Shown here: positions 1 through 64,000 of the stretch, in pieces
Numbering within the stretch: position 1 is the first letter of the stretch
Layout: each line of letters opens with the position of its first letter
Virus record (IMG/VR): IMGVR_UViG_3300037520_001276
Span: 20,397 to 84,396 of that record
DNA from: a virus
DNA length: 64,000 nt
Strand: one strand, 5' to 3'
Program-made: the position numbers and the translations under genes
The notes under the pieces: model-generated
What the model saw: the letters and a program-made list of their open reading frames with translations, nothing else
What the model was told of the DNA's origin: nothing
Database searches by the model: none

Positions 1-651
1 TGGGTAATTATTATTGTGGTTAATAGTAAAAACAATCAATTTACTATGAACCTTTGGGTCTTGTAGATTTTTAATTAGTGGTTTTTTAACCTCTTTTAGT
101 TTTTCATCAAAATCTCCTTTTAGACATTCGCATATTCTTTTTATGTGACATTTTGTTTCTAAGTTCCCTTTCTTGATTGGTTTTATAATAAACTCATATA
201 GATAAGTCTTACTACCATAATCTAAAAAGAAAAGACCTTGTTTTGGTTCAATGTTTTTTGGGTTTTGTACCGGGTCAATTGAAACTGTGTCATTTACAAT
301 ATCCCAAATTGCTTTAGCGTGATTAAAGTAATCGGTCAGTTTTGTTGATGAGTATTTACATATGTGGTATACATCAAGTATTTCTTCTTTTGTTAGTAAG
401 GGACAATCAACCGGTATTAAGTCTGAAATTAAAATTTCATCGTCAGGGTCCTTTAATGTTCTATTAAGTGTTAAAATTTGACCTTTTTCAATTAAAAGAT
501 TGATACTAGCAAGATGTAATGATATTTCTTGAAACTGTGGATATAATTTAAAACTGTTTAAATTTTTGTCTAATTTTTGTAAATAACCTAAAAGGGTTAA
601 TTGTTTGTGTTCTAAATCTATGGGGTCTTGAAATAACCAGTCAGTTTTCAT
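1..651 (-). CDS. Hypothetical protein, runs off the window's left end (MKTDWLFQDPIDLEHKQLTLLGYLQK...)
   Basis: Open frame from ATG at 651 to position 1, missing from the ORF track; N-terminus recalls a Bacteroidota conserved hypothetical family (W..ID.E.K.Y.LL.YL). Confidence 0.8.
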   Translation of the reverse strand, partial: MKTDWLFQDPIDLEHKQLTLLGYLQKLDKNLNSFKLYPQFQEISLHLASINLLIEKGQILTLNRTLKDPDDEILISDLIPVDCPLLTKEEILDVYHICKYSSTKLTDYFNHAKAIWDIVNDTVSIDPVQNPKNIEPKQGLFFLDYGSKTYLYEFIIKPIKKGNLETKCHIKRICECLKGDFDEKLKEVKKPLIKNLQDPKVHSKLIVFTINHNNNYP

Positions 652-700
652 TAAAATATTTTAGATAAAAAATAGATGTTTTTTTGGTGAGTGTAAATGA

Positions 701-1882
701 TTAGTTATATCTCATAACGTAATATTCCTCTCCGTTGATCGTGTACGAATCTGCAGTTCCGTCATAACCATTTAAAACACTTCCATACCCATCAGATCTA
801 ATTACGTCGTCAATAGCCGCCTCAATATCAACAAAATCTAAAAGTGCGTAATTATCATAACCTCTATCTCTTAATAAACTAAATATATCATCTTTGTTAT
901 CATCAACCATACCTTCTATGGTATCTTCAATTTCTTGTTCATTATAGTCACCTTCTGGATTTTCTTTAATGTCCTCTATTAATTGTTGGTAGTCGTAAAT
1001 ATCACTTTCAATTTCTTCTTGTTCTTCATCGGTTAATCCGCCTTCTTCAAGTTTTTGATTTAATCTATCGATATTTGCTTGGTGTATTTCTAAATACCTT
1101 TTTTGTTGATCTGTTAATTCTTTATTTATATTCCAATCTTCTGGACTTTGTCTAACGTATTCACTATAGTCCTCATAAAGATAGTCCCTCACATATCTTT
1201 CATCAATATGATTTTCCCAAACCCATTCTCTAAATGTGTCAAAACCAGATTCCTCAATTTGTGATTCTAACTGTTCTTTTGCCGCATCATATATTTTATC
1301 ACCTTCATAAACAACATATTCACTTTCAAAGTTTTTTGATCCTAACCACAAATAAACACTTGAATTACCATAATGATTATAATTCTCTTTAAATAAAAAA
1401 TACTTATCTTCACCTTCTTCTACGTTTCCACTTTCTTTTAGGTATTCAAAAATTGCTTCAGTTTCATTTGATTCTTTGTCATCATTTTCAACATTCCAAT
1501 CATCATCCTGTCTTAATACGTCTTGATGTGCAAGTCTTTGTTTATGGATTTTTAATTTTTCTAATCTTTGCATTTCAGAACCGTAATAATCAAATCTACC
1601 TCTTACTTTATTTTGATCAAAAAATGGAATTTTGGTATAACTGATATCTAAATCACCTTGTACTAAATCAACACTATCTATATTTGTCACATTTTTATTC
1701 CCTCTAAGATCTAATTCACCTGTAATTCTAATTTTTTTACCGTTATAATCTGGAAGTCTTTTAATAAATGAACCATCACCATTAACATAAGCCAAAAGTT
1801 CTTTATACTCTTCAGGACTAACATCAACCCACTCTTCGGTTTCTTCTTTTATTATTTTTTTAATTAAGGAATTTAAACTCAT
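701..1882 (-). CDS. Acidic hypothetical protein with LIKKIIKEE leader and a short LRR-like segment; probable late/internal virion protein
   Basis: 393-aa ORF; LDLRGNKNVTNIDSVDLVQGDLDISYTKI; TATTTAT just upstream. Confidence 0.75.
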   Translation of the reverse strand: MSLNSLIKKIIKEETEEWVDVSPEEYKELLAYVNGDGSFIKRLPDYNGKKIRITGELDLRGNKNVTNIDSVDLVQGDLDISYTKIPFFDQNKVRGRFDYYGSEMQRLEKLKIHKQRLAHQDVLRQDDDWNVENDDKESNETEAIFEYLKESGNVEEGEDKYFLFKENYNHYGNSSVYLWLGSKNFESEYVVYEGDKIYDAAKEQLESQIEESGFDTFREWVWENHIDERYVRDYLYEDYSEYVRQSPEDWNINKELTDQQKRYLEIHQANIDRLNQKLEEGGLTDEEQEEIESDIYDYQQLIEDIKENPEGDYNEQEIEDTIEGMVDDNKDDIFSLLRDRGYDNYALLDFVDIEAAIDDVIRSDGYGSVLNGYDGTADSYTINGEEYYVMRYN

Positions 1883-1886
1883 ATTT

Positions 1887-1938
1887 TATAAATACTTTAT
1901 GTTTACAAATGAATAAACATACTTTATAAATATTTATA
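1887..1938. promoter_or_regulatory. Divergent putative late-promoter region; TATAAATATTTATA palindrome (1925-1938) gives TATTTAT on both strands
   Basis: TATTTATA on the minus strand at 1887-1894, plus the palindrome, between divergent ORFs. Confidence 0.55.
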
Positions 1939-1968
1939 TATAAAATAAACCTCTAAAAAATTTTAGTC

Positions 1969-2109
1969 ATGGGATGTGGGTGTAAAAACAAAACTAACGA
2001 GCAACAGGCACAACCTGTTCAGACACAACAAACACAACAACAACAAAACGGTCAAAATATTCAAAACGCCGTTCAAAAAATTGTAGAAAAATATTACAAC
2101 AAAAAGTAA
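1969..2109 (+). CDS. 46-aa small protein MGCGCKNK with Gln-rich linker
   Basis: ATG 1969 to TAA 2109; below the ORF-track length cutoff; TATTTAT upstream. Confidence 0.75.
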   Translation: MGCGCKNKTNEQQAQPVQTQQTQQQQNGQNIQNAVQKIVEKYYNKK

Positions 2110-2174
2110 TTACTATTTAGTCATATTTTTATTTTTTCTAACATTAATTAAAATAAAATGTTAAAAAATAAAAA

Positions 2175-3035
2175 ATGATAGAAGTTTCAAGTTTTTTAAG
2201 TGGTAAGAATTTATGTAATATTTTTGCTGACTTAGTTGTGAAAAAAATCAATGAAGTAACTCCTGACGCTAAAACACAGATAACTGTAATTAACGTCAGG
2301 AATTTTTTTATTGTAAAAGGAGTGACAACATCCGACAGTGTAATCAATCTTTCCGATATTTTATCAGGCATTTACGAAAAATACGATTCTGAATTATTAA
2401 ATAAAGTAAGGGTTATTGATACCATTCTATATAATAAAGAATTTGATTTAAATTTAAACATAAATTTTTATGAAGATAAAAAAAACAAATCATTAATAAG
2501 TAATCTATATAAAACATGTAATGACCTACAAAATGAAGGGTTTTATATAACAGTTAAATTGAATAATGGTATATTATTTTATGATTTTGAACACGAAAAG
2601 GACTTTGACCCATCATACATAAAAGAAAAGTTTCCAACATATACTTGTATTAAAGATGATTTTTCTCAAGACATATACACTTCTGAAGAAATTTATGGGT
2701 TGTCTAATAATGGGATTAAATATTACCACTTTTTAATAAGAAAAATATCATACAATTTATTATCAAGAGATTTTTCAAAAATCACCGACATATCTATTTC
2801 ATCTGAGTTAAAATTAAACGATGTAGATGCCGAAAATATCAATTTAAAACTTAATAACAAATCAATTACAGATAACAGTGTTTTAGAAAGTTTAATTTTA
2901 GATAATTTTAATTTTGATATTTCTAAATTGGAAAAAGAGGTGGATTTTAATGACTTTGATGTTTTAAAATCAATATCTGAAAGTTCTTACCTTTGGGAAA
3001 ACTTTACGGGTACAAAAGACTTTATCCTATTATAG
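2175..3035 (+). CDS. Degenerate S-adenosylmethionine synthetase (MetK)-like protein, probably inactive
   Basis: GKNLCNIFADLVVKKINEVTPDAKTQITVINVRNFFIVKGVTTSDSVINL parallels MetK GHPDKICDQISDAILD..DP.ARVACE....G.V.V.GEITT; C-terminal helix pattern also similar; GHPDK and GAGDQG motifs absent. Confidence 0.6.
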   Translation: MIEVSSFLSGKNLCNIFADLVVKKINEVTPDAKTQITVINVRNFFIVKGVTTSDSVINLSDILSGIYEKYDSELLNKVRVIDTILYNKEFDLNLNINFYEDKKNKSLISNLYKTCNDLQNEGFYITVKLNNGILFYDFEHEKDFDPSYIKEKFPTYTCIKDDFSQDIYTSEEIYGLSNNGIKYYHFLIRKISYNLLSRDFSKITDISISSELKLNDVDAENINLKLNNKSITDNSVLESLILDNFNFDISKLEKEVDFNDFDVLKSISESSYLWENFTGTKDFILL

Positions 3036-3314
3036 GACGTAATCTTTCACCATTACAACTCCTTCATATATGTCTTGAAAGTCTCTGTCGGGTGCCAATA
3101 ATCTAACATCCGATGGATTTTCATCTTCATCTAATGTCAATAACATAAGGGCCGGTACGTATTCATTTTCAGTTATTTTGGAAAATTCGTCGTATTCTTC
3201 GCTGTAATCATCAATATCTCTTTCCAAAAAAGGTAGGTTTTCTTTTTCTAACTCTTCTTTAATCATAGTACAAAAGGGACATCCCTTCATTGTGTAAACT
3301 ACTGCAATTTTCAT
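3030..3314 (-). CDS. Glutaredoxin/NrdH-like redoxin
   Basis: VYTMKGCPFC active site and YVP cis-Pro motif. Confidence 0.9.
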   Translation of the reverse strand: MKIAVVYTMKGCPFCTMIKEELEKENLPFLERDIDDYSEEYDEFSKITENEYVPALMLLTLDEDENPSDVRLLAPDRDFQDIYEGVVMVKDYVL

Positions 3315-3667
3315 ATTCTGTCTATTGTATAAAATTTATTCAAACCTTTAAGTAGTAAGTCAACATTAACACCACTATCTTCAGATGACATTATTATTAA
3401 TTTATATGTTTTTTCACTTTCTTTTGATTTAACATAAACCATTATTTTATAGGTACTACTGTAATCAATTAATGCCTCTTTTATTAATGTGTTTTGTCCA
3501 TCAAATACTTTACTAAACCATACCATTTTATTTTTTTTTGTCAACACATTAATAGCATCTACAGTTACATTCCTAGTTTGTATAAAACAAGGAAATTGTT
3601 CATATTTTTTTACAAAAATATCTAAAACGTGTTCAGGTACAATATTTTTTTCAATTTCATTTGTCAT
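3311..3667 (-). CDS. Hypothetical protein
   Basis: 118-aa ORF with 4-nt overlaps to both neighbours. Confidence 0.75.
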   Translation of the reverse strand: MTNEIEKNIVPEHVLDIFVKKYEQFPCFIQTRNVTVDAINVLTKKNKMVWFSKVFDGQNTLIKEALIDYSSTYKIMVYVKSKESEKTYKLIIMSSEDSGVNVDLLLKGLNKFYTIDRI

Positions 3668-5361
3668 GGTAGATCCATAAATAGTTCTTCAAAATAATTA
3701 TAATCGTTAGTATCAATAATAACTTTCTCATTTACTTCATTAACCCATATTGGGTATATATCATAAATAGGTTTTGTTTCATCAAATTCTTTAAATTTAG
3801 AAACGGTTTTATTGGTTTTACCATTTTTAAATTTTTTAACCATAATTGGTAATTTTATAAATTCTTTTCTAAAAAGGTGATCGACTCGTCTATCTAACTC
3901 ATCGACAGGTATAATCCATTCATCTAAAAGTGGCATGTTATACTTACCTAAAGTTTGTGATCTTCTTAAACCGTCTCTTGTAAATTGGTATTCTATTGTT
4001 GCCCTTTCAATACCATCTTTATCTCCCTTTCTTAATGAAACAATAAAACAGTATGGTTTTTCAGAGTATGTCCTTACACAGTTGTGCTGGTGAATTGATT
4101 CTCCCTGGTATTGTTCTGTGGTTTTAAAAAGTATCGGAAAGTATGTGTTGTCATGAGTAAATATTGGATCCTCAACTAAAACTGAATCTTCTCCATAAAA
4201 TCTTGTGATGTGACCATTACTATAAGAATCAATAAGTGTTGCCCATTCAGAGTGTTCGTGATTAAATTCATGTCTATTTTTAGCCAATAATTTAACATTT
4301 TCACCATAATTTTCTAATTTAATTTTAAATCTTAAATGATCTCGTAACAAATTAATAAAATTTTCTGATTTTGTTTCGTTTAAAAGTGAAACAATATTTT
4401 CTTTTTCTTTTTTTGTTAAAAAAATATCTGCAGGTATTCCTTCATAAATGGAATTATAATCTGAATAAATTTTTTCAGTTATAAAAACTTCATCTTTAAT
4501 TTTATTAAATAAGTCTTGTCCTAAAAAATGGTATAATTGAACAACACCATTAAGGTCAATATTATCATATCTATTAAGTAGTGATTTTATTTTTCTACCT
4601 TTTAAATTGTATTTTTTCATTAACCATGTAACCAAGTTTGCGTCGTGTTTTCTAACATCTTTAAATGGTGCAAACATTTCAGAAAACTTTAAAAATGCGT
4701 TTGGGTATTTGATTTTTCCGTTTTGAAGTATAATTTCATAATACTTCGCTTTTGGTTTTTTATTTAATTCAATATTAAGACCTAATTTTTCAATAATTCT
4801 ATTTAAAAAAATGTTAAAAACAGTATCACTATTCCCTTCGGTATACCGTTGGGACAGTGGCGAATAAACAAACGTGTTAAATAAATTTGTTATATTTATT
4901 TTACATTTGAACCCTATTTTTTGTTTTCTTTTAAATGCCGCTTCTCCTGTATAAAATAACTTTCTCTTATAATTAAATGTTAGATAATAAATTGTTTTTC
5001 TTGTCTTGAAATACCTTTTACCGACTTCTCTATTGTTTCTGTAATTAAAAACTTTTAATGCAATCTTATCATCATTTTCTTCAATAACATATAAATTTCT
5101 ATTTAAATAACAACTAGTTAATAAATTGGAGTAGTTTTTTAAATATACTTCCTCACCATGCTCACAACCATCTCTTCCATGTTTACATGTGAAATTACCA
5201 ACATAGGACTTATGTGGGTTAATTGGTACATAATGCCGATTCGTAGTTATTCCAAAAAGATCTTCATCTTCGCTCTCCACATTTATTGAATTAAAATCTT
5301 CATAAAAGTAAGTTTCGTATTGTTTAAGCTCTTCTTTAAAAAGGACTGTCATATCTGACAT
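3664..5361 (-). CDS. PcfJ-domain protein
   Basis: C-terminal ESIHQHNCVRTY...IVSLR...RATIEY matches the PcfJ pattern. Confidence 0.75.
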   Translation of the reverse strand: MSDMTVLFKEELKQYETYFYEDFNSINVESEDEDLFGITTNRHYVPINPHKSYVGNFTCKHGRDGCEHGEEVYLKNYSNLLTSCYLNRNLYVIEENDDKIALKVFNYRNNREVGKRYFKTRKTIYYLTFNYKRKLFYTGEAAFKRKQKIGFKCKINITNLFNTFVYSPLSQRYTEGNSDTVFNIFLNRIIEKLGLNIELNKKPKAKYYEIILQNGKIKYPNAFLKFSEMFAPFKDVRKHDANLVTWLMKKYNLKGRKIKSLLNRYDNIDLNGVVQLYHFLGQDLFNKIKDEVFITEKIYSDYNSIYEGIPADIFLTKKEKENIVSLLNETKSENFINLLRDHLRFKIKLENYGENVKLLAKNRHEFNHEHSEWATLIDSYSNGHITRFYGEDSVLVEDPIFTHDNTYFPILFKTTEQYQGESIHQHNCVRTYSEKPYCFIVSLRKGDKDGIERATIEYQFTRDGLRRSQTLGKYNMPLLDEWIIPVDELDRRVDHLFRKEFIKLPIMVKKFKNGKTNKTVSKFKEFDETKPIYDIYPIWVNEVNEKVIIDTNDYNYFEELFMDLP

Positions 5362-5386
5362 AAAATAAAAAATTAAAAGGTTGTTA

Positions 5387-5668
5387 CTAATTCATACAAA
5401 TTAAACCCATGTGGTGTTGCATATGTGGCATTACTTTATCTACACCTTTTTTGTCACCATTGAGTTTTACTATTAAATCTATAAGTTGTTTTCTTGTTGG
5501 TTCTAATGGTTTTTCGTCATCTTCTGAATTAAATTCAACTATTTTTTTAACACCATTAAAAAACTTTTTGGGGTCTATATCACCTATAAGTTGTCTTAAC
5601 TGATCGGGGTTCTTGTCAAAAAACCCCTTAAAGTTTGTCATATATATTTCAATATCTAAATTCCCCAT
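5387..5668 (-). CDS. Hypothetical protein
   Basis: 93-aa ORF with a host-type promoter upstream. Confidence 0.75.
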   Translation of the reverse strand: MGNLDIEIYMTNFKGFFDKNPDQLRQLIGDIDPKKFFNGVKKIVEFNSEDDEKPLEPTRKQLIDLIVKLNGDKKGVDKVMPHMQHHMGLICMN

Positions 5669-5691
5669 AACTTTATTTTTTATTCAATAAA

Positions 5692-5699
5692 CAAAGATA
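5692..5699 (-). promoter_or_regulatory. Bacteroidota-type -7 promoter element TATCTTTG
   Basis: Matches TAnnTTTG just upstream of the operon ending at 3030. Confidence 0.6.
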
Positions 5700-5720
5700 A
5701 GAAATTTATTTGAGACTTTT

Positions 5721-7097
5721 TTACTTTTGGTCAAAAATAAAGAAGTTTCCGTCTCTTTCCGCTCTTTGTCTTAATGCATCAGGAATAGTTCCATCAAGTT
5801 TGCTATTTTTAATATTAATAATTGAAAGTTTAGGTAATTCTGCTAAACATGCCGGTAATGGTTGTAAGTTTGGATTATCAGGTAAAGATAAGAACTTCAA
5901 CTCTTTTAAATTACAAATACTATCAGGTATTTTAGATACACAACCAACAAGGTGTAATGCGCTTAACTGTTTAAAGTCTCCGATTTTTTCAGGTAAATCT
6001 AAATTAAATGCCGATCCTCCTCCTTTATGTGTGAATTCTAATCTTTTAATGTTTTCAGGTAATGTATCAAAAAATTCATCAAACCCATAAAGTGCAATAA
6101 ATTTAGATGCTGAATCGCCAGGATAATTAACAGATACTTTTTCACCATTATTTTGTGAAAGACCTTTCATAAATTCAGGTTTAAAGTATTCTTTAAGTCC
6201 GTCTTCTTGTTTAGATAAGAAATCAACCAAATCAATTTGTCTATCCGCAGGGTCCATATATTGATTATCAGGAAAATGGAACTGATAACGGAACGCCGGA
6301 AGTCCTGATTTTTCACCAACATCCATACTTCCTGTAAATTTAGTAGGTGAATTAGGTATAACCACATATAACGGCCCTTTACTAATATATCTTTCAAACC
6401 ATGATAAACCTGGTGATGATGTACACCATCTTGTTTCTCCTTTTTGTGGTTCTAAATGGTGTCCACCGTAAAAACATGCCGCGTCTTTTCCTAATTGTCC
6501 TGTGTCAGAAATACGGGCCACTGTCCAATTAGCCCCACGATAAACGATATCAGCACCTGGATGTTGATAAGTTTTGGATGCCTCTTTTTTCTCGTCAGCA
6601 GTTGCCTTAGTTTTTTCTAAACTGAAATCTTTTACTTGATTATAAAGTGTTTCAGGAGTTAACTTATTTATATCTCTATATTCTTGTGATAACCTTCCTT
6701 TAAATTTTTCATACTTCATTAAGTCACCTGTAATCTTATAAATGTCTTCTAAAAATTGTGCTTGGTATTCTTTGATTGCTTGTTTAACTGCCGGACTATT
6801 AGGGTCGGTAACACCACTACTTAAATCAATATTTGGTGTTGCGAAGTTTTTAAGTAACCATTGGGTGTATTTTCCAATTTTTACTTTTTCCATGTCTTCG
6901 GGCTTTGCGTTAATTGCCTCCATTCCTTCAGGAATTCTTGATGTTGGATCTGCAGCAATTATCTCAAATAATACATTAAAAGGCATCATACCTTTTCTTG
7001 TTTCTTTGTTTGGTTTAACGTATTTGTCAAATAATACTTGGAATCTTGAGCTTTCAACAATTAAATCTCTTAAAATACTCGTAAATCTAATAGCCAT
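5721..7097 (-). CDS. Leucine-rich-repeat protein with a WC-motif middle domain and ILRDLIVES leader
   Basis: C-terminal LPEKIGDFKQLSALHL / IPDSICNLKELKFLSL / LPACLAELPKLSIINI repeats; TRWCTS...GPLYV...RYQFHF domain. Confidence 0.85.
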   Translation of the reverse strand: MAIRFTSILRDLIVESSRFQVLFDKYVKPNKETRKGMMPFNVLFEIIAADPTSRIPEGMEAINAKPEDMEKVKIGKYTQWLLKNFATPNIDLSSGVTDPNSPAVKQAIKEYQAQFLEDIYKITGDLMKYEKFKGRLSQEYRDINKLTPETLYNQVKDFSLEKTKATADEKKEASKTYQHPGADIVYRGANWTVARISDTGQLGKDAACFYGGHHLEPQKGETRWCTSSPGLSWFERYISKGPLYVVIPNSPTKFTGSMDVGEKSGLPAFRYQFHFPDNQYMDPADRQIDLVDFLSKQEDGLKEYFKPEFMKGLSQNNGEKVSVNYPGDSASKFIALYGFDEFFDTLPENIKRLEFTHKGGGSAFNLDLPEKIGDFKQLSALHLVGCVSKIPDSICNLKELKFLSLPDNPNLQPLPACLAELPKLSIINIKNSKLDGTIPDALRQRAERDGNFFIFDQK

Positions 7098-7114
7098 AAT
7101 TAAAGTTTTTATTA

Positions 7115-7132
7115 ATAAATATCACAAATATA
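7115..7132 (-). promoter_or_regulatory. Tandem TATATTTG (host-type) and TATTTAT (putative late) promoter elements
   Basis: caaatata at 7125-7132 and ataaata at 7115-7121 on the + strand, upstream of the LRR gene. Confidence 0.5.
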
Positions 7133-7143
7133 AGAAAAATATT

Positions 7144-7983
7144 TTAATAATTCATAATCAATAACTCTTCTCCCATATTTTGTTTTTCTCCTTTCTTTGC
7201 GGATGCCGCCTTAGCAAACTCTTTTTTAACCCAACGGTACTCATTTTCAGGAAACCAAGTGTGTAATAATTCAAAATCATAATAAGATAAACTAAATTTA
7301 CCTTTAACCTTGTGTAAAACTTTAGCCAATCTTTCATGGTCCTGACGGTCAAAATCATGATTTGAGTAGTAGTTTTCAGTTTTCCAATAAGGTGGATCCA
7401 AATAGATATATGTGGATGGAGAATCGTATTTATCAATAACGTCTGAAAAATCCATGTTTTCAACATCAGTAATTTTTAAAAAGTGATCAACCCAATCAGG
7501 TTTTGATAACTTATCTCTAAATGTCAAATATTTTGATTTGTACTTACCTTTAAGGTCAATAAAGTTAGATGTCTCAGGTTTTGATCCACTAAATACTTGT
7601 GTTAGAATATAGACGTATTTGGCTGCGACTTCATAATCACCAGGTTCTACGCTGAAACCTTGACTAAAAATTTCAGCCTGAAAACTTACAAATTGTTGTT
7701 TATATATTTCAGGTGTTAGATCAACACCCTGTTTTTGACAATCTATTGAATTAATTGCTCTCAATAATTCAGATGGATTTTGAACGCATTTGAATAAATT
7801 GTAATTTAATGGATTAAAGTCGTTATAAACAACTTTTTTAAGGTTAGGGTATTGTTTTAGGTCCATGTTATAAAAACACCAATACATCCCTCCAAATGTC
7901 TCTAAATAGACCTCCATATCTTTATCATAGAAAGGGACTATCCACTTTCCGATCTTACTTTTACCTCCAATATAACTTAACAT
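7144..7983 (-). CDS. dam: DNA adenine methyltransferase, D12/Dam family (orphan)
   Basis: YIGGKS, YLETFGG (motif I), YNDFN and YLDPPY (motif IV); target specificity unknown. Confidence 0.9.
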   Translation of the reverse strand: MLSYIGGKSKIGKWIVPFYDKDMEVYLETFGGMYWCFYNMDLKQYPNLKKVVYNDFNPLNYNLFKCVQNPSELLRAINSIDCQKQGVDLTPEIYKQQFVSFQAEIFSQGFSVEPGDYEVAAKYVYILTQVFSGSKPETSNFIDLKGKYKSKYLTFRDKLSKPDWVDHFLKITDVENMDFSDVIDKYDSPSTYIYLDPPYWKTENYYSNHDFDRQDHERLAKVLHKVKGKFSLSYYDFELLHTWFPENEYRWVKKEFAKAASAKKGEKQNMGEELLIMNY

Positions 7984-8050
7984 ATTTTTTTATTGTAAAG
8001 ATAGTAAATTTATTATATTTATCAATAAGCGAAAATATTATTAAAAAAGT

Positions 8051-8081
8051 TTTGGCAGTATCAAAAAAATCATTATCTTTG
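8051..8081 (+). promoter_or_regulatory. Canonical Bacteroidota sigma70 promoter (-33 TTTG, -7 TATCTTTG)
   Basis: TTTG at 8051-8054 and TATCTTTG at 8074-8081, 19-nt spacer. Confidence 0.7.
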
Positions 8082-8087
8082 TACTGT

Positions 8088-8237
8088 TGATGTGGGTAAC
8101 ACTACTGAAAACAAGGATGTCAGTACTCCTAATTAACAATCTGACCGCTGAAAACTGGGTGAATCGGTTTGGGTTAATTACCTCAATTCTGGGAATGAAA
8201 TAATTTAAACCCCATCTTACAAAAGGTGGGGTTTGTT
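8088..8237 (+). ncRNA. Candidate structured ncRNA (about 150 nt)
   Basis: Relatively GC-richer intergenic unit between a promoter and a hairpin; several stems; only a 37-codon ORF with atypical codons. Confidence 0.5.
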
Positions 8238-8238
8238 G
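8207..8238 (+). terminator. Intrinsic terminator-like hairpin AAACCCCATCTT-ACAA-AAGGTGGGGTTT
   Basis: 12-bp stem with one G-U pair, followed by a T-rich tail. Confidence 0.7.
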
Positions 8239-8249
8239 TATTTATTAAT

Positions 8250-8732
8250 ATGAAACTATTAAATGTTTTAAAAAAATTAATAACAGAGTCAATTTTTATT
8301 GATGAATTTGAAATTGATGATCAAATAATTAAATTATTTCAGACTTACGAATCTTTAAGGGCGGTTTCAACTTCAAACAAAACAGGAAGGGTTAGTTCTG
8401 ATGAAATTATGGATTCAATGTCAGATATTTATGACGTGATTATTGATCAATCTAATATCGTTTTAAAAAATTGTGTTAAAAATTGTTCTTTACTTATACG
8501 AGATTTTAGGTTGGGCTTCGATTATCAATTGTTTATCAAAAAAGATAATGAAGATAAACTTAAAATAACAATAAACACGTCAATTAGACACCCTTTAGAC
8601 TTGAGGAATAAAAAATTTAAAACCAGAGAAATTACTATAACTTCAAATGAAAATATTAGAATAAAAGAAAATTTCAATATTAATCAATTTACTAAAATAA
8701 TAAAAGGTGATATTATTATTTATTATAATTAA
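8250..8732 (+). CDS. Hypothetical protein with MKLLNVLKKLITES leader
   Basis: Start moved to ATG 8250 because the track's start lies inside the terminator stem; TATTTAT at 8239-8245. Confidence 0.75.
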   Translation: MKLLNVLKKLITESIFIDEFEIDDQIIKLFQTYESLRAVSTSNKTGRVSSDEIMDSMSDIYDVIIDQSNIVLKNCVKNCSLLIRDFRLGFDYQLFIKKDNEDKLKITINTSIRHPLDLRNKKFKTREITITSNENIRIKENFNINQFTKIIKGDIIIYYN

Positions 8733-8740
8733 TTTAATTT

Positions 8741-8899
8741 ATGGAAAAGAAAGAAGCAACACAAGTTACAGGGTGTCAAACATGTAAAAAAGGTTTAAGT
8801 AAGAGTCAAATTGGTTTAATATTTTTTTCTATGTACATTTTTGCAAGTGCCATTTATGGTACTTACAAGATCATAGAAAATTTAGTTAACATGATTTAA
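8741..8899 (+). CDS. 52-aa small membrane protein with CxxC
   Basis: [45 protein letters not shown]...; not in the ORF track. Confidence 0.7.
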
Positions 8900-9871
8900 A
8901 ACCATTTTTAATTTATCTTTAGATTCTTCATCTAAAGATTCTGTTTTAACTACCGACAATTTAATATAAAAATGTCCCTTCCCATTGTTTGAATCATACC
9001 CCTTGTTTGGTATCCTTAAAGGTGTGTCAGTATCTATCCTATCTGGCATATTTACAGATAATAACCCGTCAGGATGTTCAATTAACAATTTATCATCTAA
9101 AACTAATTGGAGTGGATTTAACTTCATTTTAAATATAAGATCATCTCCAACCTTTTCATAGTTTTTATCGTCAATCATATCTACTTTTATAATGAGGTCC
9201 CCTCTTTGTCTTATATTTGGGTAAAAGTCTCCCTTTCCTCTCATCCTCATAAAGTGTCCGTTGTCGGTGTTTTTAGGGATTGTAAACATAAAAATTTCAG
9301 ACTTTGTTTGTGTTGCCGTACCATTACATATTTTACATGGGTTCATTAACACAGAACCTTGCCCTTGACAAGTTGGACATTGCATTTGTATTTGTTGGCT
9401 GAACATGTTTGTACCAAATGTTTGTATAACAAATCCATTACCTTTACATGTTTCACATATTTTTTTGTTTCCTCCGGTACCATTACAAGGATCGCAAGAT
9501 AAATTACTTTGTAGTCTTATTTCTTTTTTTGCCCCGTGATATGACTCAATTGGTGTTATTTGTATTGAAACTACTTTATCAGGAGCCTTTGGTTTTTGTC
9601 TTCCTCCATTCATCATTTGTTCAAACATACTGTGAATGTCAAAACCTCCGTTTGACATACCAGCAAAAGGATTATTTTTTCTATTATCATAGTCCCTTCT
9701 TTTGTTTTCATCACCTATGTTTTCATAAGCCTCACTCACCTCTTTAAACCTTTCTTCACCATCAGGGTTTACATCCGGATGGAATTGTTTACTTAATTGT
9801 CTGTAGGCCTTTTTAATATCGTCTTGTGTTGCGTTTTCGTCAACACCTAAAATTTCATAGTAGTTCTTCAT
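8882..9871 (-). CDS. dnaJ: DnaJ co-chaperone
   Basis: [10 protein letters not shown]...HPD J-domain, four CxxCxGxG-type repeats and C-terminal domain; start set at ATG 9871. Confidence 0.95.
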
Positions 9872-10514
9872 GGATAGTAAATTTATTATCGTACTTTTTA
9901 AAAATAAAAAAAAAAGAAAAATTATCAAACGTTATACCACAGAAAAAAACGCAAAATTGTTTTTTGATGATCTAATAGAAAAGCAAAATCAAATTATTTT
10001 TCCAAAAGTTATAGAGAACGCAGAAGAGACATCTTATACGTTAGGTCTTTTAACTAACACAACAAATGTTCAAAAAAGTTTATTTATTAAAGATGATGTC
10101 GGTAGAAACATACCCGCTACTATTGAAAACAGTCCTTATGTTTTTTTAGATTTAGTTAGTTATAAACAAGAAGAAAAGATTTTTGATTGGCAAACAAAGA
10201 ATAAAATTACTTTTTTAGAGTTTATTAAAAATTACTGTAACAATACTGAATTAAAAAACATATTTACTCTTAACAATAAAATATGTGTTCAAAAAGATAC
10301 TGAGTTATACGCATTCTCATTAAAAGATAAAAATGAATCTGTTAGATTTTTAGACACTTTACAGGACTATTTCTTTTCTAATAATAGACTGGATGGTCTT
10401 TTTGTAAAAGATATATCCACAACACAAAGGAAGTGGATATATAATGTGTTAACCGAAAAAGGTTTTGATAAGAAAAGATTATATAGACTAAAAACTACTT
10501 TTTCAAAAAGGTAA
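9870..10514 (+). CDS. Hypothetical protein
   Basis: 214-aa ORF whose ATG overlaps the dnaJ start codon. Confidence 0.8.
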
Positions 10515-10713
10515 AATTAACGTTCCCTATTGATACTACGCACTTGTTTCTTTTTCCGTTATTTAATTCTTTAGATATTTGTTCAAATATGGTTTCTTCT
10601 AAATAACTTATAATTTCAATTGGATCATTACCTAAAAACGTGTCTTCTATGTTTTCAACAACGTTTGCAAATTTAACTAACTCATCCCTAAAGTTTTCAA
10701 TATTCTTCGCCAT
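10495..10713 (-). CDS. Hypothetical protein
   Basis: 72-aa ORF in an operon. Confidence 0.65.
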   Translation of the reverse strand: MAKNIENFRDELVKFANVVENIEDTFLGNDPIEIISYLEETIFEQISKELNNGKRNKCVVSIGNVNFTFLKK

Positions 10714-10892
10714 AAAGTGTAGTTTTCCTCTTTGTGTATTGTATTTTGTATTTGATCTTTTTTGAACTTCATTAGTTCTTCAGAAAACTTTAATTTATCT
10801 TTTTCTAATAATACTTTGTTTAAATCTTTTTCCTCTACAAATTTACTTAGTTCTTTCTGTATTTTCGATATTGGTCTCCTCTGGCTCATCAT
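10677..10892 (-). CDS. Hypothetical protein
   Basis: 71-aa ORF in an operon. Confidence 0.6.
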   Translation of the reverse strand: MMSQRRPISKIQKELSKFVEEKDLNKVLLEKDKLKFSEELMKFKKDQIQNTIHKEENYTLWRRILKTLGMS

Positions 10893-11271
10893 TTTGCAAA
10901 ATTTTAGTTAATTCTTCAATGTCGAACTTTAAACTTTTTAGATTTTCTAATTTTTCACTTTCAAAAATACTTTTTAACTCTTGTACTTTTGATTTAAACA
11001 ATCTTTCTTTTTCTTCTCTTTCTATGTTTGTTTTAATAAAACTATCCATAGTTTGTTCCAAAATATCAATAAGAGTTTTGTTATTTTCACATACAAAAGA
11101 AGTAACAACCCCATTATCTGTTTCTGTTTGTAAAACTTCAATACCTTCTGGGAATTTTTTTAAAGACATCCACGTAGTCGGGAATTTCATATCGAAACTT
11201 ATAAAGTTTTTCAAAACTCTTACAGATGTCAAATACTTCGATACTTTTGTTATAAATTGGCTAAAAATCAT
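10843..11271 (-). CDS. Hypothetical coiled-coil protein
   Basis: 142-aa ORF. Confidence 0.75.
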   Translation of the reverse strand: MIFSQFITKVSKYLTSVRVLKNFISFDMKFPTTWMSLKKFPEGIEVLQTETDNGVVTSFVCENNKTLIDILEQTMDSFIKTNIEREEKERLFKSKVQELKSIFESEKLENLKSLKFDIEELTKILQNDEPEETNIENTERTK

Positions 11272-11275
11272 TTTC

Positions 11276-11464
11276 TTATAAAAATATTAAATAAGTTATA
11301 ATATAAGATACAAAAGATGCAATAACGATTAATTGTCTATCTGTATATTCTATTGTTTTTGGTGGGTTTGAAAATGTAGCCATTAAAAAATTTGAGCAAA
11401 ATTTAAAAAACCCTAAAAGTGAAAAAATAAATAAAAATGTTTTTATTTGAAAAAGTAATTCCAT
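11276..11464 (-). CDS. Small two-TM membrane protein
   Basis: Two hydrophobic segments in 62 aa. Confidence 0.7.
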   Translation of the reverse strand: MELLFQIKTFLFIFSLLGFFKFCSNFLMATFSNPPKTIEYTDRQLIVIASFVSYIITYLIFL

Positions 11465-11465
11465 A

Positions 11466-11645
11466 TTATTTTTCTGTCTTGTTATGTGCTAAAATTTCTT
11501 TTCTCAAAACTTGCATAAGTTCTTTTAGTTCTTGAGCAGCCTTTCTTGCTCTGGTACCCGCAGAACTATTATTTTTAGTGTAAAATTTTGTAGTTTCAGC
11601 ATTTAATGTTTCAACCAATGATTTAATTTGTTCTAATGTTTCCAT
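11466..11645 (-). CDS. Histone H1-like (Hc1 family) protein
   Basis: METLEQIKSLVETLNAETTKFYTKNNSSAGTRARKAAQELKELMQVLRKEI; N..AGTRARK...LRK is the Bacteroidota Hc1 signature; missing from the ORF track. Confidence 0.85.
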   Translation of the reverse strand: METLEQIKSLVETLNAETTKFYTKNNSSAGTRARKAAQELKELMQVLRKEILAHNKTEK

Positions 11646-11712
11646 TTTTTAATTATTCTAAATTGTTTATTTTTTAAAAAAGGTAATTTTTATTTTTTTA
11701 TTGTAAATAAAA

Positions 11713-12201
11713 TTAATTAACTTTAATTGACCTTTCTAATAGTTTATATAGTTCTGTGAATATTTCAATATCGGATTTTGTTTTCTTTTGTCCCCTGTCA
11801 AAAAGATTTGTAAAAAAATCATCTATTGCTGATTTAAAATTTTTATCGTTTTGAGCATAACAAATTTCAAAGAAAAATCCTTCAAAAAAAGAAAGATCCT
11901 CTTCATTCAAATTAAACTTAATGTTTTCTTTTTTGAAGTTTTCTAACGTTTTATTTAAACACCATTTTAAGTGATCTTTTTTTTGTTTTTCTGTCATCCC
12001 TACTTTGGTTACCGTTTCCTCAAAATCATCACCAAGATATGTGTCTTTAACTAAATTTAAAAACGATAAACAAAAATCTCTAAAAAGTTCAGTAAGTTCG
12101 GGAATGATATTATTGGCTAAATACCAAGCGGTAATATCGTCTTGGTCCATTGGTTTTGCTAACCAATCAAAAAAACGACCCATATTATTATCAATCATCA
12201 T
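11713..12201 (-). CDS. Hypothetical protein
   Basis: 162-aa ORF. Confidence 0.75.
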   Translation of the reverse strand: MMIDNNMGRFFDWLAKPMDQDDITAWYLANNIIPELTELFRDFCLSFLNLVKDTYLGDDFEETVTKVGMTEKQKKDHLKWCLNKTLENFKKENIKFNLNEEDLSFFEGFFFEICYAQNDKNFKSAIDDFFTNLFDRGQKKTKSDIEIFTELYKLLERSIKVN

Positions 12202-12240
12202 GTATCAATAATAATATGGGTTTATCCAAAATAAAAGGTT

Positions 12241-13413
12241 TTATTGTGTTTTTTTTCCGTATGAAATAAGATTTTTAATTTTTTGAATATCTTCTAATAT
12301 TACTTTTTCTTCTTTAGACTCTAATTTCATCATAATTTTAGATGCTTTATCTGTGTTTTCACCAGCCTCATCGTTTACCGGTTGTACTGATTTATTATAC
12401 GCCTTTCTTTTCAGTTTAGCAAGTAAATTATCTTTTCTTATTTTGTTTCTTTCTTTATTAACAGGTGTTTCTACTGAATTGGCCCATTCAGGGTTATTAC
12501 CTGTTCTTGAAGATCCTACAAGTAAATCGTCCATCCATTCTTCATTTGGTTTAATTCCGTCATTAAAATCTAAGTTTTCTAACCCAGCCGCTGTAAAATT
12601 TTTCACATAATCATCAACAGCGTCAGATGGTATATACGCCTTTTTAGACATTTTAGCTAACTCACCATTTCCTTTAGGGAAGTGTTTAGCATCCATTTCA
12701 TAATCACCCTTAGAACCACCTTTTAAGTAGTCTTTCATTTTTTTAACAACACTATTAATGTAATCATCATTTTCTTTTTTAGATCTTGATTGTGCACTTT
12801 TAGTTACGTTATTAACTTTAGTCTTTTTATTTTTCTTTTTCTTTTCCTCTAAAACAATATTTTCAATAATATTAATAACTTCATTTTCTTTAAAATAGAA
12901 TGTCTCATTTGTTGATTCGTCAAGAGTTATTTTATATGTTATACTTTCCTTTCTAAGAAGTTTAAAATCTTCCGAATCAATTTTATTATTTTTGTTTTTA
13001 TCTATGGCTCTCTGTCTGCCATATAACTTTTCTTTAACTTCTGATTTTTTAGATCTTAATTTTGCAAAATCGTTTGCCCCTATTTTATTATATGGTTTTG
13101 CTTGTTTTGCAATATGTTGTTGTCCTTTAGAAAGTGTTTTAGACTCTTTAAATTCACCTTCCATATATCCACATTCAGAACATTCTCCTTCAACCATATT
13201 ACCGCTACCACATTCTGAACACATTCCTCTACTTTCTTCCATGTATCCACACTCTTTGCACTCACCTTCATACATATTTCCACTTCCACACTCTGAGCAT
13301 AATTCTTTTTTCATATTTTTATCTTCAAAAATTTTATTTCCTAGTGAATGAATTCTTTTTTTTATTTCTTCCGAAATAACTTTATCAACTATTTTTAAAC
13401 TATCACTTCTCAT
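12241..13413 (-). CDS. Putative internal head protein with tandem CSECG repeats and an EF-hand-like loop
   Basis: Two copies of CSECGSGNMxEGECxECGYME; DKNKNNKIDSEDF; IVDKVISEE leader; TATTTAT at 13419-13425. Confidence 0.65.
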   Translation of the reverse strand: MRSDSLKIVDKVISEEIKKRIHSLGNKIFEDKNMKKELCSECGSGNMYEGECKECGYMEESRGMCSECGSGNMVEGECSECGYMEGEFKESKTLSKGQQHIAKQAKPYNKIGANDFAKLRSKKSEVKEKLYGRQRAIDKNKNNKIDSEDFKLLRKESITYKITLDESTNETFYFKENEVINIIENIVLEEKKKKNKKTKVNNVTKSAQSRSKKENDDYINSVVKKMKDYLKGGSKGDYEMDAKHFPKGNGELAKMSKKAYIPSDAVDDYVKNFTAAGLENLDFNDGIKPNEEWMDDLLVGSSRTGNNPEWANSVETPVNKERNKIRKDNLLAKLKRKAYNKSVQPVNDEAGENTDKASKIMMKLESKEEKVILEDIQKIKNLISYGKKTQ

Positions 13414-13444
13414 AATTAATAAATATCTCGATAGTCATAAAGTT

Positions 13445-13939
13445 TTATTTAATTGATTTTAAAATTATCTTTTTGATTTCTTCTTCACTTAATCCTGTTC
13501 TTAGTGACACATTTTCAATCGCTTCACTAAGTGGTGATTTTTTTATTTTTCTCGGTTTAACTTCTCTTACAGGTTTATCTTTACTATCCCCCTGACTACA
13601 ATATGGAAAAGTTTTACATTTTTTATTAAACGAAACAAAAGAACCGCCAGGTATTTGTGTTCTTTTATATGATCTACCGGAACCTATTGGGTGATTACCT
13701 CGCATATTAACGTCTTCAAACCCTGGCGCATCATAAGCACCAACAGAAGATGATGAGGTCGCTTCTTTAAATTCGCCCTCCATTCTTTTGTATTCTTCCT
13801 TTGCCTCCTCATCATTAGAAAACATAGAAAAAGCCGGACCTTCAAAACCACCAGCAGAACCTGCACCTGTAGCCTCTTTAGGTTCATCTTTAACTTTTTT
13901 TAAAGACTTTTTTATTAACTCATTTAATAATTTATCCAT
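13445..13939 (-). CDS. Hypothetical protein with duplicated KEATxxxSxGxF/Y motif
   Basis: KEATGAGSAGGFEGP and KEATSSSSVGAYDAP. Confidence 0.7.
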   Translation of the reverse strand: MDKLLNELIKKSLKKVKDEPKEATGAGSAGGFEGPAFSMFSNDEEAKEEYKRMEGEFKEATSSSSVGAYDAPGFEDVNMRGNHPIGSGRSYKRTQIPGGSFVSFNKKCKTFPYCSQGDSKDKPVREVKPRKIKKSPLSEAIENVSLRTGLSEEEIKKIILKSIK

Positions 13940-14187
13940 TACTTCTTATTTTTTAAACTTCCTTGCCATGTGTTCTTTTTTGTCCACATTGTGTAATAAA
14001 ACTCGGCCATCATATTGGTAAATATTTCATTAAAATCAGGTCTTAGTGATCCGTTTTTTAATTCTTTGCCCATTTTTTTAATTAATGTATCCTCAAATTT
14101 TTTAACTGTAGGTTCTCCAAGAAAATCTTTTATCTCTTTTCTAACTAACGTTTCTAATTCTTTTTTTTCTTGTGGTGAAAGTGCCAT
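13939..14187 (-). CDS. Hypothetical protein
   Basis: 82-aa ORF with coupled start/stop. Confidence 0.7.
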   Translation of the reverse strand: MALSPQEKKELETLVRKEIKDFLGEPTVKKFEDTLIKKMGKELKNGSLRPDFNEIFTNMMAEFYYTMWTKKNTWQGSLKNKK

Positions 14188-14600
14188 TATTTAAATAATT
14201 GAATATAAACGAAGGAAGCCATTAAAACTCCGGAAGCAATTTCAACAATATTTGATTTTATTCCTGACCATTTTAATTTACCTCTTAGGTCCTTATTATC
14301 TTGTTCTACAAGTTTGTATTTTTCTTCAACACCAGCAACTATTAGTTGATTATTAACGTCTTTCTGCTCTAATTTTGATATAACTGAATCCTGCTTAACT
14401 ATCTTTTTTTGTAATTCAATTATTTCAAAATCAGTTAATTTTTTTAACTCTCTTAATTTATCTAACTCATTTAAGTCAGTTTCTATTTGTCTACCCACTT
14501 CAGTAGGAAAACATATTTGTGTGGTGTCTTTTTTAACTTCTTTTTGTGAATATGAGTATGTCGATACTATCACAAAAAATAAAACTAATATTTTTTTCAT
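14187..14600 (-). CDS. Exported coiled-coil protein with C-terminal TM (spanin-like?)
   Basis: Signal peptide MKKILVLFFVIVSTYSYSQ, coiled coil and hydrophobic C-terminus. Confidence 0.55.
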   Translation of the reverse strand: MKKILVLFFVIVSTYSYSQKEVKKDTTQICFPTEVGRQIETDLNELDKLRELKKLTDFEIIELQKKIVKQDSVISKLEQKDVNNQLIVAGVEEKYKLVEQDNKDLRGKLKWSGIKSNIVEIASGVLMASFVYIQLFK

Positions 14601-14602
14601 AT

Positions 14603-14956
14603 TTAAAACTTATATCTTTTTCTCAATGAGCTATCAATTTGTTTATTAGTCCAACCCGGTATTTCTTTGGCCTTTTCATCATAATAGTTGTTTATTACTG
14701 TTTTTTGTGCTCTTATATTTTCAATGGTCTCATCAATTTTTTCTATGTCTTTTTTATAAACTGATATCGAGTCATCTAAATCTTTTTGTTTTTGTTTAAG
14801 GTCATTAATTTTAGTATCTAACTGTTGTAATTTGTATTTCAACAACTCACTCTTGTCAGGTGCCGGAGTTAAAACTTTAACCAATAAAAAGACAACAACA
14901 CCAATTAATAGTGTTAATAATATTTCTTTAAAATATTTTTTTATAAAATTTTTCAT
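14603..14956 (-). CDS. N-terminal TM plus coiled-coil protein (i-spanin-like?)
   Basis: ILLTLLIGVVVFLLV followed by heptad repeats. Confidence 0.55.
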   Translation of the reverse strand: MKNFIKKYFKEILLTLLIGVVVFLLVKVLTPAPDKSELLKYKLQQLDTKINDLKQKQKDLDDSISVYKKDIEKIDETIENIRAQKTVINNYYDEKAKEIPGWTNKQIDSSLRKRYKF

Positions 14957-15525
14957 TACTTTTCTTCTTCTTTTTTAAATTCAGTTTTTCTTCTATTAGA
15001 TAAAATTTTAGCCCACTTAGATTTGAACTTATTATAGTAACCTGTTAATTTATTTATTAGTTCTGTAAGTTTTTCGTCTAATTTAATCATATCTCCGTTG
15101 ATATATACTCCGTTGTTTTCTCCAATAGAGAAGAAGAATTCCAAATCAAAATCAATGACTTTACCGCTCCATTGTACTTCGTTTGGGTACATGTTTAAAA
15201 CACCAAAATCAGACAAATCTGATACTTCAGAAACAAACTCATCCATAGTTTCTTGATAAGCGGTTTTTTCATCTGTAGTTAATTCAACGTCTTTTTTTTC
15301 TTTACCATGTAATGTTAAAAGACCTCCTGATATTCTATAAGACTTACTTTTATCTCTTTTCTCTACTTCAGGTTTTTCATCTTGTACATCAGCAGTTTCA
15401 TACCCTTGCTCATCATCTTCAATGTTATCTTCTATACTTTTTGCTAAATTTATTCTTGATGCCTGTTCTTGTAGCATTCTCGATCTTTTTAACAAATTTT
15501 TAATTTCGTCGTACTGATTACTCAT
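14956..15525 (-). CDS. Hypothetical protein
   Basis: 189-aa ORF; YDEIKNLLKRSRMLQE leader. Confidence 0.75.
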   Translation of the reverse strand: MSNQYDEIKNLLKRSRMLQEQASRINLAKSIEDNIEDDEQGYETADVQDEKPEVEKRDKSKSYRISGGLLTLHGKEKKDVELTTDEKTAYQETMDEFVSEVSDLSDFGVLNMYPNEVQWSGKVIDFDLEFFFSIGENNGVYINGDMIKLDEKLTELINKLTGYYNKFKSKWAKILSNRRKTEFKKEEEK

Positions 15526-16114
15526 TTTTTAATAGTTTTGTTAATAATTCAAAATTGAATGATGGGTTTAAATCTTTATATACAAAATCGTAGTTGCTTT
15601 TTGAGGTCACCCCTTTAAAGTCTATAACTTCTCCATATCTTACATTAGTACCAATACACTCTCTTTCTATATTCATTTTATCACATATTTCAATCAAAAG
15701 TTTTGAAAGACTTACTATTTGTTTTTCCTCATATTTGTCCCAATATAGGTAGTCTCTCCACTTTTTTTCAAATACTTCTTTTTTATAAATATCACCAACA
15801 TAATTTAGATATTTGTTTTCTAAAGCATTTTTTTGTAACCAACCATAATTTTCTAAAACTATAACAATTGATTTTTTATCTACTTTATCATTTCCCATAA
15901 ATTTAGTGTGTTGGTTGTCATCTAAAATTTTATAAATTTCACCTTCTTTATCTACAATATAATTTGGTATATATGGGTTTTTACCGTTATATCTATATTT
16001 TAAAGAATTAATATAGTTTTTAGCAGATCTTTTAGATTCGGCTAATATTATTTGGGTTTTTTTGTTTGATGTCTCGACAGTTTTAAAGTCTGTCGATTTT
16101 GAAAGATCCACCAT
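15518..16114 (-). CDS. Amidase_2 (N-acetylmuramoyl-L-alanine amidase)-fold protein lacking Zn-binding histidines
   Basis: QIILAES, NYIVDKEGEIY, SIVIVLENYG, KQIVSLSKLL and KDLNPSF follow the amidase_2 pattern; the His positions are replaced. Confidence 0.65.
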   Translation of the reverse strand: MVDLSKSTDFKTVETSNKKTQIILAESKRSAKNYINSLKYRYNGKNPYIPNYIVDKEGEIYKILDDNQHTKFMGNDKVDKKSIVIVLENYGWLQKNALENKYLNYVGDIYKKEVFEKKWRDYLYWDKYEEKQIVSLSKLLIEICDKMNIERECIGTNVRYGEVIDFKGVTSKSNYDFVYKDLNPSFNFELLTKLLKNE

Positions 16115-17255
16115 TTCTATTTATGTAAGAAAGACGTTTAGGTTCTGTTTGAATTACTTGATTAATGATTTCTTCATTATTTTTAATTACTTCTTCAACT
16201 TCTTCTTTTATTCCCTGTAAGTCTGTTAAATCCTCCCTTTCAAAGTATTCATCAACGGGAACATCATTTTTGTCAATATAAACAGGAACCTCAACAATTT
16301 TTTCCACTTCTTTTATTACTTCAACAGGTACCTCAACAATTTTTTCAATTATTATCGGTTCTACTTGGTCGGTATCTTGTATGGTATCATGTATGGTATC
16401 TTGTATGGTAACTTGTGGGGTGGTTATGGTATAGTTATGGGGTGTGTCATCTTTTTTTCTTGTGTTTTTAAACGCCTGATTAGTAGCAATTACAAGTGTT
16501 ATTGCCAATGGATCAAAAACAAATATTAAAATTAAAATGAAAAAGTTTGCGGTTTTTTTAATGTCCCAACTTAATAACTCACTTAAATACTTGATGGTAC
16601 CTAGTTCTCCTCCACCAATCTCTTTTGATTCCATATTTAATATGTCAACATCTAGTTTTGTAATACTGTCATTAAATGCATCTATTTTTTTAGATATTGT
16701 GTCTCTTCTTGTTTGAGCCTCTTTTAATTGCCCTTCAAAAGATTTTCTATTTTCGTTATTTGCTTTTGTAATTAACTGTCCGGTTCTTTTATCTACTGTT
16801 TGTGTTGTTGTGTTATTTGATAATCCATCTCTTAATTTTGTGATATCTCCATCAAGTATTGTTTTTTCTTTATTCAGTTCAGTTTTTATATCTTCAAATC
16901 TTTTCTTTTTTACTTCAACATTTTTCACTTGTTTTTCACCTATTTCAAGTTTTGCAATATTATCTTGAAAACCGGTACTAAGTAATCCATATATACCTAA
17001 AGAAGTTATTATTGACAACGTTATTAATGCAATTGTCATATATATCTTTAAAACTCCATAGGTCTCTTTCCATTTGTCGTGTAAATATGTTGCTATAGCG
17101 ATTTTAGATATTTCTAAAAATGTACCCATAATTATAACAGGAATTGCCGCACCAACAAATACAACAGCTAACCCAACAACGCTATAATACGCGGCAGTTC
17201 CTGATAATCCTAATGCACAAAATAACAAAAACCAAGGTAAAAACTTTTCTTTCAT
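16083..17255 (-). CDS. Multi-TM coiled-coil membrane protein with EKIVEVPV repeats
   Basis: Three N-terminal TMs (AAYYSVVGL, MGTFLEISK), coiled coil, FVFDPLAI TM, then TIQD and VEVPV repeats. Confidence 0.8.
   Translation of the reverse strand: MKEKFLPWFLLFCALGLSGTAAYYSVVGLAVVFVGAAIPVIIMGTFLEISKIAIATYLHDKWKETYGVLKIYMTIALITLSIITSLGIYGLLSTGFQDNIAKLEIGEKQVKNVEVKKKRFEDIKTELNKEKTILDGDITKLRDGLSNNTTTQTVDKRTGQLITKANNENRKSFEGQLKEAQTRRDTISKKIDAFNDSITKLDVDILNMESKEIGGGELGTIKYLSELLSWDIKKTANFFILILIFVFDPLAITLVIATNQAFKNTRKKDDTPHNYTITTPQVTIQDTIHDTIQDTDQVEPIIIEKIVEVPVEVIKEVEKIVEVPVYIDKNDVPVDEYFEREDLTDLQGIKEEVEEVIKNNEEIINQVIQTEPKRLSYINRNGGSFKIDRL
16370..16431. repeat. 12-bp tandem repeat encoding TIQD/TIHD
   Basis: About four ggtatcttgtat-like units. 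Confidence 0.65.
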
Positions 17256-17297
17256 ATTTTAATAATATAATTAATAAATAGTTATAATAAAGTAATC

Positions 17298-17329
17298 AAA
17301 AAAAAACCACAGTATTCTGACTGTGGTTT
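17298..17329 (-). terminator. Intrinsic terminator after the sigma gene
   Basis: AAACCACAGT-CAGAAT-ACTGTGGTTT followed by a U-run on the minus strand. Confidence 0.85.
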
Positions 17330-17361
17330 GCCTAAGTGTATGACGACAAATAGGTCTTTTA

Positions 17362-18177
17362 TCATAAATATTCAAATAAATCTGAACACTCGTTTCTAAG
17401 TTTACGAAGAGCCTTTTCTTTGATTTGTCTAACTCTTTCTTTTGTTAAACTAAAATCGGATCCGATGTCTTCCAATGTTCTTGGTGTTCCTGTGATTCCG
17501 TAGTAGTCTTCAACGATAACTCTTTCTCTATTGTCTAAAACACCCATAATATTCATCATTTTTTCTTTTAAAAGGTCTTTTGTTGAAAATATCTCGTCGG
17601 GTGATTCTACGTTATCATTTTTAATGATGTCAATAAGGGTGTCACCGTCTTCGTTGATATGCATATCAAGATCAATCATTCTTGGTAGTGTAGCAAATTT
17701 GTCTGAAAGATCCTTATTTGTTTTTTCGTTTTCTTTCTTTTCTTTTTGCATATCCTGAACAACATTAACTGGAAGTCTTATTGTTCTTGAATTTTCATTA
17801 AGTGATTGTAAAATTGATTGTTTAATCCACCATACCGCATACGATATAAAACGGTTATTTTTACTCCAATCAAAGTTTTTAATTGCCTTCATAAGGCCAA
17901 AGTTTCCTTCAGCAATTAAGTCAGATAAATCGACTCCTTGATTTTGGTATTGTTTGGCCACAGTAATTACAAATCGTAAATTACCTTCCAACATTTCTTT
18001 TTGAATTTGTTCTCTTTCTCTATCCGTACAATCATTAGATGCTATACGTTGGGCTAAGAATTTTTCTCTGTCAGGTGTCATCACCTTCAGTTTTCTAATG
18101 TCTTTTAAATAAATTTGAATCTCATCTTGATTCAAAGGGTTTGACGATTTAACGTCCTCCATCTTTTCTCTTTCCAT
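17362..18177 (-). CDS. rpoD: RpoD/SigA-family sigma70 factor, Bacteroidota type (no region 1.1)
   Basis: NLRFVITVAKQYQNQG..LSDLIAEGN.GL, FISYAVWWIKQSILQ, TIRLPVN and region 4 TLEDIG..LTKERVRQIKEKALRKLR. Confidence 0.92.
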   Translation of the reverse strand: MEREKMEDVKSSNPLNQDEIQIYLKDIRKLKVMTPDREKFLAQRIASNDCTDREREQIQKEMLEGNLRFVITVAKQYQNQGVDLSDLIAEGNFGLMKAIKNFDWSKNNRFISYAVWWIKQSILQSLNENSRTIRLPVNVVQDMQKEKKENEKTNKDLSDKFATLPRMIDLDMHINEDGDTLIDIIKNDNVESPDEIFSTKDLLKEKMMNIMGVLDNRERVIVEDYYGITGTPRTLEDIGSDFSLTKERVRQIKEKALRKLRNECSDLFEYL

Positions 18178-18730
18178 AATTGTCTAAAATTTCTTTTTCT
18201 GTCTCTGTTAATGATTCAATTCCTTTCTCTGATATTTTGTCTAATATTTCATCTACCGTTGGTAAATAATCGGGTTCGTTCTTTTGAACCATTTGATTAA
18301 AGTCCGTTGGCATTAAAAACTCAAACGTAAAATTTCTTAATTCTTCTTTTCTTTCTCTTAATTTACTTTCTACATTTATTTCTCCTGTTTTGTTTTCTTT
18401 CTTTTTTTCTTCTCCGTCAATATTCAAAAAATCTTTCTTTAGTTTTCTTGGCATTTTTATATCCACGTTCTTAGTTACTTCCATTAAAAAGTATTGTTCT
18501 GTAATTTCTGACATACCCATATCGATATACTCTTTTAGGTCAGAAAAAACTTCTTTACTTCTAAAATGAAAAACAACACCGTACTCACCGTATGTAAACT
18601 TTAAAAATGGTGAAGATACGACTGTTAATAACTGAGACGACAAATTTGTTGCCAAGTTTTCTTGCTCATCAAAATCTCCAAAAATAAATAACATATAAGA
18701 GGGATCTTGTTTTGGTTGTCTTTTTCTCAT
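18149..18730 (-). CDS. Protein with C-terminal DUF6576-like domain
   Basis: VDEILDKISEKGIESLTETEKEIL; start at ATG 18730 supported by the upstream promoter. Confidence 0.75.
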   Translation of the reverse strand: MRKRQPKQDPSYMLFIFGDFDEQENLATNLSSQLLTVVSSPFLKFTYGEYGVVFHFRSKEVFSDLKEYIDMGMSEITEQYFLMEVTKNVDIKMPRKLKKDFLNIDGEEKKKENKTGEINVESKLRERKEELRNFTFEFLMPTDFNQMVQKNEPDYLPTVDEILDKISEKGIESLTETEKEILDNYGKRKDGGR

Positions 18731-18753
18731 TAATTTACTTTTTATATATAGTA

Positions 18754-18761
18754 CAAAGTTA
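18754..18761 (-). promoter_or_regulatory. Bacteroidota-type -7 element TAACTTTG
   Basis: caaagtta on the + strand, upstream of the DUF6576-sigma pair. Confidence 0.6.
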
Positions 18762-18788
18762 TATATTTTTTTTGATATTCCTAGCATG

Positions 18789-21236
18789 TTATTTTAATAA
18801 AAATCCAAGTTCATACACTAAAGGTCTCATTTCATTATCCAAGTTACTTAGAAGGGATTCAAATACACGTTTTTCGTTTTCGGTGAATAACCTTTTTAGT
18901 TGTATGTACCCAATATCCCACCCTTCTTCTGAAATTCTATCAACATATTTAGAGTAGAGTTTAAAATACTCTCTCAAAATATTTTGACATGGTTCGGGTA
19001 ATTTATCGAACATACCATCATTGTACAATATGTTTGCAACATACCTATCATTTGAAATTTCAAAATCGTTATAAACTGAAATTGTAGCATTTTCATTAAT
19101 TTTTTTCCCTATATGTTTTTTTGTGAAGGGGAAAAATTGATTTTTTACACGATAGTTATTACCACCATACTCTTTAGTCAACCAAGCGGTTTGATTTGAG
19201 CTTTCAGAAAACATTGATTTTACAATTGACATAAAATAAAAACTTTCATACTGTTCGTGATTTTTGTTGGGATTTAAGTATTCATCTTGGTCATTTAACC
19301 AATTTAGTCTTATCAATTTTCTGGCCGAGAACATCATAACAGCCTCTTTAAACCCATCTTTATCAAAAGAGATTCCGTTAGAAGATGCAAATGGCATTGT
19401 ATACAAACCAACCATTTGACTATTGTATTGGACCTTGTTTGAGTTGTTATGTAAAAATCCGATAAAATTTGTTTTAACTGTATCCTTTCTAACACCTTCA
19501 ATCGGAACATCAAAACCATTGATAGTTGGAACAAAAATTTCAGTATCTTTTTTATTAATCCACCCTTGTTTTAACCAATCTTTAGCGGATTTCTTACTGT
19601 CAGTATTGTAAAAACTTTTTTCACCAATTTTTACCACGTCAAGACCTTGCCTCTCCAAAATGTCAAATGTAAAATTTTGTGAATCATCCTCAACTCCACA
19701 TTCGAAAATCGCAAAAATAAGTGGCCAAGTTTTAACACCCGAAAATTCTTTAGCATTAAACACAAAACCTTTTATGAATTTGTGAGTTTTGGACATATAT
19801 GTCCTTAGTGATTGGTAATCAGGGCCTGTGAAAAAAATTGGTTTGAAGAAATATGCGATGTGAACTTTTTTACCCGTTTTTTTATGGAGGTCTATGTCTT
19901 GAAATAAGAATTGTGCGAATAGTTGGTCTGAACAAGAACCCAAACCTTCTTGTTTCATCAAACCTTTTACAATGGTATCTGATATACCTTCTTTACTTGA
20001 TGAACCAAAATTTGTGGAGGTACCATAAGGTGGATTCTGTAAACTTATAACTTCATCACAATTATTAATAAAATCATTAATCATTTTAGGAAGGTATTGG
20101 TTAGATGTTGATAATCTATCAAAATCTAAGACATTAGAACCTTGATTCAACCCCCCCTGTAATATTGTATCTGAGTCTGATTTTTCTAAAGTAGTCTGTA
20201 GTAGTTTAGAATAAGAACGATCTCTTGTTAGATTACCGGTGCCGGCACTTGCATCCCAAACACCAAAAAAAGTATTTTGACGAAACGAAGGAAAAATAGA
20301 CTCTAAATATTCATTCGCACACTCAGCCCAAACCTCACGAGTATAAAAAGCACCATTCCTTCTACGTTCAGCATCTTCAATTAAGGTATCTTGCGTGGAA
20401 ATGATTTTCTTTTTTTCGGTGTTTGTAAAATTTTGGACATCAAACCCGTTCATTAGATAACCGAAGGTTTTTACATCTACTTTAATCTTATTGTTACCAA
20501 AACTTTCTGTAATTAAAACACCGCCTTCACGGTCTTTATTTATTTTATTACTTGTAGGGTTTGTAAATAATTGTACAAACAAATTTACCGAATCGTTAGA
20601 TTTCATTTTAGTTTTTAAAACTTCTTCTTCCCAATAATCAAAGGCTTTTTTAATTTTATTTGCGGTTACAGGTCTTTTTTGGATAGCACCTGTACAATAA
20701 TTAATAACTTCTTTATATATAATAGGTAGTGAGTGTTCTGTGATTTTATGATATTGTGGTAATAGATCACCCGATTCCAAACAAATTAAGAGGTTTTCAT
20801 ATAATGTCGGTAGTTTTGTATATGCATCATGAGCTGAGCTTACAGACCAATCAACATCTAAAGCTAAAAACTGTATCAATTGATTTGTATGAAAAAAAAC
20901 AAATTCATCTTTATCTACGATAGCAACAACTTTAGGTGTTTTAAGGTTACTACTTTCATCCATTCGTTTTAAATAAATTAAAGTTTGACATAACTTTTTA
21001 GCCAAATTCGAGTCATTATTTAAATTTGTTTGGAGTTTGAATTCAAAAAGAATACTTATGTATTTTGGGTCTCCGAGTTTTGCATCATTATATAATACAC
21101 CGTCATTTCTAACTTCTCGTTTAAATATTAGATTAGAATTAATTCTTTTAAAATACTCAATAATGCCTTGTTGTACAACTGTTTCATCATTTGCAACGTA
21201 TAATTGATTGATAGTATTACCTGTAATTGTTCCCAT
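18789..21236 (-). CDS. Fused restriction endonuclease / N6-adenine methyltransferase (type IIG-like)
   Basis: N-terminal NDG...FEFK...QTLIY nuclease motifs; GAFYT, VWDASAGTGNL (motif I) and NPPYG (motif IV); long C-terminal region, possibly the target recognition domain. Confidence 0.8.
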   Translation of the reverse strand: MGTITGNTINQLYVANDETVVQQGIIEYFKRINSNLIFKREVRNDGVLYNDAKLGDPKYISILFEFKLQTNLNNDSNLAKKLCQTLIYLKRMDESSNLKTPKVVAIVDKDEFVFFHTNQLIQFLALDVDWSVSSAHDAYTKLPTLYENLLICLESGDLLPQYHKITEHSLPIIYKEVINYCTGAIQKRPVTANKIKKAFDYWEEEVLKTKMKSNDSVNLFVQLFTNPTSNKINKDREGGVLITESFGNNKIKVDVKTFGYLMNGFDVQNFTNTEKKKIISTQDTLIEDAERRRNGAFYTREVWAECANEYLESIFPSFRQNTFFGVWDASAGTGNLTRDRSYSKLLQTTLEKSDSDTILQGGLNQGSNVLDFDRLSTSNQYLPKMINDFINNCDEVISLQNPPYGTSTNFGSSSKEGISDTIVKGLMKQEGLGSCSDQLFAQFLFQDIDLHKKTGKKVHIAYFFKPIFFTGPDYQSLRTYMSKTHKFIKGFVFNAKEFSGVKTWPLIFAIFECGVEDDSQNFTFDILERQGLDVVKIGEKSFYNTDSKKSAKDWLKQGWINKKDTEIFVPTINGFDVPIEGVRKDTVKTNFIGFLHNNSNKVQYNSQMVGLYTMPFASSNGISFDKDGFKEAVMMFSARKLIRLNWLNDQDEYLNPNKNHEQYESFYFMSIVKSMFSESSNQTAWLTKEYGGNNYRVKNQFFPFTKKHIGKKINENATISVYNDFEISNDRYVANILYNDGMFDKLPEPCQNILREYFKLYSKYVDRISEEGWDIGYIQLKRLFTENEKRVFESLLSNLDNEMRPLVYELGFLLK

Positions 21237-21248
21237 GTCTATATTATT

Positions 21249-21272
21249 ATAAATATTATTTTTACAAATATA
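21249..21272 (-). promoter_or_regulatory. Host-type TATATTTG element plus TATTTAT upstream of the R-M gene
   Basis: caaatata at 21265-21272; ataaata at 21249-21255. Confidence 0.55.
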
Positions 21273-21300
21273 CGAACAATATTTAATATAGTTTCACTTT

Positions 21301-23634
21301 TTACTGAAAAACTTTTGAAATATTGTCTTCTTTTGAAATTCTTATTGTGTTGTCACTCCAGGCGTTAACTATCGGATTGTGACTTATTAGTAAAATAGTT
21401 GGGAAAAAGTCTTTAATACCCATAAAGAAATTATGAACCATTTCTAAGTTTTCATTTGATATTTTCCCAAATACTTCATCAAAAACAATCAAGTTTGGTT
21501 TTGGTAAACTACATATCTTACTCAATACTGAACGTAACGCTAATGATGCAATTGTGCGTTCATATCCACTTCCTGATGACATTAGTTTTTCAACCCCCGT
21601 TCCATTATCGATCATACTAAACTCAACCTCATTTTTATCATTAATTTGAATTTGAAGTTTAAAGTACGCACTTTCCTCCATCAATCTCTGAAGTTCTGAG
21701 TTAATTAACGGGATCATTGTTTTCATTATGATTTTAGAAATTCCGTTTTTACCGTAAGCCTCCAAATATATCTTATAGATCCTTTCTTTTTCTTCCTCTT
21801 CAGTAATTTTAATGATGTTATTCAAGTTTGTTTTGATTTTCTCTTCTAACGTTTTAATTGAATACTCATCACCATTAATTTGATTTTGTTTTTGTGTCTT
21901 TTGTCTGTCAAGTTCTTCCAATCTCATGTTTGCTTTAATCAACATGGTGTCAACATGTTCATTTGCCTTGATTTTATCCAACATCTTATCATATTCCGTA
22001 AGTTTTGTTTGAAGTCCCCCTATTTTTAGTTGGTAGTTTTCAATTGTTGCTTCGTGTTTTTCTTTGATAAGTTTGTTTTTTTCATATTCATCAAATTGTC
22101 TTTTAATATCAACAAATCCCTTATCTTTGCCTGTTAAAACAGTCATTAACCCCTCTTTTTCCTCTTTTTGCCTAATATAACCATCAAGTTCGGATATTTT
22201 TTGTTGTGTAATACTAGCATTCATCAAGTCAATTCCACAGTGTTCACATTTGATCCCACCTTTTACTTCAGACTTTAATTTTTCAATCTCTGAGATTTTT
22301 GTGTCTAACTGAACTTTCTCTTTAAATGCAACATTATATTCTTCTTTTACTTTGTCGTGTTCATCCTCTTTGTAGTATTCTTTTGGTTCAACGACGTTAA
22401 GTTCATTAAGTTTTAATTTTGTTTGTTCAATTTGAAACTCGTGTCCTTCAATTTCTTGTTTTACCTGACTTGGGTTTAATCTACTTAATTCAACATCAAT
22501 ATCTGTATGTTTTTTAGACATCATGTCATCACGGTAGTCCTTACCTTTAACAATATTTTCTTCTATTGTTTTTAGTTCGGTTTTATATGTTTCAATATTA
22601 GACTTCAGTTCAGTTATTTTTGTTTCATTATTTTCATTATCAGTTTTTAACTGTTCCGTGTTATAGATGTTTGACAACATTGATTTAGAAAAGTCTGAGT
22701 ATATTGATTTTGCAACATCTTCTTTTCTTCTTAAAAAATCAAGGCCCATAAATCTTGAAAGTACCTGACCTCTTGCTGTTGGTTTTGAATCAATTAGTTC
22801 TTCAAGATTTGTTGCGGTTGTAAGTATTGTCATTAAGAAATCTTCTTTTGTTCCAATAGATTCTTTGATGAACTTTTCGGTTTCTCTTCTTTGTTCTCCT
22901 GTAAAGTTTTGAAGTGTTCCGTCAGATAGTTTTTTAAAAAAGTCTAATTCGGTTTTAACATTCCATTCACCCTTTTTAGACATTTTTCTTTCAATATTTC
23001 TAACAATAATATATTCTTCACCATCAATAACAATTTCACCTTTTACGGTTACTTTATCTTTATCTGTAAATCTATTGAATATCTCTTCGGCTTTTGTTGT
23101 TTTTGTTGTTTCATTAAAGAATAAAAACAATAATAGATCCACTGACAAGACAGTTTTTCCTCCGAAGTTCGGTGGGTTTGATTCAATAACTGTTAGTCCT
23201 CCCGTTTTTTCAAAATCCACTTTTTGATTTTCACCGTATGATAGGAAATTAGAAAACTCAATATTTTTAATAAACCATTTTTTAAATACCGCAGTTTCTG
23301 TTTCGGTTTCTTGCATTTTATTTTCAACCATTTTATTATGGTTCAAAATTGCGTCCAAATGCTTGTCGTAGTTTTTACTTGTTAGAAACTGTCTAAGTAA
23401 CTCAACTTGGTAGTTTGTGTCCATGATATTCACAGACACATCTACTGTTTGCTCACCCTCTTCTTTTTCAATTTTAGCCTTTGTTATTACATTGACGTTT
23501 GTTGTGTTATACTTTTTTTGAAAGTAATGTTTAACACTTTTGATTTTGTCTTGGGTGAAATTTTCATTATAATCTTCCCATACCACTTGAATAGTTGGGT
23601 TGTCAAACTTTGAAAATTCTATATCTTTTGTCAT
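21301..23634 (-). CDS. sbcC: SbcC/Rad50/gp46-like recombination ATPase
   Basis: IEFSNFLSYG, PPNFGGKT Walker A variant, CEHC zinc hook, SGSGYE signature, FDEVF Walker B and LISH; likely start at ATG 23634. Confidence 0.92.
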   Translation of the reverse strand: MTKDIEFSKFDNPTIQVVWEDYNENFTQDKIKSVKHYFQKKYNTTNVNVITKAKIEKEEGEQTVDVSVNIMDTNYQVELLRQFLTSKNYDKHLDAILNHNKMVENKMQETETETAVFKKWFIKNIEFSNFLSYGENQKVDFEKTGGLTVIESNPPNFGGKTVLSVDLLLFLFFNETTKTTKAEEIFNRFTDKDKVTVKGEIVIDGEEYIIVRNIERKMSKKGEWNVKTELDFFKKLSDGTLQNFTGEQRRETEKFIKESIGTKEDFLMTILTTATNLEELIDSKPTARGQVLSRFMGLDFLRRKEDVAKSIYSDFSKSMLSNIYNTEQLKTDNENNETKITELKSNIETYKTELKTIEENIVKGKDYRDDMMSKKHTDIDVELSRLNPSQVKQEIEGHEFQIEQTKLKLNELNVVEPKEYYKEDEHDKVKEEYNVAFKEKVQLDTKISEIEKLKSEVKGGIKCEHCGIDLMNASITQQKISELDGYIRQKEEKEGLMTVLTGKDKGFVDIKRQFDEYEKNKLIKEKHEATIENYQLKIGGLQTKLTEYDKMLDKIKANEHVDTMLIKANMRLEELDRQKTQKQNQINGDEYSIKTLEEKIKTNLNNIIKITEEEEKERIYKIYLEAYGKNGISKIIMKTMIPLINSELQRLMEESAYFKLQIQINDKNEVEFSMIDNGTGVEKLMSSGSGYERTIASLALRSVLSKICSLPKPNLIVFDEVFGKISNENLEMVHNFFMGIKDFFPTILLISHNPIVNAWSDNTIRISKEDNISKVFQ

Positions 23635-23644
23635 GATATTATAA

Positions 23645-23896
23645 TTAAACGGTCTGATCTCCTGAAATAGGTTCTGTTGATTCGGATTCTTCTTGTATTG
23701 TTTCTTTCTCATCTTCTAATAATCCAGTTAATCCCGACATAGTGTCTCCTGACATTGATGCAAATTTCTCTTTCATTGCATTCATTTGTTCTTCAAAAGC
23801 CTCTTGCCAAACTTTTTGCATTCTTTTTTCTTGTACTTTCATGTTAGCATTTCTTTTTGCTACTTTTGCTCTGTGTGCTTTTGCCGCCTTTCCCAT
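23645..23896 (-). CDS. Hypothetical protein (basic N-terminus, acidic C-terminus)
   Basis: 83-aa ORF. Confidence 0.7.
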   Translation of the reverse strand: MGKAAKAHRAKVAKRNANMKVQEKRMQKVWQEAFEEQMNAMKEKFASMSGDTMSGLTGLLEDEKETIQEESESTEPISGDQTV

Positions 23897-23945
23897 TATT
23901 AGTTATTATTAGTTATTATTAGTTATTATTACTTGTTATTACTTG
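23896..23945. repeat. 10-bp tandem repeat (AGTTATTATT)x3 plus degenerate copies
   Basis: Fills the intergenic space directly upstream of ATG 23896. Confidence 0.85.
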
Positions 23946-24279
23946 GTCTATTTTCTTCAAACCACTCTATTATTGCGTTTATTGCCCATACCAATCCGGC
24001 AGATAACATCCCGTCAAAGAATACGGATAAAATTTTATTAAGTCCAATCAAATCCGCATTTGGCGAAAAATACGCTAATGATAAAAAGAAACCGACCCAT
24101 GTTGATGTGCATAAAACACAGGAAATAAGGCCAGATAGGAATTTACCTAAAAAGTTAAATGGAGATAATGGGTTATTACCCCAATTGTGTATGGATTGTC
24201 TTAATCCACCGAATATTGATCCATAGACCAATATGTTTGTCATTCCGTAGGCAACCATTGCCCAAATTACTAAATTCAT
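23929..24279 (-). CDS. DUF1360-like membrane protein
   Basis: LISCVLCTSTWVG motif within TM segments. Confidence 0.65.
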   Translation of the reverse strand: MNLVIWAMVAYGMTNILVYGSIFGGLRQSIHNWGNNPLSPFNFLGKFLSGLISCVLCTSTWVGFFLSLAYFSPNADLIGLNKILSVFFDGMLSAGLVWAINAIIEWFEENRPSNNK

Positions 24280-24280
24280 A

Positions 24281-24916
24281 TTATTTATATAAGTTATCGT
24301 TTAGGTTAGAACTTCCATGAAACCTGGCAGGGGTATCTCCAACTTGTTTTGGTTGTTCTAACAATTTTTTTTCTAATTCTTCAATTTTCTTTTTTAATTC
24401 CCTTATTTCTGTGTTAAGGTTTTGTATTGTCTGTTGTAACATTTTTGTTTTATTATCGTCTACGTTAATGTCTAAATTACGTCTAAGTTCATCTAAAGTT
24501 TGACTAAGTTTAGATATTTCTTCATCTTTTTTAGTTATAGTTTCATTAAGGTCATTTTCTGTGTTTTTGTCACCAATATATTCTATTTTTGTGACAATCT
24601 TTTCTACAGGTACCTCTTTAATAACTTCAACAATCTTTTCAACTTCCTTGATTACTTCAACCGGTACTTCCACCCGTATTTCACGGATTACCTCAATTTC
24701 TACCTGTTTTTCACCAACAATACCCGTTTTTAAGTCTTTTTCATCTTCATTAAGTGTTTTTCCCAAAAGTCCGTACTTTTCTATATTAAACCCCGACTGA
24801 AAACATTTTTTAATAAACCCATCAACATCTTCAATATTATTGAGTTTACAATATTCAGATACTGATTTCAATATGGTTTTATTAAATATTTCTGAGTACT
24901 TCAGTTCCATTTTCAA
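24281..24916 (-). CDS. Coiled-coil protein with alveolin/articulin-like VEVPV repeats
   Basis: EVIREIRVEVPVEVIKEVEKIVEVIKEVPVEKIV. Confidence 0.75.
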   Translation of the reverse strand: MKMELKYSEIFNKTILKSVSEYCKLNNIEDVDGFIKKCFQSGFNIEKYGLLGKTLNEDEKDLKTGIVGEKQVEIEVIREIRVEVPVEVIKEVEKIVEVIKEVPVEKIVTKIEYIGDKNTENDLNETITKKDEEISKLSQTLDELRRNLDINVDDNKTKMLQQTIQNLNTEIRELKKKIEELEKKLLEQPKQVGDTPARFHGSSNLNDNLYK

Positions 24917-25661
24917 TATCAGAAAAAGATTTTATTGAAAACTTTAAAAACGGTTTTGGGTTTTCAAGGTCCGTATAGGTATATTCTTTAGTTCCGAAAT
25001 CATAAGTTCCGAAACCGTGATTTCGGATACTCTCTCCGATGTTCTGTTGAATTGGTGATCCGATCATATACCCTTTACCGGTCTTGAAACTAAATTCCTG
25101 TCTTTTGTGAATATCTCCACATAAAACAATATCTAACCCATCAAACTTTTCAACATCATACGCGTGGTCTCCAAAGTCATAACCTAAGTCCGTAGTCATA
25201 CCTTGTATTGGTCCATGAAATAAACCTACCTTTATTCCTTTTGCTTCACTAATTTCAGGAGGAATATTTCCTTGATACTGAGAATAAACACACCAACTAA
25301 CATTATCATCTTCATAAACACCTCTGTCTTTGTAATAGACAATGTTTTTGTTATTTAATGAGTCGATAATCGGAGATAATGCGTCTAACCTATCAATATT
25401 ATTCACTAAAAAGTCGTGATTACCAGGAATTAGAATGGTTTTTGTAATATTCGCACATTCAGTTAAAATCCAAGCAACAAACTCAATAAGTTCAGGAGTC
25501 ATTTGATTTTTAGAGTGAACTAAATCACCGGTAAAGACAATACGGTCAGGTTTAATTTCTTTCCATTGGTTGATTGCATTCTCTAATATCTTTCGGTATT
25601 GGTCGTGATCTTTAAATAGTTTTACGTGAAGATCAGAAAAGTGTATTAATTTTTTAATCAT
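24882..25661 (-). CDS. sbcD: SbcD/Mre11/gp47-like metallophosphoesterase nuclease
   Basis: SDLH, TGDL, PGNHD, FHG and GDIH motifs; close to sbcC. Confidence 0.9.
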   Translation of the reverse strand: MIKKLIHFSDLHVKLFKDHDQYRKILENAINQWKEIKPDRIVFTGDLVHSKNQMTPELIEFVAWILTECANITKTILIPGNHDFLVNNIDRLDALSPIIDSLNNKNIVYYKDRGVYEDDNVSWCVYSQYQGNIPPEISEAKGIKVGLFHGPIQGMTTDLGYDFGDHAYDVEKFDGLDIVLCGDIHKRQEFSFKTGKGYMIGSPIQQNIGESIRNHGFGTYDFGTKEYTYTDLENPKPFLKFSIKSFSDIENGTEVLRNI

Positions 25662-25897
25662 TACATTACAATTTTTGGTGGTCTTCCTAAATCATCATAT
25701 CCATCATCTTTGAATGGATTTGGTGGTATTGGTGCTGGTTCAAAAGTAGGTACATTAATTTTTGGATTTGAAAAAAACGGGTCAACGTCTTTAACTTCCA
25801 GCATTTTATCAACAATTGGTAGAATATCTACATTTTCATCATTGAATTTACCGTGTAAATAACCTTCTAACCAAATATAAAATTCTTTATGTGTCAT
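25661..25897 (-). CDS. Hypothetical protein
   Basis: 78 aa; EFYIWLEGY start typical of small phage proteins. Confidence 0.7.
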   Translation of the reverse strand: MTHKEFYIWLEGYLHGKFNDENVDILPIVDKMLEVKDVDPFFSNPKINVPTFEPAPIPPNPFKDDGYDDLGRPPKIVM

Positions 25898-25899
25898 AA

Positions 25900-26100
25900 T
25901 TAATCCTCCTCAATACTAAAATCATATTCATCTTCGTCTTGGATTTTATCCCACTCCAATTCTTGATCTCCTCTGAAATCAACTTCTTCATAAAACTTCT
26001 CTTCATCTTCTTCAAAAAGTTTTACTTCTTCATCCGTTAACTCGGCCGAATATTTACAAATTGTTGTGTAAGATTCAAACCATACTAATTTTTTTCCCAT
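25900..26100 (-). CDS. Acidic small protein
   Basis: 66 aa, very rich in D/E. Confidence 0.7.
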   Translation of the reverse strand: MGKKLVWFESYTTICKYSAELTDEEVKLFEEDEEKFYEEVDFRGDQELEWDKIQDEDEYDFSIEED

Positions 26101-26104
26101 AATT

Positions 26105-26251
26105 TTATATTAATTCACGATTATAAAGATTTGCTAAAATAATTCTAGCAAACTTAAATTCTTTAGATCTGTTCAATTTTAATCCATAAGCAAGAGCAAC
26201 ACTTCTAAGGTGAGGATACGCTTCACTTATTGTCATTTTACCTATTTCCAT
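26105..26251 (-). CDS. 48-aa hypothetical protein (MEIGKMTISEAYPHLRS...)
   Basis: Fills the gap and is coupled to the upstream stop codon; not in the track. Confidence 0.65.
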   Translation of the reverse strand: MEIGKMTISEAYPHLRSVALAYGLKLNRSKEFKFARIILANLYNRELI

Positions 26252-26466
26252 TACTTATCAAATAATTTAAAATCTTCATTTACATTTCCACAATCATTAC
26301 ACATATAAGTTGGGAACGGTACAATAGTGTCTTCAGGACTACCTGTTAATAGTTTAGGTACTTTTTTCAATATTGTAACTTCTTTAAAGTATGTTGATTT
26401 ACATTTTTCACAATCAATGGTTGGTTGATCTCTTAGATTGATTTTTGGTTTGATGATTTCTTCCAT
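26251..26466 (-). CDS. Zinc-ribbon small protein
   Basis: CEKC...CNDCG. Confidence 0.8.
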   Translation of the reverse strand: MEEIIKPKINLRDQPTIDCEKCKSTYFKEVTILKKVPKLLTGSPEDTIVPFPTYMCNDCGNVNEDFKLFDK

Positions 26467-26552
26467 TTTGTTTTATATTTTACTTTTATTTTTCCTACTT
26501 CTTTATCCCAAGTGGTATTATACCACCACCTAATTGTTAATTCTGGTTTCAT
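26433..26552 (-). CDS. Possible 39-aa basic peptide (MKPELTIRWWYNTTWDK...)
   Basis: Open frame filling the gap, overlapping the next gene. Confidence 0.4.
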   Translation of the reverse strand: MKPELTIRWWYNTTWDKEVGKIKVKYKTKWKKSSNQKSI

Positions 26553-26565
26553 ATTAAATTATAAT

Positions 26566-27432
26566 TTATTTTTTTAATGTTGTCAAACGTTCTTTAATAT
26601 CCATGTTTATTATCTCATCAATTACCTTTCTTTCTACCCTATATTCAGTAAAATCTTGTTCTTCTGTTAAGTGAACAATCACACAACCATAAAACCCAAT
26701 ACCCTCATATTTTGTTCCTTCCAACATTTTTAATAACACCTTTCCATATAGTGGTAATTGTGTGTTGTAGTGACCAAGAGCGGTATTTGGTAGGTATTTA
26801 AATGGTTCTTTCATCGGTTTTGTGTAGTCGTTAGATTCCATGTTTTTCTTTTTATTGGTTTTCCAATCGGTTATAACAATACCAAACCCGGTTTTTTGTT
26901 TATTAAACATTAACCAAACTTTATCAGGTTGGCCTGTGTATCCTAACTCAGGATGACCTAAAACTATCTCCGTGTCTAATAGAACCGCACCCCTTTCTTC
27001 CATGAGTTTCAAAAACTTATAGCCAGCTTTGATCATTCTATCACCTTTCATAATCATTTCCATATCACATTCATAGAGTGGTTGTCTAACCTCTTTTTTG
27101 ATTCCATGTCTTTTGATTGTTTCAATCTCCAATTCATAATGGACTCTACTTCCCATATTGGTTGATATTCTACCAGCCTCTTCCCATTCTGCGAGCAGTG
27201 TTTGCATAACGTATGGGTCTCCTTTTGCCTTATTTCTTGCCGCTTCTTCAGTGGGAAAATCATCATAAAATAACTTCATTACTTTTGATACGGACGGAAA
27301 ATCATCTCTGATTGTTCCATCAATATCTTTCATGGTGTATCTATGTTTATCTTCTTCAAAAGTTAATTCTAACTCTTTTTGTCTTTCTGATAAGATATCT
27401 CGTATTTCTTTTGCTATTTCTTTTAAATTCAT
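26566..27432 (-). CDS. PD-(D/E)XK RecB/Cas4-like exonuclease
   Basis: PSVS, GSRVH, GQPD, TDWKT and QLPLY motifs. Confidence 0.88.
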   Translation of the reverse strand: MNLKEIAKEIRDILSERQKELELTFEEDKHRYTMKDIDGTIRDDFPSVSKVMKLFYDDFPTEEAARNKAKGDPYVMQTLLAEWEEAGRISTNMGSRVHYELEIETIKRHGIKKEVRQPLYECDMEMIMKGDRMIKAGYKFLKLMEERGAVLLDTEIVLGHPELGYTGQPDKVWLMFNKQKTGFGIVITDWKTNKKKNMESNDYTKPMKEPFKYLPNTALGHYNTQLPLYGKVLLKMLEGTKYEGIGFYGCVIVHLTEEQDFTEYRVERKVIDEIINMDIKERLTTLKK

Positions 27433-28349
27433 TCTTTTTCTTCTACTATATATTCGTTTATTTGACCTCTTAGGTCACAAACGTCTTTATCTTTTGGTAG
27501 TTTCATCAACTTAACCCTACCATAAAGTTTTCCTCCGTTTAATTTGTCATAAATGTTTTTAGCATCTGTAAACGCATCTCCATCAAGACAAACAATAATG
27601 TCTTTTTTTGCCTTTTCGTAAAGTTTTTCCCATAAATTATCATTAACATATTTACCTAACAATGCAATTGAATTGTCTAAAAAGAAAGAATCAAACACAC
27701 CCTCAACAAGGTATATATCTTTTTTCCAATCAATTAAACTTTCGTTAAATATAAGAAAGTCTTTTGCCGCTTCAGGGTTTTTGTATTTTAACTTTGATCT
27801 TGGGTTCCATGATCTTGATACAAAAAAGTTTAGATCTCCTTTTTTATTAAATGACGGAACAATAATACGACCAGCATACTCACCTTCAATACAAAGACCA
27901 ATATTATACTTATCTATTGTTTCTTGAGTTATACCTCTTTTTTTAAGGTAATTAAACGCCTCTTTTCTTGGTACGTGTAATGGGTGTATTTCCTCAAACT
28001 TTTTATATTCTTTTGGTAATTCTAACTCTTTATATACTTTTTGTTTTTTTTCTACCTTATCCGGTCTGATGAGGTTATAGGTTTTTTTGTCTTTTTTTGA
28101 ACCAAATTGTTCAATTAGTCTACCTAAATGTCCATGTGTGTCGTGTGTTTCAGAGCACGCCCAACATTTATAAACATGGTTAATATAATTTATTTCTAAA
28201 TTTCCCTTACCATCGGTTTTTGATAAACCTTTTATCTCATAGGAACAAACGGGACAGTCAACAGATATTTGACCACTATATTCATTTACGTTTTTCGGTT
28301 CACCAAAAATATTCTCGATAAGGTCAACTAATAGTGACTCTTCTTTCAT
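27429..28349 (-). CDS. dnaG: DNA primase
   Basis: Zinc motif CPVC...CWAC; YLKKRGI; TOPRIM VEGVFD and LDGDA. Confidence 0.92.
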   Translation of the reverse strand: MKEESLLVDLIENIFGEPKNVNEYSGQISVDCPVCSYEIKGLSKTDGKGNLEINYINHVYKCWACSETHDTHGHLGRLIEQFGSKKDKKTYNLIRPDKVEKKQKVYKELELPKEYKKFEEIHPLHVPRKEAFNYLKKRGITQETIDKYNIGLCIEGEYAGRIIVPSFNKKGDLNFFVSRSWNPRSKLKYKNPEAAKDFLIFNESLIDWKKDIYLVEGVFDSFFLDNSIALLGKYVNDNLWEKLYEKAKKDIIVCLDGDAFTDAKNIYDKLNGGKLYGRVKLMKLPKDKDVCDLRGQINEYIVEEKE

Positions 28350-28393
28350 ACATAAAAGATAAGAAATAAGGGTGAATAGTCAAACAGAATATA

Positions 28394-28996
28394 TTACCAA
28401 ATGTTTTCTTGTTTCATATATCCAAGAACACAAGTATAAGAATCGGCCATATCATAACATTCTTTTTTAAGTGTGTTGTTTCTTGTATAATGCCAAGTAA
28501 TTTGTGGTTCCTTATCTGAAACTCTTTTCCAAATAAGTTCTTTTTTGTCAACATCTTTAGGTAATCCACCAAACAAGACGTGTTTACCCTTATCGTTTTG
28601 TTGTACTAAATCAGGCCATGCAAATTTTCTTGAGTTGTATGTAGAAATATATGATGGAACAATTCCTAAGATATCATAAATTGATTTTGTAATCATAGAA
28701 TTATATCTAAGTAAAGTACCTACAGTCCAAACATTGTTTGAGTTAAGTAACGGCTCTTCAATTACGACACTTGTAATACCTAACTTTGTATAGTTTTGTA
28801 GTTTTTCTTCAAATGCGGTTACTTTCATCAAAAGTTCTTGAATTTTATCATCAACTTTTGGTTTTATTACAGGTGAGAAATGTGTTAATTCTAATAATTC
28901 TTGTGATTTAATATCAAATAAACTCCATCCTATTGTTTTTGTTGATATATCAAGACCCAACACCTTTGGTGAGTTCTTTAAATCTGTTTTTGCCAT
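28394..28996 (-). CDS. ruvC: RuvC-like Holliday junction resolvase
   Basis: LGLDIST, VIEEP and DMADS acidic triad. Confidence 0.85.
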   Translation of the reverse strand: MAKTDLKNSPKVLGLDISTKTIGWSLFDIKSQELLELTHFSPVIKPKVDDKIQELLMKVTAFEEKLQNYTKLGITSVVIEEPLLNSNNVWTVGTLLRYNSMITKSIYDILGIVPSYISTYNSRKFAWPDLVQQNDKGKHVLFGGLPKDVDKKELIWKRVSDKEPQITWHYTRNNTLKKECYDMADSYTCVLGYMKQENIW

Positions 28997-29002
28997 AAAA
29001 AT

Positions 29003-31195
29003 TTAAAAATCTAATTTAATAGGATACTGTTGAATCCCTTGTCTTTTTTCAGGTGATTGTATCTTAGAAATAACCATAAGTTCTTTCTCAGAGTTGTAAA
29101 GAGCAAGTTCGGTTACGTGTGGTGTCTTAGTTTTATCCCAAGTAGGGTTTGATGAATCAAAAAATTGTGTCTGACCTAAGTTACATAGATAGTTCATAAC
29201 ATAAATTGTTGCCTGAATATCTGTCTGAATTGTACCATAAAAATAAAACTCACCACCAAAATTAAAAGTAGTCCCCGTTTGATTTAAAGATGGAAGGTCA
29301 ATATAATTATCTAATCTATATGTTGGTGCAGAATTATACAAAGTTTCAGTTATTTGTAATGTAGTTCCTGTCAATCCTGTCACTGTTAAATAACCACCTA
29401 CGGTTGTTGCCGATAACTGTGAACTCATATCAATTTCTCTCCACTGTGTTGGGTCGGGTCTTGTCGTTCCATATGTTACTTTTTGTGCCAATATTTTTAA
29501 ACTATTCGCAGTAAAACCGCTTGGTGTTGTTCCAATTTGTGAAACTAAAAATGGAAACTCGTTTCCAAATCTGAATAAAACGTCTGTTGATCCTGGTATT
29601 GTTGTTTGGTCATAGCCCGATACTTTTGAGTAATAATTACAATGTAATGAGTTGGTAAATGCTGTATTGTTAAATCTATATGTTACAAATAAACTTTCCG
29701 CACTTCCTGATAATAATCCTGTAGTACTACCATCAGTACCACATAATGTATTTGGAATAATTAGTCCTAATTGTGGTGCCGGTAATGTCCAAGATCTGTT
29801 TGATTTGTTATTTAATGTTGCAACAATTTCTTCATCATCAAATATGACCATTTTGTAGTCAGGATAAACTTTACCTACCCTATTTGGTATTCCGTTTGTA
29901 TTTGGATGTGTGTCCCATAAATGATAGTACCTTAAACCAGGTGCATTAAAATTTAAGTCTCTTGTTGATTCCATATAATATTCTTGAAATAAATTAAGAG
30001 ATGTAAAACCTGATGGGTCAACATAAAAATCTTCACCTACAGTTCCATTACTATTTTTGTGCCACATTAACCAAGGTAAAGACAATTTAAAGTTCCTTGC
30101 TTGTCCTGTATTACCTGGATTTGTTGGGTCATATTCTTGAAATGCGAATTTTTCACCATAAAAATTATCTATAGCTTGATTTGTATAATGTAAAATAGCA
30201 ACCGATTTTTGATCTTTCGGTTCTACTGTAATTTTTTCAGACAATGAATTATAGTAATATACCGAATCGGTATCTGTCTGTCCCTCAGATTTATTGTAAC
30301 CGAAATATTCTTTTGATCCTGTATATCCTGTAGATTCGTAAAAATTATAATTTTGGTTTAAATTATTAAATACCCCTGCTGGTGATTCAGTCCAAGGCGA
30401 ATTCATGTTCCAAATAACCACATTTCTTTGTGAAACATCACAATTTGTTTCAAAATTAAACACATCAGTAGCCCAATATGGTTGTGGTGTGAAAGTATCA
30501 TATAGATCGGTCATTTGTTCGGGGTAAAATAAACAAGAACTATTTCCCGTTATACCCATAGAACTAAAATCAGGAACTTGTCTATCTACTTGTATAGTGA
30601 TGGTAGTTGCTGTTGACGTATTACCTGTTATTCCGACAACCTTATATGTAAACATAGGTCCATTATTAGATACTGGAGATAATAACCCATTTGTAAATAT
30701 TGTAATAAAATCACCTTCACTAACAGTACCAGAAACACTAACATTTACGCTACTATACGTTAATGTTATTGTATTTCCTGATGATAAAGTCGTGTTATCA
30801 ATTACAAAATTTGGATTTAATGTATACGCCGAAGTTGTAAATCCCGTACTACCAGTAAAAAATCCTCTTGGTGCTGCACTATTAAAAACATCATCAATGT
30901 ATGAGTCGTCAAATGGAATACCGAATGTACTTCCTGAAGTAGAATCAACAAATAAAGGATATTTAATGTTCATTCTATTTCTATCGGGTATTGGTGCCAT
31001 GTTTTGAGCATTATATTGTGGCATCAAAACATTTGACTCAACTAAATTCATTCCATTTACACAATTGTAACAAACTTCGCTATCACCTACTTGAAAATAA
31101 GCAATATCAAATTTTCCTTGTGAAAGTTTTTTTCTCGCAGCGTCTGTAAGTTGCGTATTAATTAATGCTGATGTGTTTTTAATTATGTATGACAT
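29003..31195 (-). CDS. Baseplate/tail-collar structural protein
   Basis: N-terminal LTDAARKKL..F.IAYFQVGDSE and C-terminal TELALYNSEKELMVISK resemble tail-collar fibre domains; TATTTAT at 31201-31207. Confidence 0.65.
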   Translation of the reverse strand: MSYIIKNTSALINTQLTDAARKKLSQGKFDIAYFQVGDSEVCYNCVNGMNLVESNVLMPQYNAQNMAPIPDRNRMNIKYPLFVDSTSGSTFGIPFDDSYIDDVFNSAAPRGFFTGSTGFTTSAYTLNPNFVIDNTTLSSGNTITLTYSSVNVSVSGTVSEGDFITIFTNGLLSPVSNNGPMFTYKVVGITGNTSTATTITIQVDRQVPDFSSMGITGNSSCLFYPEQMTDLYDTFTPQPYWATDVFNFETNCDVSQRNVVIWNMNSPWTESPAGVFNNLNQNYNFYESTGYTGSKEYFGYNKSEGQTDTDSVYYYNSLSEKITVEPKDQKSVAILHYTNQAIDNFYGEKFAFQEYDPTNPGNTGQARNFKLSLPWLMWHKNSNGTVGEDFYVDPSGFTSLNLFQEYYMESTRDLNFNAPGLRYYHLWDTHPNTNGIPNRVGKVYPDYKMVIFDDEEIVATLNNKSNRSWTLPAPQLGLIIPNTLCGTDGSTTGLLSGSAESLFVTYRFNNTAFTNSLHCNYYSKVSGYDQTTIPGSTDVLFRFGNEFPFLVSQIGTTPSGFTANSLKILAQKVTYGTTRPDPTQWREIDMSSQLSATTVGGYLTVTGLTGTTLQITETLYNSAPTYRLDNYIDLPSLNQTGTTFNFGGEFYFYGTIQTDIQATIYVMNYLCNLGQTQFFDSSNPTWDKTKTPHVTELALYNSEKELMVISKIQSPEKRQGIQQYPIKLDF

Positions 31196-31214
31196 ATTTC
31201 ATAAATACTTTGTT

Positions 31215-33143
31215 TTATAAAACCGTAGGACATGTTGGTCCTGTTTTTTGTGCTAAAGTAGATCTTGTTATTATTGTTGAATCTATTCCTTGGCAATTTA
31301 ATGGTGTGATCGATATGTTTCTTACTTGTAAAGTTATTAACGAATTCGCCCTCAAAGTACATGAATTAGTACTGGCACATGTTTCATAAATATACTGACT
31401 AATAGTACCTCCAATCGTTGCAGTGTTATTAGTTATTAAACATGCTGAGTATGTGGTTTGGAATCCGCTAACAATAACTTGTCCTCCCGCACAATTATTG
31501 TTAATTGTTGTACTTGAAGTCGGTGTTGTTGAAGTTGGTAAGTTTAGGGTTGTACCTGTCGATCCTGTAACAACGATGGTGTTATTTATTATTGGTTGAT
31601 CAGTTGCGTTTGTTGTGCCTGTTGTTGAGATATCAAAAACTAAATCAAACTGTACGGTACTTGGTTGATTGAACGGTTGTGTTGGTGTTAAACTAATTGT
31701 AAATGTAGTATTTTTTGTAAGTGTTGCAAAACTAGCAGCTTGAGTAGTTGTGTTAGATAATGGTGATGGTTCAACAAAATTAACATTAATTAAATAATTT
31801 ACAAAGTTTTGTACAGGAACAATACTAAAAGTTTGATTACCTGAATTTTGTATTGGTGACGAGTCTTTAACATAAACAGTGTATGGTCCACCCGCTAAAT
31901 TTGTTAAAAAGTTATTTGATGTAAAATTAATATTATCTAAAGAATATGTGTATGGTGCAGTGCCTCCAATAACATTAACGGTCGCAGAACCATAACTTGT
32001 TGAACATGCCGGGTTTTGTGTTTGAACGCTAATTTGAAGTGGCGAAGTTGTACAAACACCTGTAGTTACATTAATGTTAGATATAAACGCACCTGGCGTT
32101 GTCCAAGTACCAACAGGTGGTGTGTTTGGGCTTTGTAGGTAAGGAACATTACTACTTGACCATCCACTTATTGTCCATCTCGTTGTTCCGCTATTATAAT
32201 ATATAGTTTGTGTGCCGGCAGTCCAAGATGGGTAATTATTTATTGTGTTACCGCTGTAGTATGTTGTTTGATTTAGCGTTGCAGGATGAATTAATCTTGT
32301 AAAACAAAGTGGTCCTCTATATATTTGCGGAGTAATTAGTATATTAATACCGCTATTACATATTAAACAAGAATTATATGGGCCAGCAGATTTAACGGCT
32401 ACTTGATTTATAAATGTTTGTCCGCTATTTAATTCTGATCCTAAACTTTTCCAACACCCCATTTGTGATGTTAGTTTATAAATTTTATTAAGGGTAAATA
32501 AAGATGGTTGACTTCTTAAATAATAAACCACTTCTCCGCATTGTGGTGTTGATGTAAACATTTCGATTGTACCTAACCAGTCATCTATTGTTCCGGAAGG
32601 ACAATCAGTATCATCGTTTAACCAATTTAATGTAGTTAAAGTAAGGAAAGACGCCAATTCCCATCTTTCAAGTGTTGGGTTCCAACCTAATACAAAATTT
32701 TCATCTCCTGATCCTATATCTGCCATCCAAGTAAAAAGGTTTCTACCGTATTGAGTTCCTGTTGGTGTAAGATTAAATGTCTGAGCTTGTAATGTTGATG
32801 GGTTAGTCCATGTCAATGTTAAACCGCAATCACAAACTGAAGAACATTTTTGAAACTTTTCTAAAAAAAATGATTCGTATCCAACGGTACAGGTTGTCGA
32901 TGCGCTAAAATCACCATAGTAATCGGTTACATTTACAGTATAGTCTCCCGGTATTAAATTTGTTATATATGTACCTTGAGCACCATTACTCCATGAAACC
33001 GTATATGGTGGTGTTCCTCCTGTGATTAGTACCGCCATATAACCGTTAGATGACGCTGGTGTTGACGCATTTATAGTGTCACAATCAATACCCAAAGGTA
33101 AAAGAGTTACGATATTACAACTATTTCCACTTAAATCTGCCAT
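31215..33143 (-). CDS. SprB-repeat-containing virion/fibre protein
   Basis: GGTPPYTVSWSNG...L.PG.YTV.VTD and GGTAPYTYSLD...GPYTVYVKDS repeats. Confidence 0.75.
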   Translation of the reverse strand: MADLSGNSCNIVTLLPLGIDCDTINASTPASSNGYMAVLITGGTPPYTVSWSNGAQGTYITNLIPGDYTVNVTDYYGDFSASTTCTVGYESFFLEKFQKCSSVCDCGLTLTWTNPSTLQAQTFNLTPTGTQYGRNLFTWMADIGSGDENFVLGWNPTLERWELASFLTLTTLNWLNDDTDCPSGTIDDWLGTIEMFTSTPQCGEVVYYLRSQPSLFTLNKIYKLTSQMGCWKSLGSELNSGQTFINQVAVKSAGPYNSCLICNSGINILITPQIYRGPLCFTRLIHPATLNQTTYYSGNTINNYPSWTAGTQTIYYNSGTTRWTISGWSSSNVPYLQSPNTPPVGTWTTPGAFISNINVTTGVCTTSPLQISVQTQNPACSTSYGSATVNVIGGTAPYTYSLDNINFTSNNFLTNLAGGPYTVYVKDSSPIQNSGNQTFSIVPVQNFVNYLINVNFVEPSPLSNTTTQAASFATLTKNTTFTISLTPTQPFNQPSTVQFDLVFDISTTGTTNATDQPIINNTIVVTGSTGTTLNLPTSTTPTSSTTINNNCAGGQVIVSGFQTTYSACLITNNTATIGGTISQYIYETCASTNSCTLRANSLITLQVRNISITPLNCQGIDSTIITRSTLAQKTGPTCPTVL

Positions 33144-33144
33144 A

Positions 33145-33303
33145 TTATCTTGGTGTGTAACCTGGTCTTATATAACCATCATAAAATTCAATAGTTTCAA
33201 TTTCATCTCTTCTATTGTAGTATGCTATTTTTTGTTTTGTAAGTGTACCGGCGGTTGGGTGATCTACGGTATATGTTTCTATTTGATAAGTTCCTAAGTC
33301 CAT
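33145..33303 (-). CDS. 52-aa protein after a fibre gene (possible fibre chaperone)
   Basis: MDLGTYQIETYTVDHPTAG...; fills the gap; not in the track. Confidence 0.65.
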   Translation of the reverse strand: MDLGTYQIETYTVDHPTAGTLTKQKIAYYNRRDEIETIEFYDGYIRPGYTPR

Positions 33304-33305
33304 AA

Positions 33306-34604
33306 TTAATATTCTAAATAAACGTTCATTTGTTGTCTAACACTTGTTGGGTTTGTTGCCCATGTTGGTGTTGTCCATCTTATTTCTATTTTATCTCCTT
33401 CTGTAACTGCTAAGGGTGATGATAATACATAACTTATATTTGCACTTGAAGAGTCGTAAGTATATGTTGTTGTTATCGTACTTTGTGTTGATTGTGTAAA
33501 ATTATTTATTGTAAACGTACTAGTTTCACTAGTACCTAAAGCACCACCAACTGTTTGACAAATACCTACTCTTACAATATTTCCTGTTTTAGGTACAATA
33601 ACTCTTCTTCCATCGGATCCCGAAATAGGTGCTGTAAGATTGATTGAGTTACCTATATAATATGTCTGTGTATCACCAGGATTTAATGAATCATGTCCAA
33701 AAAATAAAGCGATTAATTGTTTAGGGTTCACTGTTATTCCACTTACTGTTAAAGTATTAGCAGAAACAGTATTTGCAGTAATTGATTGTGATGATATAGT
33801 TCCGTTTGATGTTAAACCCGAAACGTCATCAAACAAAACTGAAATAGAACCTCCAGTACTATTTGTGTAGGTAAAGTTATTATTAGAATACGTTGCTCCT
33901 GTTATAAAAACATCAGTCGCACCTGTATAAAACCCAGTCACATTAAAAGTACCTCCTGTATTATTTGTAAAAGTTGCAGTACCATTACTATATGTTCCTC
34001 CTGTAAGTCTAACATCTGTTGCACCTGTTAAAAAACCAGTTACATTAAAAGTGCCTCCGCTATTATTTGTAAAAGTTGCAGTTCCTGTTGAAGAATTATA
34101 AGTCCCTCCAGTTACTCTAAGATCAGAGGCTAATATTGACAAACTTGAAGTTAAAGTTACCCCATCATTTCTACTTAATGAAAGATTATAGTTGGAATTG
34201 TTAAATGTCACTCCTGTTACAAATGTATCGGCAGATATTGAATTATTATTTATAGTTATTGTTGTTGCAGATATTCCTTGCGGGAATACTACCGGACTTA
34301 ACATGTTTATTGGTGAACATCCTGAAATACTACTAGTGTAAAGGGTCCCGTTTGACCCACACAAATCTATTGTTGTTGCACTAAATGTATTAGCCGAAAG
34401 TCCTCCGATGAAGTTTGTTTGTGAATTCACAGTTCCTCCTGTAAATGTACTTCCTGAAAATATAGAAGTTAGCTGTTGTAATTCAGCTTTATATGATGAT
34501 CCAGCAGCGTTCTGCGATGGATCACCAGTATACACAATATGAATAAGTGTTGTTGGTGTAATAGCTGATGATTGTGCTAATGTTTTTTCTGTTAATCTTG
34601 CCAT
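33306..34604 (-). CDS. Tail fibre-like protein with TGGTY..GTATFTNN.GGTFNVTGF repeats
   Basis: Three to four internal repeats of about 28 aa; N-terminus shared with 39844-41853. Confidence 0.75.
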   Translation of the reverse strand: MARLTEKTLAQSSAITPTTLIHIVYTGDPSQNAAGSSYKAELQQLTSIFSGSTFTGGTVNSQTNFIGGLSANTFSATTIDLCGSNGTLYTSSISGCSPINMLSPVVFPQGISATTITINNNSISADTFVTGVTFNNSNYNLSLSRNDGVTLTSSLSILASDLRVTGGTYNSSTGTATFTNNSGGTFNVTGFLTGATDVRLTGGTYSNGTATFTNNTGGTFNVTGFYTGATDVFITGATYSNNNFTYTNSTGGSISVLFDDVSGLTSNGTISSQSITANTVSANTLTVSGITVNPKQLIALFFGHDSLNPGDTQTYYIGNSINLTAPISGSDGRRVIVPKTGNIVRVGICQTVGGALGTSETSTFTINNFTQSTQSTITTTYTYDSSSANISYVLSSPLAVTEGDKIEIRWTTPTWATNPTSVRQQMNVYLEY

Positions 34605-34614
34605 TTTAATTTAT

Positions 34615-34899
34615 TTATTGAAATTGATATTCGTCTCCATCTTGAAATTCAAAATAATCTCCGTCTTCAAATTGTTTATACGATGCCGATGATGTTTCAC
34701 AATAAACACATCCCACATCATCAATAATTTTTATAACATAACTAGGGTATGTTTCATATACAGATGGTAATGTAAAACTATAAGGTGTTGTTGTTATTGT
34801 GTCATGATACACACAAGTACCAAAACATGTGTCACATATCCATATATTATATGGCGATGTTCCACTTGTAATTGAATTAATTGTTACTTGATATGACAT
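34615..34899 (-). CDS. Small Cys-containing fibre adaptor-like protein (paralogue 1)
   Basis: G..PY.I..CD...C...ID..GC.Y pattern shared with the 41875 and 42178 ORFs; TATTTAT at 34905-34911. Confidence 0.7.
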   Translation of the reverse strand: MSYQVTINSITSGTSPYNIWICDTCFGTCVYHDTITTTPYSFTLPSVYETYPSYVIKIIDDVGCVYCETSSASYKQFEDGDYFEFQDGDEYQFQ

Positions 34900-34913
34900 T
34901 ATCTATAAATATT

Positions 34914-36524
34914 CTACCCTCTACTTTTACAGTTTCCATTTAATGTACAAAACTCAGTTAACAAACCTAAAGTTCCTACTTTATATATTTTAGTGCCGTA
35001 TTGTACATAATCAATAGTAACCGGTCTTGTTAAATTAATATCTCTATATATGTAAACACCTGTCTGTAAAACAGTGTCCGCTGAAGACGTGTAGAATGTT
35101 ATTGCCGCCCCAAAATTTGTTAACTGACAAACAGGGCAAGATAATGAGTATTCTCCTTTAGCTTCCCAACTTTTATATGTGGTTCCTGTTATTACAGGTG
35201 TATTACATTCTAAACAACTATCATAAACTGTTTGGGCGGAAGAAGTAAATATATTAGAGTTTGTAACAATAAATCCGCTTGGTGGTATATATCCAATAAA
35301 GTTTCCAATGTACTCATAACAAATCCCAGAATTTGTTTTTATAATATCATTTACAACCACATTTGATGGTGGGTATGATGTTTGAACTATCATACTATTA
35401 TTAGTACAAGACGTAAACACAAATGAAGTCCCAATAGGATATGTCGGAGTAGGTGTTGGTGTTGGAGTAGGTGTTGGAGTAGGTGTTGGTGTTGGTGTAG
35501 GTGTTGGTAAATCACACTGTGAACAACCTGATATTAAAATTTCAATTATTTCTTTTACGGTCCTATTTGGTGACCCACTTACACTTCTTTCATAAGTAAC
35601 ACACTGTATTTGGTCTGAATTAAAATCACTTAATGTCACAACAAACGTTGTCCCTGTTTGTATTTGAGTTCCGCTGTATATCAAACTATTGGTCACATAA
35701 TAAATGTCAGATGTTTGGCAGTCAACAAGTTTTTTAACTGTTGGACACACAAAAAACCCTTGATCTACCACAAAAGTAACACTTTCACCTGTAATTGGTA
35801 TTACCGGTGTAGGAGTTGGTGTAGGGGTTGGTGTAGGTGTTGGTGTAGGTGTTGGTGTTACTTCCTCAAAACTAATACTAGCAGTAAATACATTACAAGG
35901 GTCGGGTGTAGGGGTTGGTGTAGGGGTTGGTGTTGGTGTAGGTGTAGGGGTTGGTGTTGGGGTCGGTGTGGGTATTTCACACTCCAATAAAACATCAAAA
36001 TCTAAAACCGAACACGGATCTGTTGGTGGTGGTGTTGGTGGTGGACAAACTCCGTTTGTTTGAATAGATGGTGCAAGATCAGGACAAAAACTTGTTGTTG
36101 GAAAAGACCCATAAAATAAACAAGTTCCACCAAGAGACGTACTTAAACACCATTTAGTATTGTCAAAATATAAAAAACCAGGGTCAGTTCCTCCTGTAAA
36201 ATATAAATAACCATTATAAGAACCATCAAGACTATATGTTCCTGTTATACCTGAATAGGTATCTCCAAGTAGTTCTAAACAAATAATATCATCACAACAA
36301 GACTCACAAGAAGGGTGAGTACACCCTGAAACAACAGTTGCGGTACCAACTAATGATGTAGTGATTACTGGTGTAATACCACTAGATACCGTATAGCACC
36401 CATCAACAATAACGGTATCTCCTGTTATGTTAAATACAGTACCAATGGCTGTTAAACCACCCCAACTTGTTGCACTATATGATATTTGATTGTAACAACA
36501 ACTACTTAATATTATGTCCGTCAT
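34914..36524 (-). CDS. Cys-rich virion protein with three mucin-like (Pro-Thr)n tracts
   Basis: PT tracts at about 35443-35508, 35805-35859 and 35899-35973; TATTTAT at 36544-36550. Confidence 0.8.
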   Translation of the reverse strand: MTDIILSSCCYNQISYSATSWGGLTAIGTVFNITGDTVIVDGCYTVSSGITPVITTSLVGTATVVSGCTHPSCESCCDDIICLELLGDTYSGITGTYSLDGSYNGYLYFTGGTDPGFLYFDNTKWCLSTSLGGTCLFYGSFPTTSFCPDLAPSIQTNGVCPPPTPPPTDPCSVLDFDVLLECEIPTPTPTPTPTPTPTPTPTPTPTPDPCNVFTASISFEEVTPTPTPTPTPTPTPTPTPVIPITGESVTFVVDQGFFVCPTVKKLVDCQTSDIYYVTNSLIYSGTQIQTGTTFVVTLSDFNSDQIQCVTYERSVSGSPNRTVKEIIEILISGCSQCDLPTPTPTPTPTPTPTPTPTPTPTYPIGTSFVFTSCTNNSMIVQTSYPPSNVVVNDIIKTNSGICYEYIGNFIGYIPPSGFIVTNSNIFTSSAQTVYDSCLECNTPVITGTTYKSWEAKGEYSLSCPVCQLTNFGAAITFYTSSADTVLQTGVYIYRDINLTRPVTIDYVQYGTKIYKVGTLGLLTEFCTLNGNCKSRG

Positions 36525-36541
36525 TTAATTAATTGGTTTTT

Positions 36542-37738
36542 TTATAAATATACATCTTTACGATTTATCCAATTATTATTTGTATCATAAACCCAATAAA
36601 CCCACCTATATGGGTTTGAAGTTGATTTGAAACTTACATTTAATTTTTCTTGGTTGTGGTTTAAATCTACCCTATATATTAAATCTCCATTTATATCTTC
36701 AAAACCGATGTAAATAAATTTAAAATCTTTTGCTTTTGGTATGTTTAATTCAAATTCATAAGTTTGTTCCTCAATTAAAAACCATTCGGAATAATCATTG
36801 ATTGGTGGGTTAATTCCTTTTAAAGTTTTGGGGTGTAGTTTTCTATTTTTAAAATTTATTCCGGCATAATCCTCATATTGTTTATGGGTTCTAACGTTAC
36901 CTAAACCATATTCTTCTAAATCTATATTATTATCTTCTTCCTGTAACATGTGTCTTAATCTTTTTTTTGACTCATCATCCATTTCCCACCATTGTTTTTC
37001 AACGACACCTTTTGTTTTATTTTCTTGATTAAAATCTGTCCAATGTTTTGTTCTACCTTCTCTTGTGTATTCATGCCATACAACAGTTTTATGTGGATGA
37101 TATAAATCATAACCTAAAGTATATGACCTTATTGATAAGCTAATCTCATCCCCTGCAAAGTATATATTTGGGTCGTATTTGTACTCTTCACAATGTTTTC
37201 CTATTGTAAAAAAGAAATGACCACTAACAAATCTTGCAGGTATTGGTTTATCTAAAGTTTCCCAATTTTGTATTGCATGGGGTCTAAACATTATGGTACC
37301 ACCTTCTGTGAAGTTTGTTGCAACCATTTTATACGGTTCAACATTTAATAATTGGTTATCGTTTGGTCTATACATACCAGCATATGATGTAATTATCGGT
37401 TTTTCTGAATCGACCATATTCATCATATTAATTAATTCTTCGTCCCAATTTTCAATAAACCTGTGATGCGAATCTAATTGAAGTGTGTATTCTTCTCCTC
37501 TCCAAAGTTTTTGTATTTCAGAACGTGCCCAACAAAGTCCTTTACTTTCCGACCAATGATATTCTAAAACTCTAAACCTATTATCAAATGTAAATTCCTC
37601 TAATGATTCTGTTTCGTCACGTTGCCAACATATACCAAAAGTTAAATTTTCAGGATGTTTTGCCTTAGTTATACAATCTCTGATAGTCGGTAAAAGTTCG
37701 GGATCCCTATATGACGCGATTTGAACAAATATTTTCAT
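36542..37738 (-). CDS. GT60-family polypeptide GlcNAc-transferase (Skp1-Hyp GlcNAc-T / trypanosome mucin OGNT-like)
   Basis: IFVQIASYRDPEL, GLCWARS, YTLQLDSHHRF..WD, YDP.IYF.GDEI and V.WH.Y motifs. Confidence 0.85.
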   Translation of the reverse strand: MKIFVQIASYRDPELLPTIRDCITKAKHPENLTFGICWQRDETESLEEFTFDNRFRVLEYHWSESKGLCWARSEIQKLWRGEEYTLQLDSHHRFIENWDEELINMMNMVDSEKPIITSYAGMYRPNDNQLLNVEPYKMVATNFTEGGTIMFRPHAIQNWETLDKPIPARFVSGHFFFTIGKHCEEYKYDPNIYFAGDEISLSIRSYTLGYDLYHPHKTVVWHEYTREGRTKHWTDFNQENKTKGVVEKQWWEMDDESKKRLRHMLQEEDNNIDLEEYGLGNVRTHKQYEDYAGINFKNRKLHPKTLKGINPPINDYSEWFLIEEQTYEFELNIPKAKDFKFIYIGFEDINGDLIYRVDLNHNQEKLNVSFKSTSNPYRWVYWVYDTNNNWINRKDVYL

Positions 37739-37759
37739 AAATAAAAGTTATGAAAATAT
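37729..37759 (-). promoter_or_regulatory. 12-bp inverted repeat covering the GT60 start codon
   Basis: atattttcataa (37729-37740) / ttatgaaaatat (37748-37759), 7-nt loop. Confidence 0.5.
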
Positions 37760-37774
37760 AAAAATAAATGAATA

Positions 37775-38023
37775 TTATTGTTTGTTATTTGATCTTATTT
37801 CGGTACTTCTAATACCATTTTTAAAAACGACATAGTTTATTTCATCTAAAGTGTATTCAAAATCAAATTTCAATTCTTCTATTTTAGTGTAACATTCTTC
37901 AATAGTGTTTCCGTCAAAAACGTAGTTTCTTGTTAAAGTAATATCTGAAGTTTCAAATAAACTTAAAATTTCTATATCATTATATATTAATCTCCAAATC
38001 ATATTTAATAAGTAATTGTCCAA
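37775..38023 (-). CDS. Small hypothetical protein
   Basis: 82-aa ORF, true start possibly MIWRL. Confidence 0.65.
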   Translation of the reverse strand: MDNYLLNMIWRLIYNDIEILSLFETSDITLTRNYVFDGNTIEECYTKIEELKFDFEYTLDEINYVVFKNGIRSTEIRSNNKQ

Positions 38024-39840
38024 TTTTGAGGTGATCCTGTTAAAAACGCAACCGCGGCTAAACCATCAAACCCACCACTAGAATTGTCAGGGTTGGCGTT
38101 AGATCCACCAATATTTAAATCTATACTATCCCAACCTGTTAAGTTATATGTTGCATTACCACTAAAATCAACAAGAATTTGATTAACCTCAGATGCCGTC
38201 ATTCCGTTATTTTGTAACCTTATTCTTGAGTTTGTTGAAAATGTTGATCCTGATAATGGTTTAAAATCAACATAGTTAAGACCATTACCGTACAATGTTA
38301 ATGCGGAATCGTTTTCTGAGACACCACCGTTATTAAAAGTATTTATTGTAACCGGAAATAAAACATCGGTTAATCCTGTATTACTAAAAATTTGTATCGA
38401 TCCTGATAAACCAGAAAGTGGTGTCAAGTCATGAGTACCTGTAAGATTACAATTATACGCTAAATAATATGAAAACGTGTTTGCGGAAGATGATGGTCCG
38501 TGTAATATTTGATTTAAATTTGTATTGTTATTACATGCAAAAGACCCACCTAATCCTGTTATTTTTGATAAATCAAGGGTACCTGTTAGATTACAGTTGT
38601 CAACTAAAAATTGATTTGTAACACTTGCAACATTTTGATTATAGGTACATGCACTACTAAAAGTTATACCTGTTAAATTTGGGTTTAAGGATATATCAAA
38701 TCTACCACCTAATCTACCTGTAAATCCACTTAAATTTAAATTACCTGTTAAATCACACTCACTTAAAAGTATTGATCTGAAATTTTTTGTTGTTGAAGTA
38801 AAAAATACGGATGTTAATCCTGTGTTGAATCTTAAATCAATTTCACCAACACTAGAAGAACCACCAAAGTTTGGAAAAATTGATAAATCTAAGGTACCTT
38901 GTAAGTTGCAACCCGCAAAGTCAAAATTTGTAATTCCGTTTGATATACAAGAATTTGTAGGGCTTGAAAATATTGCGGCTTGTGTTGGTAAAGTAATACC
39001 GGTCAAATTTGGATTGGTTCTAAAACTAATATTAACAGGAAACCCTGACAACATGGATAAATTTAAATTTCCTGTTATATTATTATTTTGACCAAATAAT
39101 TGTGGTGATCCGACGGAAGCCACTCTAGCACCAACATTAGGAAACGTAACTCCAGTTAAAAAAAAGTTACTAGATATATCAAAACTATAGGTTGTGACAT
39201 TCATTCTATTATTCATACAAGAAAAATCTAAATCACCTATTAATCTATTATTACTAAAATCAATATTTCTTGGAGATCCTGCAATATAGAGACTTGGTAA
39301 AGTTATAGATGATAATGATAGGTTATCTAATACGTCAATATCTCTCACTCTATTAAACATTGAAATATCTAAATCTTTTAATCCTGTTGATTGTAACCCA
39401 TACGAAACCGACAAATTATACAAAGAATTTGTTATTCCCTTCCAATTTTGTGGGTTTGTCACCCCTGTTAAACTATTTGTTCCAACAATACTGAATTGGG
39501 CCTCAATTTTATTCCATTTTGAAAAATCAAGATTTCCAATTAAACCTGGACCTGCCTGTATGCTTGTTCGACCTATTTCTCCTGTGTTGAAAGTTTTTAT
39601 TTGGGCTATTTTTTCTCCTGCAGTTAATCCTGTAATAATGTAGGGTCTTGTTGTTCCTGTACCACCGGCACTTCTAGTGACTCCACTGTACGATGTAGGA
39701 TACCCACTAATACCAACTAACGCCCTCTTTATTGTCCCATCATCGGCAAAATAATGAGTAAAATTAAATGTTGTGCCGGTAAACCTTATATTAAATATAT
39801 CCTGAGATTTGTTTGTAGAAAAAAATGCTGCTCCTTTCAT
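38005..39840 (-). CDS. LRR/beta-solenoid repeat protein, putative receptor-binding subunit
   Basis: Repeats of CNLTG.LDLS...G......N.NLT.I.FP. Confidence 0.75.
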   Translation of the reverse strand: MKGAAFFSTNKSQDIFNIRFTGTTFNFTHYFADDGTIKRALVGISGYPTSYSGVTRSAGGTGTTRPYIITGLTAGEKIAQIKTFNTGEIGRTSIQAGPGLIGNLDFSKWNKIEAQFSIVGTNSLTGVTNPQNWKGITNSLYNLSVSYGLQSTGLKDLDISMFNRVRDIDVLDNLSLSSITLPSLYIAGSPRNIDFSNNRLIGDLDFSCMNNRMNVTTYSFDISSNFFLTGVTFPNVGARVASVGSPQLFGQNNNITGNLNLSMLSGFPVNISFRTNPNLTGITLPTQAAIFSSPTNSCISNGITNFDFAGCNLQGTLDLSIFPNFGGSSSVGEIDLRFNTGLTSVFFTSTTKNFRSILLSECDLTGNLNLSGFTGRLGGRFDISLNPNLTGITFSSACTYNQNVASVTNQFLVDNCNLTGTLDLSKITGLGGSFACNNNTNLNQILHGPSSSANTFSYYLAYNCNLTGTHDLTPLSGLSGSIQIFSNTGLTDVLFPVTINTFNNGGVSENDSALTLYGNGLNYVDFKPLSGSTFSTNSRIRLQNNGMTASEVNQILVDFSGNATYNLTGWDSIDLNIGGSNANPDNSSGGFDGLAAVAFLTGSPQNWTITY

Positions 39841-39843
39841 TTT

Positions 39844-41853
39844 TTAATTATAATCATTACCTACCGTCCAATAAAGAATATTACCATCATATACACATGA
39901 TAATATATCAACAGCGTTAGGATTACTGGTTAAATAAATCAATCCTCCTCCTCCACTTGATACTTTGTGTCTTCCTGAACCTGAAGTTCCGTTTATTGTT
40001 CCTAACGTGATGGTCCTACTACCAACACTATCTTGAGTTAAAATAATTGTAGCATACTCACCATTTCTTATATTAGATACATTAAGTGTTGTTGTTGTTG
40101 CAGTTAAAGTTGCGGTATAATTGTTACTAACGCCAGAAACGTCCCAATTAATAGTAGATGCGGTTCCAGGATTAAAAAATGGTGGTACAGGTAAGTTTAA
40201 ATATGTTGTTGCTGATATTGTTGTTGCCGTAAAATTACCATAAACAGTAACACCTGAATTGGCAGCAAATAGTAAATTTGATCTGTTCGTTGAACTTAAC
40301 CCATTTCCTATTATAAACGCCCCTTGTGTGGTGTCTCCGGTTGAATTCCATTGTCCTATCGCCATTTGGTAATCACCTCTTGAGTATGTACCTAACCCTT
40401 CTGCGTGTGAATAGTTACCAAATGCCGTTGTTCCACTTCCTTCTGCATGTGAACCTGTTCCTGAAGCGGTAGTATTTCTTCCTTCAGCATGAGAATTAGC
40501 ACCAGACGCAAGTGTAATATGTCCTTCTGAATGTGCATATGATGTTGTTGCTGATGTTTGAAACCCTTCGGCGTGTGAACCCGTTCCTGACGCCCTAGTA
40601 CCACTACCTTCTGAATGTGCGTATGATGTTGTTGCTGATGTTTGAAACCCTTCACTATGAGAACCGACTCCTGATGCTCTTGTAGTAACCCCTTCAGAGT
40701 GAGATGCGATTCCTGTTGCCGTAGTTCCACTACCCTCAGCATGTGATGCGATACTAAGTGTGAAAGTGTTACTACCTTCTGCATGTGACGCAATACCATT
40801 TGCTATTGTATATTCTCCCTCGGCATGTGCGTGTGTGTTTGAGGCCGTAGTCTCATAACCCTCAGCGTGTGACGCTTGTCCTGATGATAATGTTCGTATA
40901 CCTTCTGAATGAGCATATAATGTTGTTGCCGATGTTTGAAACCCTTCGGCGTGTGTATAACTATTTTGTGTAAATGTAAGATTACCCTCTGCGTGTGACC
41001 AATTGCCGGAAGCAATTGTTTGACTACCCTCTGCGTGTGAACCAGAACCTGATGCTGTTGTTTGGGTCCCTTCCGCATGTGAACCACCACCACTTGCAGT
41101 TGTTGTATCACCTTCAGCATGTGATGCAGCACCTGACGCAAGTGTTAATTGTCCCTCAGAATGAGCATAAGTTGTTGTTGCTGATGTTTGGAATCCTTCA
41201 GTATGTGAAGCACCTCCTGACGCCAACGTACTTTCTCCTTCCGCATGTGAACCATAACCTGATGCGAGTGTAAGTTGTCCTTCTGCGTGTGAATAATCTG
41301 TAGTTGCGGATGTTTGAAAACCAAAAGAAATAGATGATTGATCCGAAACTGTAGAACCGGTTGATCTTATTGAGTCATATATTGTTATTGGTGAACATCC
41401 GTGAATATTCGTGACATATAAATCAACTATACAATTTCCTGATCCTCCCGTGAATGTTGTTCCTGAAGCGGTAATTCCTGTAACTTGGAATGTGTTATTT
41501 TGATTATTTGTAAAAGTTAAAGTATCTATTAAAAACGTCCCTCCTGTTACAAAAGTGTCTCCTGTAATTTGTACACCATTAACAAATAAAGTACTAGCAG
41601 ATATTGTATTCGCAGTTAAACCATTTGTGAAGTTAGTTGCCCCACTTACAGTACCCCCACTTAATGGTAAGTAGTCACCTGAAACCGATCCTCCACTAAA
41701 AATACTAGAAAGTTGTTGTAATTCGGCCTTATAAGACGATCCCGCAATATTTTGTGACGGATCACCTGTATAAACAATATGTATGAGTGTCGTCGGCGTT
41801 ATTGCCGATGATTGTGCTAATGTTCTGTCAGTTAATAATTGATATGTTGGCAT
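39844..41853 (-). CDS. Fibre protein with YadA-head-like 14-aa SHAEG repeats
   Basis: About 21 SHAEG/AHSEG units, then FIIGNG..S.NRSN and a C-terminal TQDSVGSRTI...VDILS domain; TATTTAT at 41864-41870. Confidence 0.85.
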   Translation of the reverse strand: MPTYQLLTDRTLAQSSAITPTTLIHIVYTGDPSQNIAGSSYKAELQQLSSIFSGGSVSGDYLPLSGGTVSGATNFTNGLTANTISASTLFVNGVQITGDTFVTGGTFLIDTLTFTNNQNNTFQVTGITASGTTFTGGSGNCIVDLYVTNIHGCSPITIYDSIRSTGSTVSDQSSISFGFQTSATTDYSHAEGQLTLASGYGSHAEGESTLASGGASHTEGFQTSATTTYAHSEGQLTLASGAASHAEGDTTTASGGGSHAEGTQTTASGSGSHAEGSQTIASGNWSHAEGNLTFTQNSYTHAEGFQTSATTLYAHSEGIRTLSSGQASHAEGYETTASNTHAHAEGEYTIANGIASHAEGSNTFTLSIASHAEGSGTTATGIASHSEGVTTRASGVGSHSEGFQTSATTSYAHSEGSGTRASGTGSHAEGFQTSATTSYAHSEGHITLASGANSHAEGRNTTASGTGSHAEGSGTTAFGNYSHAEGLGTYSRGDYQMAIGQWNSTGDTTQGAFIIGNGLSSTNRSNLLFAANSGVTVYGNFTATTISATTYLNLPVPPFFNPGTASTINWDVSGVSNNYTATLTATTTTLNVSNIRNGEYATIILTQDSVGSRTITLGTINGTSGSGRHKVSSGGGGLIYLTSNPNAVDILSCVYDGNILYWTVGNDYN
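40390..41300. repeat. Degenerate coding repeat with a 42-nt period (SHAEG array)
   Basis: Recurring ccttc.gc.tgtga units. Confidence 0.8.
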
Positions 41854-41874
41854 ACTTTATTTTATAAATATTGA

Positions 41875-42162
41875 TTATTGAAAATAATATCCGACACCAT
41901 CCATGAAATCAAAATATATTTCGTCTTGGAATGCTTTTTGACCAACACAATTAAGTATTGTTGAGTAAATACATCCGTTTGTATCGACTATTCTTAAATA
42001 AAGAAAATTTTCATTTGGAAAATAATTTTCCGTATTTATTTCGACTGTTGCCGGTATATATGTTAATCCCGATATATAAAAACACCCTGTATTTGTTGGG
42101 TCACATAAAAATATATCATATGGTTCAAGACCTCCAGTGTCTCCTGTAATTTGTACTAACAT
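41875..42162 (-). CDS. Small fibre adaptor-like protein (paralogue 2)
   Basis: GLEPYDIFLCD....C...VDTNGCIY...FQD.IYFDFMDG; TATTTAT at 42167-42173. Confidence 0.7.
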   Translation of the reverse strand: MLVQITGDTGGLEPYDIFLCDPTNTGCFYISGLTYIPATVEINTENYFPNENFLYLRIVDTNGCIYSTILNCVGQKAFQDEIYFDFMDGVGYYFQ

Positions 42163-42177
42163 ACATATAAATAGTTT

Positions 42178-42465
42178 CTATTCAAAAACCAAAAAGTCTC
42201 CCCCTTCGGTTGTCATCATATCACCTAATTCGGTTAGGATTATGAATGTTTCTAAATCACAAGATATTATCTGAAAATAAATACAACCCGTACTATCAAC
42301 AGATTTTATCATTAAAGTAGTTGCCGTCTGTAATAATGTTGGTAATATATAGATACCCGGTGTTGTCCCTAATAAAGAACAATTATTACCATATTGGTCA
42401 CAAGCATAGAAACTAATCGGTGCGGTACCACCTGAAACACCTGTTATGTCTATTGAATAAGCCAT
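42178..42465 (-). CDS. Small fibre adaptor-like protein (paralogue 3)
   Basis: GTAPISFYACD....C...VDSTGCIY...ILTELGDMMTTEGGDFLVFE. Confidence 0.7.
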   Translation of the reverse strand: MAYSIDITGVSGGTAPISFYACDQYGNNCSLLGTTPGIYILPTLLQTATTLMIKSVDSTGCIYFQIISCDLETFIILTELGDMMTTEGGDFLVFE

Positions 42466-45400
42466 TATACCGGTCCTCCGTCATATATATCCCAACTTTT
42501 AGTTGTTGTTAAATAGTTTCTTGCAGCAGTTGCCGTTGCCCCACTATATTTTGAATTTCCAAATTCTGCGACAACTCCATTTTGTAAAGACGCACCATAT
42601 GATGACCAACCTATTAGTAAATCATTATAACTATCCGTGGTAAATGCGACTACCGTAGGGCTACCATCATTATCTTTTAGGAATTCCGATAACCCCGGAA
42701 AACTAGTAATATCAGTAACATCCCAACTTCCTATGTTATTAACTTCAGTTGCTCCACTAAAGGCGTTATAAAATAATTTTAAAGAAGTTCTACCATTTAG
42801 ATTTGGTGTGTCGATAACATTATCAAATTTTAAATTATAACAACCTCTAAATTCATCGTTAGGTCTTGGTCGGTATCCACCCCACTCGTCGATTGATATA
42901 AATTTCAATCTGTCTGAACCTCTATCATATGGAGAAGTTCCTGGGTATCCGACTTGAAATTCCCAACTAGGTATTAATCCATTATCCGGAAAAATACTAA
43001 TTTGATAAATTCCTGGTGTAGGGTAGGTATGAAGACTGCTGGTTCCCACTAAAGGACTTGTAGTACCATCCCCCCAATGAATACTTCCGTTAGAGAAAGA
43101 CTGCCCAGGTGATGAAAAAGGTAATCTTATAACGTATGGTCCCGATGATGTAATCATTTGGTCTCCAGTTATAGGGTCAATATATGAACCATAAACAATT
43201 CTAGTATCTACAGTAAATCTAAATGCAGGTATCGGTGTTGGAGTCGGTGTTGGAGTCGGTGTTGGAGTTGGTGTTGGTGTTGGAGTCGGAGCAACCGGAT
43301 AAGTGTATATAAATGTATTTGAGTAATCACTTACACCAGCACCGTTACATGTTTGTTTTATTCTAAAATAAACAGTACTTGTTGTTGCTGTTGTTGCTGT
43401 TGTTGGTATTGTTCTATACAAAGAACAAGCACCGGTATTTGAGTTCCATGTTGCCCCACTATTTGTTGAGTACTCAACTGTTGTTGCTAGACAAGGTCCG
43501 CAAGGTAAGTTAAAATAAATACCAAATAATCCTGTCGTATTTATTGGACCTGCACTTGATATTGTTGGTGTACAACATACTACGGTTGGTGTTGACGCTG
43601 TTGATGCACTACCAGTACAAGTGGCGTCGTAATCTATTTGTAATTCTAATTTGTATTCAGAATTACCAATTGGGTCAATGTCTCCCGAACAATTAGACTC
43701 TATGTGTATTGTATTGTTTAACTCATCAATTGTGAAATCACCAACACCATTAATATTTGATAGTAGAAATTCAACGGTACTTAACCATAAACTATCTGAA
43801 GGGATGTCGTCAATATCGGTTATGTTGGCAAATGTTTGCGTATATGCACTACCATTTATAGTGATAGAACAAGTTAAATCGGCATTTAAAATAGTACAAC
43901 CAGTATAACCTGATGTTGCATCCATAAAACCTTCAAAAAACATTTCAGATATTCCTCTTTTTGCACCAACGGTCGTTGTAAATTCATTTTCACATAAATT
44001 ATATGTTTGATATGCTGATATTAAATTACCAATACAAGTAATATTAAAATAATTGGTTTCAGAACACCCATCAATATCGGTAACTGTTAAACTATAAGTT
44101 CCTGCGGTTAATCCCGCAACTGAAGACCCCACAGAACCATTAGACCAAAGGTAAGTAAATGGTGGCGTACCTCCATATATTGAAGTGGATGCGGAACCAA
44201 GAGTTGTTCCAACACAGTTTGTATAATTAATTGCAAAACTAACAGTAGGTGTTGTTGTTATTGAAAAATTTTGACTGACGGTACATCCTTGGTTATCGAC
44301 AACACTTATTGTATAATTCCCTGGTACTAAGCTTGTAAAAGTTTCTGCACTTGATGTTGTGTTTGGTATTACACTATCGTTTATTAATGGTGTATCAATA
44401 TTTTCTAAAACATAGGTTATTGATCCTGTGTATCCTGTACCAACAATTACTTCTACCGAACCGTTTGGTTGTCCACAAGTAGATCCTGTTGTTGTTGCCG
44501 AAACTGTAAATTTTTGTTGTGAATTAATTGTTGCTGTTGTTGTATAAGCACAAGCAGCTCCTGAACCAGATATTAATAAATCATATGTCGCATTACTTAA
44601 ACCTGTTTGTGTAAAACTTTGGTTTGTTCCAAAGTAACTATAAACGGTCCCTCCTGTTTGTGCACTTAAAACATATAGATAATTTTGACTGCCTGTTCCT
44701 AATATTGAAACACTTATTTCTCCGTTATTTTGACTACAAACGGAATTTGTCACATTTAAACTATTTAATGAAAAACCATTTTGCGTGTTTAAAGATCCCG
44801 GTATAGTTAATACACAAAAATTAGCATCTCTAACTAAAATATTATAAATTCCAGCACCTAAATTACTTACAGTAAATGTATTTGATAGTGTATACCCAAC
44901 CTGACCTGTGTTTGCCGAATAAAAATATGGTGATGTTCCTCCTGATATCGTATAGGTTAAACTACCATCAGTCGCAAAACAACTAGGACTAATACTAGTT
45001 AAACCAACAAACCCTAAAGGTTCTGCAATACCTATTGTTTCTTCAACTGTTGTTGAGCAACCTAAACTATCCGTAACCGTACAACTATAAGTCCCTTGAG
45101 TTAGTCCTGTTACGAGTTGTGTTGTTTCTCCATTATCCCATAAATAAGTGAATGGCCCAACACCCGTAAGTCCGGTTACTGCAAGTTTTCCTGTGTTTAT
45201 AACACATGTTGATGCGTTAACTTTCCAAAGTCCAAAATTAACACCAGTAGAATCATAAATTAAAGAGTTTGGTGTATTTGCACTTACCGCACCAAAATCA
45301 AAAATGGTTGAGTAGTATGTACCAGCACTTAAATTAGTAAAGGTGTATGGTAATGTTAATGTTTCTATAACTTGGAAAATAGATCCGTCTTTATATAATA

Positions 45401-45926
45401 TAATATCATAAGGACTATTAATAGATGTTGCACTAACCGTTAGAGATCCGTTTGGTAATCCGCATGTTGTGGTGTCGACATCTGTTATAACTGAAGTAAA
45501 ACATTCAGAAACATATATGTTTATGTATTGCTCATTGTTTTGTAATCCTTGATTATCATTTATTCTAAAGACGTATGTTCCAGCACTAAGTCCTGTGTAT
45601 GTAAATGGTCCGTTACTCGTTTGTAATGGTAAAGTACCTGGAATTATATTATCTATAGTATACGGTAAAACACCACCAAAACCAGTGATTATTGTTGACC
45701 CCGATGTTGAATCACAAACTCCGGTTACAGTAAAAGTAGTACTTAAAATACCTGTATTACAATTTTGTGTACAAGTTATTCCTGTTGCAACGTAAACCCC
45801 ACTTGCACTTCCTGAAAAAGCACCGTCAATACAAATACTTTCACCTAAAGAAATACCCGATTGTAGATTACCACAACAATCAACATAACTGTAAATACCA
45901 TTGGTTAAACCTGAAACACATGCCAT
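42465..45926 (-). CDS. Large mosaic virion protein: SprB repeats, (PT)n tract, PKD-like and BspA/DUF285-like C-terminus
   Basis: About seven SprB-type repeats (GGTPPFTYLWSNG..GLTAGTYSLTVTD..GC); PT tract at 43233-43290; IHWGDGT..HTYPTPGIY; NIGSWDV..YNDLLIGW..WDIYDGG. Confidence 0.8.
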   Translation of the reverse strand: MACVSGLTNGIYSYVDCCGNLQSGISLGESICIDGAFSGSASGVYVATGITCTQNCNTGILSTTFTVTGVCDSTSGSTIITGFGGVLPYTIDNIIPGTLPLQTSNGPFTYTGLSAGTYVFRINDNQGLQNNEQYINIYVSECFTSVITDVDTTTCGLPNGSLTVSATSINSPYDIILYKDGSIFQVIETLTLPYTFTNLSAGTYYSTIFDFGAVSANTPNSLIYDSTGVNFGLWKVNASTCVINTGKLAVTGLTGVGPFTYLWDNGETTQLVTGLTQGTYSCTVTDSLGCSTTVEETIGIAEPLGFVGLTSISPSCFATDGSLTYTISGGTSPYFYSANTGQVGYTLSNTFTVSNLGAGIYNILVRDANFCVLTIPGSLNTQNGFSLNSLNVTNSVCSQNNGEISVSILGTGSQNYLYVLSAQTGGTVYSYFGTNQSFTQTGLSNATYDLLISGSGAACAYTTTATINSQQKFTVSATTTGSTCGQPNGSVEVIVGTGYTGSITYVLENIDTPLINDSVIPNTTSSAETFTSLVPGNYTISVVDNQGCTVSQNFSITTTPTVSFAINYTNCVGTTLGSASTSIYGGTPPFTYLWSNGSVGSSVAGLTAGTYSLTVTDIDGCSETNYFNITCIGNLISAYQTYNLCENEFTTTVGAKRGISEMFFEGFMDATSGYTGCTILNADLTCSITINGSAYTQTFANITDIDDIPSDSLWLSTVEFLLSNINGVGDFTIDELNNTIHIESNCSGDIDPIGNSEYKLELQIDYDATCTGSASTASTPTVVCCTPTISSAGPINTTGLFGIYFNLPCGPCLATTVEYSTNSGATWNSNTGACSLYRTIPTTATTATTSTVYFRIKQTCNGAGVSDYSNTFIYTYPVAPTPTPTPTPTPTPTPTPTPIPAFRFTVDTRIVYGSYIDPITGDQMITSSGPYVIRLPFSSPGQSFSNGSIHWGDGTTSPLVGTSSLHTYPTPGIYQISIFPDNGLIPSWEFQVGYPGTSPYDRGSDRLKFISIDEWGGYRPRPNDEFRGCYNLKFDNVIDTPNLNGRTSLKLFYNAFSGATEVNNIGSWDVTDITSFPGLSEFLKDNDGSPTVVAFTTDSYNDLLIGWSSYGASLQNGVVAEFGNSKYSGATATAARNYLTTTKSWDIYDGGPV

Positions 45927-45935
45927 ATTTTATAA

Positions 45936-48908
45936 TTAGTTCGTACAATTTATATCTATATCAACACCAATGTTAATATATAAAGTTTTATCAGTGAAAC
46001 TATCATAACAAGTAGTATTACTAACTATTAGATTATTTCCCGCCAAATAATAATTTAAACCAAAACTATATAAAGTATCTAATTCGGTTTCTATTCCATT
46101 TAATATTTCCGTCGTTGTTGGTGTTTCATCACCATATCCCGTAAAAAATGGACTCTGTATCAATATGTTATCATCTAATCTGCAATCAATGTACCACGTA
46201 CTAATTACGCTAGTTTGATCACATTGTGATTGTGTATACCCACTTGATGAGATTAGATCGTTAATTGAATCATTTAATATTTCTTGAGGAAATAGTGGGT
46301 TTGAAAGGTTTGTTAAATTACAAGTTAAAGTCTGATCAATACAATCATATGTGAATAGTTGTCCATTGTAAGTACAAGGAATACAACTAACAGGAATGAA
46401 TACACAACCTCTTTGTCTTCTCCAAACTACTTTTTGTCTATGGAAAACCGAGTTATCCATTTTTTGCCCTGTCATCCAAATAGTAGTTGCAGGAACTACT
46501 TGTTCTAATAATCTTTGCCAATAATCACCTAAACCTAACGTAAAATCAATCATTTTTTGATATGTGAATTTATTGTTAGGTATTCCAACGGTTTCTTCTG
46601 ATTGTAAGTATCTCCAAAAAATAGATTGTAATGTTGGGTATCCTCCTGTTTTACCATCGGATATTGTCCACCTGTTTCTCACATTAATAAAATTATTATA
46701 AAAATTTTGAGCAAACTCAAAAAATGTTTTTTCTTTTGGTTTCGGATTAATATAGGTCCAATCAATATTACCAGGTGATGGGTATGGTGCGGTTAACCCT
46801 GAATTTGGTATTGGGTAATCGTATTGTACTGACATGTCCCAAACATCATACGTGATACCTTGACCCATATTCAAATACGCTTCTATTATTTTTGTATTTA
46901 AAACTAACTTGTCGTCATCTGCAAAATAATTAGCCCCATTAAAGTTACTATCAACTCTTCTATTTTCAGTATTAATTTCCCAAGACTTTTGGTTATCTAT
47001 TGTTTTCGTTAATTCAAACCCGAACGTACCCATTGATGGGAAATTTCTAAACCTTTCTAAATATTCTTGACCATAAGTAAATGGTTTCAAATAAGATATC
47101 AAATATGGATTTGCAGGATCAAAAGAAGAATTTGCGGTGTCTGCAACTTCATCCGATCTATGTTCAGGTGTTGTTTCAAACCAACCACTACCTAATTGAT
47201 AATAAAAACTATCGTTATTTGCTGGTGGTTTTGGGTACCCTTCTTTATCGGTAGGAAAATCTGTCGGTACTGAACTTACTAACCCTATACTTGCAGAAGT
47301 AGTAAAACCTGAATATGTTTTCCCTAAAATACTAAATGTATTTGTTGTGTCTAATGCCGGTACAACATCTAATAATGTCCCTCCAGAAATAGAACTATAT
47401 AGTTGATTAAATCTATCTATATTTATTTTAGAGTCCGCAAGGTAAACTATTTCATTTAATTCTATTAATGCTTCAGGTGCCCCAATAAATCTTAAAACAT
47501 ATTCTAAAGATTTTCTTGTACCTTTTGATTTGAACATATATGAGGCATTTAAAATTAAATTCCTATAATATTGAAAGTTTAATTCCGTTGGTGTGTCGGG
47601 TCTTGATTGTCCCGCATAAATTTGAGTCGCATCAGGATTAAAAACTGATGTTAAAAAATTTTCGTTAGTTATTGGTGATATGTTTGGGTTTAAACCTAAT
47701 GTTTGAGCTAAATTTGTAAGAAGTTGTGAAGGTATATCATTTTCAACCTTATAATTAACTGAGTTCATAAAAGCAAGAGCGTCTATGAATTTTTTAACTT
47801 CATCAAAACTTCTTCCGTAAATTTGTAATATTTTTTCTATTTTTTGATCAGGAGTGTCAAACTCAATAAATGCCCCTGTTATTAAAAATCTATTTATTAA
47901 ATTTGTTTTATATGTGTCTAAAGCATTTGCTATTTTTTGTAATTTAGAAAGATATGTATTAAAATTTTGAGATGTTATATCTAAATTCCAATAAACATCT
48001 TTTTTCCAAGTAAGTCTTTCATTATATGTTGTATAGTTACCATCACCATCATAATCAAAGTATTTGAAGTTAGAGGTGTACATAGGTATTGTTTTTCTAT
48101 TCAATAAAAAATCCTCAATCTCATCAAAACTGTCCGTAAAAATTTGTTCTGTAACTAAATTATTTGGTTTTATGATTAAAGTTTCGTTTGATTGCGTAAC
48201 TATTGATGTTTTGTTTTTAAACGGGTCACCTTTAACGATTAACGATACTGTACCTCCAGATATTGATTCTGTTGGTATAAAATCCAATAGTTGGTAACTT
48301 TCGTTTAAATCTTTAAAATATAAAGAATAACTTGTAAAGTTATCAGTTATGTTTCTATATTTTGAAACCCCCAAAGGTCTTGTTTCAATATTTCTTCTTG
48401 CATTTACTGAATAATCAATACCAAAAGGATTACTAAATAAAAAAACATCAACGTCAAATGATGTTTCATCGTCAACACTATCATAAACAATATTTGTTGC
48501 TGTTGGTAATGATGCTATTGATGATTGATTAGAATACACCTCAATCGCAGCAGGAAAAAAGTTAATTATTTTAGTAACTGAGGCTAATAATCTTTTTTGT
48601 AATGATCCATAGAGAGCAAAACTAGTAACTTGTGATATATCAAAATTAGGATAAACTTTAAAATTTTTTTGTATTATTTTTTTAGTTTCTTCTATATTAT
48701 CAATTTTTAGATTTTCTAAAGTATATGGTTCAGAAAATATACCCGTATCAAAATTTCTATTTACCTTTTCATAAATTGCGGTAGTAAATTGAAAATTACC
48801 TTGCGTTAAACCTCCTCCAGCAACAATTTGTAAACCAACTATTTTGTCAGAAAATGTTTCTGTACCTCCTGGAGGTGCTGGTGGGTATGAAAATCTTAGT
48901 TTAGCCAT
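45936..48908 (-). CDS. Baseplate wedge-like structural protein
   Basis: LTNLAQTLG and FKSKGTRKSLEYVLRFIG motifs typical of baseplate wedge proteins; gene context. Confidence 0.65.
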   Translation of the reverse strand: MAKLRFSYPPAPPGGTETFSDKIVGLQIVAGGGLTQGNFQFTTAIYEKVNRNFDTGIFSEPYTLENLKIDNIEETKKIIQKNFKVYPNFDISQVTSFALYGSLQKRLLASVTKIINFFPAAIEVYSNQSSIASLPTATNIVYDSVDDETSFDVDVFLFSNPFGIDYSVNARRNIETRPLGVSKYRNITDNFTSYSLYFKDLNESYQLLDFIPTESISGGTVSLIVKGDPFKNKTSIVTQSNETLIIKPNNLVTEQIFTDSFDEIEDFLLNRKTIPMYTSNFKYFDYDGDGNYTTYNERLTWKKDVYWNLDITSQNFNTYLSKLQKIANALDTYKTNLINRFLITGAFIEFDTPDQKIEKILQIYGRSFDEVKKFIDALAFMNSVNYKVENDIPSQLLTNLAQTLGLNPNISPITNENFLTSVFNPDATQIYAGQSRPDTPTELNFQYYRNLILNASYMFKSKGTRKSLEYVLRFIGAPEALIELNEIVYLADSKINIDRFNQLYSSISGGTLLDVVPALDTTNTFSILGKTYSGFTTSASIGLVSSVPTDFPTDKEGYPKPPANNDSFYYQLGSGWFETTPEHRSDEVADTANSSFDPANPYLISYLKPFTYGQEYLERFRNFPSMGTFGFELTKTIDNQKSWEINTENRRVDSNFNGANYFADDDKLVLNTKIIEAYLNMGQGITYDVWDMSVQYDYPIPNSGLTAPYPSPGNIDWTYINPKPKEKTFFEFAQNFYNNFINVRNRWTISDGKTGGYPTLQSIFWRYLQSEETVGIPNNKFTYQKMIDFTLGLGDYWQRLLEQVVPATTIWMTGQKMDNSVFHRQKVVWRRQRGCVFIPVSCIPCTYNGQLFTYDCIDQTLTCNLTNLSNPLFPQEILNDSINDLISSSGYTQSQCDQTSVISTWYIDCRLDDNILIQSPFFTGYGDETPTTTEILNGIETELDTLYSFGLNYYLAGNNLIVSNTTCYDSFTDKTLYINIGVDIDINCTN

Positions 48909-49816
48909 TAACTAATAATATTTGTAAAATTCTTACTAAAATCAATGTTAGAACCTCTATCTTGTCTAACTTCATAAAGTAATTCATTAAAGTTATCCCT
49001 AATTTCAAATAAGTTATATTGTTTATAGATATTATTAGCACTATCGTATAAGGTATAAACACCATCCTCAACACTTTTAGTTTGATTACCATAAAGAGCA
49101 ATCGCAATAGTATCTAAGTCATGTTCAGCCATTTGTATATCAATCGTTACTGGATTAAAAAACGTGTTAGTAATTATGATATTTTGATTTGGTTGACCAA
49201 TAAATGGGGTTGCGGTTGGTTTATTTGTTGGTGACGTTGATGGTGAAAGGGTACAAAATATTAAATCGCTACCTCCATCAACATATCTATATCTTATTGA
49301 TTTCTGTGTACTATTTGTTTGGTCTGTTAAAACAGGCTCACAGAAAAAAGAAGATGTAATAATTCTATAAAAATTTTGTATTTTACTACCGTCTATATTT
49401 AGATACTCAACTCTATAACCAACTAAACCTTGATTTGTGAATTTGTTTCTAAATGCTATCGGCACGTTGTTAAGATCAATAATAATCCCTTTAACATTAG
49501 GTAATGATGACAATACCCCACAATCAGTAATTGTGGTTCTAATCTCCGCAGGTCTTATATATAAAGTGTAAATACCTATTTTATTAAATTCAGAAGCCGG
49601 TAATTTTAAATTATAAAGTCCTCCTAATATTTCAACACCATCATTACCACCAGTATCTGAATTGTTAAAATATGGTGTTAATATGGTTCTAGAATTTAAT
49701 TTTTTTAATGTGAAATTTGTGGTCACGTCTCTTGATTCTGTATAATGCAATATTATATCAACGTCTTCCGGTGAAACGTCCGCAGGTCTTACTGTACCGT
49801 ATGTTCCTAATGCCAT
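48908..49816 (-). CDS. Virion structural protein
   Basis: 302-aa ORF in the baseplate operon; TATTTAT at 49828-49834. Confidence 0.65.
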   Translation of the reverse strand: MALGTYGTVRPADVSPEDVDIILHYTESRDVTTNFTLKKLNSRTILTPYFNNSDTGGNDGVEILGGLYNLKLPASEFNKIGIYTLYIRPAEIRTTITDCGVLSSLPNVKGIIIDLNNVPIAFRNKFTNQGLVGYRVEYLNIDGSKIQNFYRIITSSFFCEPVLTDQTNSTQKSIRYRYVDGGSDLIFCTLSPSTSPTNKPTATPFIGQPNQNIIITNTFFNPVTIDIQMAEHDLDTIAIALYGNQTKSVEDGVYTLYDSANNIYKQYNLFEIRDNFNELLYEVRQDRGSNIDFSKNFTNIIS

Positions 49817-49848
49817 TTTTTTATTTTATAAATAGTTTATCTTTTTTT

Positions 49849-50937
49849 TTATATGGTGTTAATCTTGAAAAATCCGTATCCGTACCTAACCATGTCACCA
49901 GTGTTATCAATCTCACCTAATCTTTCTAATGATTCAAATGGTGAGTATTTTCCTCTATCAACAAAAACGTCCGCCTGTATTTGGGGGTCCATAACAAAAT
50001 CTAATAATAATTCATTTTTAGTTATTGCCGATGATACTATCATAGTATCTGTAATACCTGAAGAATTTATAACAAAAAACGTCTTTCCGTTTGGAAAATC
50101 AAAATAAGTTATATTATCTATGGTGTAAGCAGTATAATCATTTGTTATAGAGTCTATTTGACCAAATAAATTATTATTTTTAAAAAACTGATACCCTACT
50201 GTATATTTTTGAGATCCGTATCTTCTTAATTCACTTAATTTTGATTTTGTAAATCCAGATATTGTGAAAGGAACTGTTGTAAAATTATCTGATGTTTGGG
50301 CGGAAATTGAGTTATCACTATCTCCTTGAAAGATGGTCTCTAAATTTACGGTTTGTGTTGGCCAACTACCACCCATAGGTAAATAAGTCACTAACCCATT
50401 GGGATTATCAACCGTAGCTCCTGATAGTGGTATAGAAATTGGTTTTTGAACAATGGTTGAACCGAACCGATTTGATCCTGAAAGTGTTATTGTATAATTA
50501 CCACTAACATTATATGTGTGATCTAAGTTATCGTTTGGTATGTTTTCAAAAGGAGACCCGTCTCCCCAATCAACTTTGTATGTTGTCTGATTTAAAAACT
50601 TTTTTCTTATTTTTTCTGACGTATTTAATAATCTTACTTGATACAAATTAAATGGGTTGTATCCTGAATATAAAAAGTTAGTTATGACGTTTTGTTGTTG
50701 GATTAAACCATCAAATTCGGAGTATATTCCAATATCATTATATGATTGAGTTAAAAAAATAGGTATTGTTAATCCGGTCAATAATGAACTCCCATTTGTA
50801 CCACCACTCAAAATCTGTGACATACCACTATAAAGACCAAAAGTATCAACGTCGGTCTGTCCTGTGTATGATTTTAAAAATATATCTCCCTTTAAAACTT
50901 CAGGAGATACTCTAATATAAATTTTATTTTCGTTCAT
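49849..50937 (-). CDS. Structural protein with PKD-like domain
   Basis: VDWGDGS...HTYNVSGNYTITL. Confidence 0.7.
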   Translation of the reverse strand: MNENKIYIRVSPEVLKGDIFLKSYTGQTDVDTFGLYSGMSQILSGGTNGSSLLTGLTIPIFLTQSYNDIGIYSEFDGLIQQQNVITNFLYSGYNPFNLYQVRLLNTSEKIRKKFLNQTTYKVDWGDGSPFENIPNDNLDHTYNVSGNYTITLSGSNRFGSTIVQKPISIPLSGATVDNPNGLVTYLPMGGSWPTQTVNLETIFQGDSDNSISAQTSDNFTTVPFTISGFTKSKLSELRRYGSQKYTVGYQFFKNNNLFGQIDSITNDYTAYTIDNITYFDFPNGKTFFVINSSGITDTMIVSSAITKNELLLDFVMDPQIQADVFVDRGKYSPFESLERLGEIDNTGDMVRYGYGFFKINTI

Positions 50938-51791
50938 ATTGGATTTACATACTCATACCAGTTTATGGGGTTTGTTGTCCCTTCCCCTACTCTAACATAA
51001 ATAAAATTTGACTGATTTGAAGGGATCTCTTTATAAACACTATATTCGTAATTTTCATAATCAAAAAAAACTTTATAATAAAAATATTGACTCTTATTAA
51101 AATCATATACATTAGGACCTAAAAAACTACTTTGTGGTGTATTCATCATTCTAACAAATTGTCCTTTTTTAGCATTAAAAAATTTACAACTCATATACAT
51201 TTCTGTTTGTGATAAAAATGATTGGTTTTTTAACCAATAAAAATAAAAACCTTCTTTATCGGCACCTATCGAATCTAAAATCATGTATGGTTTTTTAACC
51301 AATACGGTTAAGTTAGGGTTACCAAAAAGTATTCCTGGTTCTTTTTCTCCTTGTTGTGTTGGTAATACGACTGAAAAAAGTATTTTTTGATTTTCAGTGG
51401 TATTTCTATCATAGAAGTCCAACTTATAAAAACTTTTTTTAAATGAGTTTGCAAAATAATAAATTTCTTCATCTAAAAACCCTTCGTTTTGATAATCATC
51501 TAACCATTGATTTATGTTTGGGGGATTAACTAAAAAATCTGTTTGCCCTTGTTGGTTAAAAAAATTAAATTTATAATGTATTTGTGTTTTTGTTGTATCG
51601 TTTTCCCAAGTGGCATGACTAAATCTGGTTGTTTCAAAATCACTTATAGGGTTTATTATTTCTTCTTTTATTTTATTTGATAATTCATCAATAGCCTCGT
51701 CTCTACCCGACATATCAAAGTTAATTTGAATGGGTATATTAATACTTTTATCTTCAGCATTAAAAGAAAATCTATAATTACTCACACTCAT
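50934..51791 (-). CDS. Structural protein (hypothetical)
   Basis: 285-aa ORF in the operon. Confidence 0.65.
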   Translation of the reverse strand: MSVSNYRFSFNAEDKSINIPIQINFDMSGRDEAIDELSNKIKEEIINPISDFETTRFSHATWENDTTKTQIHYKFNFFNQQGQTDFLVNPPNINQWLDDYQNEGFLDEEIYYFANSFKKSFYKLDFYDRNTTENQKILFSVVLPTQQGEKEPGILFGNPNLTVLVKKPYMILDSIGADKEGFYFYWLKNQSFLSQTEMYMSCKFFNAKKGQFVRMMNTPQSSFLGPNVYDFNKSQYFYYKVFFDYENYEYSVYKEIPSNQSNFIYVRVGEGTTNPINWYEYVNPI

Positions 51792-53520
51792 CTCTTTCTA
51801 TTGTATTAAGTTGATTTGTTTGTACAAACATCCTTCTAGTTATTGGGTATTGATTAAATAGTATATTTGTAAATGGGTAATGGGCTCCGTTTAGAAAAGG
51901 ATAATTAACACCTCTACCATCTCCATCAATAAAACCATAAGTATATATATCTCTCCAAAAAAATGTTTGTTCTGTTTCTGAAAACCAAGCATAACTTGGT
52001 AAGTTGTCTATCTCACCTTTTTTACCTGTTTCAATATCATCACTAAAAACTCTAATAGTGATTTCGTTATGTGGTTTATAAACATAACCACTTGGTAAAT
52101 TTACAGGTGAACTGTCCCATAATAGGGTTGGGTTAAACGAGTACTTATGATTTATATTAGATAGAACATATTCATTTTGTTCAAAATCATTATATTCACA
52201 AAAATCACCTTTAATCACGGAACCTAATGGTAATATTTTATTAAAATAAAAATTTAATGAATTAACAGTATAACTATCAAGTGGTATCTCATCTTTATTA
52301 ACCGTTGATGAATGGTTCCACCAGTTATCGACAGAATTTTCTAAAAAGTTAAAGTCCCAACCAATATCAATTCCTGTTGGTGATCCATTAAATGTAAGGG
52401 CAGGTGGATTAAAATACCCCATATACCCTCTTTGTACTATTGTATAAAATAATTTTGTTAACGGTTTTCCATTATTATCTAAAAGACCTTCAATATTAAC
52501 ATCTTTAGAAAAAGAAAAAGAATAATTTTGATTATCATCTTTAAATGAAACTCTTTGAATGTTATTTGGTGTCAATGCAGAGTACTCTAACTTAGATTTA
52601 ACATTAAACGCATTTCTATCAAACCCTGTTTTAAAAACATCTAAATCTTTTATTTCGGTTAATGTTTTGTGTAATCTTATATAATATCTTGATTTTGTTT
52701 CGGCACTATTTGTTGTTGTGATAATCCTTTTAAAGTTACCGTAAGTTCCTGTTTGTGTTTGTGATGGATTAAATTTTTGATTATATGTTGTAAATACATA
52801 TTTTTCTGAATTATATGTCCCATCACCAACCGAATATACTTGAAAAACTTTTTTACCGTCAATACCTAATGGTTGTGTTGGTAAATTAATTTCAAAAAAG
52901 TCACCTATTCTTAGGTTGTGTTTTGTTGCACAATAAAAATATAAAACTTGAACCCCGTCTAATTGTCCTGTATCTATTACAAAGGGTATACCGTCAGAAA
53001 CTAAAAAATTGGCATTTGTGACCCCAAATTTTTCACTTGTCCATGACATTCTTTGTGTTGTGTCACTACTAAATGGATATGTTATATACGACATCCAATT
53101 ATACGTTGCCGCACTTTTAGCAACAAAAGGAATGTGCCCATTGATACCTTGCTCCCTATAAAAAGTAAATTCATAAAATTGTGGATAACCATCCCAAGGA
53201 GTGTTTGGGTTTTGTGATTGTGAAATTGCGTTATTAATTTGATTTGTGTAATATAAATTATTTTTATATGGTTCGTATTGTGTTGATCCGCTAAGAGTAC
53301 TTTGAAACAAATTTACAATTTTACCAGACAATCTAAATACACTACACTTATTTCTTTCTTGATTAAATTGTTCAACTTGGTTTACTAATATATTTCTTTC
53401 ACCTTCAACCATATCTCTTCTTTCTCCAGCAAGTGGCACTTGTATCCATACAGGCTTATCGGTACTTGTTGCAAATCTTTTTGATCCTAAAACTATTCTT
53501 GTTTCATCTTCTTTTGACAT
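51778..53520 (-). CDS. Structural protein (hypothetical)
   Basis: 580-aa ORF in the operon. Confidence 0.65.
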   Translation of the reverse strand: MSKEDETRIVLGSKRFATSTDKPVWIQVPLAGERRDMVEGERNILVNQVEQFNQERNKCSVFRLSGKIVNLFQSTLSGSTQYEPYKNNLYYTNQINNAISQSQNPNTPWDGYPQFYEFTFYREQGINGHIPFVAKSAATYNWMSYITYPFSSDTTQRMSWTSEKFGVTNANFLVSDGIPFVIDTGQLDGVQVLYFYCATKHNLRIGDFFEINLPTQPLGIDGKKVFQVYSVGDGTYNSEKYVFTTYNQKFNPSQTQTGTYGNFKRIITTTNSAETKSRYYIRLHKTLTEIKDLDVFKTGFDRNAFNVKSKLEYSALTPNNIQRVSFKDDNQNYSFSFSKDVNIEGLLDNNGKPLTKLFYTIVQRGYMGYFNPPALTFNGSPTGIDIGWDFNFLENSVDNWWNHSSTVNKDEIPLDSYTVNSLNFYFNKILPLGSVIKGDFCEYNDFEQNEYVLSNINHKYSFNPTLLWDSSPVNLPSGYVYKPHNEITIRVFSDDIETGKKGEIDNLPSYAWFSETEQTFFWRDIYTYGFIDGDGRGVNYPFLNGAHYPFTNILFNQYPITRRMFVQTNQLNTIERDECE

Positions 53521-53524
53521 ATTA

Positions 53525-56500
53525 TTATCCGATATAGTTTGTTATGAATTTATTAAGAGCCGTCTTACCTTTATTTAAACCAAAATAGAAATGAAATGGT
53601 GCACCCACAACAAAACTATCACCTGTTTGTATAGTACCCGTCCAATTTGGATCGTTATTACCATTTACGTCTGAATTAAATATATATCCTTTTTGTCCTG
53701 TTGGTGTCGTATTAAAGTACCTAGATGCTGGTGCGTATTGGAAACTCATTGATTGGTATTTGTTAGAATAAAAAGCATTGTTTGCAACAATTACATTTGT
53801 ATACCATTCATTATTGTCGGTACCAAAAATTGTTTGTTGTCCTGCAGTTGGGTTTGATGTCCAAAGGTACATTGGTACTTCTTGTGTTTTAGTATAACCA
53901 AAATAATTTAGTAGTGGTGGTGTTAATGAAAATGTTAGTACACCAGGTGAGAGTACATTTCTACTAGCAGTATCTGAAGAAAAGAAAATACCAAATACAC
54001 TATTAAAAGTACCTCCTTGCACATATAAATCATTATCATCATATTCCTCATCACCAAAAGGAACAACACCAAACTCAGAATTAATACTAAACATTTGTGC
54101 AATATCACCATCCAATCTATCGCCGCTTCTTGAGAAAAATCTATTAACCGATTTATCACCCAACCCTAAAGTATCTAACCAATAGTTTTTATTAACAAAT
54201 CTTGAAATTATAGCTAAGTTAAGTACGTCTCCTTGGTCGTTATAAGAACTACTTTCTAAGTTTTTCATTAAATACCCTTCAAAATTGGGGTTAGAGCAAA
54301 TTTCTTTTGTGTATAAATCTCTTGGACCTAAATCCATTATTGTTGTTGGGAAAAATAAATTTCTGTCATTGTTAGCTCCAAATGGTACTTGAACATATCC
54401 TCCAAACCCAAGAGGTTGGTACTCAGGTCTCTGTCCTACAAATGTTTGTTGGTTTCCGTTATATGGTGAAGACCTATAAAAAAAGGAGTTAGTTGTTCCT
54501 GAAGTATAAAATAAAGTACCTTGACCTGACCTAAAAAACGAGTTTGGCATACCACAATACTTATATTTTTTTGGTTCTCCCGCAACATTAAATGTTGTTT
54601 GTTTTTTAAATGAAAACATATATAAAGAACCATTTAACCAATTGTTTTGAAAAACTTGCGAAAATATCCCACGACACGCGGCATATGTTACCCTAAACCT
54701 TGACCTCCATTCTCTAAAATATCTAATATCGTTAGGTATAGATACGATTAATGGTTTATCAACAAAGAAATAACAACCACCATCAACCCTACTGTCGGTA
54801 TTTTGACCTAATAAATTATCAATTGGGTCTGTACACGGTGTTTCAACACCAAAATTATTACCGCTACCAGAATAACATGTAATAGGAACCATCCCTTCAC
54901 ATGTTAGGGTATTTAGTATCGCATCAGTATACGCATTACTGGTATCTCCGCTTAAGTCTTGAGCATTAAACGTATTATCTGTTGCCTCAAAATCATTAGA
55001 AGGTATTGCAACAGAGCTACCCTGATCATCTACTGTATAAATTTCAAAACGATTATTTAAATGTAATGAAAATGAAGTATTACCTGAAACCTCCGTAACA
55101 TCAGATGTTGGTAATCTGTCCGATCTAAATACTAGTCTATTATTATTAGTTACCGTAATATTTGGATTTGATCCGTTTGTGTGGTATGCAAATGAATAGA
55201 CTCTAGCATTTTCAAAATCAGCAGTTGGTGATCCTTGAAAAGTTAATCCAGGTACCGCAATCAATGTACCCCCTTCAATGTTTCCTTGATCGGTGTTTGG
55301 AAAAAGATCGTATGTCGGTCCTGAAGTTGTACACAAAACCGGATTTAATTGTATCGTACCAAGAGAGTCAGTTATTAACACATAATACGTGTTAGTCCCA
55401 CTTAATTTAGCAATAAAATAACCGGAACTATCGTATGGAGTGGTAAGGTTAGAATTCGTATAAAGTTTGGTAACGGTAGGAAAAGCAGATGGTCTATTAG
55501 CGTAGAGTGGATTCGTAAACGCTAAAGGATCTATTGTTGCCGCACAGGCATCAGGCTGAAATGGATATTGTATTCCATCTGTTAACCAAACGTATTGATT
55601 TAGTGTTGATGGTGTGTGTCCAAATTGGAACCCCATTTTATTTAGTGGTGTTTGATCTGTTGTCTTAAATGCAGGTGAATAAACACCAGTACCGTTCAAG
55701 TAAAACCCTAATGTATATAAATCACCATAATACGCAACACTACTTGTGGTTGATTTGTCTGTTGAGTTATAATAATATGGGTTATTATTTGTAAAACTCG
55801 AAAATTGTGTTGTATCAACATTAAACCCAAAAGGTTGGTGGTATAGGGATACATTAGTGTTGTTAGTCACCAAATGTGATTCTGGTGATTGGTTAGAATT
55901 ATACCAAGAAGGTGGTGTTGGTGATCCGTTTGGTACTGTGTTTGGTTGTATTGGTACATTCAAATAATAACTACCTTCAACAATAGGTCCCGAACCAAAT
56001 GAAGAGTATCCAAACAATTTAGATAAATCGTATTTTATATTTTGTTTATCAGTATATGGGTCAACACCTCTTGATAAAATCAAAACTTCTAAATCATTAA
56101 ATCCATCAAAATTTCTAATAGAATACACATAACTGTCATTTTGTGTTGATGTTGGAAACGAAGGCCAATTTTCTAAATATTGTGTTTTTCCAAACAAATA
56201 CTTATTAAGTGCACCACCAAAAACTGAAGGATTAGTTATTGCTGAAAATTGACTAACAGTTCCTCCTGTTATTAATTGGAAGTATTCTAATCCTGACTTA
56301 AATTTATATTCCTTACCATCAGATGTTATATTTAATTTTAAATTTATTGTTTGTATATTACCCGATTGATCGATATACGTTAATGGTTTATTTACTAATG
56401 CGTTTGTGTTATATGGTGTTGATCCCGTTATTGTTGTAGTACCAAATTGATTTCCAGATGTAAACCCTGTAATATTTGGGTCGTTAATATTATCAACACT

Positions 56501-58747
56501 ATTAAAAGTTAATATTTGACCTGCATTAATGTTGCTTAATGTTTGTGAATCACACAACAAAATTAATACACTATCGGTGAATGGTGTTGATGGGTCTAAT
56601 GTTGTAGTATTTGGTATTGTATTATTTACGGTTGTTTCTATGATATTTTGACCTTCAAAATATCTTGCCCTAAAATTAACCATGTTCATTGATTGAGCTA
56701 AAGAAACGTCCCATGGTGCTTTACCCCATCCGGGAGTTACTTCTTGTGAAGCAAATGGGACTTTAATGATTTTATTTGATGCCGCATTTCCTTCTAAACC
56801 CTGAAACCCTGAGAGAAATTCTCTATATTCCTCATTTAACGTTTCATTAGAAGAGTCAAGCGTATTATTTGCTATAGTAAAAGAGTTTGATGATGTTAAA
56901 TTAGCCAAAACACTATAATTACCTAATGTTATATTATACACATCACTTTCTGTTTTTGATGAAGTGTCTAATTCTTGCTCTGTACAAGGGCAAGATTCAC
57001 AATCAGGATAAGACATCATAGGTAAAGATATTCTTTTAAAGGGGTTTGTTTTTGATATTGGTGTGATATTTTGTTTTTTACATTGACTTCTCCTTAATCT
57101 AGGCGATAATATCGCAACAACAATACATATTGAATATACAAAAGTATTAATTAACCATATGAATAAATTTATAATTACCCTAAAAATCGGATATAGTAGT
57201 GCTAAAACATGTAATATGATTAAAATATTTGGTACTAAAAATGAAACTATTGTTATTAAAAACATCATTAGAAAAAATATCAAATCAAAGTTTCTAACTC
57301 CGTCATTTACTGGCAGTTTATTAATTTGATTACATTCTTTACTGTCAATTTCTTTTATACCTAAATGTCTATTTCTATTATATCCCCATTTAAATCTATC
57401 AATAAAATTAGCAACAGTATAAACTTTATTAAAATTAAACTCATAAAAATAGTCCTCGCAATTAATAGCAACCTGTGGATCGGCATAATCATTCCAATCC
57501 AAACTAAATGCGTATGATTTTAATTGTAATGAATAATCAAAATTACTATCATCATATTTACCACTATCTGTCCAACCGTATTCTCTTATATTAGGAACTA
57601 AATAATCAGCTCTTTGAATTGTGTTGTTTTCAACATCTTCGTTTTGATACTGAACCCTAAATCTATATCTACCCTTAGTTGGTATACCAACCGATGGGTC
57701 GTTAGAAATGACTTGTTCTCCAAATTCATTTGTTGTCACATAATCAATATTCATTGGGAGTTCGACTAACCAAGCACCGTCTTCATCAATAACTTTACCT
57801 CCGTTTGGTAAGTTAAACTGTTCTAGTACGGGTCTACCACTAGAATCGTACCCTATTGTTTGTCTTATAGATAAAATCTTACCGGGACCTGTTTCTAACC
57901 CACATAAACTACCTATATCTTTTTTAGGTTTACAGTTTGTTCTTAAAAAATCTTCTTTTGATGTAGAAAATATTGACCCCATAAAAATAGCTTGTGGTTT
58001 AATTTCAATACCTAAATCTCTTAAATCAAAATCAGTTCTTGTAATACCAATATTACATAATTCGTTTTCACCCCAAAAAGGAGTTACATCTATGTCTCTA
58101 ACAAAGTTTACAATTTGTGGTAGTGATGCTAAATCTTCAGATGATTTAAAATTTTCACCGTCAAATTGTTCAGGAGTACCAAGACCCGTTCTTATTAAAT
58201 CTTTTGGTCTTAATGAAAAACAACCCATATCCGATAGGTCTAAATCCATTACGATAGTTTGTATACCTAAAGGAACCCCAACAATCATAAAATCACCACT
58301 ATCGTTAGTTGTTGTTGTGTATTTGTAATATTTTTCGTAAACTTCTAATACCTCTATTCTTGTTAGTACATCTTCCTTGTCTGGAAATGTCCCTGTTGGT
58401 GTGTGCCCTCCGTAACTTTTTTTATAAGGTAATAAATTATATCTGTAACCATCTTCATTTTTTTCTGCAGGTGTTTTATAAGGATATAAGTTAGATATTA
58501 CAGGATCATTTTCGTCTACTTGATCTAAAGGAATGAATATTGAAACGGTTGCGTTAGGGACACCATACCCACCATTAACAATAACCCTTCCAGCAACAAC
58601 ACCATAATCTGCACAAAATCTAGTATAAACATCGTTCTGTCTTAATTTTAAAGATAGTATTTCTAAAAAATCAAAGTCTTGGTTTATGTTAATTCTTATG
58701 TTTTTGTCTGTACCGACTTGTGTTCTTAATCTGTAACTTTTGGACAT
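53525..58747 (-). CDS. 1740-aa baseplate-associated protein with prealbumin-like N-domain and internal hydrophobic/TM block
   Basis: YGVVAGRV..NGGYGVPNATVSIF...TNDSGDFMIVGVP; about 60-aa hydrophobic stretch; TATTTAT at 58762-58768. Confidence 0.7.
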   Translation of the reverse strand: MSKSYRLRTQVGTDKNIRININQDFDFLEILSLKLRQNDVYTRFCADYGVVAGRVIVNGGYGVPNATVSIFIPLDQVDENDPVISNLYPYKTPAEKNEDGYRYNLLPYKKSYGGHTPTGTFPDKEDVLTRIEVLEVYEKYYKYTTTTNDSGDFMIVGVPLGIQTIVMDLDLSDMGCFSLRPKDLIRTGLGTPEQFDGENFKSSEDLASLPQIVNFVRDIDVTPFWGENELCNIGITRTDFDLRDLGIEIKPQAIFMGSIFSTSKEDFLRTNCKPKKDIGSLCGLETGPGKILSIRQTIGYDSSGRPVLEQFNLPNGGKVIDEDGAWLVELPMNIDYVTTNEFGEQVISNDPSVGIPTKGRYRFRVQYQNEDVENNTIQRADYLVPNIREYGWTDSGKYDDSNFDYSLQLKSYAFSLDWNDYADPQVAINCEDYFYEFNFNKVYTVANFIDRFKWGYNRNRHLGIKEIDSKECNQINKLPVNDGVRNFDLIFFLMMFLITIVSFLVPNILIILHVLALLYPIFRVIINLFIWLINTFVYSICIVVAILSPRLRRSQCKKQNITPISKTNPFKRISLPMMSYPDCESCPCTEQELDTSSKTESDVYNITLGNYSVLANLTSSNSFTIANNTLDSSNETLNEEYREFLSGFQGLEGNAASNKIIKVPFASQEVTPGWGKAPWDVSLAQSMNMVNFRARYFEGQNIIETTVNNTIPNTTTLDPSTPFTDSVLILLCDSQTLSNINAGQILTFNSVDNINDPNITGFTSGNQFGTTTITGSTPYNTNALVNKPLTYIDQSGNIQTINLKLNITSDGKEYKFKSGLEYFQLITGGTVSQFSAITNPSVFGGALNKYLFGKTQYLENWPSFPTSTQNDSYVYSIRNFDGFNDLEVLILSRGVDPYTDKQNIKYDLSKLFGYSSFGSGPIVEGSYYLNVPIQPNTVPNGSPTPPSWYNSNQSPESHLVTNNTNVSLYHQPFGFNVDTTQFSSFTNNNPYYYNSTDKSTTSSVAYYGDLYTLGFYLNGTGVYSPAFKTTDQTPLNKMGFQFGHTPSTLNQYVWLTDGIQYPFQPDACAATIDPLAFTNPLYANRPSAFPTVTKLYTNSNLTTPYDSSGYFIAKLSGTNTYYVLITDSLGTIQLNPVLCTTSGPTYDLFPNTDQGNIEGGTLIAVPGLTFQGSPTADFENARVYSFAYHTNGSNPNITVTNNNRLVFRSDRLPTSDVTEVSGNTSFSLHLNNRFEIYTVDDQGSSVAIPSNDFEATDNTFNAQDLSGDTSNAYTDAILNTLTCEGMVPITCYSGSGNNFGVETPCTDPIDNLLGQNTDSRVDGGCYFFVDKPLIVSIPNDIRYFREWRSRFRVTYAACRGIFSQVFQNNWLNGSLYMFSFKKQTTFNVAGEPKKYKYCGMPNSFFRSGQGTLFYTSGTTNSFFYRSSPYNGNQQTFVGQRPEYQPLGFGGYVQVPFGANNDRNLFFPTTIMDLGPRDLYTKEICSNPNFEGYLMKNLESSSYNDQGDVLNLAIISRFVNKNYWLDTLGLGDKSVNRFFSRSGDRLDGDIAQMFSINSEFGVVPFGDEEYDDNDLYVQGGTFNSVFGIFFSSDTASRNVLSPGVLTFSLTPPLLNYFGYTKTQEVPMYLWTSNPTAGQQTIFGTDNNEWYTNVIVANNAFYSNKYQSMSFQYAPASRYFNTTPTGQKGYIFNSDVNGNNDPNWTGTIQTGDSFVVGAPFHFYFGLNKGKTALNKFITNYIG

Positions 58748-58819
58748 GTTTTCTTTTAAAAATAAATAGTTATGTATGTATTTTTAAAAATACGGTAGAT
58801 AAATTCAAAATAAAGATTC

Positions 58820-60661
58820 CTATGAAAAGTCTACAGACTTTAGATTTTTAACTCTAACTTTAATATCCTTGTTATCGTACCTTATTTGATATATTTGATC
58901 TGGTTCGGCAAATACGGTATCATCGATTAAACGAATTTGTCTTGTTTCGGGGTCAATATATCTTTGTGATGTTTGAGATGAGGAATATTGTCCTCCAACT
59001 TTATTAAATACATTAATTTCTGTTAAAGATATTACACCTGCAGTGTTTTGTACTAACCTTCTAACATCAGAAACGTTAACATTTTGACCAAGTTCTCTGT
59101 TTTTTGGGTTCATATAATTTGAAATCTGATCAATAATCTCAGTTATAACTTGTCCTTGATTCTGTGTTGATTCTAAAACGACAAAAAGTTCTAACTCTAA
59201 ATCAATAACTTTAGCTATATCAATTGCAATGTAATCATTTATCATTCTATACTTTGATAGGTATGTCGCTAAATTACTTTTTAAGTAATTTGACACCACT
59301 TGTGTTAATTTACCAGTATCATCATAAGATAAAATTTGAACATTAATTTTATTATTCTTTTCAGTTATTGAAACTTTTGCTGGAGCACCAAATTTACTAG
59401 GCATTGTATCAATTAATGACTTATAATCATTAATTGTTACCGCTCTTTTTTGTGCAGAAAAGTTAAAAGAAACCATGTTTCTAACTTCTTCTGTTGATGG
59501 TGGATTTGCTCCCCCAATTGCTGCCGTTACATTGTTACAACCCAAAGATTGTTGAACATTTCTATTTATTGAGTCTGATGGTCCGGTGACCGCAAAATCA
59601 ACAGTACCAACTTGATTAATAACTCCAACACCTACATTTGTAGCCAAACCACCACCAACCCTATATTGGATAAATAATGTTGTATTTGGTCTAACAGTTA
59701 AACCTAAACCAATGTTATTTTGGTATTTGTTAATATCTAAAGGTATTCCTGTATTTGTAAAACTTTTTAATTGTTCATTTGGTGTTGTTGTTCCTCCTCC
59801 AAATTGTAGTTTCATAAAACCTTCGGGAGTATATTCAGACATAAATCTTTGTTCTGTTTTAATATATTTACCAACCTTAATACCACTACTATCTATTGGT
59901 TTTGTGGGATCTTCAACAAATATTGTATCTTCGGCCAAAGCGTCAACTTCATACCATTTATTATTTGTTGCATTTAAAAAATCTTGGAATGTTGGCGTAC
60001 CTGGATATGATGTTCCGTCTTTTTGAATAACACCTGTAACACCTAAAACATTTCTTTCAGGTAAAAATAAATTAAAAAATGGAACCGCATCTACCGGATT
60101 TATAACTTTTTTAAATACTTTAGTAAACCCATTTACAACCACCTCTCTTTTTGTGATAATGTAATTCACTACTTTATTATTAGCATCAAATGTTGGTATC
60201 TTAGTTCTATTAATAAACCCTTCTTGATTATACTGTGTTGAAAAGTCTATGTCATATATTGTTTCAAAAGAAGTACCTCCTCCATTAAATTGTGAACCCG
60301 CCCTTAAAATTCCCAAATATCTAAAGTCTTCAGAGTCTCCAAGTGGTGGTACCGTTATTGATATATCAACAATAGCAACTGATGGTCTATATCCGGGTAT
60401 TTTTAAACCATATGTTCTTGCAATATTATAAATTGAGGATCTTTGTTGTGCGTATTGTAAAACCGTTTCTTGAATACTTCTATCAATATGAAAATGTAAA
60501 TTGTCAGCAACTGCAGCGTTCAAATCCATTAAAACAGAATATACTGAAGCATCATTAAAGTTTTGTATTAGTTCTGGGTAATACTGTTTTGTGTAGTTAA
60601 TTAAATCCTGCCTTAACCCTTCAAAATCTCTTTCAGTATAATTTATTTTATTATTTGCCAT
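58820..60661 (-). CDS. Baseplate wedge protein (T4 gp6 / baseplate J-like)
   Basis: YTERDFEGLRQDLI...NDAS...L.F.ID...E...A..YG.K; YRVGGG..TN; QKRAVT..DY. Confidence 0.88.
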   Translation of the reverse strand: MANNKINYTERDFEGLRQDLINYTKQYYPELIQNFNDASVYSVLMDLNAAVADNLHFHIDRSIQETVLQYAQQRSSIYNIARTYGLKIPGYRPSVAIVDISITVPPLGDSEDFRYLGILRAGSQFNGGGTSFETIYDIDFSTQYNQEGFINRTKIPTFDANNKVVNYIITKREVVVNGFTKVFKKVINPVDAVPFFNLFLPERNVLGVTGVIQKDGTSYPGTPTFQDFLNATNNKWYEVDALAEDTIFVEDPTKPIDSSGIKVGKYIKTEQRFMSEYTPEGFMKLQFGGGTTTPNEQLKSFTNTGIPLDINKYQNNIGLGLTVRPNTTLFIQYRVGGGLATNVGVGVINQVGTVDFAVTGPSDSINRNVQQSLGCNNVTAAIGGANPPSTEEVRNMVSFNFSAQKRAVTINDYKSLIDTMPSKFGAPAKVSITEKNNKINVQILSYDDTGKLTQVVSNYLKSNLATYLSKYRMINDYIAIDIAKVIDLELELFVVLESTQNQGQVITEIIDQISNYMNPKNRELGQNVNVSDVRRLVQNTAGVISLTEINVFNKVGGQYSSSQTSQRYIDPETRQIRLIDDTVFAEPDQIYQIRYDNKDIKVRVKNLKSVDFS

Positions 60662-60662
60662 T

Positions 60663-61127
60663 TTAGATATTTATTATAATAAATTCTCTACTACCAAATG
60701 CCTTTGCTTCGTCTGTGTAGTCAATTTTTAGTTTAGCGGTGTATTCACCAGTATTTTGGCCAGGTATTTTAAAAACGCTAGCCTGACCCAATAATTCGTA
60801 ATTTAAATCACCAGGGGCTTCGTCACTTTCTAAAAAAGGCTCAACAGAAATATTATTAATAGTTAAGTTTGGTATGTACTTTGCAACCTGTTCTTCAATG
60901 TCAGTCCTAATACTATCAAATGTTTCTCCGTCTAAAGGTTCAAATATAAATTCATATATTCTTGTTCCAAAATCAGGTAAATAATATCTAGTTCCCTTCC
61001 TTGTTAAAATTAAATGTAATAAATTACTTCTTATTTCTTCTGAAGTCTCTTCAGATAAAGACAAATAAAAACCTTTATCGCTTTGTCTAAAAGGAAAATT
61101 TATTCCATATGTTGTTCCATCTGCCAT
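60663..61127 (-). CDS. gp25/GPW-like baseplate wedge (sheath initiator)
   Basis: GINFPF...IRSNLLHLILTRKGTRYYLPDFGT.I...IFEP; TATTTAT at 61133-61139. Confidence 0.9.
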   Translation of the reverse strand: MADGTTYGINFPFRQSDKGFYLSLSEETSEEIRSNLLHLILTRKGTRYYLPDFGTRIYEFIFEPLDGETFDSIRTDIEEQVAKYIPNLTINNISVEPFLESDEAPGDLNYELLGQASVFKIPGQNTGEYTAKLKIDYTDEAKAFGSREFIIINI

Positions 61128-61178
61128 ATAAAATAAATATAGTATTAATAAATTTCTGTTAAATAATAAATCTTTAAT

Positions 61179-61916
61179 TTATATACGATTACCAATATCA
61201 CTTAGCGCTTGCCAATGTGATAGACCATCTTTTGTTGAACTAGCACCACTAACAATACCTAAACCTCGATATTGGTTTGGTCCTACGTATACGTTTTTTT
61301 TAGGAACACCTGAACTAACGGCGGATTTAACAACACTACTTGTTTTTTTACTAACAGCGTATGGTTCAATTATAAAAACTTTATTTTTATTTGTGTTTTT
61401 ATTAATTGCAACATCAGAAGCCAAATTACATCCCGCACTAAACATAAAAACATATAATCCAGGATTTTCATCTATTATTTTTTTTACTTCAGATGCACTT
61501 GTATTATATCTAACTCCTTTTATTTTTTTTGTCTGACCAAAAGAACTTTTTAATAAATTGACTTGTTGTCCGATAGAATAATCACCTCTTCTAGTGTCTA
61601 AACCACCAATTAAGAGAGCGTCGTAATTGTTTTTATTTTTTGATTTTGAAGCACTAATAGTAAACTCTGGTAAATCTTTATTTAATTCATCTTTATTTTT
61701 ATCGTACAAAGATTTAGTGCTTGATGTTGATGATTTTGGTGGTTCGCTTTTTTTATTATCATTTGTTGGTTTACTGCTATTTTTTTCCGCGTCGTTTGCC
61801 GATTTTTTAGCAATATCAGACCCCAATTTTAAAATATCTTCCCAACTCATTTCTTCTAAAAGGACCTTTCTAACTATACTTTGTAGTTTTTTTTCACTTA
61901 TATATTTTTTTCTCAT
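61179..61916 (-). CDS. Leader-bearing protein with alpha/beta-hydrolase-like C-domain
   Basis: LQSIVRKVLLEE leader; LIGG, FMFSAGC (nucleophile-elbow-like), IIEPY and SHW; TATTTAT at 61923-61929. Confidence 0.55.
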   Translation of the reverse strand: MRKKYISEKKLQSIVRKVLLEEMSWEDILKLGSDIAKKSANDAEKNSSKPTNDNKKSEPPKSSTSSTKSLYDKNKDELNKDLPEFTISASKSKNKNNYDALLIGGLDTRRGDYSIGQQVNLLKSSFGQTKKIKGVRYNTSASEVKKIIDENPGLYVFMFSAGCNLASDVAINKNTNKNKVFIIEPYAVSKKTSSVVKSAVSSGVPKKNVYVGPNQYRGLGIVSGASSTKDGLSHWQALSDIGNRI

Positions 61917-61934
61917 AATACTATAAATATTAAT

Positions 61935-61967
61935 AAAAAAAAAATCACCGATTTCTCAGTGATTTTT
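61935..61967 (-). terminator. Intrinsic terminator of the nrdJ operon
   Basis: AAAAATCACTGA-GAAA-TCGGTGATTTTT plus U-run on the minus strand. Confidence 0.85.
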
Positions 61968-62178
61968 CTTGTATTTTTGTAATACCTCTTTCATGTCTTG
62001 GTTCGTATGGACAATGTAAACATCCGTTACCACAACATTTACCACGTTTCATATGGTAATCTTCTGTCATAACCATTCTACCTTGACTATCATAATAAAA
62101 TTCAGTTGGTTGGAGTTTTGGTCCAAACTCTCTAACGTATTGTTGTTGTATCCAATCTTTTGATGCTCCTACATTCAT
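61945..62178 (-). CDS. DUF5522-like Cys-rich small protein
   Basis: FYY...G.MVMTE.YH.KRG.CCGNGCLHCPY. Confidence 0.85.
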   Translation of the reverse strand: MNVGASKDWIQQQYVREFGPKLQPTEFYYDSQGRMVMTEDYHMKRGKCCGNGCLHCPYEPRHERGITKIQEKSLRNR

Positions 62179-62179
62179 T

Positions 62180-62260
62180 TTAATTATTCTTTCTAAGATT
62201 ATAAAACGCCAACATAACTTGGTATGTTAGCGTTATATCATTTCCCCATTGTACTTTCAT
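62180..62260 (-). CDS. Possible 26-aa peptide (MKVQWGNDITLTYQVMLAFYNLRKNN)
   Basis: Exactly fills the gap between nrdJ and the DUF5522-like gene. Confidence 0.5.
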   Translation of the reverse strand: MKVQWGNDITLTYQVMLAFYNLRKNN

Positions 62261-62263
62261 GAC

Positions 62264-64000
62264 TTATACAATTTCACAAGCACCACCGGCACATGCTGCC
62301 TCACCTCTAAGGTCAGTGTTATCTTGTAACTCAATAACTTTTGTAAGATCAACATCTGTTAATGATTTAACTAATCTTTCAAAGTCTTCTTTTGTACAAT
62401 CTTCAAAAGGTGCCTGTGTGTAAGTTCCTCCGTTGTATGGTAATACTGAAAGTCCGTTATAAAAGTCTCTATTATTCCACATCCAATCACCAACTAATTC
62501 CCACTCATCTTCTTTAATTGAAACGGTTGCCGATACGTTGTGAGTATTTTGTCCGTTTCTATGACCAGGTTTAATCCATTCTTGTGAAACTTTTTTAACT
62601 CTCTCTAACATCTGAAATACTGATTCATGTCTAACGATTGAACCTTCAGGTGCTCTTTGTGGAATAGTGATTACCGCAGTGTCGTGTGGTCTAAAGTATT
62701 CGTCTTCAATCAATTCAGGGTGGTTAATTGCCAAGTATGAATAGATTGATTCGTTTTTACCAACACGGATTCTTCTTAGGTAATAATCATTATGCCAAGC
62801 ATGAATACCTGATGATGTTCCCAATACTAAAGATGATGTTCCTGATGGTTTAACTGTTGTTGTTCTTGCAGATTTGTTAATTTTAATTAATGATGCAACT
62901 CTTTCGTTTTCTTCTTTAACTGCTTTAGCCGCCTTTTTCATATCATAACCCAATACAACACCTGAACCGATACCCGTCATACCAACACCAATAAGTGCGT
63001 CTTTTTCGGTTGTTCTTTTCCAAATGTCTCTTAGGTAATGAAAGTCTGTGTACCCTGCCTGTAATGTTCCAATAAATGATGCCGCTCTAACTCTTTTATC
63101 GAAGTCTTCTTGTGATTCAATATCTGATGCATTTACCTCACATAAGTTACAGAATTGGAATGGACGAAGTGCGATTTCACAACATGGGTTAGTTCCCCAA
63201 TCTTTATCGTTAGATAAATAGATTCCAGGTTCACCTGCTCCTGATAACTCAATACGTTTCCACAAATCCATAAAGAATTCTTTTGTGATTTTGTGACGAA
63301 GAAGTACTGCCGAGTTATTTGCTCTACCTCTTTGTGCGTTTTGTTCCCACCAACTTCCTGACTTACAAGAAATCATTTCTTCATCATCTGCCGAGAATAA
63401 AGATATAAGTGCAGCTCTTCTAATACCACCAGCAAGTACCGCATCAGCAATATGACACACAATATCATGGGTTTCAATCGGTGATAATCTTTCTCCATCT
63501 TTTTTGTTATCCAACACTTTTGTTATGTGGTGGATACAATCTTTTAGTGGTTGAGGTCCTGGTGCTTTACCCCCTGATGTTACAAGGTTTGCTCCTTTGT
63601 GTCTGATATCTGAAAAGTCAAATATCGGTGTTGACGATTTGTAACCTAAGTATGATTCCATCAATACTTTAATTGCGTCTGCCCATCCTTCAATAGAGTC
63701 ACCAATAAGGTAACGTCTTGTTCTTTCAGGGTTTGGTTTTTTTATTTCTGGTAGTTTTTCAACATGGTGTTTTTGAACTGAGTATCCAACTCCCGTTCCA
63801 CCTAAAAGTAAAAACATTGTTTCAGAAAATGCGTCTACATGGTCAATTGGCATATATGCACAGTTGTAGACTCTGTTTGGTGAAATCTCAATTGGTTTAC
63901 CACCGAATTGTAATGATCTCATTGATGGTAATACTTTCTTGTCGTATACCATTTTATATACCTCCTCTATCTCATCTTTGATGTGGGGGTACTTACGTTG
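62264..64000 (-). CDS. nrdJ: Class II (adenosylcobalamin-dependent) ribonucleotide reductase, RTPR-type; start lies beyond the window
   Basis: YNC, GGTGVG, GGIRRAA, TNPCCEI, FCNL, TTVKPSGT and C-terminal CAGGAC; frame stays open to 64000 (QRKYPHIKDEIEEVYKM...). Confidence 0.93.
   Translation of the reverse strand, partial: QRKYPHIKDEIEEVYKMVYDKKVLPSMRSLQFGGKPIEISPNRVYNCAYMPIDHVDAFSETMFLLLGGTGVGYSVQKHHVEKLPEIKKPNPERTRRYLIGDSIEGWADAIKVLMESYLGYKSSTPIFDFSDIRHKGANLVTSGGKAPGPQPLKDCIHHITKVLDNKKDGERLSPIETHDIVCHIADAVLAGGIRRAALISLFSADDEEMISCKSGSWWEQNAQRGRANNSAVLLRHKITKEFFMDLWKRIELSGAGEPGIYLSNDKDWGTNPCCEIALRPFQFCNLCEVNASDIESQEDFDKRVRAASFIGTLQAGYTDFHYLRDIWKRTTEKDALIGVGMTGIGSGVVLGYDMKKAAKAVKEENERVASLIKINKSARTTTVKPSGTSSLVLGTSSGIHAWHNDYYLRRIRVGKNESIYSYLAINHPELIEDEYFRPHDTAVITIPQRAPEGSIVRHESVFQMLERVKKVSQEWIKPGHRNGQNTHNVSATVSIKEDEWELVGDWMWNNRDFYNGLSVLPYNGGTYTQAPFEDCTKEDFERLVKSLTDVDLTKVIELQDNTDLRGEAACAGGACEIV

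Follow-up and report, generated by a model that had tools for sequence, protein, structure and literature searches.

Type III toxin-antitoxin systems, of which ToxIN, CptIN and TenpIN are examples, comprise a promoter, a structured RNA, a palindromic terminator and a small protein gene; according to the accessible part of a survey of these systems, their RNA repeats measure 31-62 nt and occur in 1.9-5.6 copies, while the mean toxin lengths are 149-168 aa (Blower 2012, PMC3401426). TenpIN homologues have been reported in viruses, as stated in the available text of PMC12283969. A further point of comparison is the bacterial defence system AvcID, in which AvcI, a single sRNA with a minimal functional length of about 171 nt, inhibits a non-RNase toxin, AvcD, a deoxycytidylate deaminase of a known family; in the available sections of that report, no terminator was predicted by the authors between avcI and avcD (PMC10511110). 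AvcID shows that a type III mechanism can do without RNA repeats and without a toxin of the RNase kind.

The locus described here belongs to a giant lake phage (IMGVR_UViG_3300037520_001276, positions 20,397-84,396; this stretch of 64,000 nt, analysed as a whole, is referred to as the window). As judged by comparison with related loci, positions ~8086-8240 of the window are a discrete, structured, non-coding RNA gene of ~155 nt, with a promoter of host type at one end and an intrinsic terminator at the other. The order of its parts is promoter, P1, a 57-nt module (P2, whose long loop is conserved, a candidate pseudoknot, and P3), tail and terminator (Table 1), and this unit is common to about 30 related phage and metagenome loci. 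We found no earlier description of the family in the literature, nor a match in Rfam, and this phage RNA family therefore appears to be so far undescribed.

The arrangement is like that of ToxIN, CptIN and TenpIN, in that the promoter, one or more RNA modules and a palindromic terminator precede the gene of a small protein, P0005, and the 57-nt module and the 160-aa protein both lie inside the published type III ranges (PMC3401426, in the part available). Also as in type III arrays, the copy number varies (here 1-2) and the whole is an accessory cassette; a pseudoknot, the fold of type III RNA units, is plausible here. Unlike type III arrays, for which at least 1.9 tandem repeats are given in the same source, most loci, the window included, have a single module, with a 5' hairpin of its own upstream and a conserved tail downstream; moreover, the protein gene is preceded by a separate putative start signal, and its product bears a leader of capsid-targeting-like type. 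AvcI is similar in being a non-repeat structured sRNA of comparable size that adjoins the protein it inhibits (PMC10511110, available sections), inhibition being a prediction in the present case. In contrast with AvcID, the element is carried by a phage, its protein is an orphan, and between RNA and gene lies a strong terminator.

Table 1. Features of the RNA-protein locus; positions are those of the window.
Feature	Positions	Strand	Description
Insertion/deletion cassette	7985..8725		~740 bp; promoter, RNA, terminator, ORF
Promoter, Bacteroidota-type	8051..8081	+	TTTG 8051-8054, 19-nt spacer, TATCTTTG 8074-8081
P1, 5' leader hairpin	8085..8113	+	size variable; hairpin in 12/12 distinct leaders
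PK1, candidate pseudoknot	8114..8130	+	AGGA 8114-8117 with TCCT 8127-8130 in P2 loop
P2 stem	8119..8145	+	GTCAG 8119-8123 / CTGAC 8141-8145; conserved 17-nt loop
P3 hairpin	8152..8170	+	AAACTG 8152-8157 / CGGTTT 8165-8170; loop GGTGAAT
Conserved single-stranded tail	8171..8204	+	GGGTTAATTA, CCTCAATT 8181-8188, AATGAAATAAT 8194-8204
Intrinsic terminator and T-rich tail	8206..8246	+	stem-loop 8206-8235, 13 pairs, 5 G-C
TATTTAT motif	8239..8245	+	11 nt before ATG of downstream ORF
P0005, 160-aa orphan ORF	8250..8732	+	true start ATG 8250, not GTG 8226

A preliminary description of the window had proposed a structured RNA with a promoter, a terminator hairpin and four stems, and had interpreted it as either a rod-like sRNA, for example a 6S-like polymerase decoy, or an attenuator/riboswitch. 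All the features it listed are indeed present at the coordinates given, and the notion of a discrete structured RNA, bounded by a promoter and a terminator that belong to it, has stood; the two functional interpretations are not supported, as discussed below. The promoter had been given as TTTG, a 19-nt spacer and TATCTTTG, and the corresponding pattern, TTTG-N18/19-TAnnTTTG, is retained in 17/17 homologues, whose spacers vary. In the whole 84-kb record 12 such patterns were counted, vs 4.0 +/- 2.0 in shuffles. Transcription would start at ~8086. Among 24 public runs, none was listed as an RNA data set. The predicted terminator hairpin, with its T-rich tail, was likewise found; terminator-like hairpins between 7000 and 10000 numbered 3, vs 1.1 expected.

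It should be noted that a single sequence tells little about the fold. Folding of 8086-8238 gave a z of -1.90, and 13/200 shuffles were as good; without the terminator (8086-8204) z was +0.12 and 109/200 shuffles did as well, i.e. there was no signal from the single sequence. The structure of the RNA rests on comparative data, the single sequence being no better than chance. The tail, used as a search pattern, retrieved 11 viral and 32 metagenome stretches, which together with the loci found earlier made up 31 distinct sequences, 17 of them true homologues. RNAalifold, run on a MAFFT full-length alignment (A4), missed both P1 and P3, and P3 was only 62.5% paired on A4, a result of misregistered rows in that region (sliding P3 by +1 gives 59.7%). 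The module-level alignments A3 and A6 are more trustworthy than A4, with the proviso that A6 was fitted to the structure of the model, which favours A6.

P3, which is absent from the stems of the preliminary description, is the hairpin that covaries. Among 31 distinct modules 97.8% of its cells are paired, and both-sided changes occur at 6/6 pairs; its covariation score was reached by 0/500 shuffles, slid controls were 17-36% paired, and the covariation is seen also in a separate 17-row alignment. The stems of P1 differ in sequence among the leaders, e.g. GTGTT/AACAC vs GTGAT/ATCAC. PK1 is paired in 94.2% of cells in the 31 distinct modules, its outer pair being A-U in 24, G-C in 6 and G-U in 1, and it is only suggestive, because this single pair covaries.

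Three of the four stems proposed initially are not retained in relatives. The two that had been regarded as competing are both present in the window, and they fared differently: GTCAG/CTGAC, i.e. P2, is retained and almost invariant (93.5% of cells paired, 3/5 pairs never varying), and since it is invariant it offers no covariation evidence, while TACTGA 8103-8108 / TCAGTA 8120-8125 is 79% paired, with gaps in 5-8/12 rows and zero covariation. As for the other two, TAATTAAC 8130-8137 / GTTAATTA 8173-8180 is 72% paired without clear covariation, the same figures as were obtained for PK2, a second candidate pseudoknot, and ACCG 8144-8147 / CGGT 8165-8168 is 50% paired. The repeated CTGAAAAC does occur twice, at 8105 and 8148.

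A 37-aa ORF (8090-8203) spans most of the RNA in the window, as had been pointed out, and the conservation of the region might in principle be that of a coding sequence. Besides the window, L032, L099, L082, L094, L112 and L126 have an open frame, so that it is intact in 7/18 distinct homologues; in the other 11/18 it is closed or its start is missing. A stop at codon 2 is found in L069, L106 and L118, L107 is truncated, and the group L035/L096/L115/L128/L039 has a missing start or an interruption, with a P2 loop shorter by 1 nt and stops. Furthermore, the changes in the stems are compensatory and at the peptide level radical (the P3 region would read ENWVNRF in the window vs AGCRVCRH in L032), the tail varies at none of the three codon positions, and the peptide has no family match. 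The codon-type conservation that had been suggested as a check is therefore not seen, the ORF is not conserved, and we regard a peptide-coding function as barely conceivable.

Known RNA families offered no match: Rfam gave zero hits at the gathering score in the whole window, the 6S, 6S-Flavo and riboswitch families named in the preliminary description included, and at E<=10 over 7900-8400 it gave 13 weak scattered matches with no 6S family among them. No tRNA or tmRNA was found by ARAGORN. These results bear on the idea of a 6S-like RNA trapping the RNA polymerase holoenzyme. Like 6S and 6S-Flavo, this is a small, abundant-looking RNA of fitting size (~155 nt) with its own promoter and terminator, and a phage sigma factor is mentioned, although in the preliminary description only. 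Unlike 6S and 6S-Flavo, it matches neither model and lacks the rod-with-bubble fold, the conserved structure consisting of local hairpins with unpaired ends and no central bubble, and the copy number of its module varies. A polymerase decoy is accordingly a very improbable function.

The position of the terminator, ~15 nt before the start of the 160-aa ORF, could instead indicate a cis-acting leader, namely a riboswitch or a protein-dependent attenuator gating read-through into the ORF. The many conserved unpaired nucleotides and the candidate pseudoknot are aptamer-like, and tandem aptamers occur in riboswitches. Such a leader should maintain an alternative pairing with the terminator, and none is conserved, as judged by eye, though the arms differ among subgroups. 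The terminator stems of relatives have other sequences that still pair (e.g. CCCCATC.., CCCTCC.., CCCCTTC..), and the pairing proposed initially between the 5' GATGTGGGT (8089-8097) and the terminator arm is, again by eye, not retained outside the subgroup of the window: the groups of L032, L126 and L035 have other arms, without a matching change at the 5' end. Since no antiterminator is conserved, the terminator looks constitutive. In addition, the ORF has its own TATTTAT signal between terminator and ATG, two modules share a single terminator where they are duplicated, no riboswitch of Rfam matches, and the RNA occurs also where it would gate nothing: in L167/L159 and L183/L186 the unit lies at the 3' end of another gene, after its stop codon, and a fresh promoter follows. 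A gating role for the RNA is therefore improbable in our opinion.

The RNA and the small orphan protein are a swappable cassette. The cassette is absent in the closest relatives, L002, L012, L004, L025, L036 and others, because in these the sequence corresponding to window position 7984 maps ~43 bp from that corresponding to 8726; other relatives have, in the same place, a cassette of similar size that is differently filled. The common ends of these cassettes (promoter plus leader on one side, the 3' junction 8721-8793 on the other) look like recombination points. This is reminiscent of the PeSLs of T4-like phages, in which indels and gene swaps within a hyperplastic region are bordered by a promoter of early type and a terminator stem-loop, as described in the accessible part of PMC4122927. 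Unlike what is described there for PeSLs, ~120 nt of covarying, sequence-conserved RNA is enclosed here between promoter and terminator, and for this reason selection appears to act on the transcript and not on a DNA motif alone.

P0005 has 31 relatives at E<=1e-3 and 36 cluster representatives, none of them named; the members listed for the clusters of six relatives are either 'hypothetical protein' or nameless. No match was found in Pfam (including ToxN_toxin), PHROG, NCBIfam or PADLOC, a profile of P0005 searched against all PDB chain sequences gave 0 matches at E<=10, and the ESM Atlas entries for P0005 and P0091 have neither a model nor a usable neighbour. Family and PDB-sequence searches detected no similarity to ToxN, CptN, TenpN or AbiQ, and the ToxN Pfam family had zero matches in the record itself and in 14 control genomes. 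P0005 thus differs from type III toxins in having no sequence similarity to them, a difference to be read in the light of the fact that the known type III toxin families, which share an endoribonuclease fold, are mutually dissimilar in sequence too.

The start of the protein, MKLL, is conserved (25/25 rows), and [LIVM]-x-E is present at aligned residues 11-13 in all rows of three protein alignments (25/25 in A1, 32/32 in A2, 5/5 in A5). L/I-X-E is the cleavage motif of gp21 of T4 (PMC9026906, available text), and a leader ending in this way suggests that the protein may be loaded into the capsid and cut by a prohead protease of the T4 gp21 type. A protease of this kind (Peptidase_S77) scores above the cut-off in both complete relatives (G001, E 1.4e-23; G002, E 3.0e-23); it was not found in the record of the window, which is 29% complete. 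The resemblance is to the internal proteins IPI, IPII and IPIII of T4, which are hypervariable small accessory proteins with a leader ending in L/I-x-E (PMC9026906, PMC3012670, in the portions available), and, as in T4, a gp21-type protease is encoded, here by both complete relatives, and the locus varies between close relatives. Differently from the T4 proteins, with which P0005 shares no sequence similarity beyond the motif, its packaging and cleavage are deduced from sequence only. The gene also has a putative start signal of its own: TATTTAT lies within 30 nt upstream of 22/84 ORFs of the record, and at -13 to -11 it precedes 12 ORFs, vs 0.11 expected, fibre and structural genes included, so that it is a candidate phage-specific (perhaps late) start signal or promoter. 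We know of no report of an RNA partner for T4 internal proteins.

As for the distribution of the two components, RNA and protein are known only from phage and metagenome contigs. A scan of viral contigs with the protein alignment A1 gave at least 4 loci, while scans with P0053 and P0043 gave zero relatives. When 185,579 species of bacteria and archaea were scanned by pattern, one genome each, neither the RNA module nor a close relative of P0005 came up; four stretches fitting the RNA pattern in those genomes are attributed to chance, because they scored at most 14.2 bits with model R1, vs at least 55 for real modules. In GenBank phages neither the RNA nor P0005 nor the second-type protein described below was matched, and of the 2.5-kb neighbourhood only the methyltransferase part was matched, in four uncultured huge phages.

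The module occurs in one or two copies per unit (one in 22 of the 31 listed loci, two in 9), and the two copies are sometimes of different subtypes. In L069 there are 2.1 tandem copies of the 57-nt unit with a 93% match. In L195 and L158 the module next to the terminator is of the same subtype as the downstream protein, with a 'b' module upstream; in L163 a 'b' module is followed by a module of another subtype. The RNA type tracks the protein type: RNA of the window type precedes proteins of the A2 family. At the same genomic site, other loci encode a distantly related protein family (hhalign probability 60.6%, E 8e-5, 101 columns), whose members are preceded by a second RNA that looks unrelated to the first. 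When loci were located through the protein, the RNA was found in 6/6 distinct loci (L082, L086, L069, L032, L039, L035), and the loci of the second-type protein had their own RNA in 7/7 distinct cases, all 7 being single-module; the sample is small (6 + 7 distinct loci). The reverse does not hold. RNA without the protein was seen in L188, L174/L190, L167/L159, L183/L186, L126 and L107; in L188 and L174/L190 it stands alone before a small CxxC ORF, and in L126 and L197/L185 it precedes unrelated ORFs. In L096 the RNA is intact, and of the protein gene only an in-frame remnant of 25 aa is left. Altogether, no A2-family ORF was matched in 11/31 loci, several of which have unrelated downstream genes, and one of which, L118, ends at the contig end.

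Because of these 11 loci, the RNA may work independently of the protein, and a stand-alone trans-acting sRNA (base-pairing, or a sponge for a host factor), unrelated to the protein downstream, has to be considered. Linkage would then exist only because units of promoter, RNA and terminator accumulate and recombine with accessory genes in a hyperplastic region, in the manner of PeSLs. An invariant module followed by a tail and a terminator has the usual shape of the 3' domain of bacterial sRNAs, the long conserved unpaired stretches of P2 loop and tail are possible seed regions, and the cassette is an indel between close relatives, as reported for PeSLs in the available part of PMC4122927; the absence of an A2-family gene next to the RNA at L167/L159, L183/L186, L188, L174/L190, L126 and L197/L185 points the same way. 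Against independence stand the RNA of the matching type found directly upstream of all 6/6 A2 and 7/7 A5 genes, the existence of two homologous protein families with two different RNAs in the same position, and the match between the proximal module of mixed arrays and the subtype of the protein. On balance we consider an independent sRNA rather unlikely, though a serious contender.

The reading that we prefer, tentatively and with somewhat less than even confidence, is that the RNA is a type III toxin-antitoxin-like partner of P0005, both the toxicity and the binding being predicted. It rests on the type III-like order of promoter, RNA module(s), terminator and 160-aa ORF, on the correspondence of RNA type and protein type, mixed arrays included, and on an asymmetry like that of antidote/toxin pairs: in the 6 + 7 distinct loci the protein was never seen without an RNA, while the RNA occurs without the protein. 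The host RNA polymerase would make the RNA early and abundantly, transcription ending at the terminator, and the protein would be made separately from its own TATTTAT signal and, by virtue of its L/I-x-E leader, enter the capsid, where a prohead protease like gp21 of T4 would cleave it. The RNA would bind the cognate protein and keep it inactive, as a type III RNA antitoxin does, and extra or orphan modules could provide immunity against related proteins of other phages. Several points weigh on the other side. The searches detected no similarity of P0005 to the known type III toxins; Tandem Repeats Finder detected no tandem repeat in window positions 7950-8300 and most loci are single-module, so that no repeat array of the type III kind is found here; the TATTTAT signal and the capsid-targeting-like leader count against a type III system, neither being reported for known toxins; and matching subtypes would also be expected from joint inheritance of the cassette without physical interaction.

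A further possibility, to which we assign a low probability, below that of the independent sRNA, is that the protein is a weapon packed in the virion and the RNA a translation-independent antidote. Proteins of the P0005 family would be made late, loaded into the capsid via the L/I-x-E leader and injected with the DNA; there they would be toxic, perhaps through RNase activity, to the host or to another phage, whether resident or competing. Within minutes the host polymerase would make the RNA from its host-type promoter, the toxin would be switched off, and the phage programme would run. An RNA antidote makes sense in such a scheme, because no protein synthesis is needed. Immunity against the toxins that competing phages inject would then come from orphan modules and from mixed arrays (b+a, b+c, b+d), in the manner of the orphan immunity genes of bacteriocins and secretion systems.

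Regardless of function, the RNA is a new family with strong covariation for which Rfam has no model; it is modular and mobile, and it is widespread among the giant phages of freshwater Bacteroidota. If RNA and neighbouring protein are indeed partners, the type III toxin-antitoxin class would gain a new RNA family and a new protein family, found in a giant phage of lytic appearance and not in bacterial defence, and the two would represent a compact system of RNA-protein recognition that exists in several natural specificity variants. Were the protein injected as well, effector and antidote would be divided between two phases of infection, and RNA immunity would be traded between phages; we found no description of such a phase-split pair in the literature. 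The positional TATTTAT signal and the candidate capsid-targeting leader help the annotation of these phages.

Some minor observations concern the segments flanking the module. The tail is near-invariant in alignment A4; its CACC might pair with GGTG of the P3 loop, but inspection by eye showed this pairing not to be conserved, and it was rejected. The leader and the tail of the window resemble, by eye only, degenerate partial copies of the module. The tail after P3 may also resemble the 3'-terminal region of 16S rRNA.

The source of the window is an 84-kb IMG/VR virus record with an estimated completeness of 29%; the complete genomes among its relatives measure 290-304 kb, and the metagenome runs containing window DNA come from lake and freshwater. 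The small RNA and the gene of the 160-aa orphan protein P0005 that follows it belong to a cassette of about 740 bp, whose features are collected in the table. Window positions 7000-10600 were compared with 80 of the 555 loci carrying relatives of the neighbouring methyltransferase. In the closest relatives (L002 and L012, at 100% protein identity, and L004, L025, L036, L046, L050, L062, L063 and L065), window positions 7984 and 8726 map about 43 bp apart, and promoter, RNA, terminator and 160-aa ORF are missing together. Other loci (L021-24, L056, L059, L068, L078-80) carry at the same site a cassette of similar size with a different middle, the cassette types having in common the promoter, the initial ~25 bases of the transcript and the 3' junction at 8721-8793, and in other phages (L106, L107, L118, L125, L126) homologous cassettes adjoin another gene. 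The RNA of the second cassette type has hairpins of its own, with a leader stem GTGG/CCAC that becomes GTAG/CTAC in L059. Its protein is a distant relative of P0005 by hhalign (probability 60.6%, E 8e-5, 101 columns), and was not detected in a profile search with A2, the alignment of the P0005 family.

Features of the RNA-P0005 cassette, its surroundings and related loci (window positions unless a locus is named)
Feature	Location	Strand	Remarks
D12-class adenine methyltransferase gene	7144-7983	minus	Pfam E 4e-19; flanks RNA locus on one side
160-aa ORF (P0005)	ATG 8250-8732	plus	flanks RNA locus on the other side
52-aa ORF	8741-8899		after P0005 ORF
DnaJ homologue	8882-9928	minus	beyond P0005 ORF
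TATTTAT, examples	8239-8245; upstream of ORFs 29003-31195(-), 34615-34899(-), 60663-61127(-), 61179-61916(-)
ORFs with hydrophobic-x-E leader	8250-8291; ORFs 5721-7097(-), 701-1882(-)		also two ORFs upstream of the window
Second cassette type	L021:3232-3990(-), L068:3220-3990(-), L149		same promoter and leader start, different ~150-nt RNA, terminator, TATTTAT, 168-aa protein
P0005-family remnant	L096:1485-1535	(-)	25-aa in-frame fusion of first 9 and last 16 codons; RNA, promoter and terminator intact
Two full module+tail units	L197:3776-4496(+), L185:4890-5595(-)		92-nt period, before an unrelated ~160-aa ORF

The promoter, stems, repeats and hairpin listed in the preliminary description are all present where it had placed them, and the terminator is strong, its 13 pairs preceding a run of T. 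Taken by itself, however, the window's RNA sequence gives unconvincing evidence of structure: the folding z-score is -1.90 with the terminator (13 of 200 shuffles fold equally well), +0.12 without it and -1.68 on the opposite strand. The evidence comes from comparison with homologues. Searching with a pattern derived from the tail of the RNA gave 11 viral and 32 metagenome stretches, which together with the earlier loci gave 31 distinct sequences, 17 of them true homologues and 14 chance matches. A pattern for the region of hairpin P2 returned 52 viral stretches, of which 45 were new loci, and in these the covariance model R1, built on 17 copies of the 57-nt module formed by hairpins P2 and P3, made 26 matches of 55-81 bits. 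R1 found one copy in the window's own record and one in the complete 304-kb relative; its search of the 290-kb relative, which has the other cassette type, returned none.

The promoter TTTG-N18/19-TAnnTTTG is kept in 17/17 homologues, with varying spacers, and is of a type that, judged by its sequence, agrees with a Bacteroidota-infecting phage. Hairpin P1 directly follows the predicted start in all 12 distinct leaders, its stem differing in sequence and size, while the GTCAG/CTGAC stem of P2 is nearly invariant, with a conserved loop of 16-17 nt. P3 is a 6-7-bp stem of freely variable sequence in which pairing is kept: it is 96-98% paired on 17 modules and 97.8% on 31 distinct modules, with both sides changed at 6/6 pairs in either set, these figures being taken from module-level alignments, one of which (A6) was fitted to the model and so favours its structure. 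On the 31 modules, none of 500 shuffles reached the P3 covariation score, and slid controls were 17-36% paired. The lower value on the full-length MAFFT alignment A4 (62.5% paired) is due to several rows being out of register there. A candidate pseudoknot, PK1, joins AGGA just 5' of P2 with TCCT in the P2 loop (94.2% paired; outer pair A-U in 24, G-C in 6 and G-U in 1). The stem TAATTAAC/GTTAATTA proposed earlier is 72% paired over its inner 5 bp (PK2), and their covariation is not clear. The arms of the terminator differ between subgroups with pairing retained, and the tail, which contains CCTCAATT and AATGAAATAAT, is nearly invariant. After P3 (8171-8188) it may resemble the 3'-terminal region of 16S rRNA beyond the last hairpin; a genuine resemblance would make mimicry of a ribosomal target conceivable.

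Two other readings bear on the same sequence. A 37-aa ORF spans the RNA and is very probably not coding: 7 of 18 distinct homologues keep its frame intact, whereas it stops at codon 2 in L069, L106 and L118 and is truncated in L107; a further group (L035, L110, L128, L096, L115, L125, L039) has a shorter leader without ATG, a P2 loop that lacks one nucleotide, and every frame interrupted by stops. Substitutions in P3 are compensatory as RNA and radical as peptide, and a coding function can be practically dismissed. A 6S-like polymerase decoy, also suggested at the outset, is close to excluded, no family in Rfam 15 matching the RNA; a search of the region for tRNA and tmRNA likewise returned none.

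The gene of P0005 is genuine and conserved. Relatives of the protein at E<=1e-3 number 31, and an exhaustive search gave 36 cluster representatives; all these proteins are unnamed. E13, R47 and T110 are invariant in the 32 rows of A2, D85, D91, S111 and H114 occur in at least 90% of them, and the motif NTSIxHP in most. No match was found among protein families, solved-structure sequences or atlas neighbours. Database gene calls start at GTG 8226 (P0006, 168 aa), inside the 3' arm of the terminator, and the conserved start is ATG 8250.

RNA and protein are linked asymmetrically. An ORF of the A2 family follows the terminator at 20 of 31 tabulated RNA loci. None of the six distinct loci found through the protein (L082, L086, L069, L032, L039, L035) lacks the upstream RNA, and all seven distinct second-type loci have their own RNA, both samples being small. 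Conversely, the RNA is found by itself ahead of a small CxxC ORF (L188, L174/L190), follows the stop codon of another gene (L167/L159, L183/L186), or precedes an unrelated ORF (L197/L185, and L126, with a weak PG_binding_1 match, E 0.0012). A protein never seen without an RNA, and an RNA sometimes without the protein, is the pattern expected of an antidote/toxin pair.

The RNA is also modular. The P2+P3 unit forms a tandem duplication in L094, in L112 and in L069, where Tandem Repeats Finder gives a period of 57, 2.1 copies and a 93% match. Arrays of mixed subtypes occur in three loci: L195 and L158 have a 'b'-type module in front of a terminator-proximal module that agrees in subtype with the downstream protein, and in L163 a 'b' module precedes a module of another subtype. 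In L107 a module and tail of the window type are joined to a second-type RNA, and only the second-type protein follows. The ORF of L197/L185 begins with an I/L-x-E leader (MKILITEN..) and may represent a third family of protein partners. The window RNA has one module, with no tandem repeat detected; judged by eye, leader and tail resemble degenerate, partial copies, and this would account for the doubled CTGAAAAC.

On the strength of layout, sizes, variable copy number, agreement of RNA and protein type, and asymmetry, our tentative interpretation is that RNA and P0005 work like a type III toxin-antitoxin pair. Published type III arrays have 31-62-nt repeats in 1.9-5.6 copies, and the mean length of their toxins is 149-168 aa (PMC3401426); AvcID shows that a single sRNA can fill the same role (PMC10511110). 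In contrast to the classic families, the window RNA has no repeat array, and P0005, which matches no known toxin, comes with a start signal of its own and a leader of the capsid type; we therefore write 'works like' and do not claim membership. In the main rival, the RNA is a trans-acting sRNA independent of P0005, the two having in common only a recombination-prone cassette architecture similar to that of the PeSLs (PMC4122927); we consider this rather unlikely.

The candidate start signal of P0005 is TATTTAT, at -11, between terminator and ATG. This heptamer lies within 30 nt upstream of 22/84 ORFs of the record, and at exactly -13 to -11 in 12 of the 84 (0.11 expected), fibre and other structural genes included; it looks like a phage-specific promoter that would give very short leaders. 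Its position after the terminator, the lack of a conserved antiterminator and the RNA contexts that leave nothing to gate disfavour a cis-acting attenuator or riboswitch for the downstream gene, as had been proposed; an attenuator now appears improbable.

Several unrelated proteins preceded by TATTTAT share a short N-terminal leader ending in hydrophobic-x-E (MKRLIKES.., MSLNSLIKKIIKEE.., MAIRFTSILRDLIVES..); the strict motif occurs in 4/84 ORFs, each with TATTTAT before it, and could serve as a capsid-targeting or propeptide signal. In P0005 and its aligned relatives, residues 11-13 read [LIVM]-x-E throughout (25/25, 32/32 and 5/5). In T4, gp21 is reported to cleave after L/I-X-E, the N-terminal 10 residues of IPIII to be sufficient for capsid targeting, and internal proteins to be hypervariable outside the leader (PMC9026906, PMC3012670). 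A Peptidase_S77 (gp21-type) protease is encoded in each of the two complete relatives. We infer that P0005 may be made late, loaded into the capsid and probably injected. The boldest reading, an unlikely one, makes P0005 an injected phage toxin whose early RNA antidote needs no translation, with orphan modules conferring immunity in the competition between phages.

RNA, P0005 and second-type protein have no match in 50,697 GenBank phage records, and pattern scans covering 185,579 bacterial and archaeal species, with one genome per species, found neither the RNA module nor close P0005 relatives. Full-text searches for type III systems and for RNA antitoxins encoded by phages listed no paper on such a cassette.

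The 52-aa ORF is conserved, encodes a CxxC pair and a hydrophobic tail, and is present with or without the cassette. The last codons of P0005 (GDIIIYYN; 8705-8740) contain a TATTTAT that precedes it. This may explain why family members only ~30% identical share the C-terminal peptide GDIIIYY, and suggests that the peptide reflects a constraint at the DNA level.

Follow-up and report, generated by a model that had tools for sequence, protein, structure and literature searches.

Why would a phage encode a glycosyltransferase of family GT60 among its tail-fibre genes? The question arises in a window of 64,000 nucleotides (the whole stretch of DNA that we analysed, positions 20,397 to 84,396 of virus record IMGVR_UViG_3300037520_001276), for which an initial annotation had proposed that the enzyme glycosylates Pro-Thr repeats of virion proteins. 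The source phage is a large, uncultured, AT-rich jumbo myovirus, and no near-identical DNA was found in cultured phages. Because the GT60 gene lies inside the tail-fibre genes and beside proteins with (Pro-Thr)n tracts, hereafter PT tracts, the phage probably sugar-coats its own fibre linkers. We consider it probable, though well short of certain, that the GT60 enzyme glycosylates the PT linkers of the phage itself, most plausibly as Thr-O-HexNAc, and the genomic comparisons described below support the earlier glycosylation interpretation. We found no report that links phage GT60 enzymes to PT tracts; one preprint merely names GT60 among viral auxiliary genes.

An intact GT60 glycosyltransferase gene lies within a putative fibre module

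The gene at 36542..37738 (minus strand), in which a GT60 motif had been noticed, encodes a protein of 398 aa. A profile search against PF11397, 'Glycosyltransferase (GlcNAc)', which represents CAZy family GT60, was positive with an E value of 5.8e-69 and 233.6 bits in Pfam, where the cut-off is 21, and the match covers profile positions 2-44 and 94-351 of 352. In PHROG, the enzyme matched phrog_24687, 'glycosyltransferase', over its full length (E 2.4e-103). Across an alignment of 22 sequences that are 42-84% identical, D89-S90-H91-H92 is invariant in 22/22, as are D12 and H222, and the alignment contains 74 invariant columns, namely these four motif positions and 70 more. We take D-S-H to be the catalytic, metal-binding motif of GT-A type (D-x-H/D-x-D). 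The gene product is, by these sequence comparisons, a clear member of GT60/PF11397 with its motif intact. Its catalytic domain comprises approximately aa 1-297, and the remaining 100 aa or so form a conserved C-terminal extension. A Pfam search with the last 101 aa gave no family, and no ricin-type Pfam match was found in the enzyme, this C-terminal stretch included. The Pfam match begins at residue 2, and the enzyme appears to be soluble and to have no membrane anchor, which would place its site of action in the bacterial cytoplasm and not in a Golgi. Sequence and profile searches for a related solved structure returned none of relevance.

All genes in 29003-61127 are on the minus strand. This co-directional run of structural genes is headed by gp6-like and gp25-like baseplate wedge genes (58820..61127, minus strand; phrog_219, E 1.8e-21, and phrog_261, E 1.8e-18; a Baseplate_J match in this region was weak), and the GT60 gene sits within the baseplate/fibre run, so that a phage-encoded glycosyltransferase is linked to structural genes. 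On one side is a fibre-like protein of 669 aa (39844..41853, minus strand) that has YadA-head-like 'SHAEG' repeats (PF05658, E 2.2e-5; phrog_25468, E 3e-63) and no PT tract, and on the other is a second fibre-like protein of 432 aa (33306..34604, minus strand) with the same N-terminal attachment module, which is 69% identical between the two over 87 aa. The view that the GT60 enzyme belongs to a fibre module, already held in the initial annotation, is reasonable on this evidence, because of the baseplate wedge genes and of the N-terminal module common to the flanking fibre-like proteins. A scan of 33000-38400 for promoters and terminators gave counts close to the shuffled expectation, for a sigma-70 consensus that may not fit the host.

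The PT tracts of the window lie in two proteins encoded near the GT60 gene

The gene that begins 17 bp downstream of the GT60 stop codon (34914..36524, minus strand) encodes the candidate acceptor, a Cys-rich 'beads on a string' protein of 536 aa made up of four modules with three (PT)n linkers between them. These tracts occupy aa 185-207 (35904..35972), aa 223-240 (35805..35858) and aa 340-361 (35442..35507), all on the minus strand, and the short gap bears out the proposal that the GT60 gene lies directly upstream of a three-tract protein. A fourth tract, at aa 880-898 (43233..43289, minus strand) of a fibre-like SprB-repeat protein of 1153 aa (42465..45926, minus strand), connects the body of that protein with a C-terminal domain of 255 aa. 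No other (PT)>=4 tract occurs in any ORF of 80 aa or more in the 64-kb window; each of the four is less than 6 kb from the GT60 gene, and three of them are in the next gene. The 1153-aa protein had been labelled 'SprB/DUF285', of which the SprB assignment (PF13573, E 2.4e-9) and the PT tract held, whereas DUF285 was not found and the C-terminal 255 aa gave only a weak PKD match (E 0.007). Neither the 536-aa protein nor its modules belong to a family in Pfam, PHROG or NCBIfam, and in the ESM Atlas the closest clusters are viral orphans. A match of the 536-aa protein to internalin K (E 3e-4) was discarded, as it spans nothing but a PT tract.

Codon usage in the PT tracts is mixed (each of the four Pro codons occurs, as do three or four of the Thr codons), yet Tandem Repeats Finder reported higher-order units of 12-30 nt with an 84-97% match. 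The description of these codons as 'synonymously scrambled' is therefore only partly correct, because some recent duplication at the DNA level is visible. Maintenance of the repeat at the protein level, which had been argued from the codons, is better seen in relatives: using a query in which the PT tracts were masked, we found 32 distinct homologues of the 536-aa protein, all of which keep at least one PT tract and 26 of which keep at least three, with tract lengths of 8 to 26 residues.

GT60 genes and PT proteins recur together in related viral loci

A GT60 relative is present in 67 viral loci, and in 38 of them the PT protein follows it, either directly (13 loci) or after one intervening gene (25 loci). 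In many relatives this spacer is an uncharacterised gene for a product of about 270 aa, which may be a second transferase. Other PT proteins are found within the available flank in 10 loci, and none in 19. Those 19 loci fit a scenario in which GT60 glycosylates different proteins, of the phage or of the host, and the PT tracts are plain flexible linkers that are merely frequent in variable fibre modules, the places that accessory genes colonise. Such modules are prone to gene exchange, as illustrated by locus L076, which has a homing endonuclease and a GT29-like gene in the same region. This GT29-like gene and that of L077 occupy the GT60 slot (PF00777, E 2e-22 and 2e-18, respectively), and both loci keep their PT tracts with no GT60 within their 30-kb fragments; no GT29 was found in near-complete relatives. 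In L075 and L078 the PT protein is 61% identical and the GT60 in the same slot only 42% identical.

Distances vary among the longer records. In G025 (292 kb, 99% complete), the GT60 gene is at 62750-63943 and all four PT tracts are less than 2 kb away (60835-61358 and 64205-64287), with none elsewhere in the record, and in G023 and G024 all PT tracts are within 8 kb of the GT60. The PT tracts of G001 and G002 are 47-140 kb from it. When the presence of PT within 2.5 kb is mapped as a label onto a quick tree of GT60 (66 rows), it requires at least six changes across well-supported branches. The pairing of GT60 with PT tracts is, on these genomic comparisons, no local accident. The relative G011, a 31-kb fragment whose baseplate protein is 66% identical, has neither a GT60 nor a (PT)5 tract, and it encodes a protein homologous to one of the PT-protein modules, in which the P/T/S linkers are irregular. 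This record counts neither for nor against the pairing because it is too incomplete.

The company kept by GT60 homologues elsewhere raises another possibility, that the target is not a protein and is instead modified phage DNA, a host surface glycan or a lipid-linked sugar, with the place in the fibre module incidental. The cultured phages XacN1 and Xoo-sp13 have their homologue beside a carbamoyltransferase and near replication genes (DNA polymerase and RNase H), and the sole (PT)5 tract of Xoo-sp13 is 136 kb from the GT60. A third cultured phage, Stenotrophomonas phage RAS14, encodes a GT60 homologue (WAX21637.1) and, at a distance of 40 kb, a protein with (PT)4-5 tracts (WAX21591.1). Furthermore, in many relatives GT60 heads clusters with GT2, GT11, GT6, GT17, GT34, GT4, Glf and methyltransferases, and such clusters could equally make a polysaccharide. 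However, the characterised GT60 enzymes described in PMC8724618 and PMC9472816 all use polypeptide acceptors, and longer GT60 homologues are fused to P4H-type 2OG oxygenase, O-FucT and GT90 domains, which point to protein modification. A non-protein target would also leave the PT association unexplained, and we regard it as quite unlikely.

GT60 is more frequent in viral records chosen by their PT repeat

Viral records were also chosen solely by a (PT)8 DNA pattern and then scanned for PF11397, with two sets of controls, namely records with a random 14-mer and records with (P-E/K)8, another Pro-rich repeat but without Thr. The (PT)8 sample amounted to 3.20 Mb and the random 14-mer sample to 3.10 Mb; like the (P-E/K)8 records, both came from among the matches listed and were not random draws. 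Among the matches listed, and with kinship only partly controlled, PF11397 was present in 12 of 70 (PT)8 records, compared with 0 of 78 random-14-mer records (Fisher p 7e-5) and 1 of 42 (P-E/K)8 records (p 0.03). The GT60s from 10 of the 12 positive records are only 25-43% identical to the enzyme of the window, and in G050 and G091, which have different phage backbones, a PT protein again directly follows the GT60. In one of the 12, G041, the tract reads as (GV)n on the other strand. The co-occurrence that the initial annotation anticipated is thus far more frequent than in controls, in related and unrelated viruses alike.

GT60 is nonetheless not needed for PT tracts, since most PT-bearing phages do without it: it was absent from 58 of the 70 (PT)8 records among the matches listed, and of the listed records that are at least 90% complete it was present in 2 of 13. 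The 58 GT60-free records again fit an enzyme that acts on proteins other than the tract-bearing ones, but that account has difficulty with the enrichment just described, which is hard to explain with no link to the tract, and with the recurrence of direct adjacency for such divergent GT60s on different phage backbones. We therefore consider a target among non-tract proteins unlikely.

The same samples bear on whether the PT tracts are glycosylated mainly by other enzymes, either GT2-type enzymes of the phage or enzymes of the host, with GT60 minor or redundant. GT2 genes were also enriched, in 13 of 50 (PT)8 records versus 3 of 50 among the matches listed, and in G074 and G048 they lie less than 1.5 kb from a PT tract. 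Part of the GT60 signal may therefore reflect phages that are rich in glycan genes in general. Near-complete relatives of the window likewise have 3-5 GT2 genes, but in this phage group a distance of tens of kb separates these from the fibre module, to which the GT60 gene is adjacent, and no other glycosyltransferase was found among the 40 window ORFs scanned. It is very unlikely, in our assessment, that GT60 has so subordinate a part. The general O-glycosylation of Bacteroidota is periplasmic and acts on a D-(S/T)-x motif; we set aside such a host system, as pure PT tracts do not contain that motif.

A further alternative concerns the acceptor residue, because the tracts could acquire GlcNAc on prolines that have first been hydroxylated. 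Gnt1 of the same family works in this way on Skp1 of Dictyostelium (PMC8724618). In at least 9 of the 120 longer bacterial homologues listed, GT60 is fused to a PF13640 2OG-Fe(II) oxygenase. Against this reading, a search of this phage group yielded no P4H-type gene, with PF13640 in 0 of 5 records (the present one and four relatives, of which one is 99% and one 100% complete) and matches in the control genomes, and the Thr-free (P-E/K)8 repeat shows almost no link to GT60 (1 of 42 among the matches listed). Hydroxyproline is, in our judgment, a highly improbable acceptor here.

Discussion

We propose that a soluble GT60 polypeptide glycosyltransferase would be made in the host cytoplasm along with the late fibre genes, and that it would use a host UDP-sugar, most likely UDP-GlcNAc, to attach sugars by O-linkage to threonines in the PT tracts that join the modules of fibre-like proteins. 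Its main target would be the 536-aa protein and a second would probably be the 1153-aa SprB-repeat protein, each glycosylated before assembly into the particle, and the outcome would be stiff, extended, protease-resistant linkers of mucin type. Whereas the family, the motif, the gene linkage and its recurrence are read from the genomes directly, we infer the sugar, the choice of threonine over hydroxyproline, the location in the virion and the benefit, which may be stiffness, protease resistance or shielding. The glycan may exceed one sugar, because near-complete relatives have several GT2 genes and many relatives have a gene between the GT60 and the PT protein.

Several known systems resemble this proposed pathway in part. 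The phage enzyme belongs to the same Pfam/CAZy family as the polypeptide alpha-GlcNAc-transferases of protists (TcOGNT1/2 of T. cruzi and a Golgi enzyme of Dictyostelium), and its candidate acceptor is likewise Thr/Pro-rich. According to PMC9472816 and PMC8724618, GT60 enzymes form GlcNAc-alpha-O-Thr on mucins that are rich in Thr and Pro, and the activities on Skp1 hydroxyproline and trypanosome mucin Thr that the initial annotation had cited appear as it gave them. Like the protist enzymes, the phage enzyme does not have the ricin-like lectin domain of GT27, as PMC8724618 describes that domain, and the presence of GT60 with UDP-galactopyranose mutase in some relatives echoes the Galf-bearing mucin glycans of T. 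cruzi that PMC9472816 mentions. In contrast to protist GT60s, the enzyme described here is phage-encoded and soluble, would act in bacterial cytoplasm instead of the Golgi, has an additional conserved domain of about 100 aa at its C terminus, and would have structural proteins of the virus itself as acceptors. The Skp1 enzyme Gnt1 of Dictyostelium and Toxoplasma is of the same family and, like the predicted phage enzyme, soluble and cytoplasmic, but it depends on a prolyl hydroxylase and its substrate is one Hyp of Skp1, whereas the phage candidate acceptor is a long repeat.

The GT27 polypeptide GalNAc-transferases of metazoans, which carry out the classical initiation of mucin-type glycans, are related GT-A enzymes that densely glycosylate Ser/Thr/Pro-rich tandem repeats, but they differ from the phage enzyme in CAZy family and in sugar. 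GT27 enzymes carry a D-x-H motif. Linkers of the same kind occur in bacterial cellulases such as CenA and Cex of Cellulomonas fimi, which, like the phage proteins, have (PT)n stretches between modules, and in which O-glycosylation of these stretches confers protection from proteases; these proteins are secreted and mannosylated by membrane enzymes of the host, and the system is non-viral and has no GT60. Freeman and colleagues, writing in Cell Host Microbe in 2023, reportedly described other GT families that act on the C-terminal tails of capsid and tail-tube subunits in phages of Actinobacteria. GT27 enzymes are Golgi membrane proteins with a C-terminal ricin-like lectin domain (PMC8724618), and glycosyltransferases encoded by mycobacteriophage decorate the virion proteins of the phage that encodes them (PMC12582341). 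The present case differs from the latter in that it would involve a GT60 enzyme and PT linkers that are internal to fibre-like proteins, in a jumbo myovirus that is AT-rich.

To our knowledge, very few systems have been described in which the enzymes of a phage glycosylate its particles. If our reading is correct, abundant environmental phages would use a eukaryote-style initiation enzyme of the mucin type on the linkers of their host-recognition appendages, which would affect the stiffness, reach, protease resistance and antigenicity of the fibres. Annotators would be able to predict glycosylated linkers from sequence, and glyco-engineers would gain a soluble enzyme of bacterial cytoplasm that may decorate simple (PT)n tags. 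The finding would also bear on the origin of mucin-type O-glycosylation. We put forward, as a doubtful extension, that GT60-initiated, mucin-type O-glycosylation of Pro-Thr tracts could be both ancient and widespread among viruses and bacteria, and that the mucin-type pathway of protists and animals would share ancestry with these cytoplasmic systems of prokaryotes and viruses instead of being a eukaryotic invention. In that event, several lineages of tailed phages, giant-virus contigs and many bacteria would pair GT60 with PT-tract proteins of surfaces or appendages, and a (PT)n tract beside a GT60 gene would mark a glycosylated linker in a way that can be read from the genome.

A GT60 gene within the fibre region adjoins a PT-tract protein

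The window is AT-rich (G+C about 30%), with nearly all genes on the minus strand, and its source viral record spans 84 kb and is 29% complete (CheckV). Because PHROG matches include baseplate wedge genes (58820-61127) and, beyond the fibre region, RuvC-like, primase, exonuclease and SbcCD genes, the phage is of the large myovirus type. A run of large repeat-rich proteins occupies 29003-58747, with SprB repeats in two and YadA-head-like repeats in one (Pfam). Two fibre-like proteins, 33306-34604(-) and 39844-41853(-), have in common an N-terminal module of about 85 aa (69% identical), which is the pattern expected of alternative fibres that would dock at one baseplate site; the longer carries many YadA-head-like 'SHAEG' repeats. 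Three paralogues, each about 95 aa long and encoded immediately 3' of a gene for a large fibre-like protein (34615-34899, 41875-42162 and 42178-42465, all minus strand), have 15 invariant columns in common, three Cys among them, and an acidic-aromatic C-terminal tail; a role as fibre chaperones or as small tip subunits is conceivable.

The initial annotation placed a GT60-motif enzyme at 36542-37738(-), and its 398-aa product indeed matches PF11397 (Pfam, E 5.8e-69) and, over its whole length, a phage glycosyltransferase family (PHROG). GT60 enzymes are described as polypeptide alpha-GlcNAc-transferases that start protist mucin-type O-glycans (PMC8724618, PMC9472816) and as lacking the lectin domain of GT27 enzymes (PMC8724618), and the product of TcOGNT1 on T. 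cruzi mucins is given as GlcNAc-alpha-O-Thr (PMC9472816). The window enzyme is of the same family. The Pfam match starts at residue 2 and therefore argues against a signal peptide or membrane anchor, and the enzyme is predicted to be soluble. An alignment of 22 sequences, 42-84% identical to the window's enzyme, contains 74 invariant columns, including D12, D89-S90-H91-H92 and W221-H222-E223-Y224-T225-R226. The last ~100 aa form a conserved extension with no family match in Pfam, and no related solved structure was found by sequence or profile search. Among 40 window ORFs scanned with Pfam, there were no other glycosyltransferases.

Only 17 bp separate the GT60 stop codon from the start of the 536-aa protein (34914-36524(-)), which is Cys-rich and contains three (PT)n tracts. 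An ORF scan of the 64-kb window confirmed these and a fourth in the 1153-aa SprB-repeat protein (42465-45926(-)) as the only such tracts. A family search did not confirm the DUF285 label that the SprB-repeat protein had been given. The tract codons had been called synonymously scrambled, which holds in that they are mixed, but higher-order repeats are visible at the DNA level as well. With the 536-aa protein as query and its PT tracts masked, we retrieved 32 distinct homologues, all of which contain at least one tract (at least three in 26/32); tracts are 8 to 26 residues long and use all four codons for each residue. This retention is better evidence than the window codons and suggests that, as proposed, the repeat is maintained at the protein level.

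A glycosyltransferase gene is kept beside the PT protein in related viruses

A scan of viral contigs yielded 67 loci with a GT60 enzyme 41-84% identical to that of the window. The PT protein follows GT60 directly, as in the window, in 13/67 loci; in 25/67 the two are separated by a single uncharacterised gene (about 270 aa), and other PT-tract proteins occur in the flank examined in 10/67. The co-occurrence anticipated for relatives was found. No PT tract was present in the flank examined at the remaining 19/67, which include several short or cut loci; in others, GT60 is the first gene of a cluster with GT2, GT11, GT6, GT17, GT34, GT4, UDP-galactopyranose mutase and methyltransferases. Mutase genes adjoin GT60 at L019:11994-13100 (phage) and L067:3783-4898 (giant-virus-labelled contig), an arrangement reminiscent of T. 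cruzi mucins, whose glycans combine GlcNAc with Galf.

The conserved gene of about 270 aa (L003:11194-11988, same position in 25/67 loci) also lies directly 3' of GT60 in L019, L025, L046, L053 and L055 and is absent from the window. Its product has no match in Pfam, PHROG or NCBIfam; ESM Atlas language-model features lean to glycosyltransferase-like clusters, which we take as a lead only.

Four further contigs were found with the PT protein as query. In L075 and L078, the PT protein is 61% identical and is preceded by a GT60 gene whose product is 42% identical to the window's enzyme, still a clear PF11397 match. In L076 and L077, a short (~205 aa) gene of the GT29 sialyltransferase family (L076:5336-5953(-), L077:5332-5943(-); PF00777 E 2e-22 and 2e-18) lies on the opposite strand exactly at the GT60 position of relatives, and these 30-kb fragments (10% complete) contain no PF11397 match. 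The presence of either gene in the same slot suggests that some glycosyltransferase is kept beside the PT protein while the particular gene changes. L076 also has a GIY-YIG/NUMOD homing-endonuclease gene inserted just after the fibre module (12310-13047).

GT60 is enriched among viral records with PT tracts

We also examined the association starting from the tract. A (PT)8 DNA pattern scan of the viral collection gave at least 126 stretches, 80 of them among the matches listed; removing three second stretches of the same contigs left 77 loci, of which 70 were searched. Controls were a made-up 14-letter word (80 among the matches listed, 78 searched) and (P-E/K)8 (50 of the 80 loci listed, excluding the last rows and any named as giant viruses; 42 searched). 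In these samples, which are first rows among the matches listed rather than random draws, PF11397 was present in 12/70 (PT)8 records, 0/78 random-word records and 1/42 (P-E/K)8 records, the last 228 kb from the tract (Fisher p 7e-5 vs random, 0.03 vs (P-E/K)8). The (PT)8 and random samples were of similar size (3.20 vs 3.10 Mb; medians 33 vs 31 kb). Two of the 12 positives are from the window's own phage group, and ten have a GT60 25-43% identical to the window's. In one positive, G041, the tract reads (GV)n on the other strand, and omitting it leaves 11/70 (p 2e-4); around 7800-8100 of its locus L408 (G041:19000-33000), a long (Gly-Val)n-tract protein lies beside a divergent PF11397 gene, with PT on the non-coding strand only. 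The tract is within 10 kb of GT60 in 7/11 true PT positives; a PT protein directly follows GT60 in G050 and G091, and one small gene intervenes in G073.

In a quick maximum-likelihood GT60 tree of 66 rows, the window belongs to a clade of 28 rows that all have a PT tract within 2.5 kb (SH-aLRT 96), and this label changes at least six times across well-supported branches. An uncontrolled count gave (PT)≥4 tracts in the flanks of 11/79 bacterial or archaeal GT60-relative loci.

Distances in longer records varied. In G025 (292 kb, 99% complete), the (PT)5 matches are all confined to 60835-61358 and 64205-64287, on either side of GT60 at 62750-63943. All (PT)5 matches are within 8 kb of GT60 in G023 and G024 (~75% complete), and G026 has only shorter tracts, which adjoin GT60. 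In two cluster-type records, tracts lie at 39-50 kb and 108 kb with GT60 at 181 kb (G001), and at 78 kb with GT60 at 31 kb (G002, complete). A GT60 homologue occurs in 4/50,697 cultured-phage records (tblastn). XacN1 has a single (PT)5 tract, 9 kb away from GT60 and at the C terminus of a 3313-aa protein, and the distances are 136 kb in Xoo-sp13 and 40 kb in RAS14; in XacN1 and Xoo-sp13, GT60 adjoins a carbamoyltransferase near replication genes.

GT60 is absent from most PT-bearing records, including 11/13 of those at least 90% complete. GT2 is also enriched in (PT)8 records (13/50 vs 3/50, p 0.012; GT60 on the same records, 10 vs 0, p 0.001), so PT tracts may accompany glycosyltransferases encoded by viruses in general, GT60 being the strongest case.

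Threonine is the favoured acceptor

Because a search for PF13640 (P4H-type oxygenases) gave no match in the window's record or in four relatives, two essentially complete, and because the Thr-free Pro-rich repeat (P-E/K)8 has almost no GT60 link, we favour Thr over Hyp as the acceptor here. Hyp is possible elsewhere in the family, as at least 9 of 120 listed longer bacterial homologues are GT60-PF13640 oxygenase fusions. Other listed fusion partners are HtrL-type, O-FucT, GT90 and radical-SAM domains; in P0196-P0199 and P0203 (~805 aa), a radical-SAM/SPASM-type region is joined to a GT60 domain that shares about 50% identity with the window's enzyme. None of 240 retrieved GT60 proteins contains a PT tract itself.

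The window has GT60 alone, near-complete relatives have three to five GT2-type genes tens of kb away, and many relatives have the gene of about 270 aa after GT60. The glycan could be either one HexNAc or a short chain. In the viral record G027 (C1:1049-2387), GT2 matches contain two and three in-frame TAG stops, which may reflect stop-codon recoding by the phage or a broken gene.

Literature searches found no report linking phage GT60 to PT tracts; one preprint lists GT60 among viral auxiliary genes, and phage virion glycosylation as such is described for mycobacteriophages (PMC12582341). The initial reading, a phage mucin-type O-glycosylation in which GT60 would act on (PT)n virion proteins, is supported as far as sequence reaches; its sugar, site, virion location and benefit are predictions. 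Taken together, our results point to a soluble GT60 enzyme whose gene is coupled to those of fibre-like proteins with PT tracts, a coupling that recurs across distant viruses.
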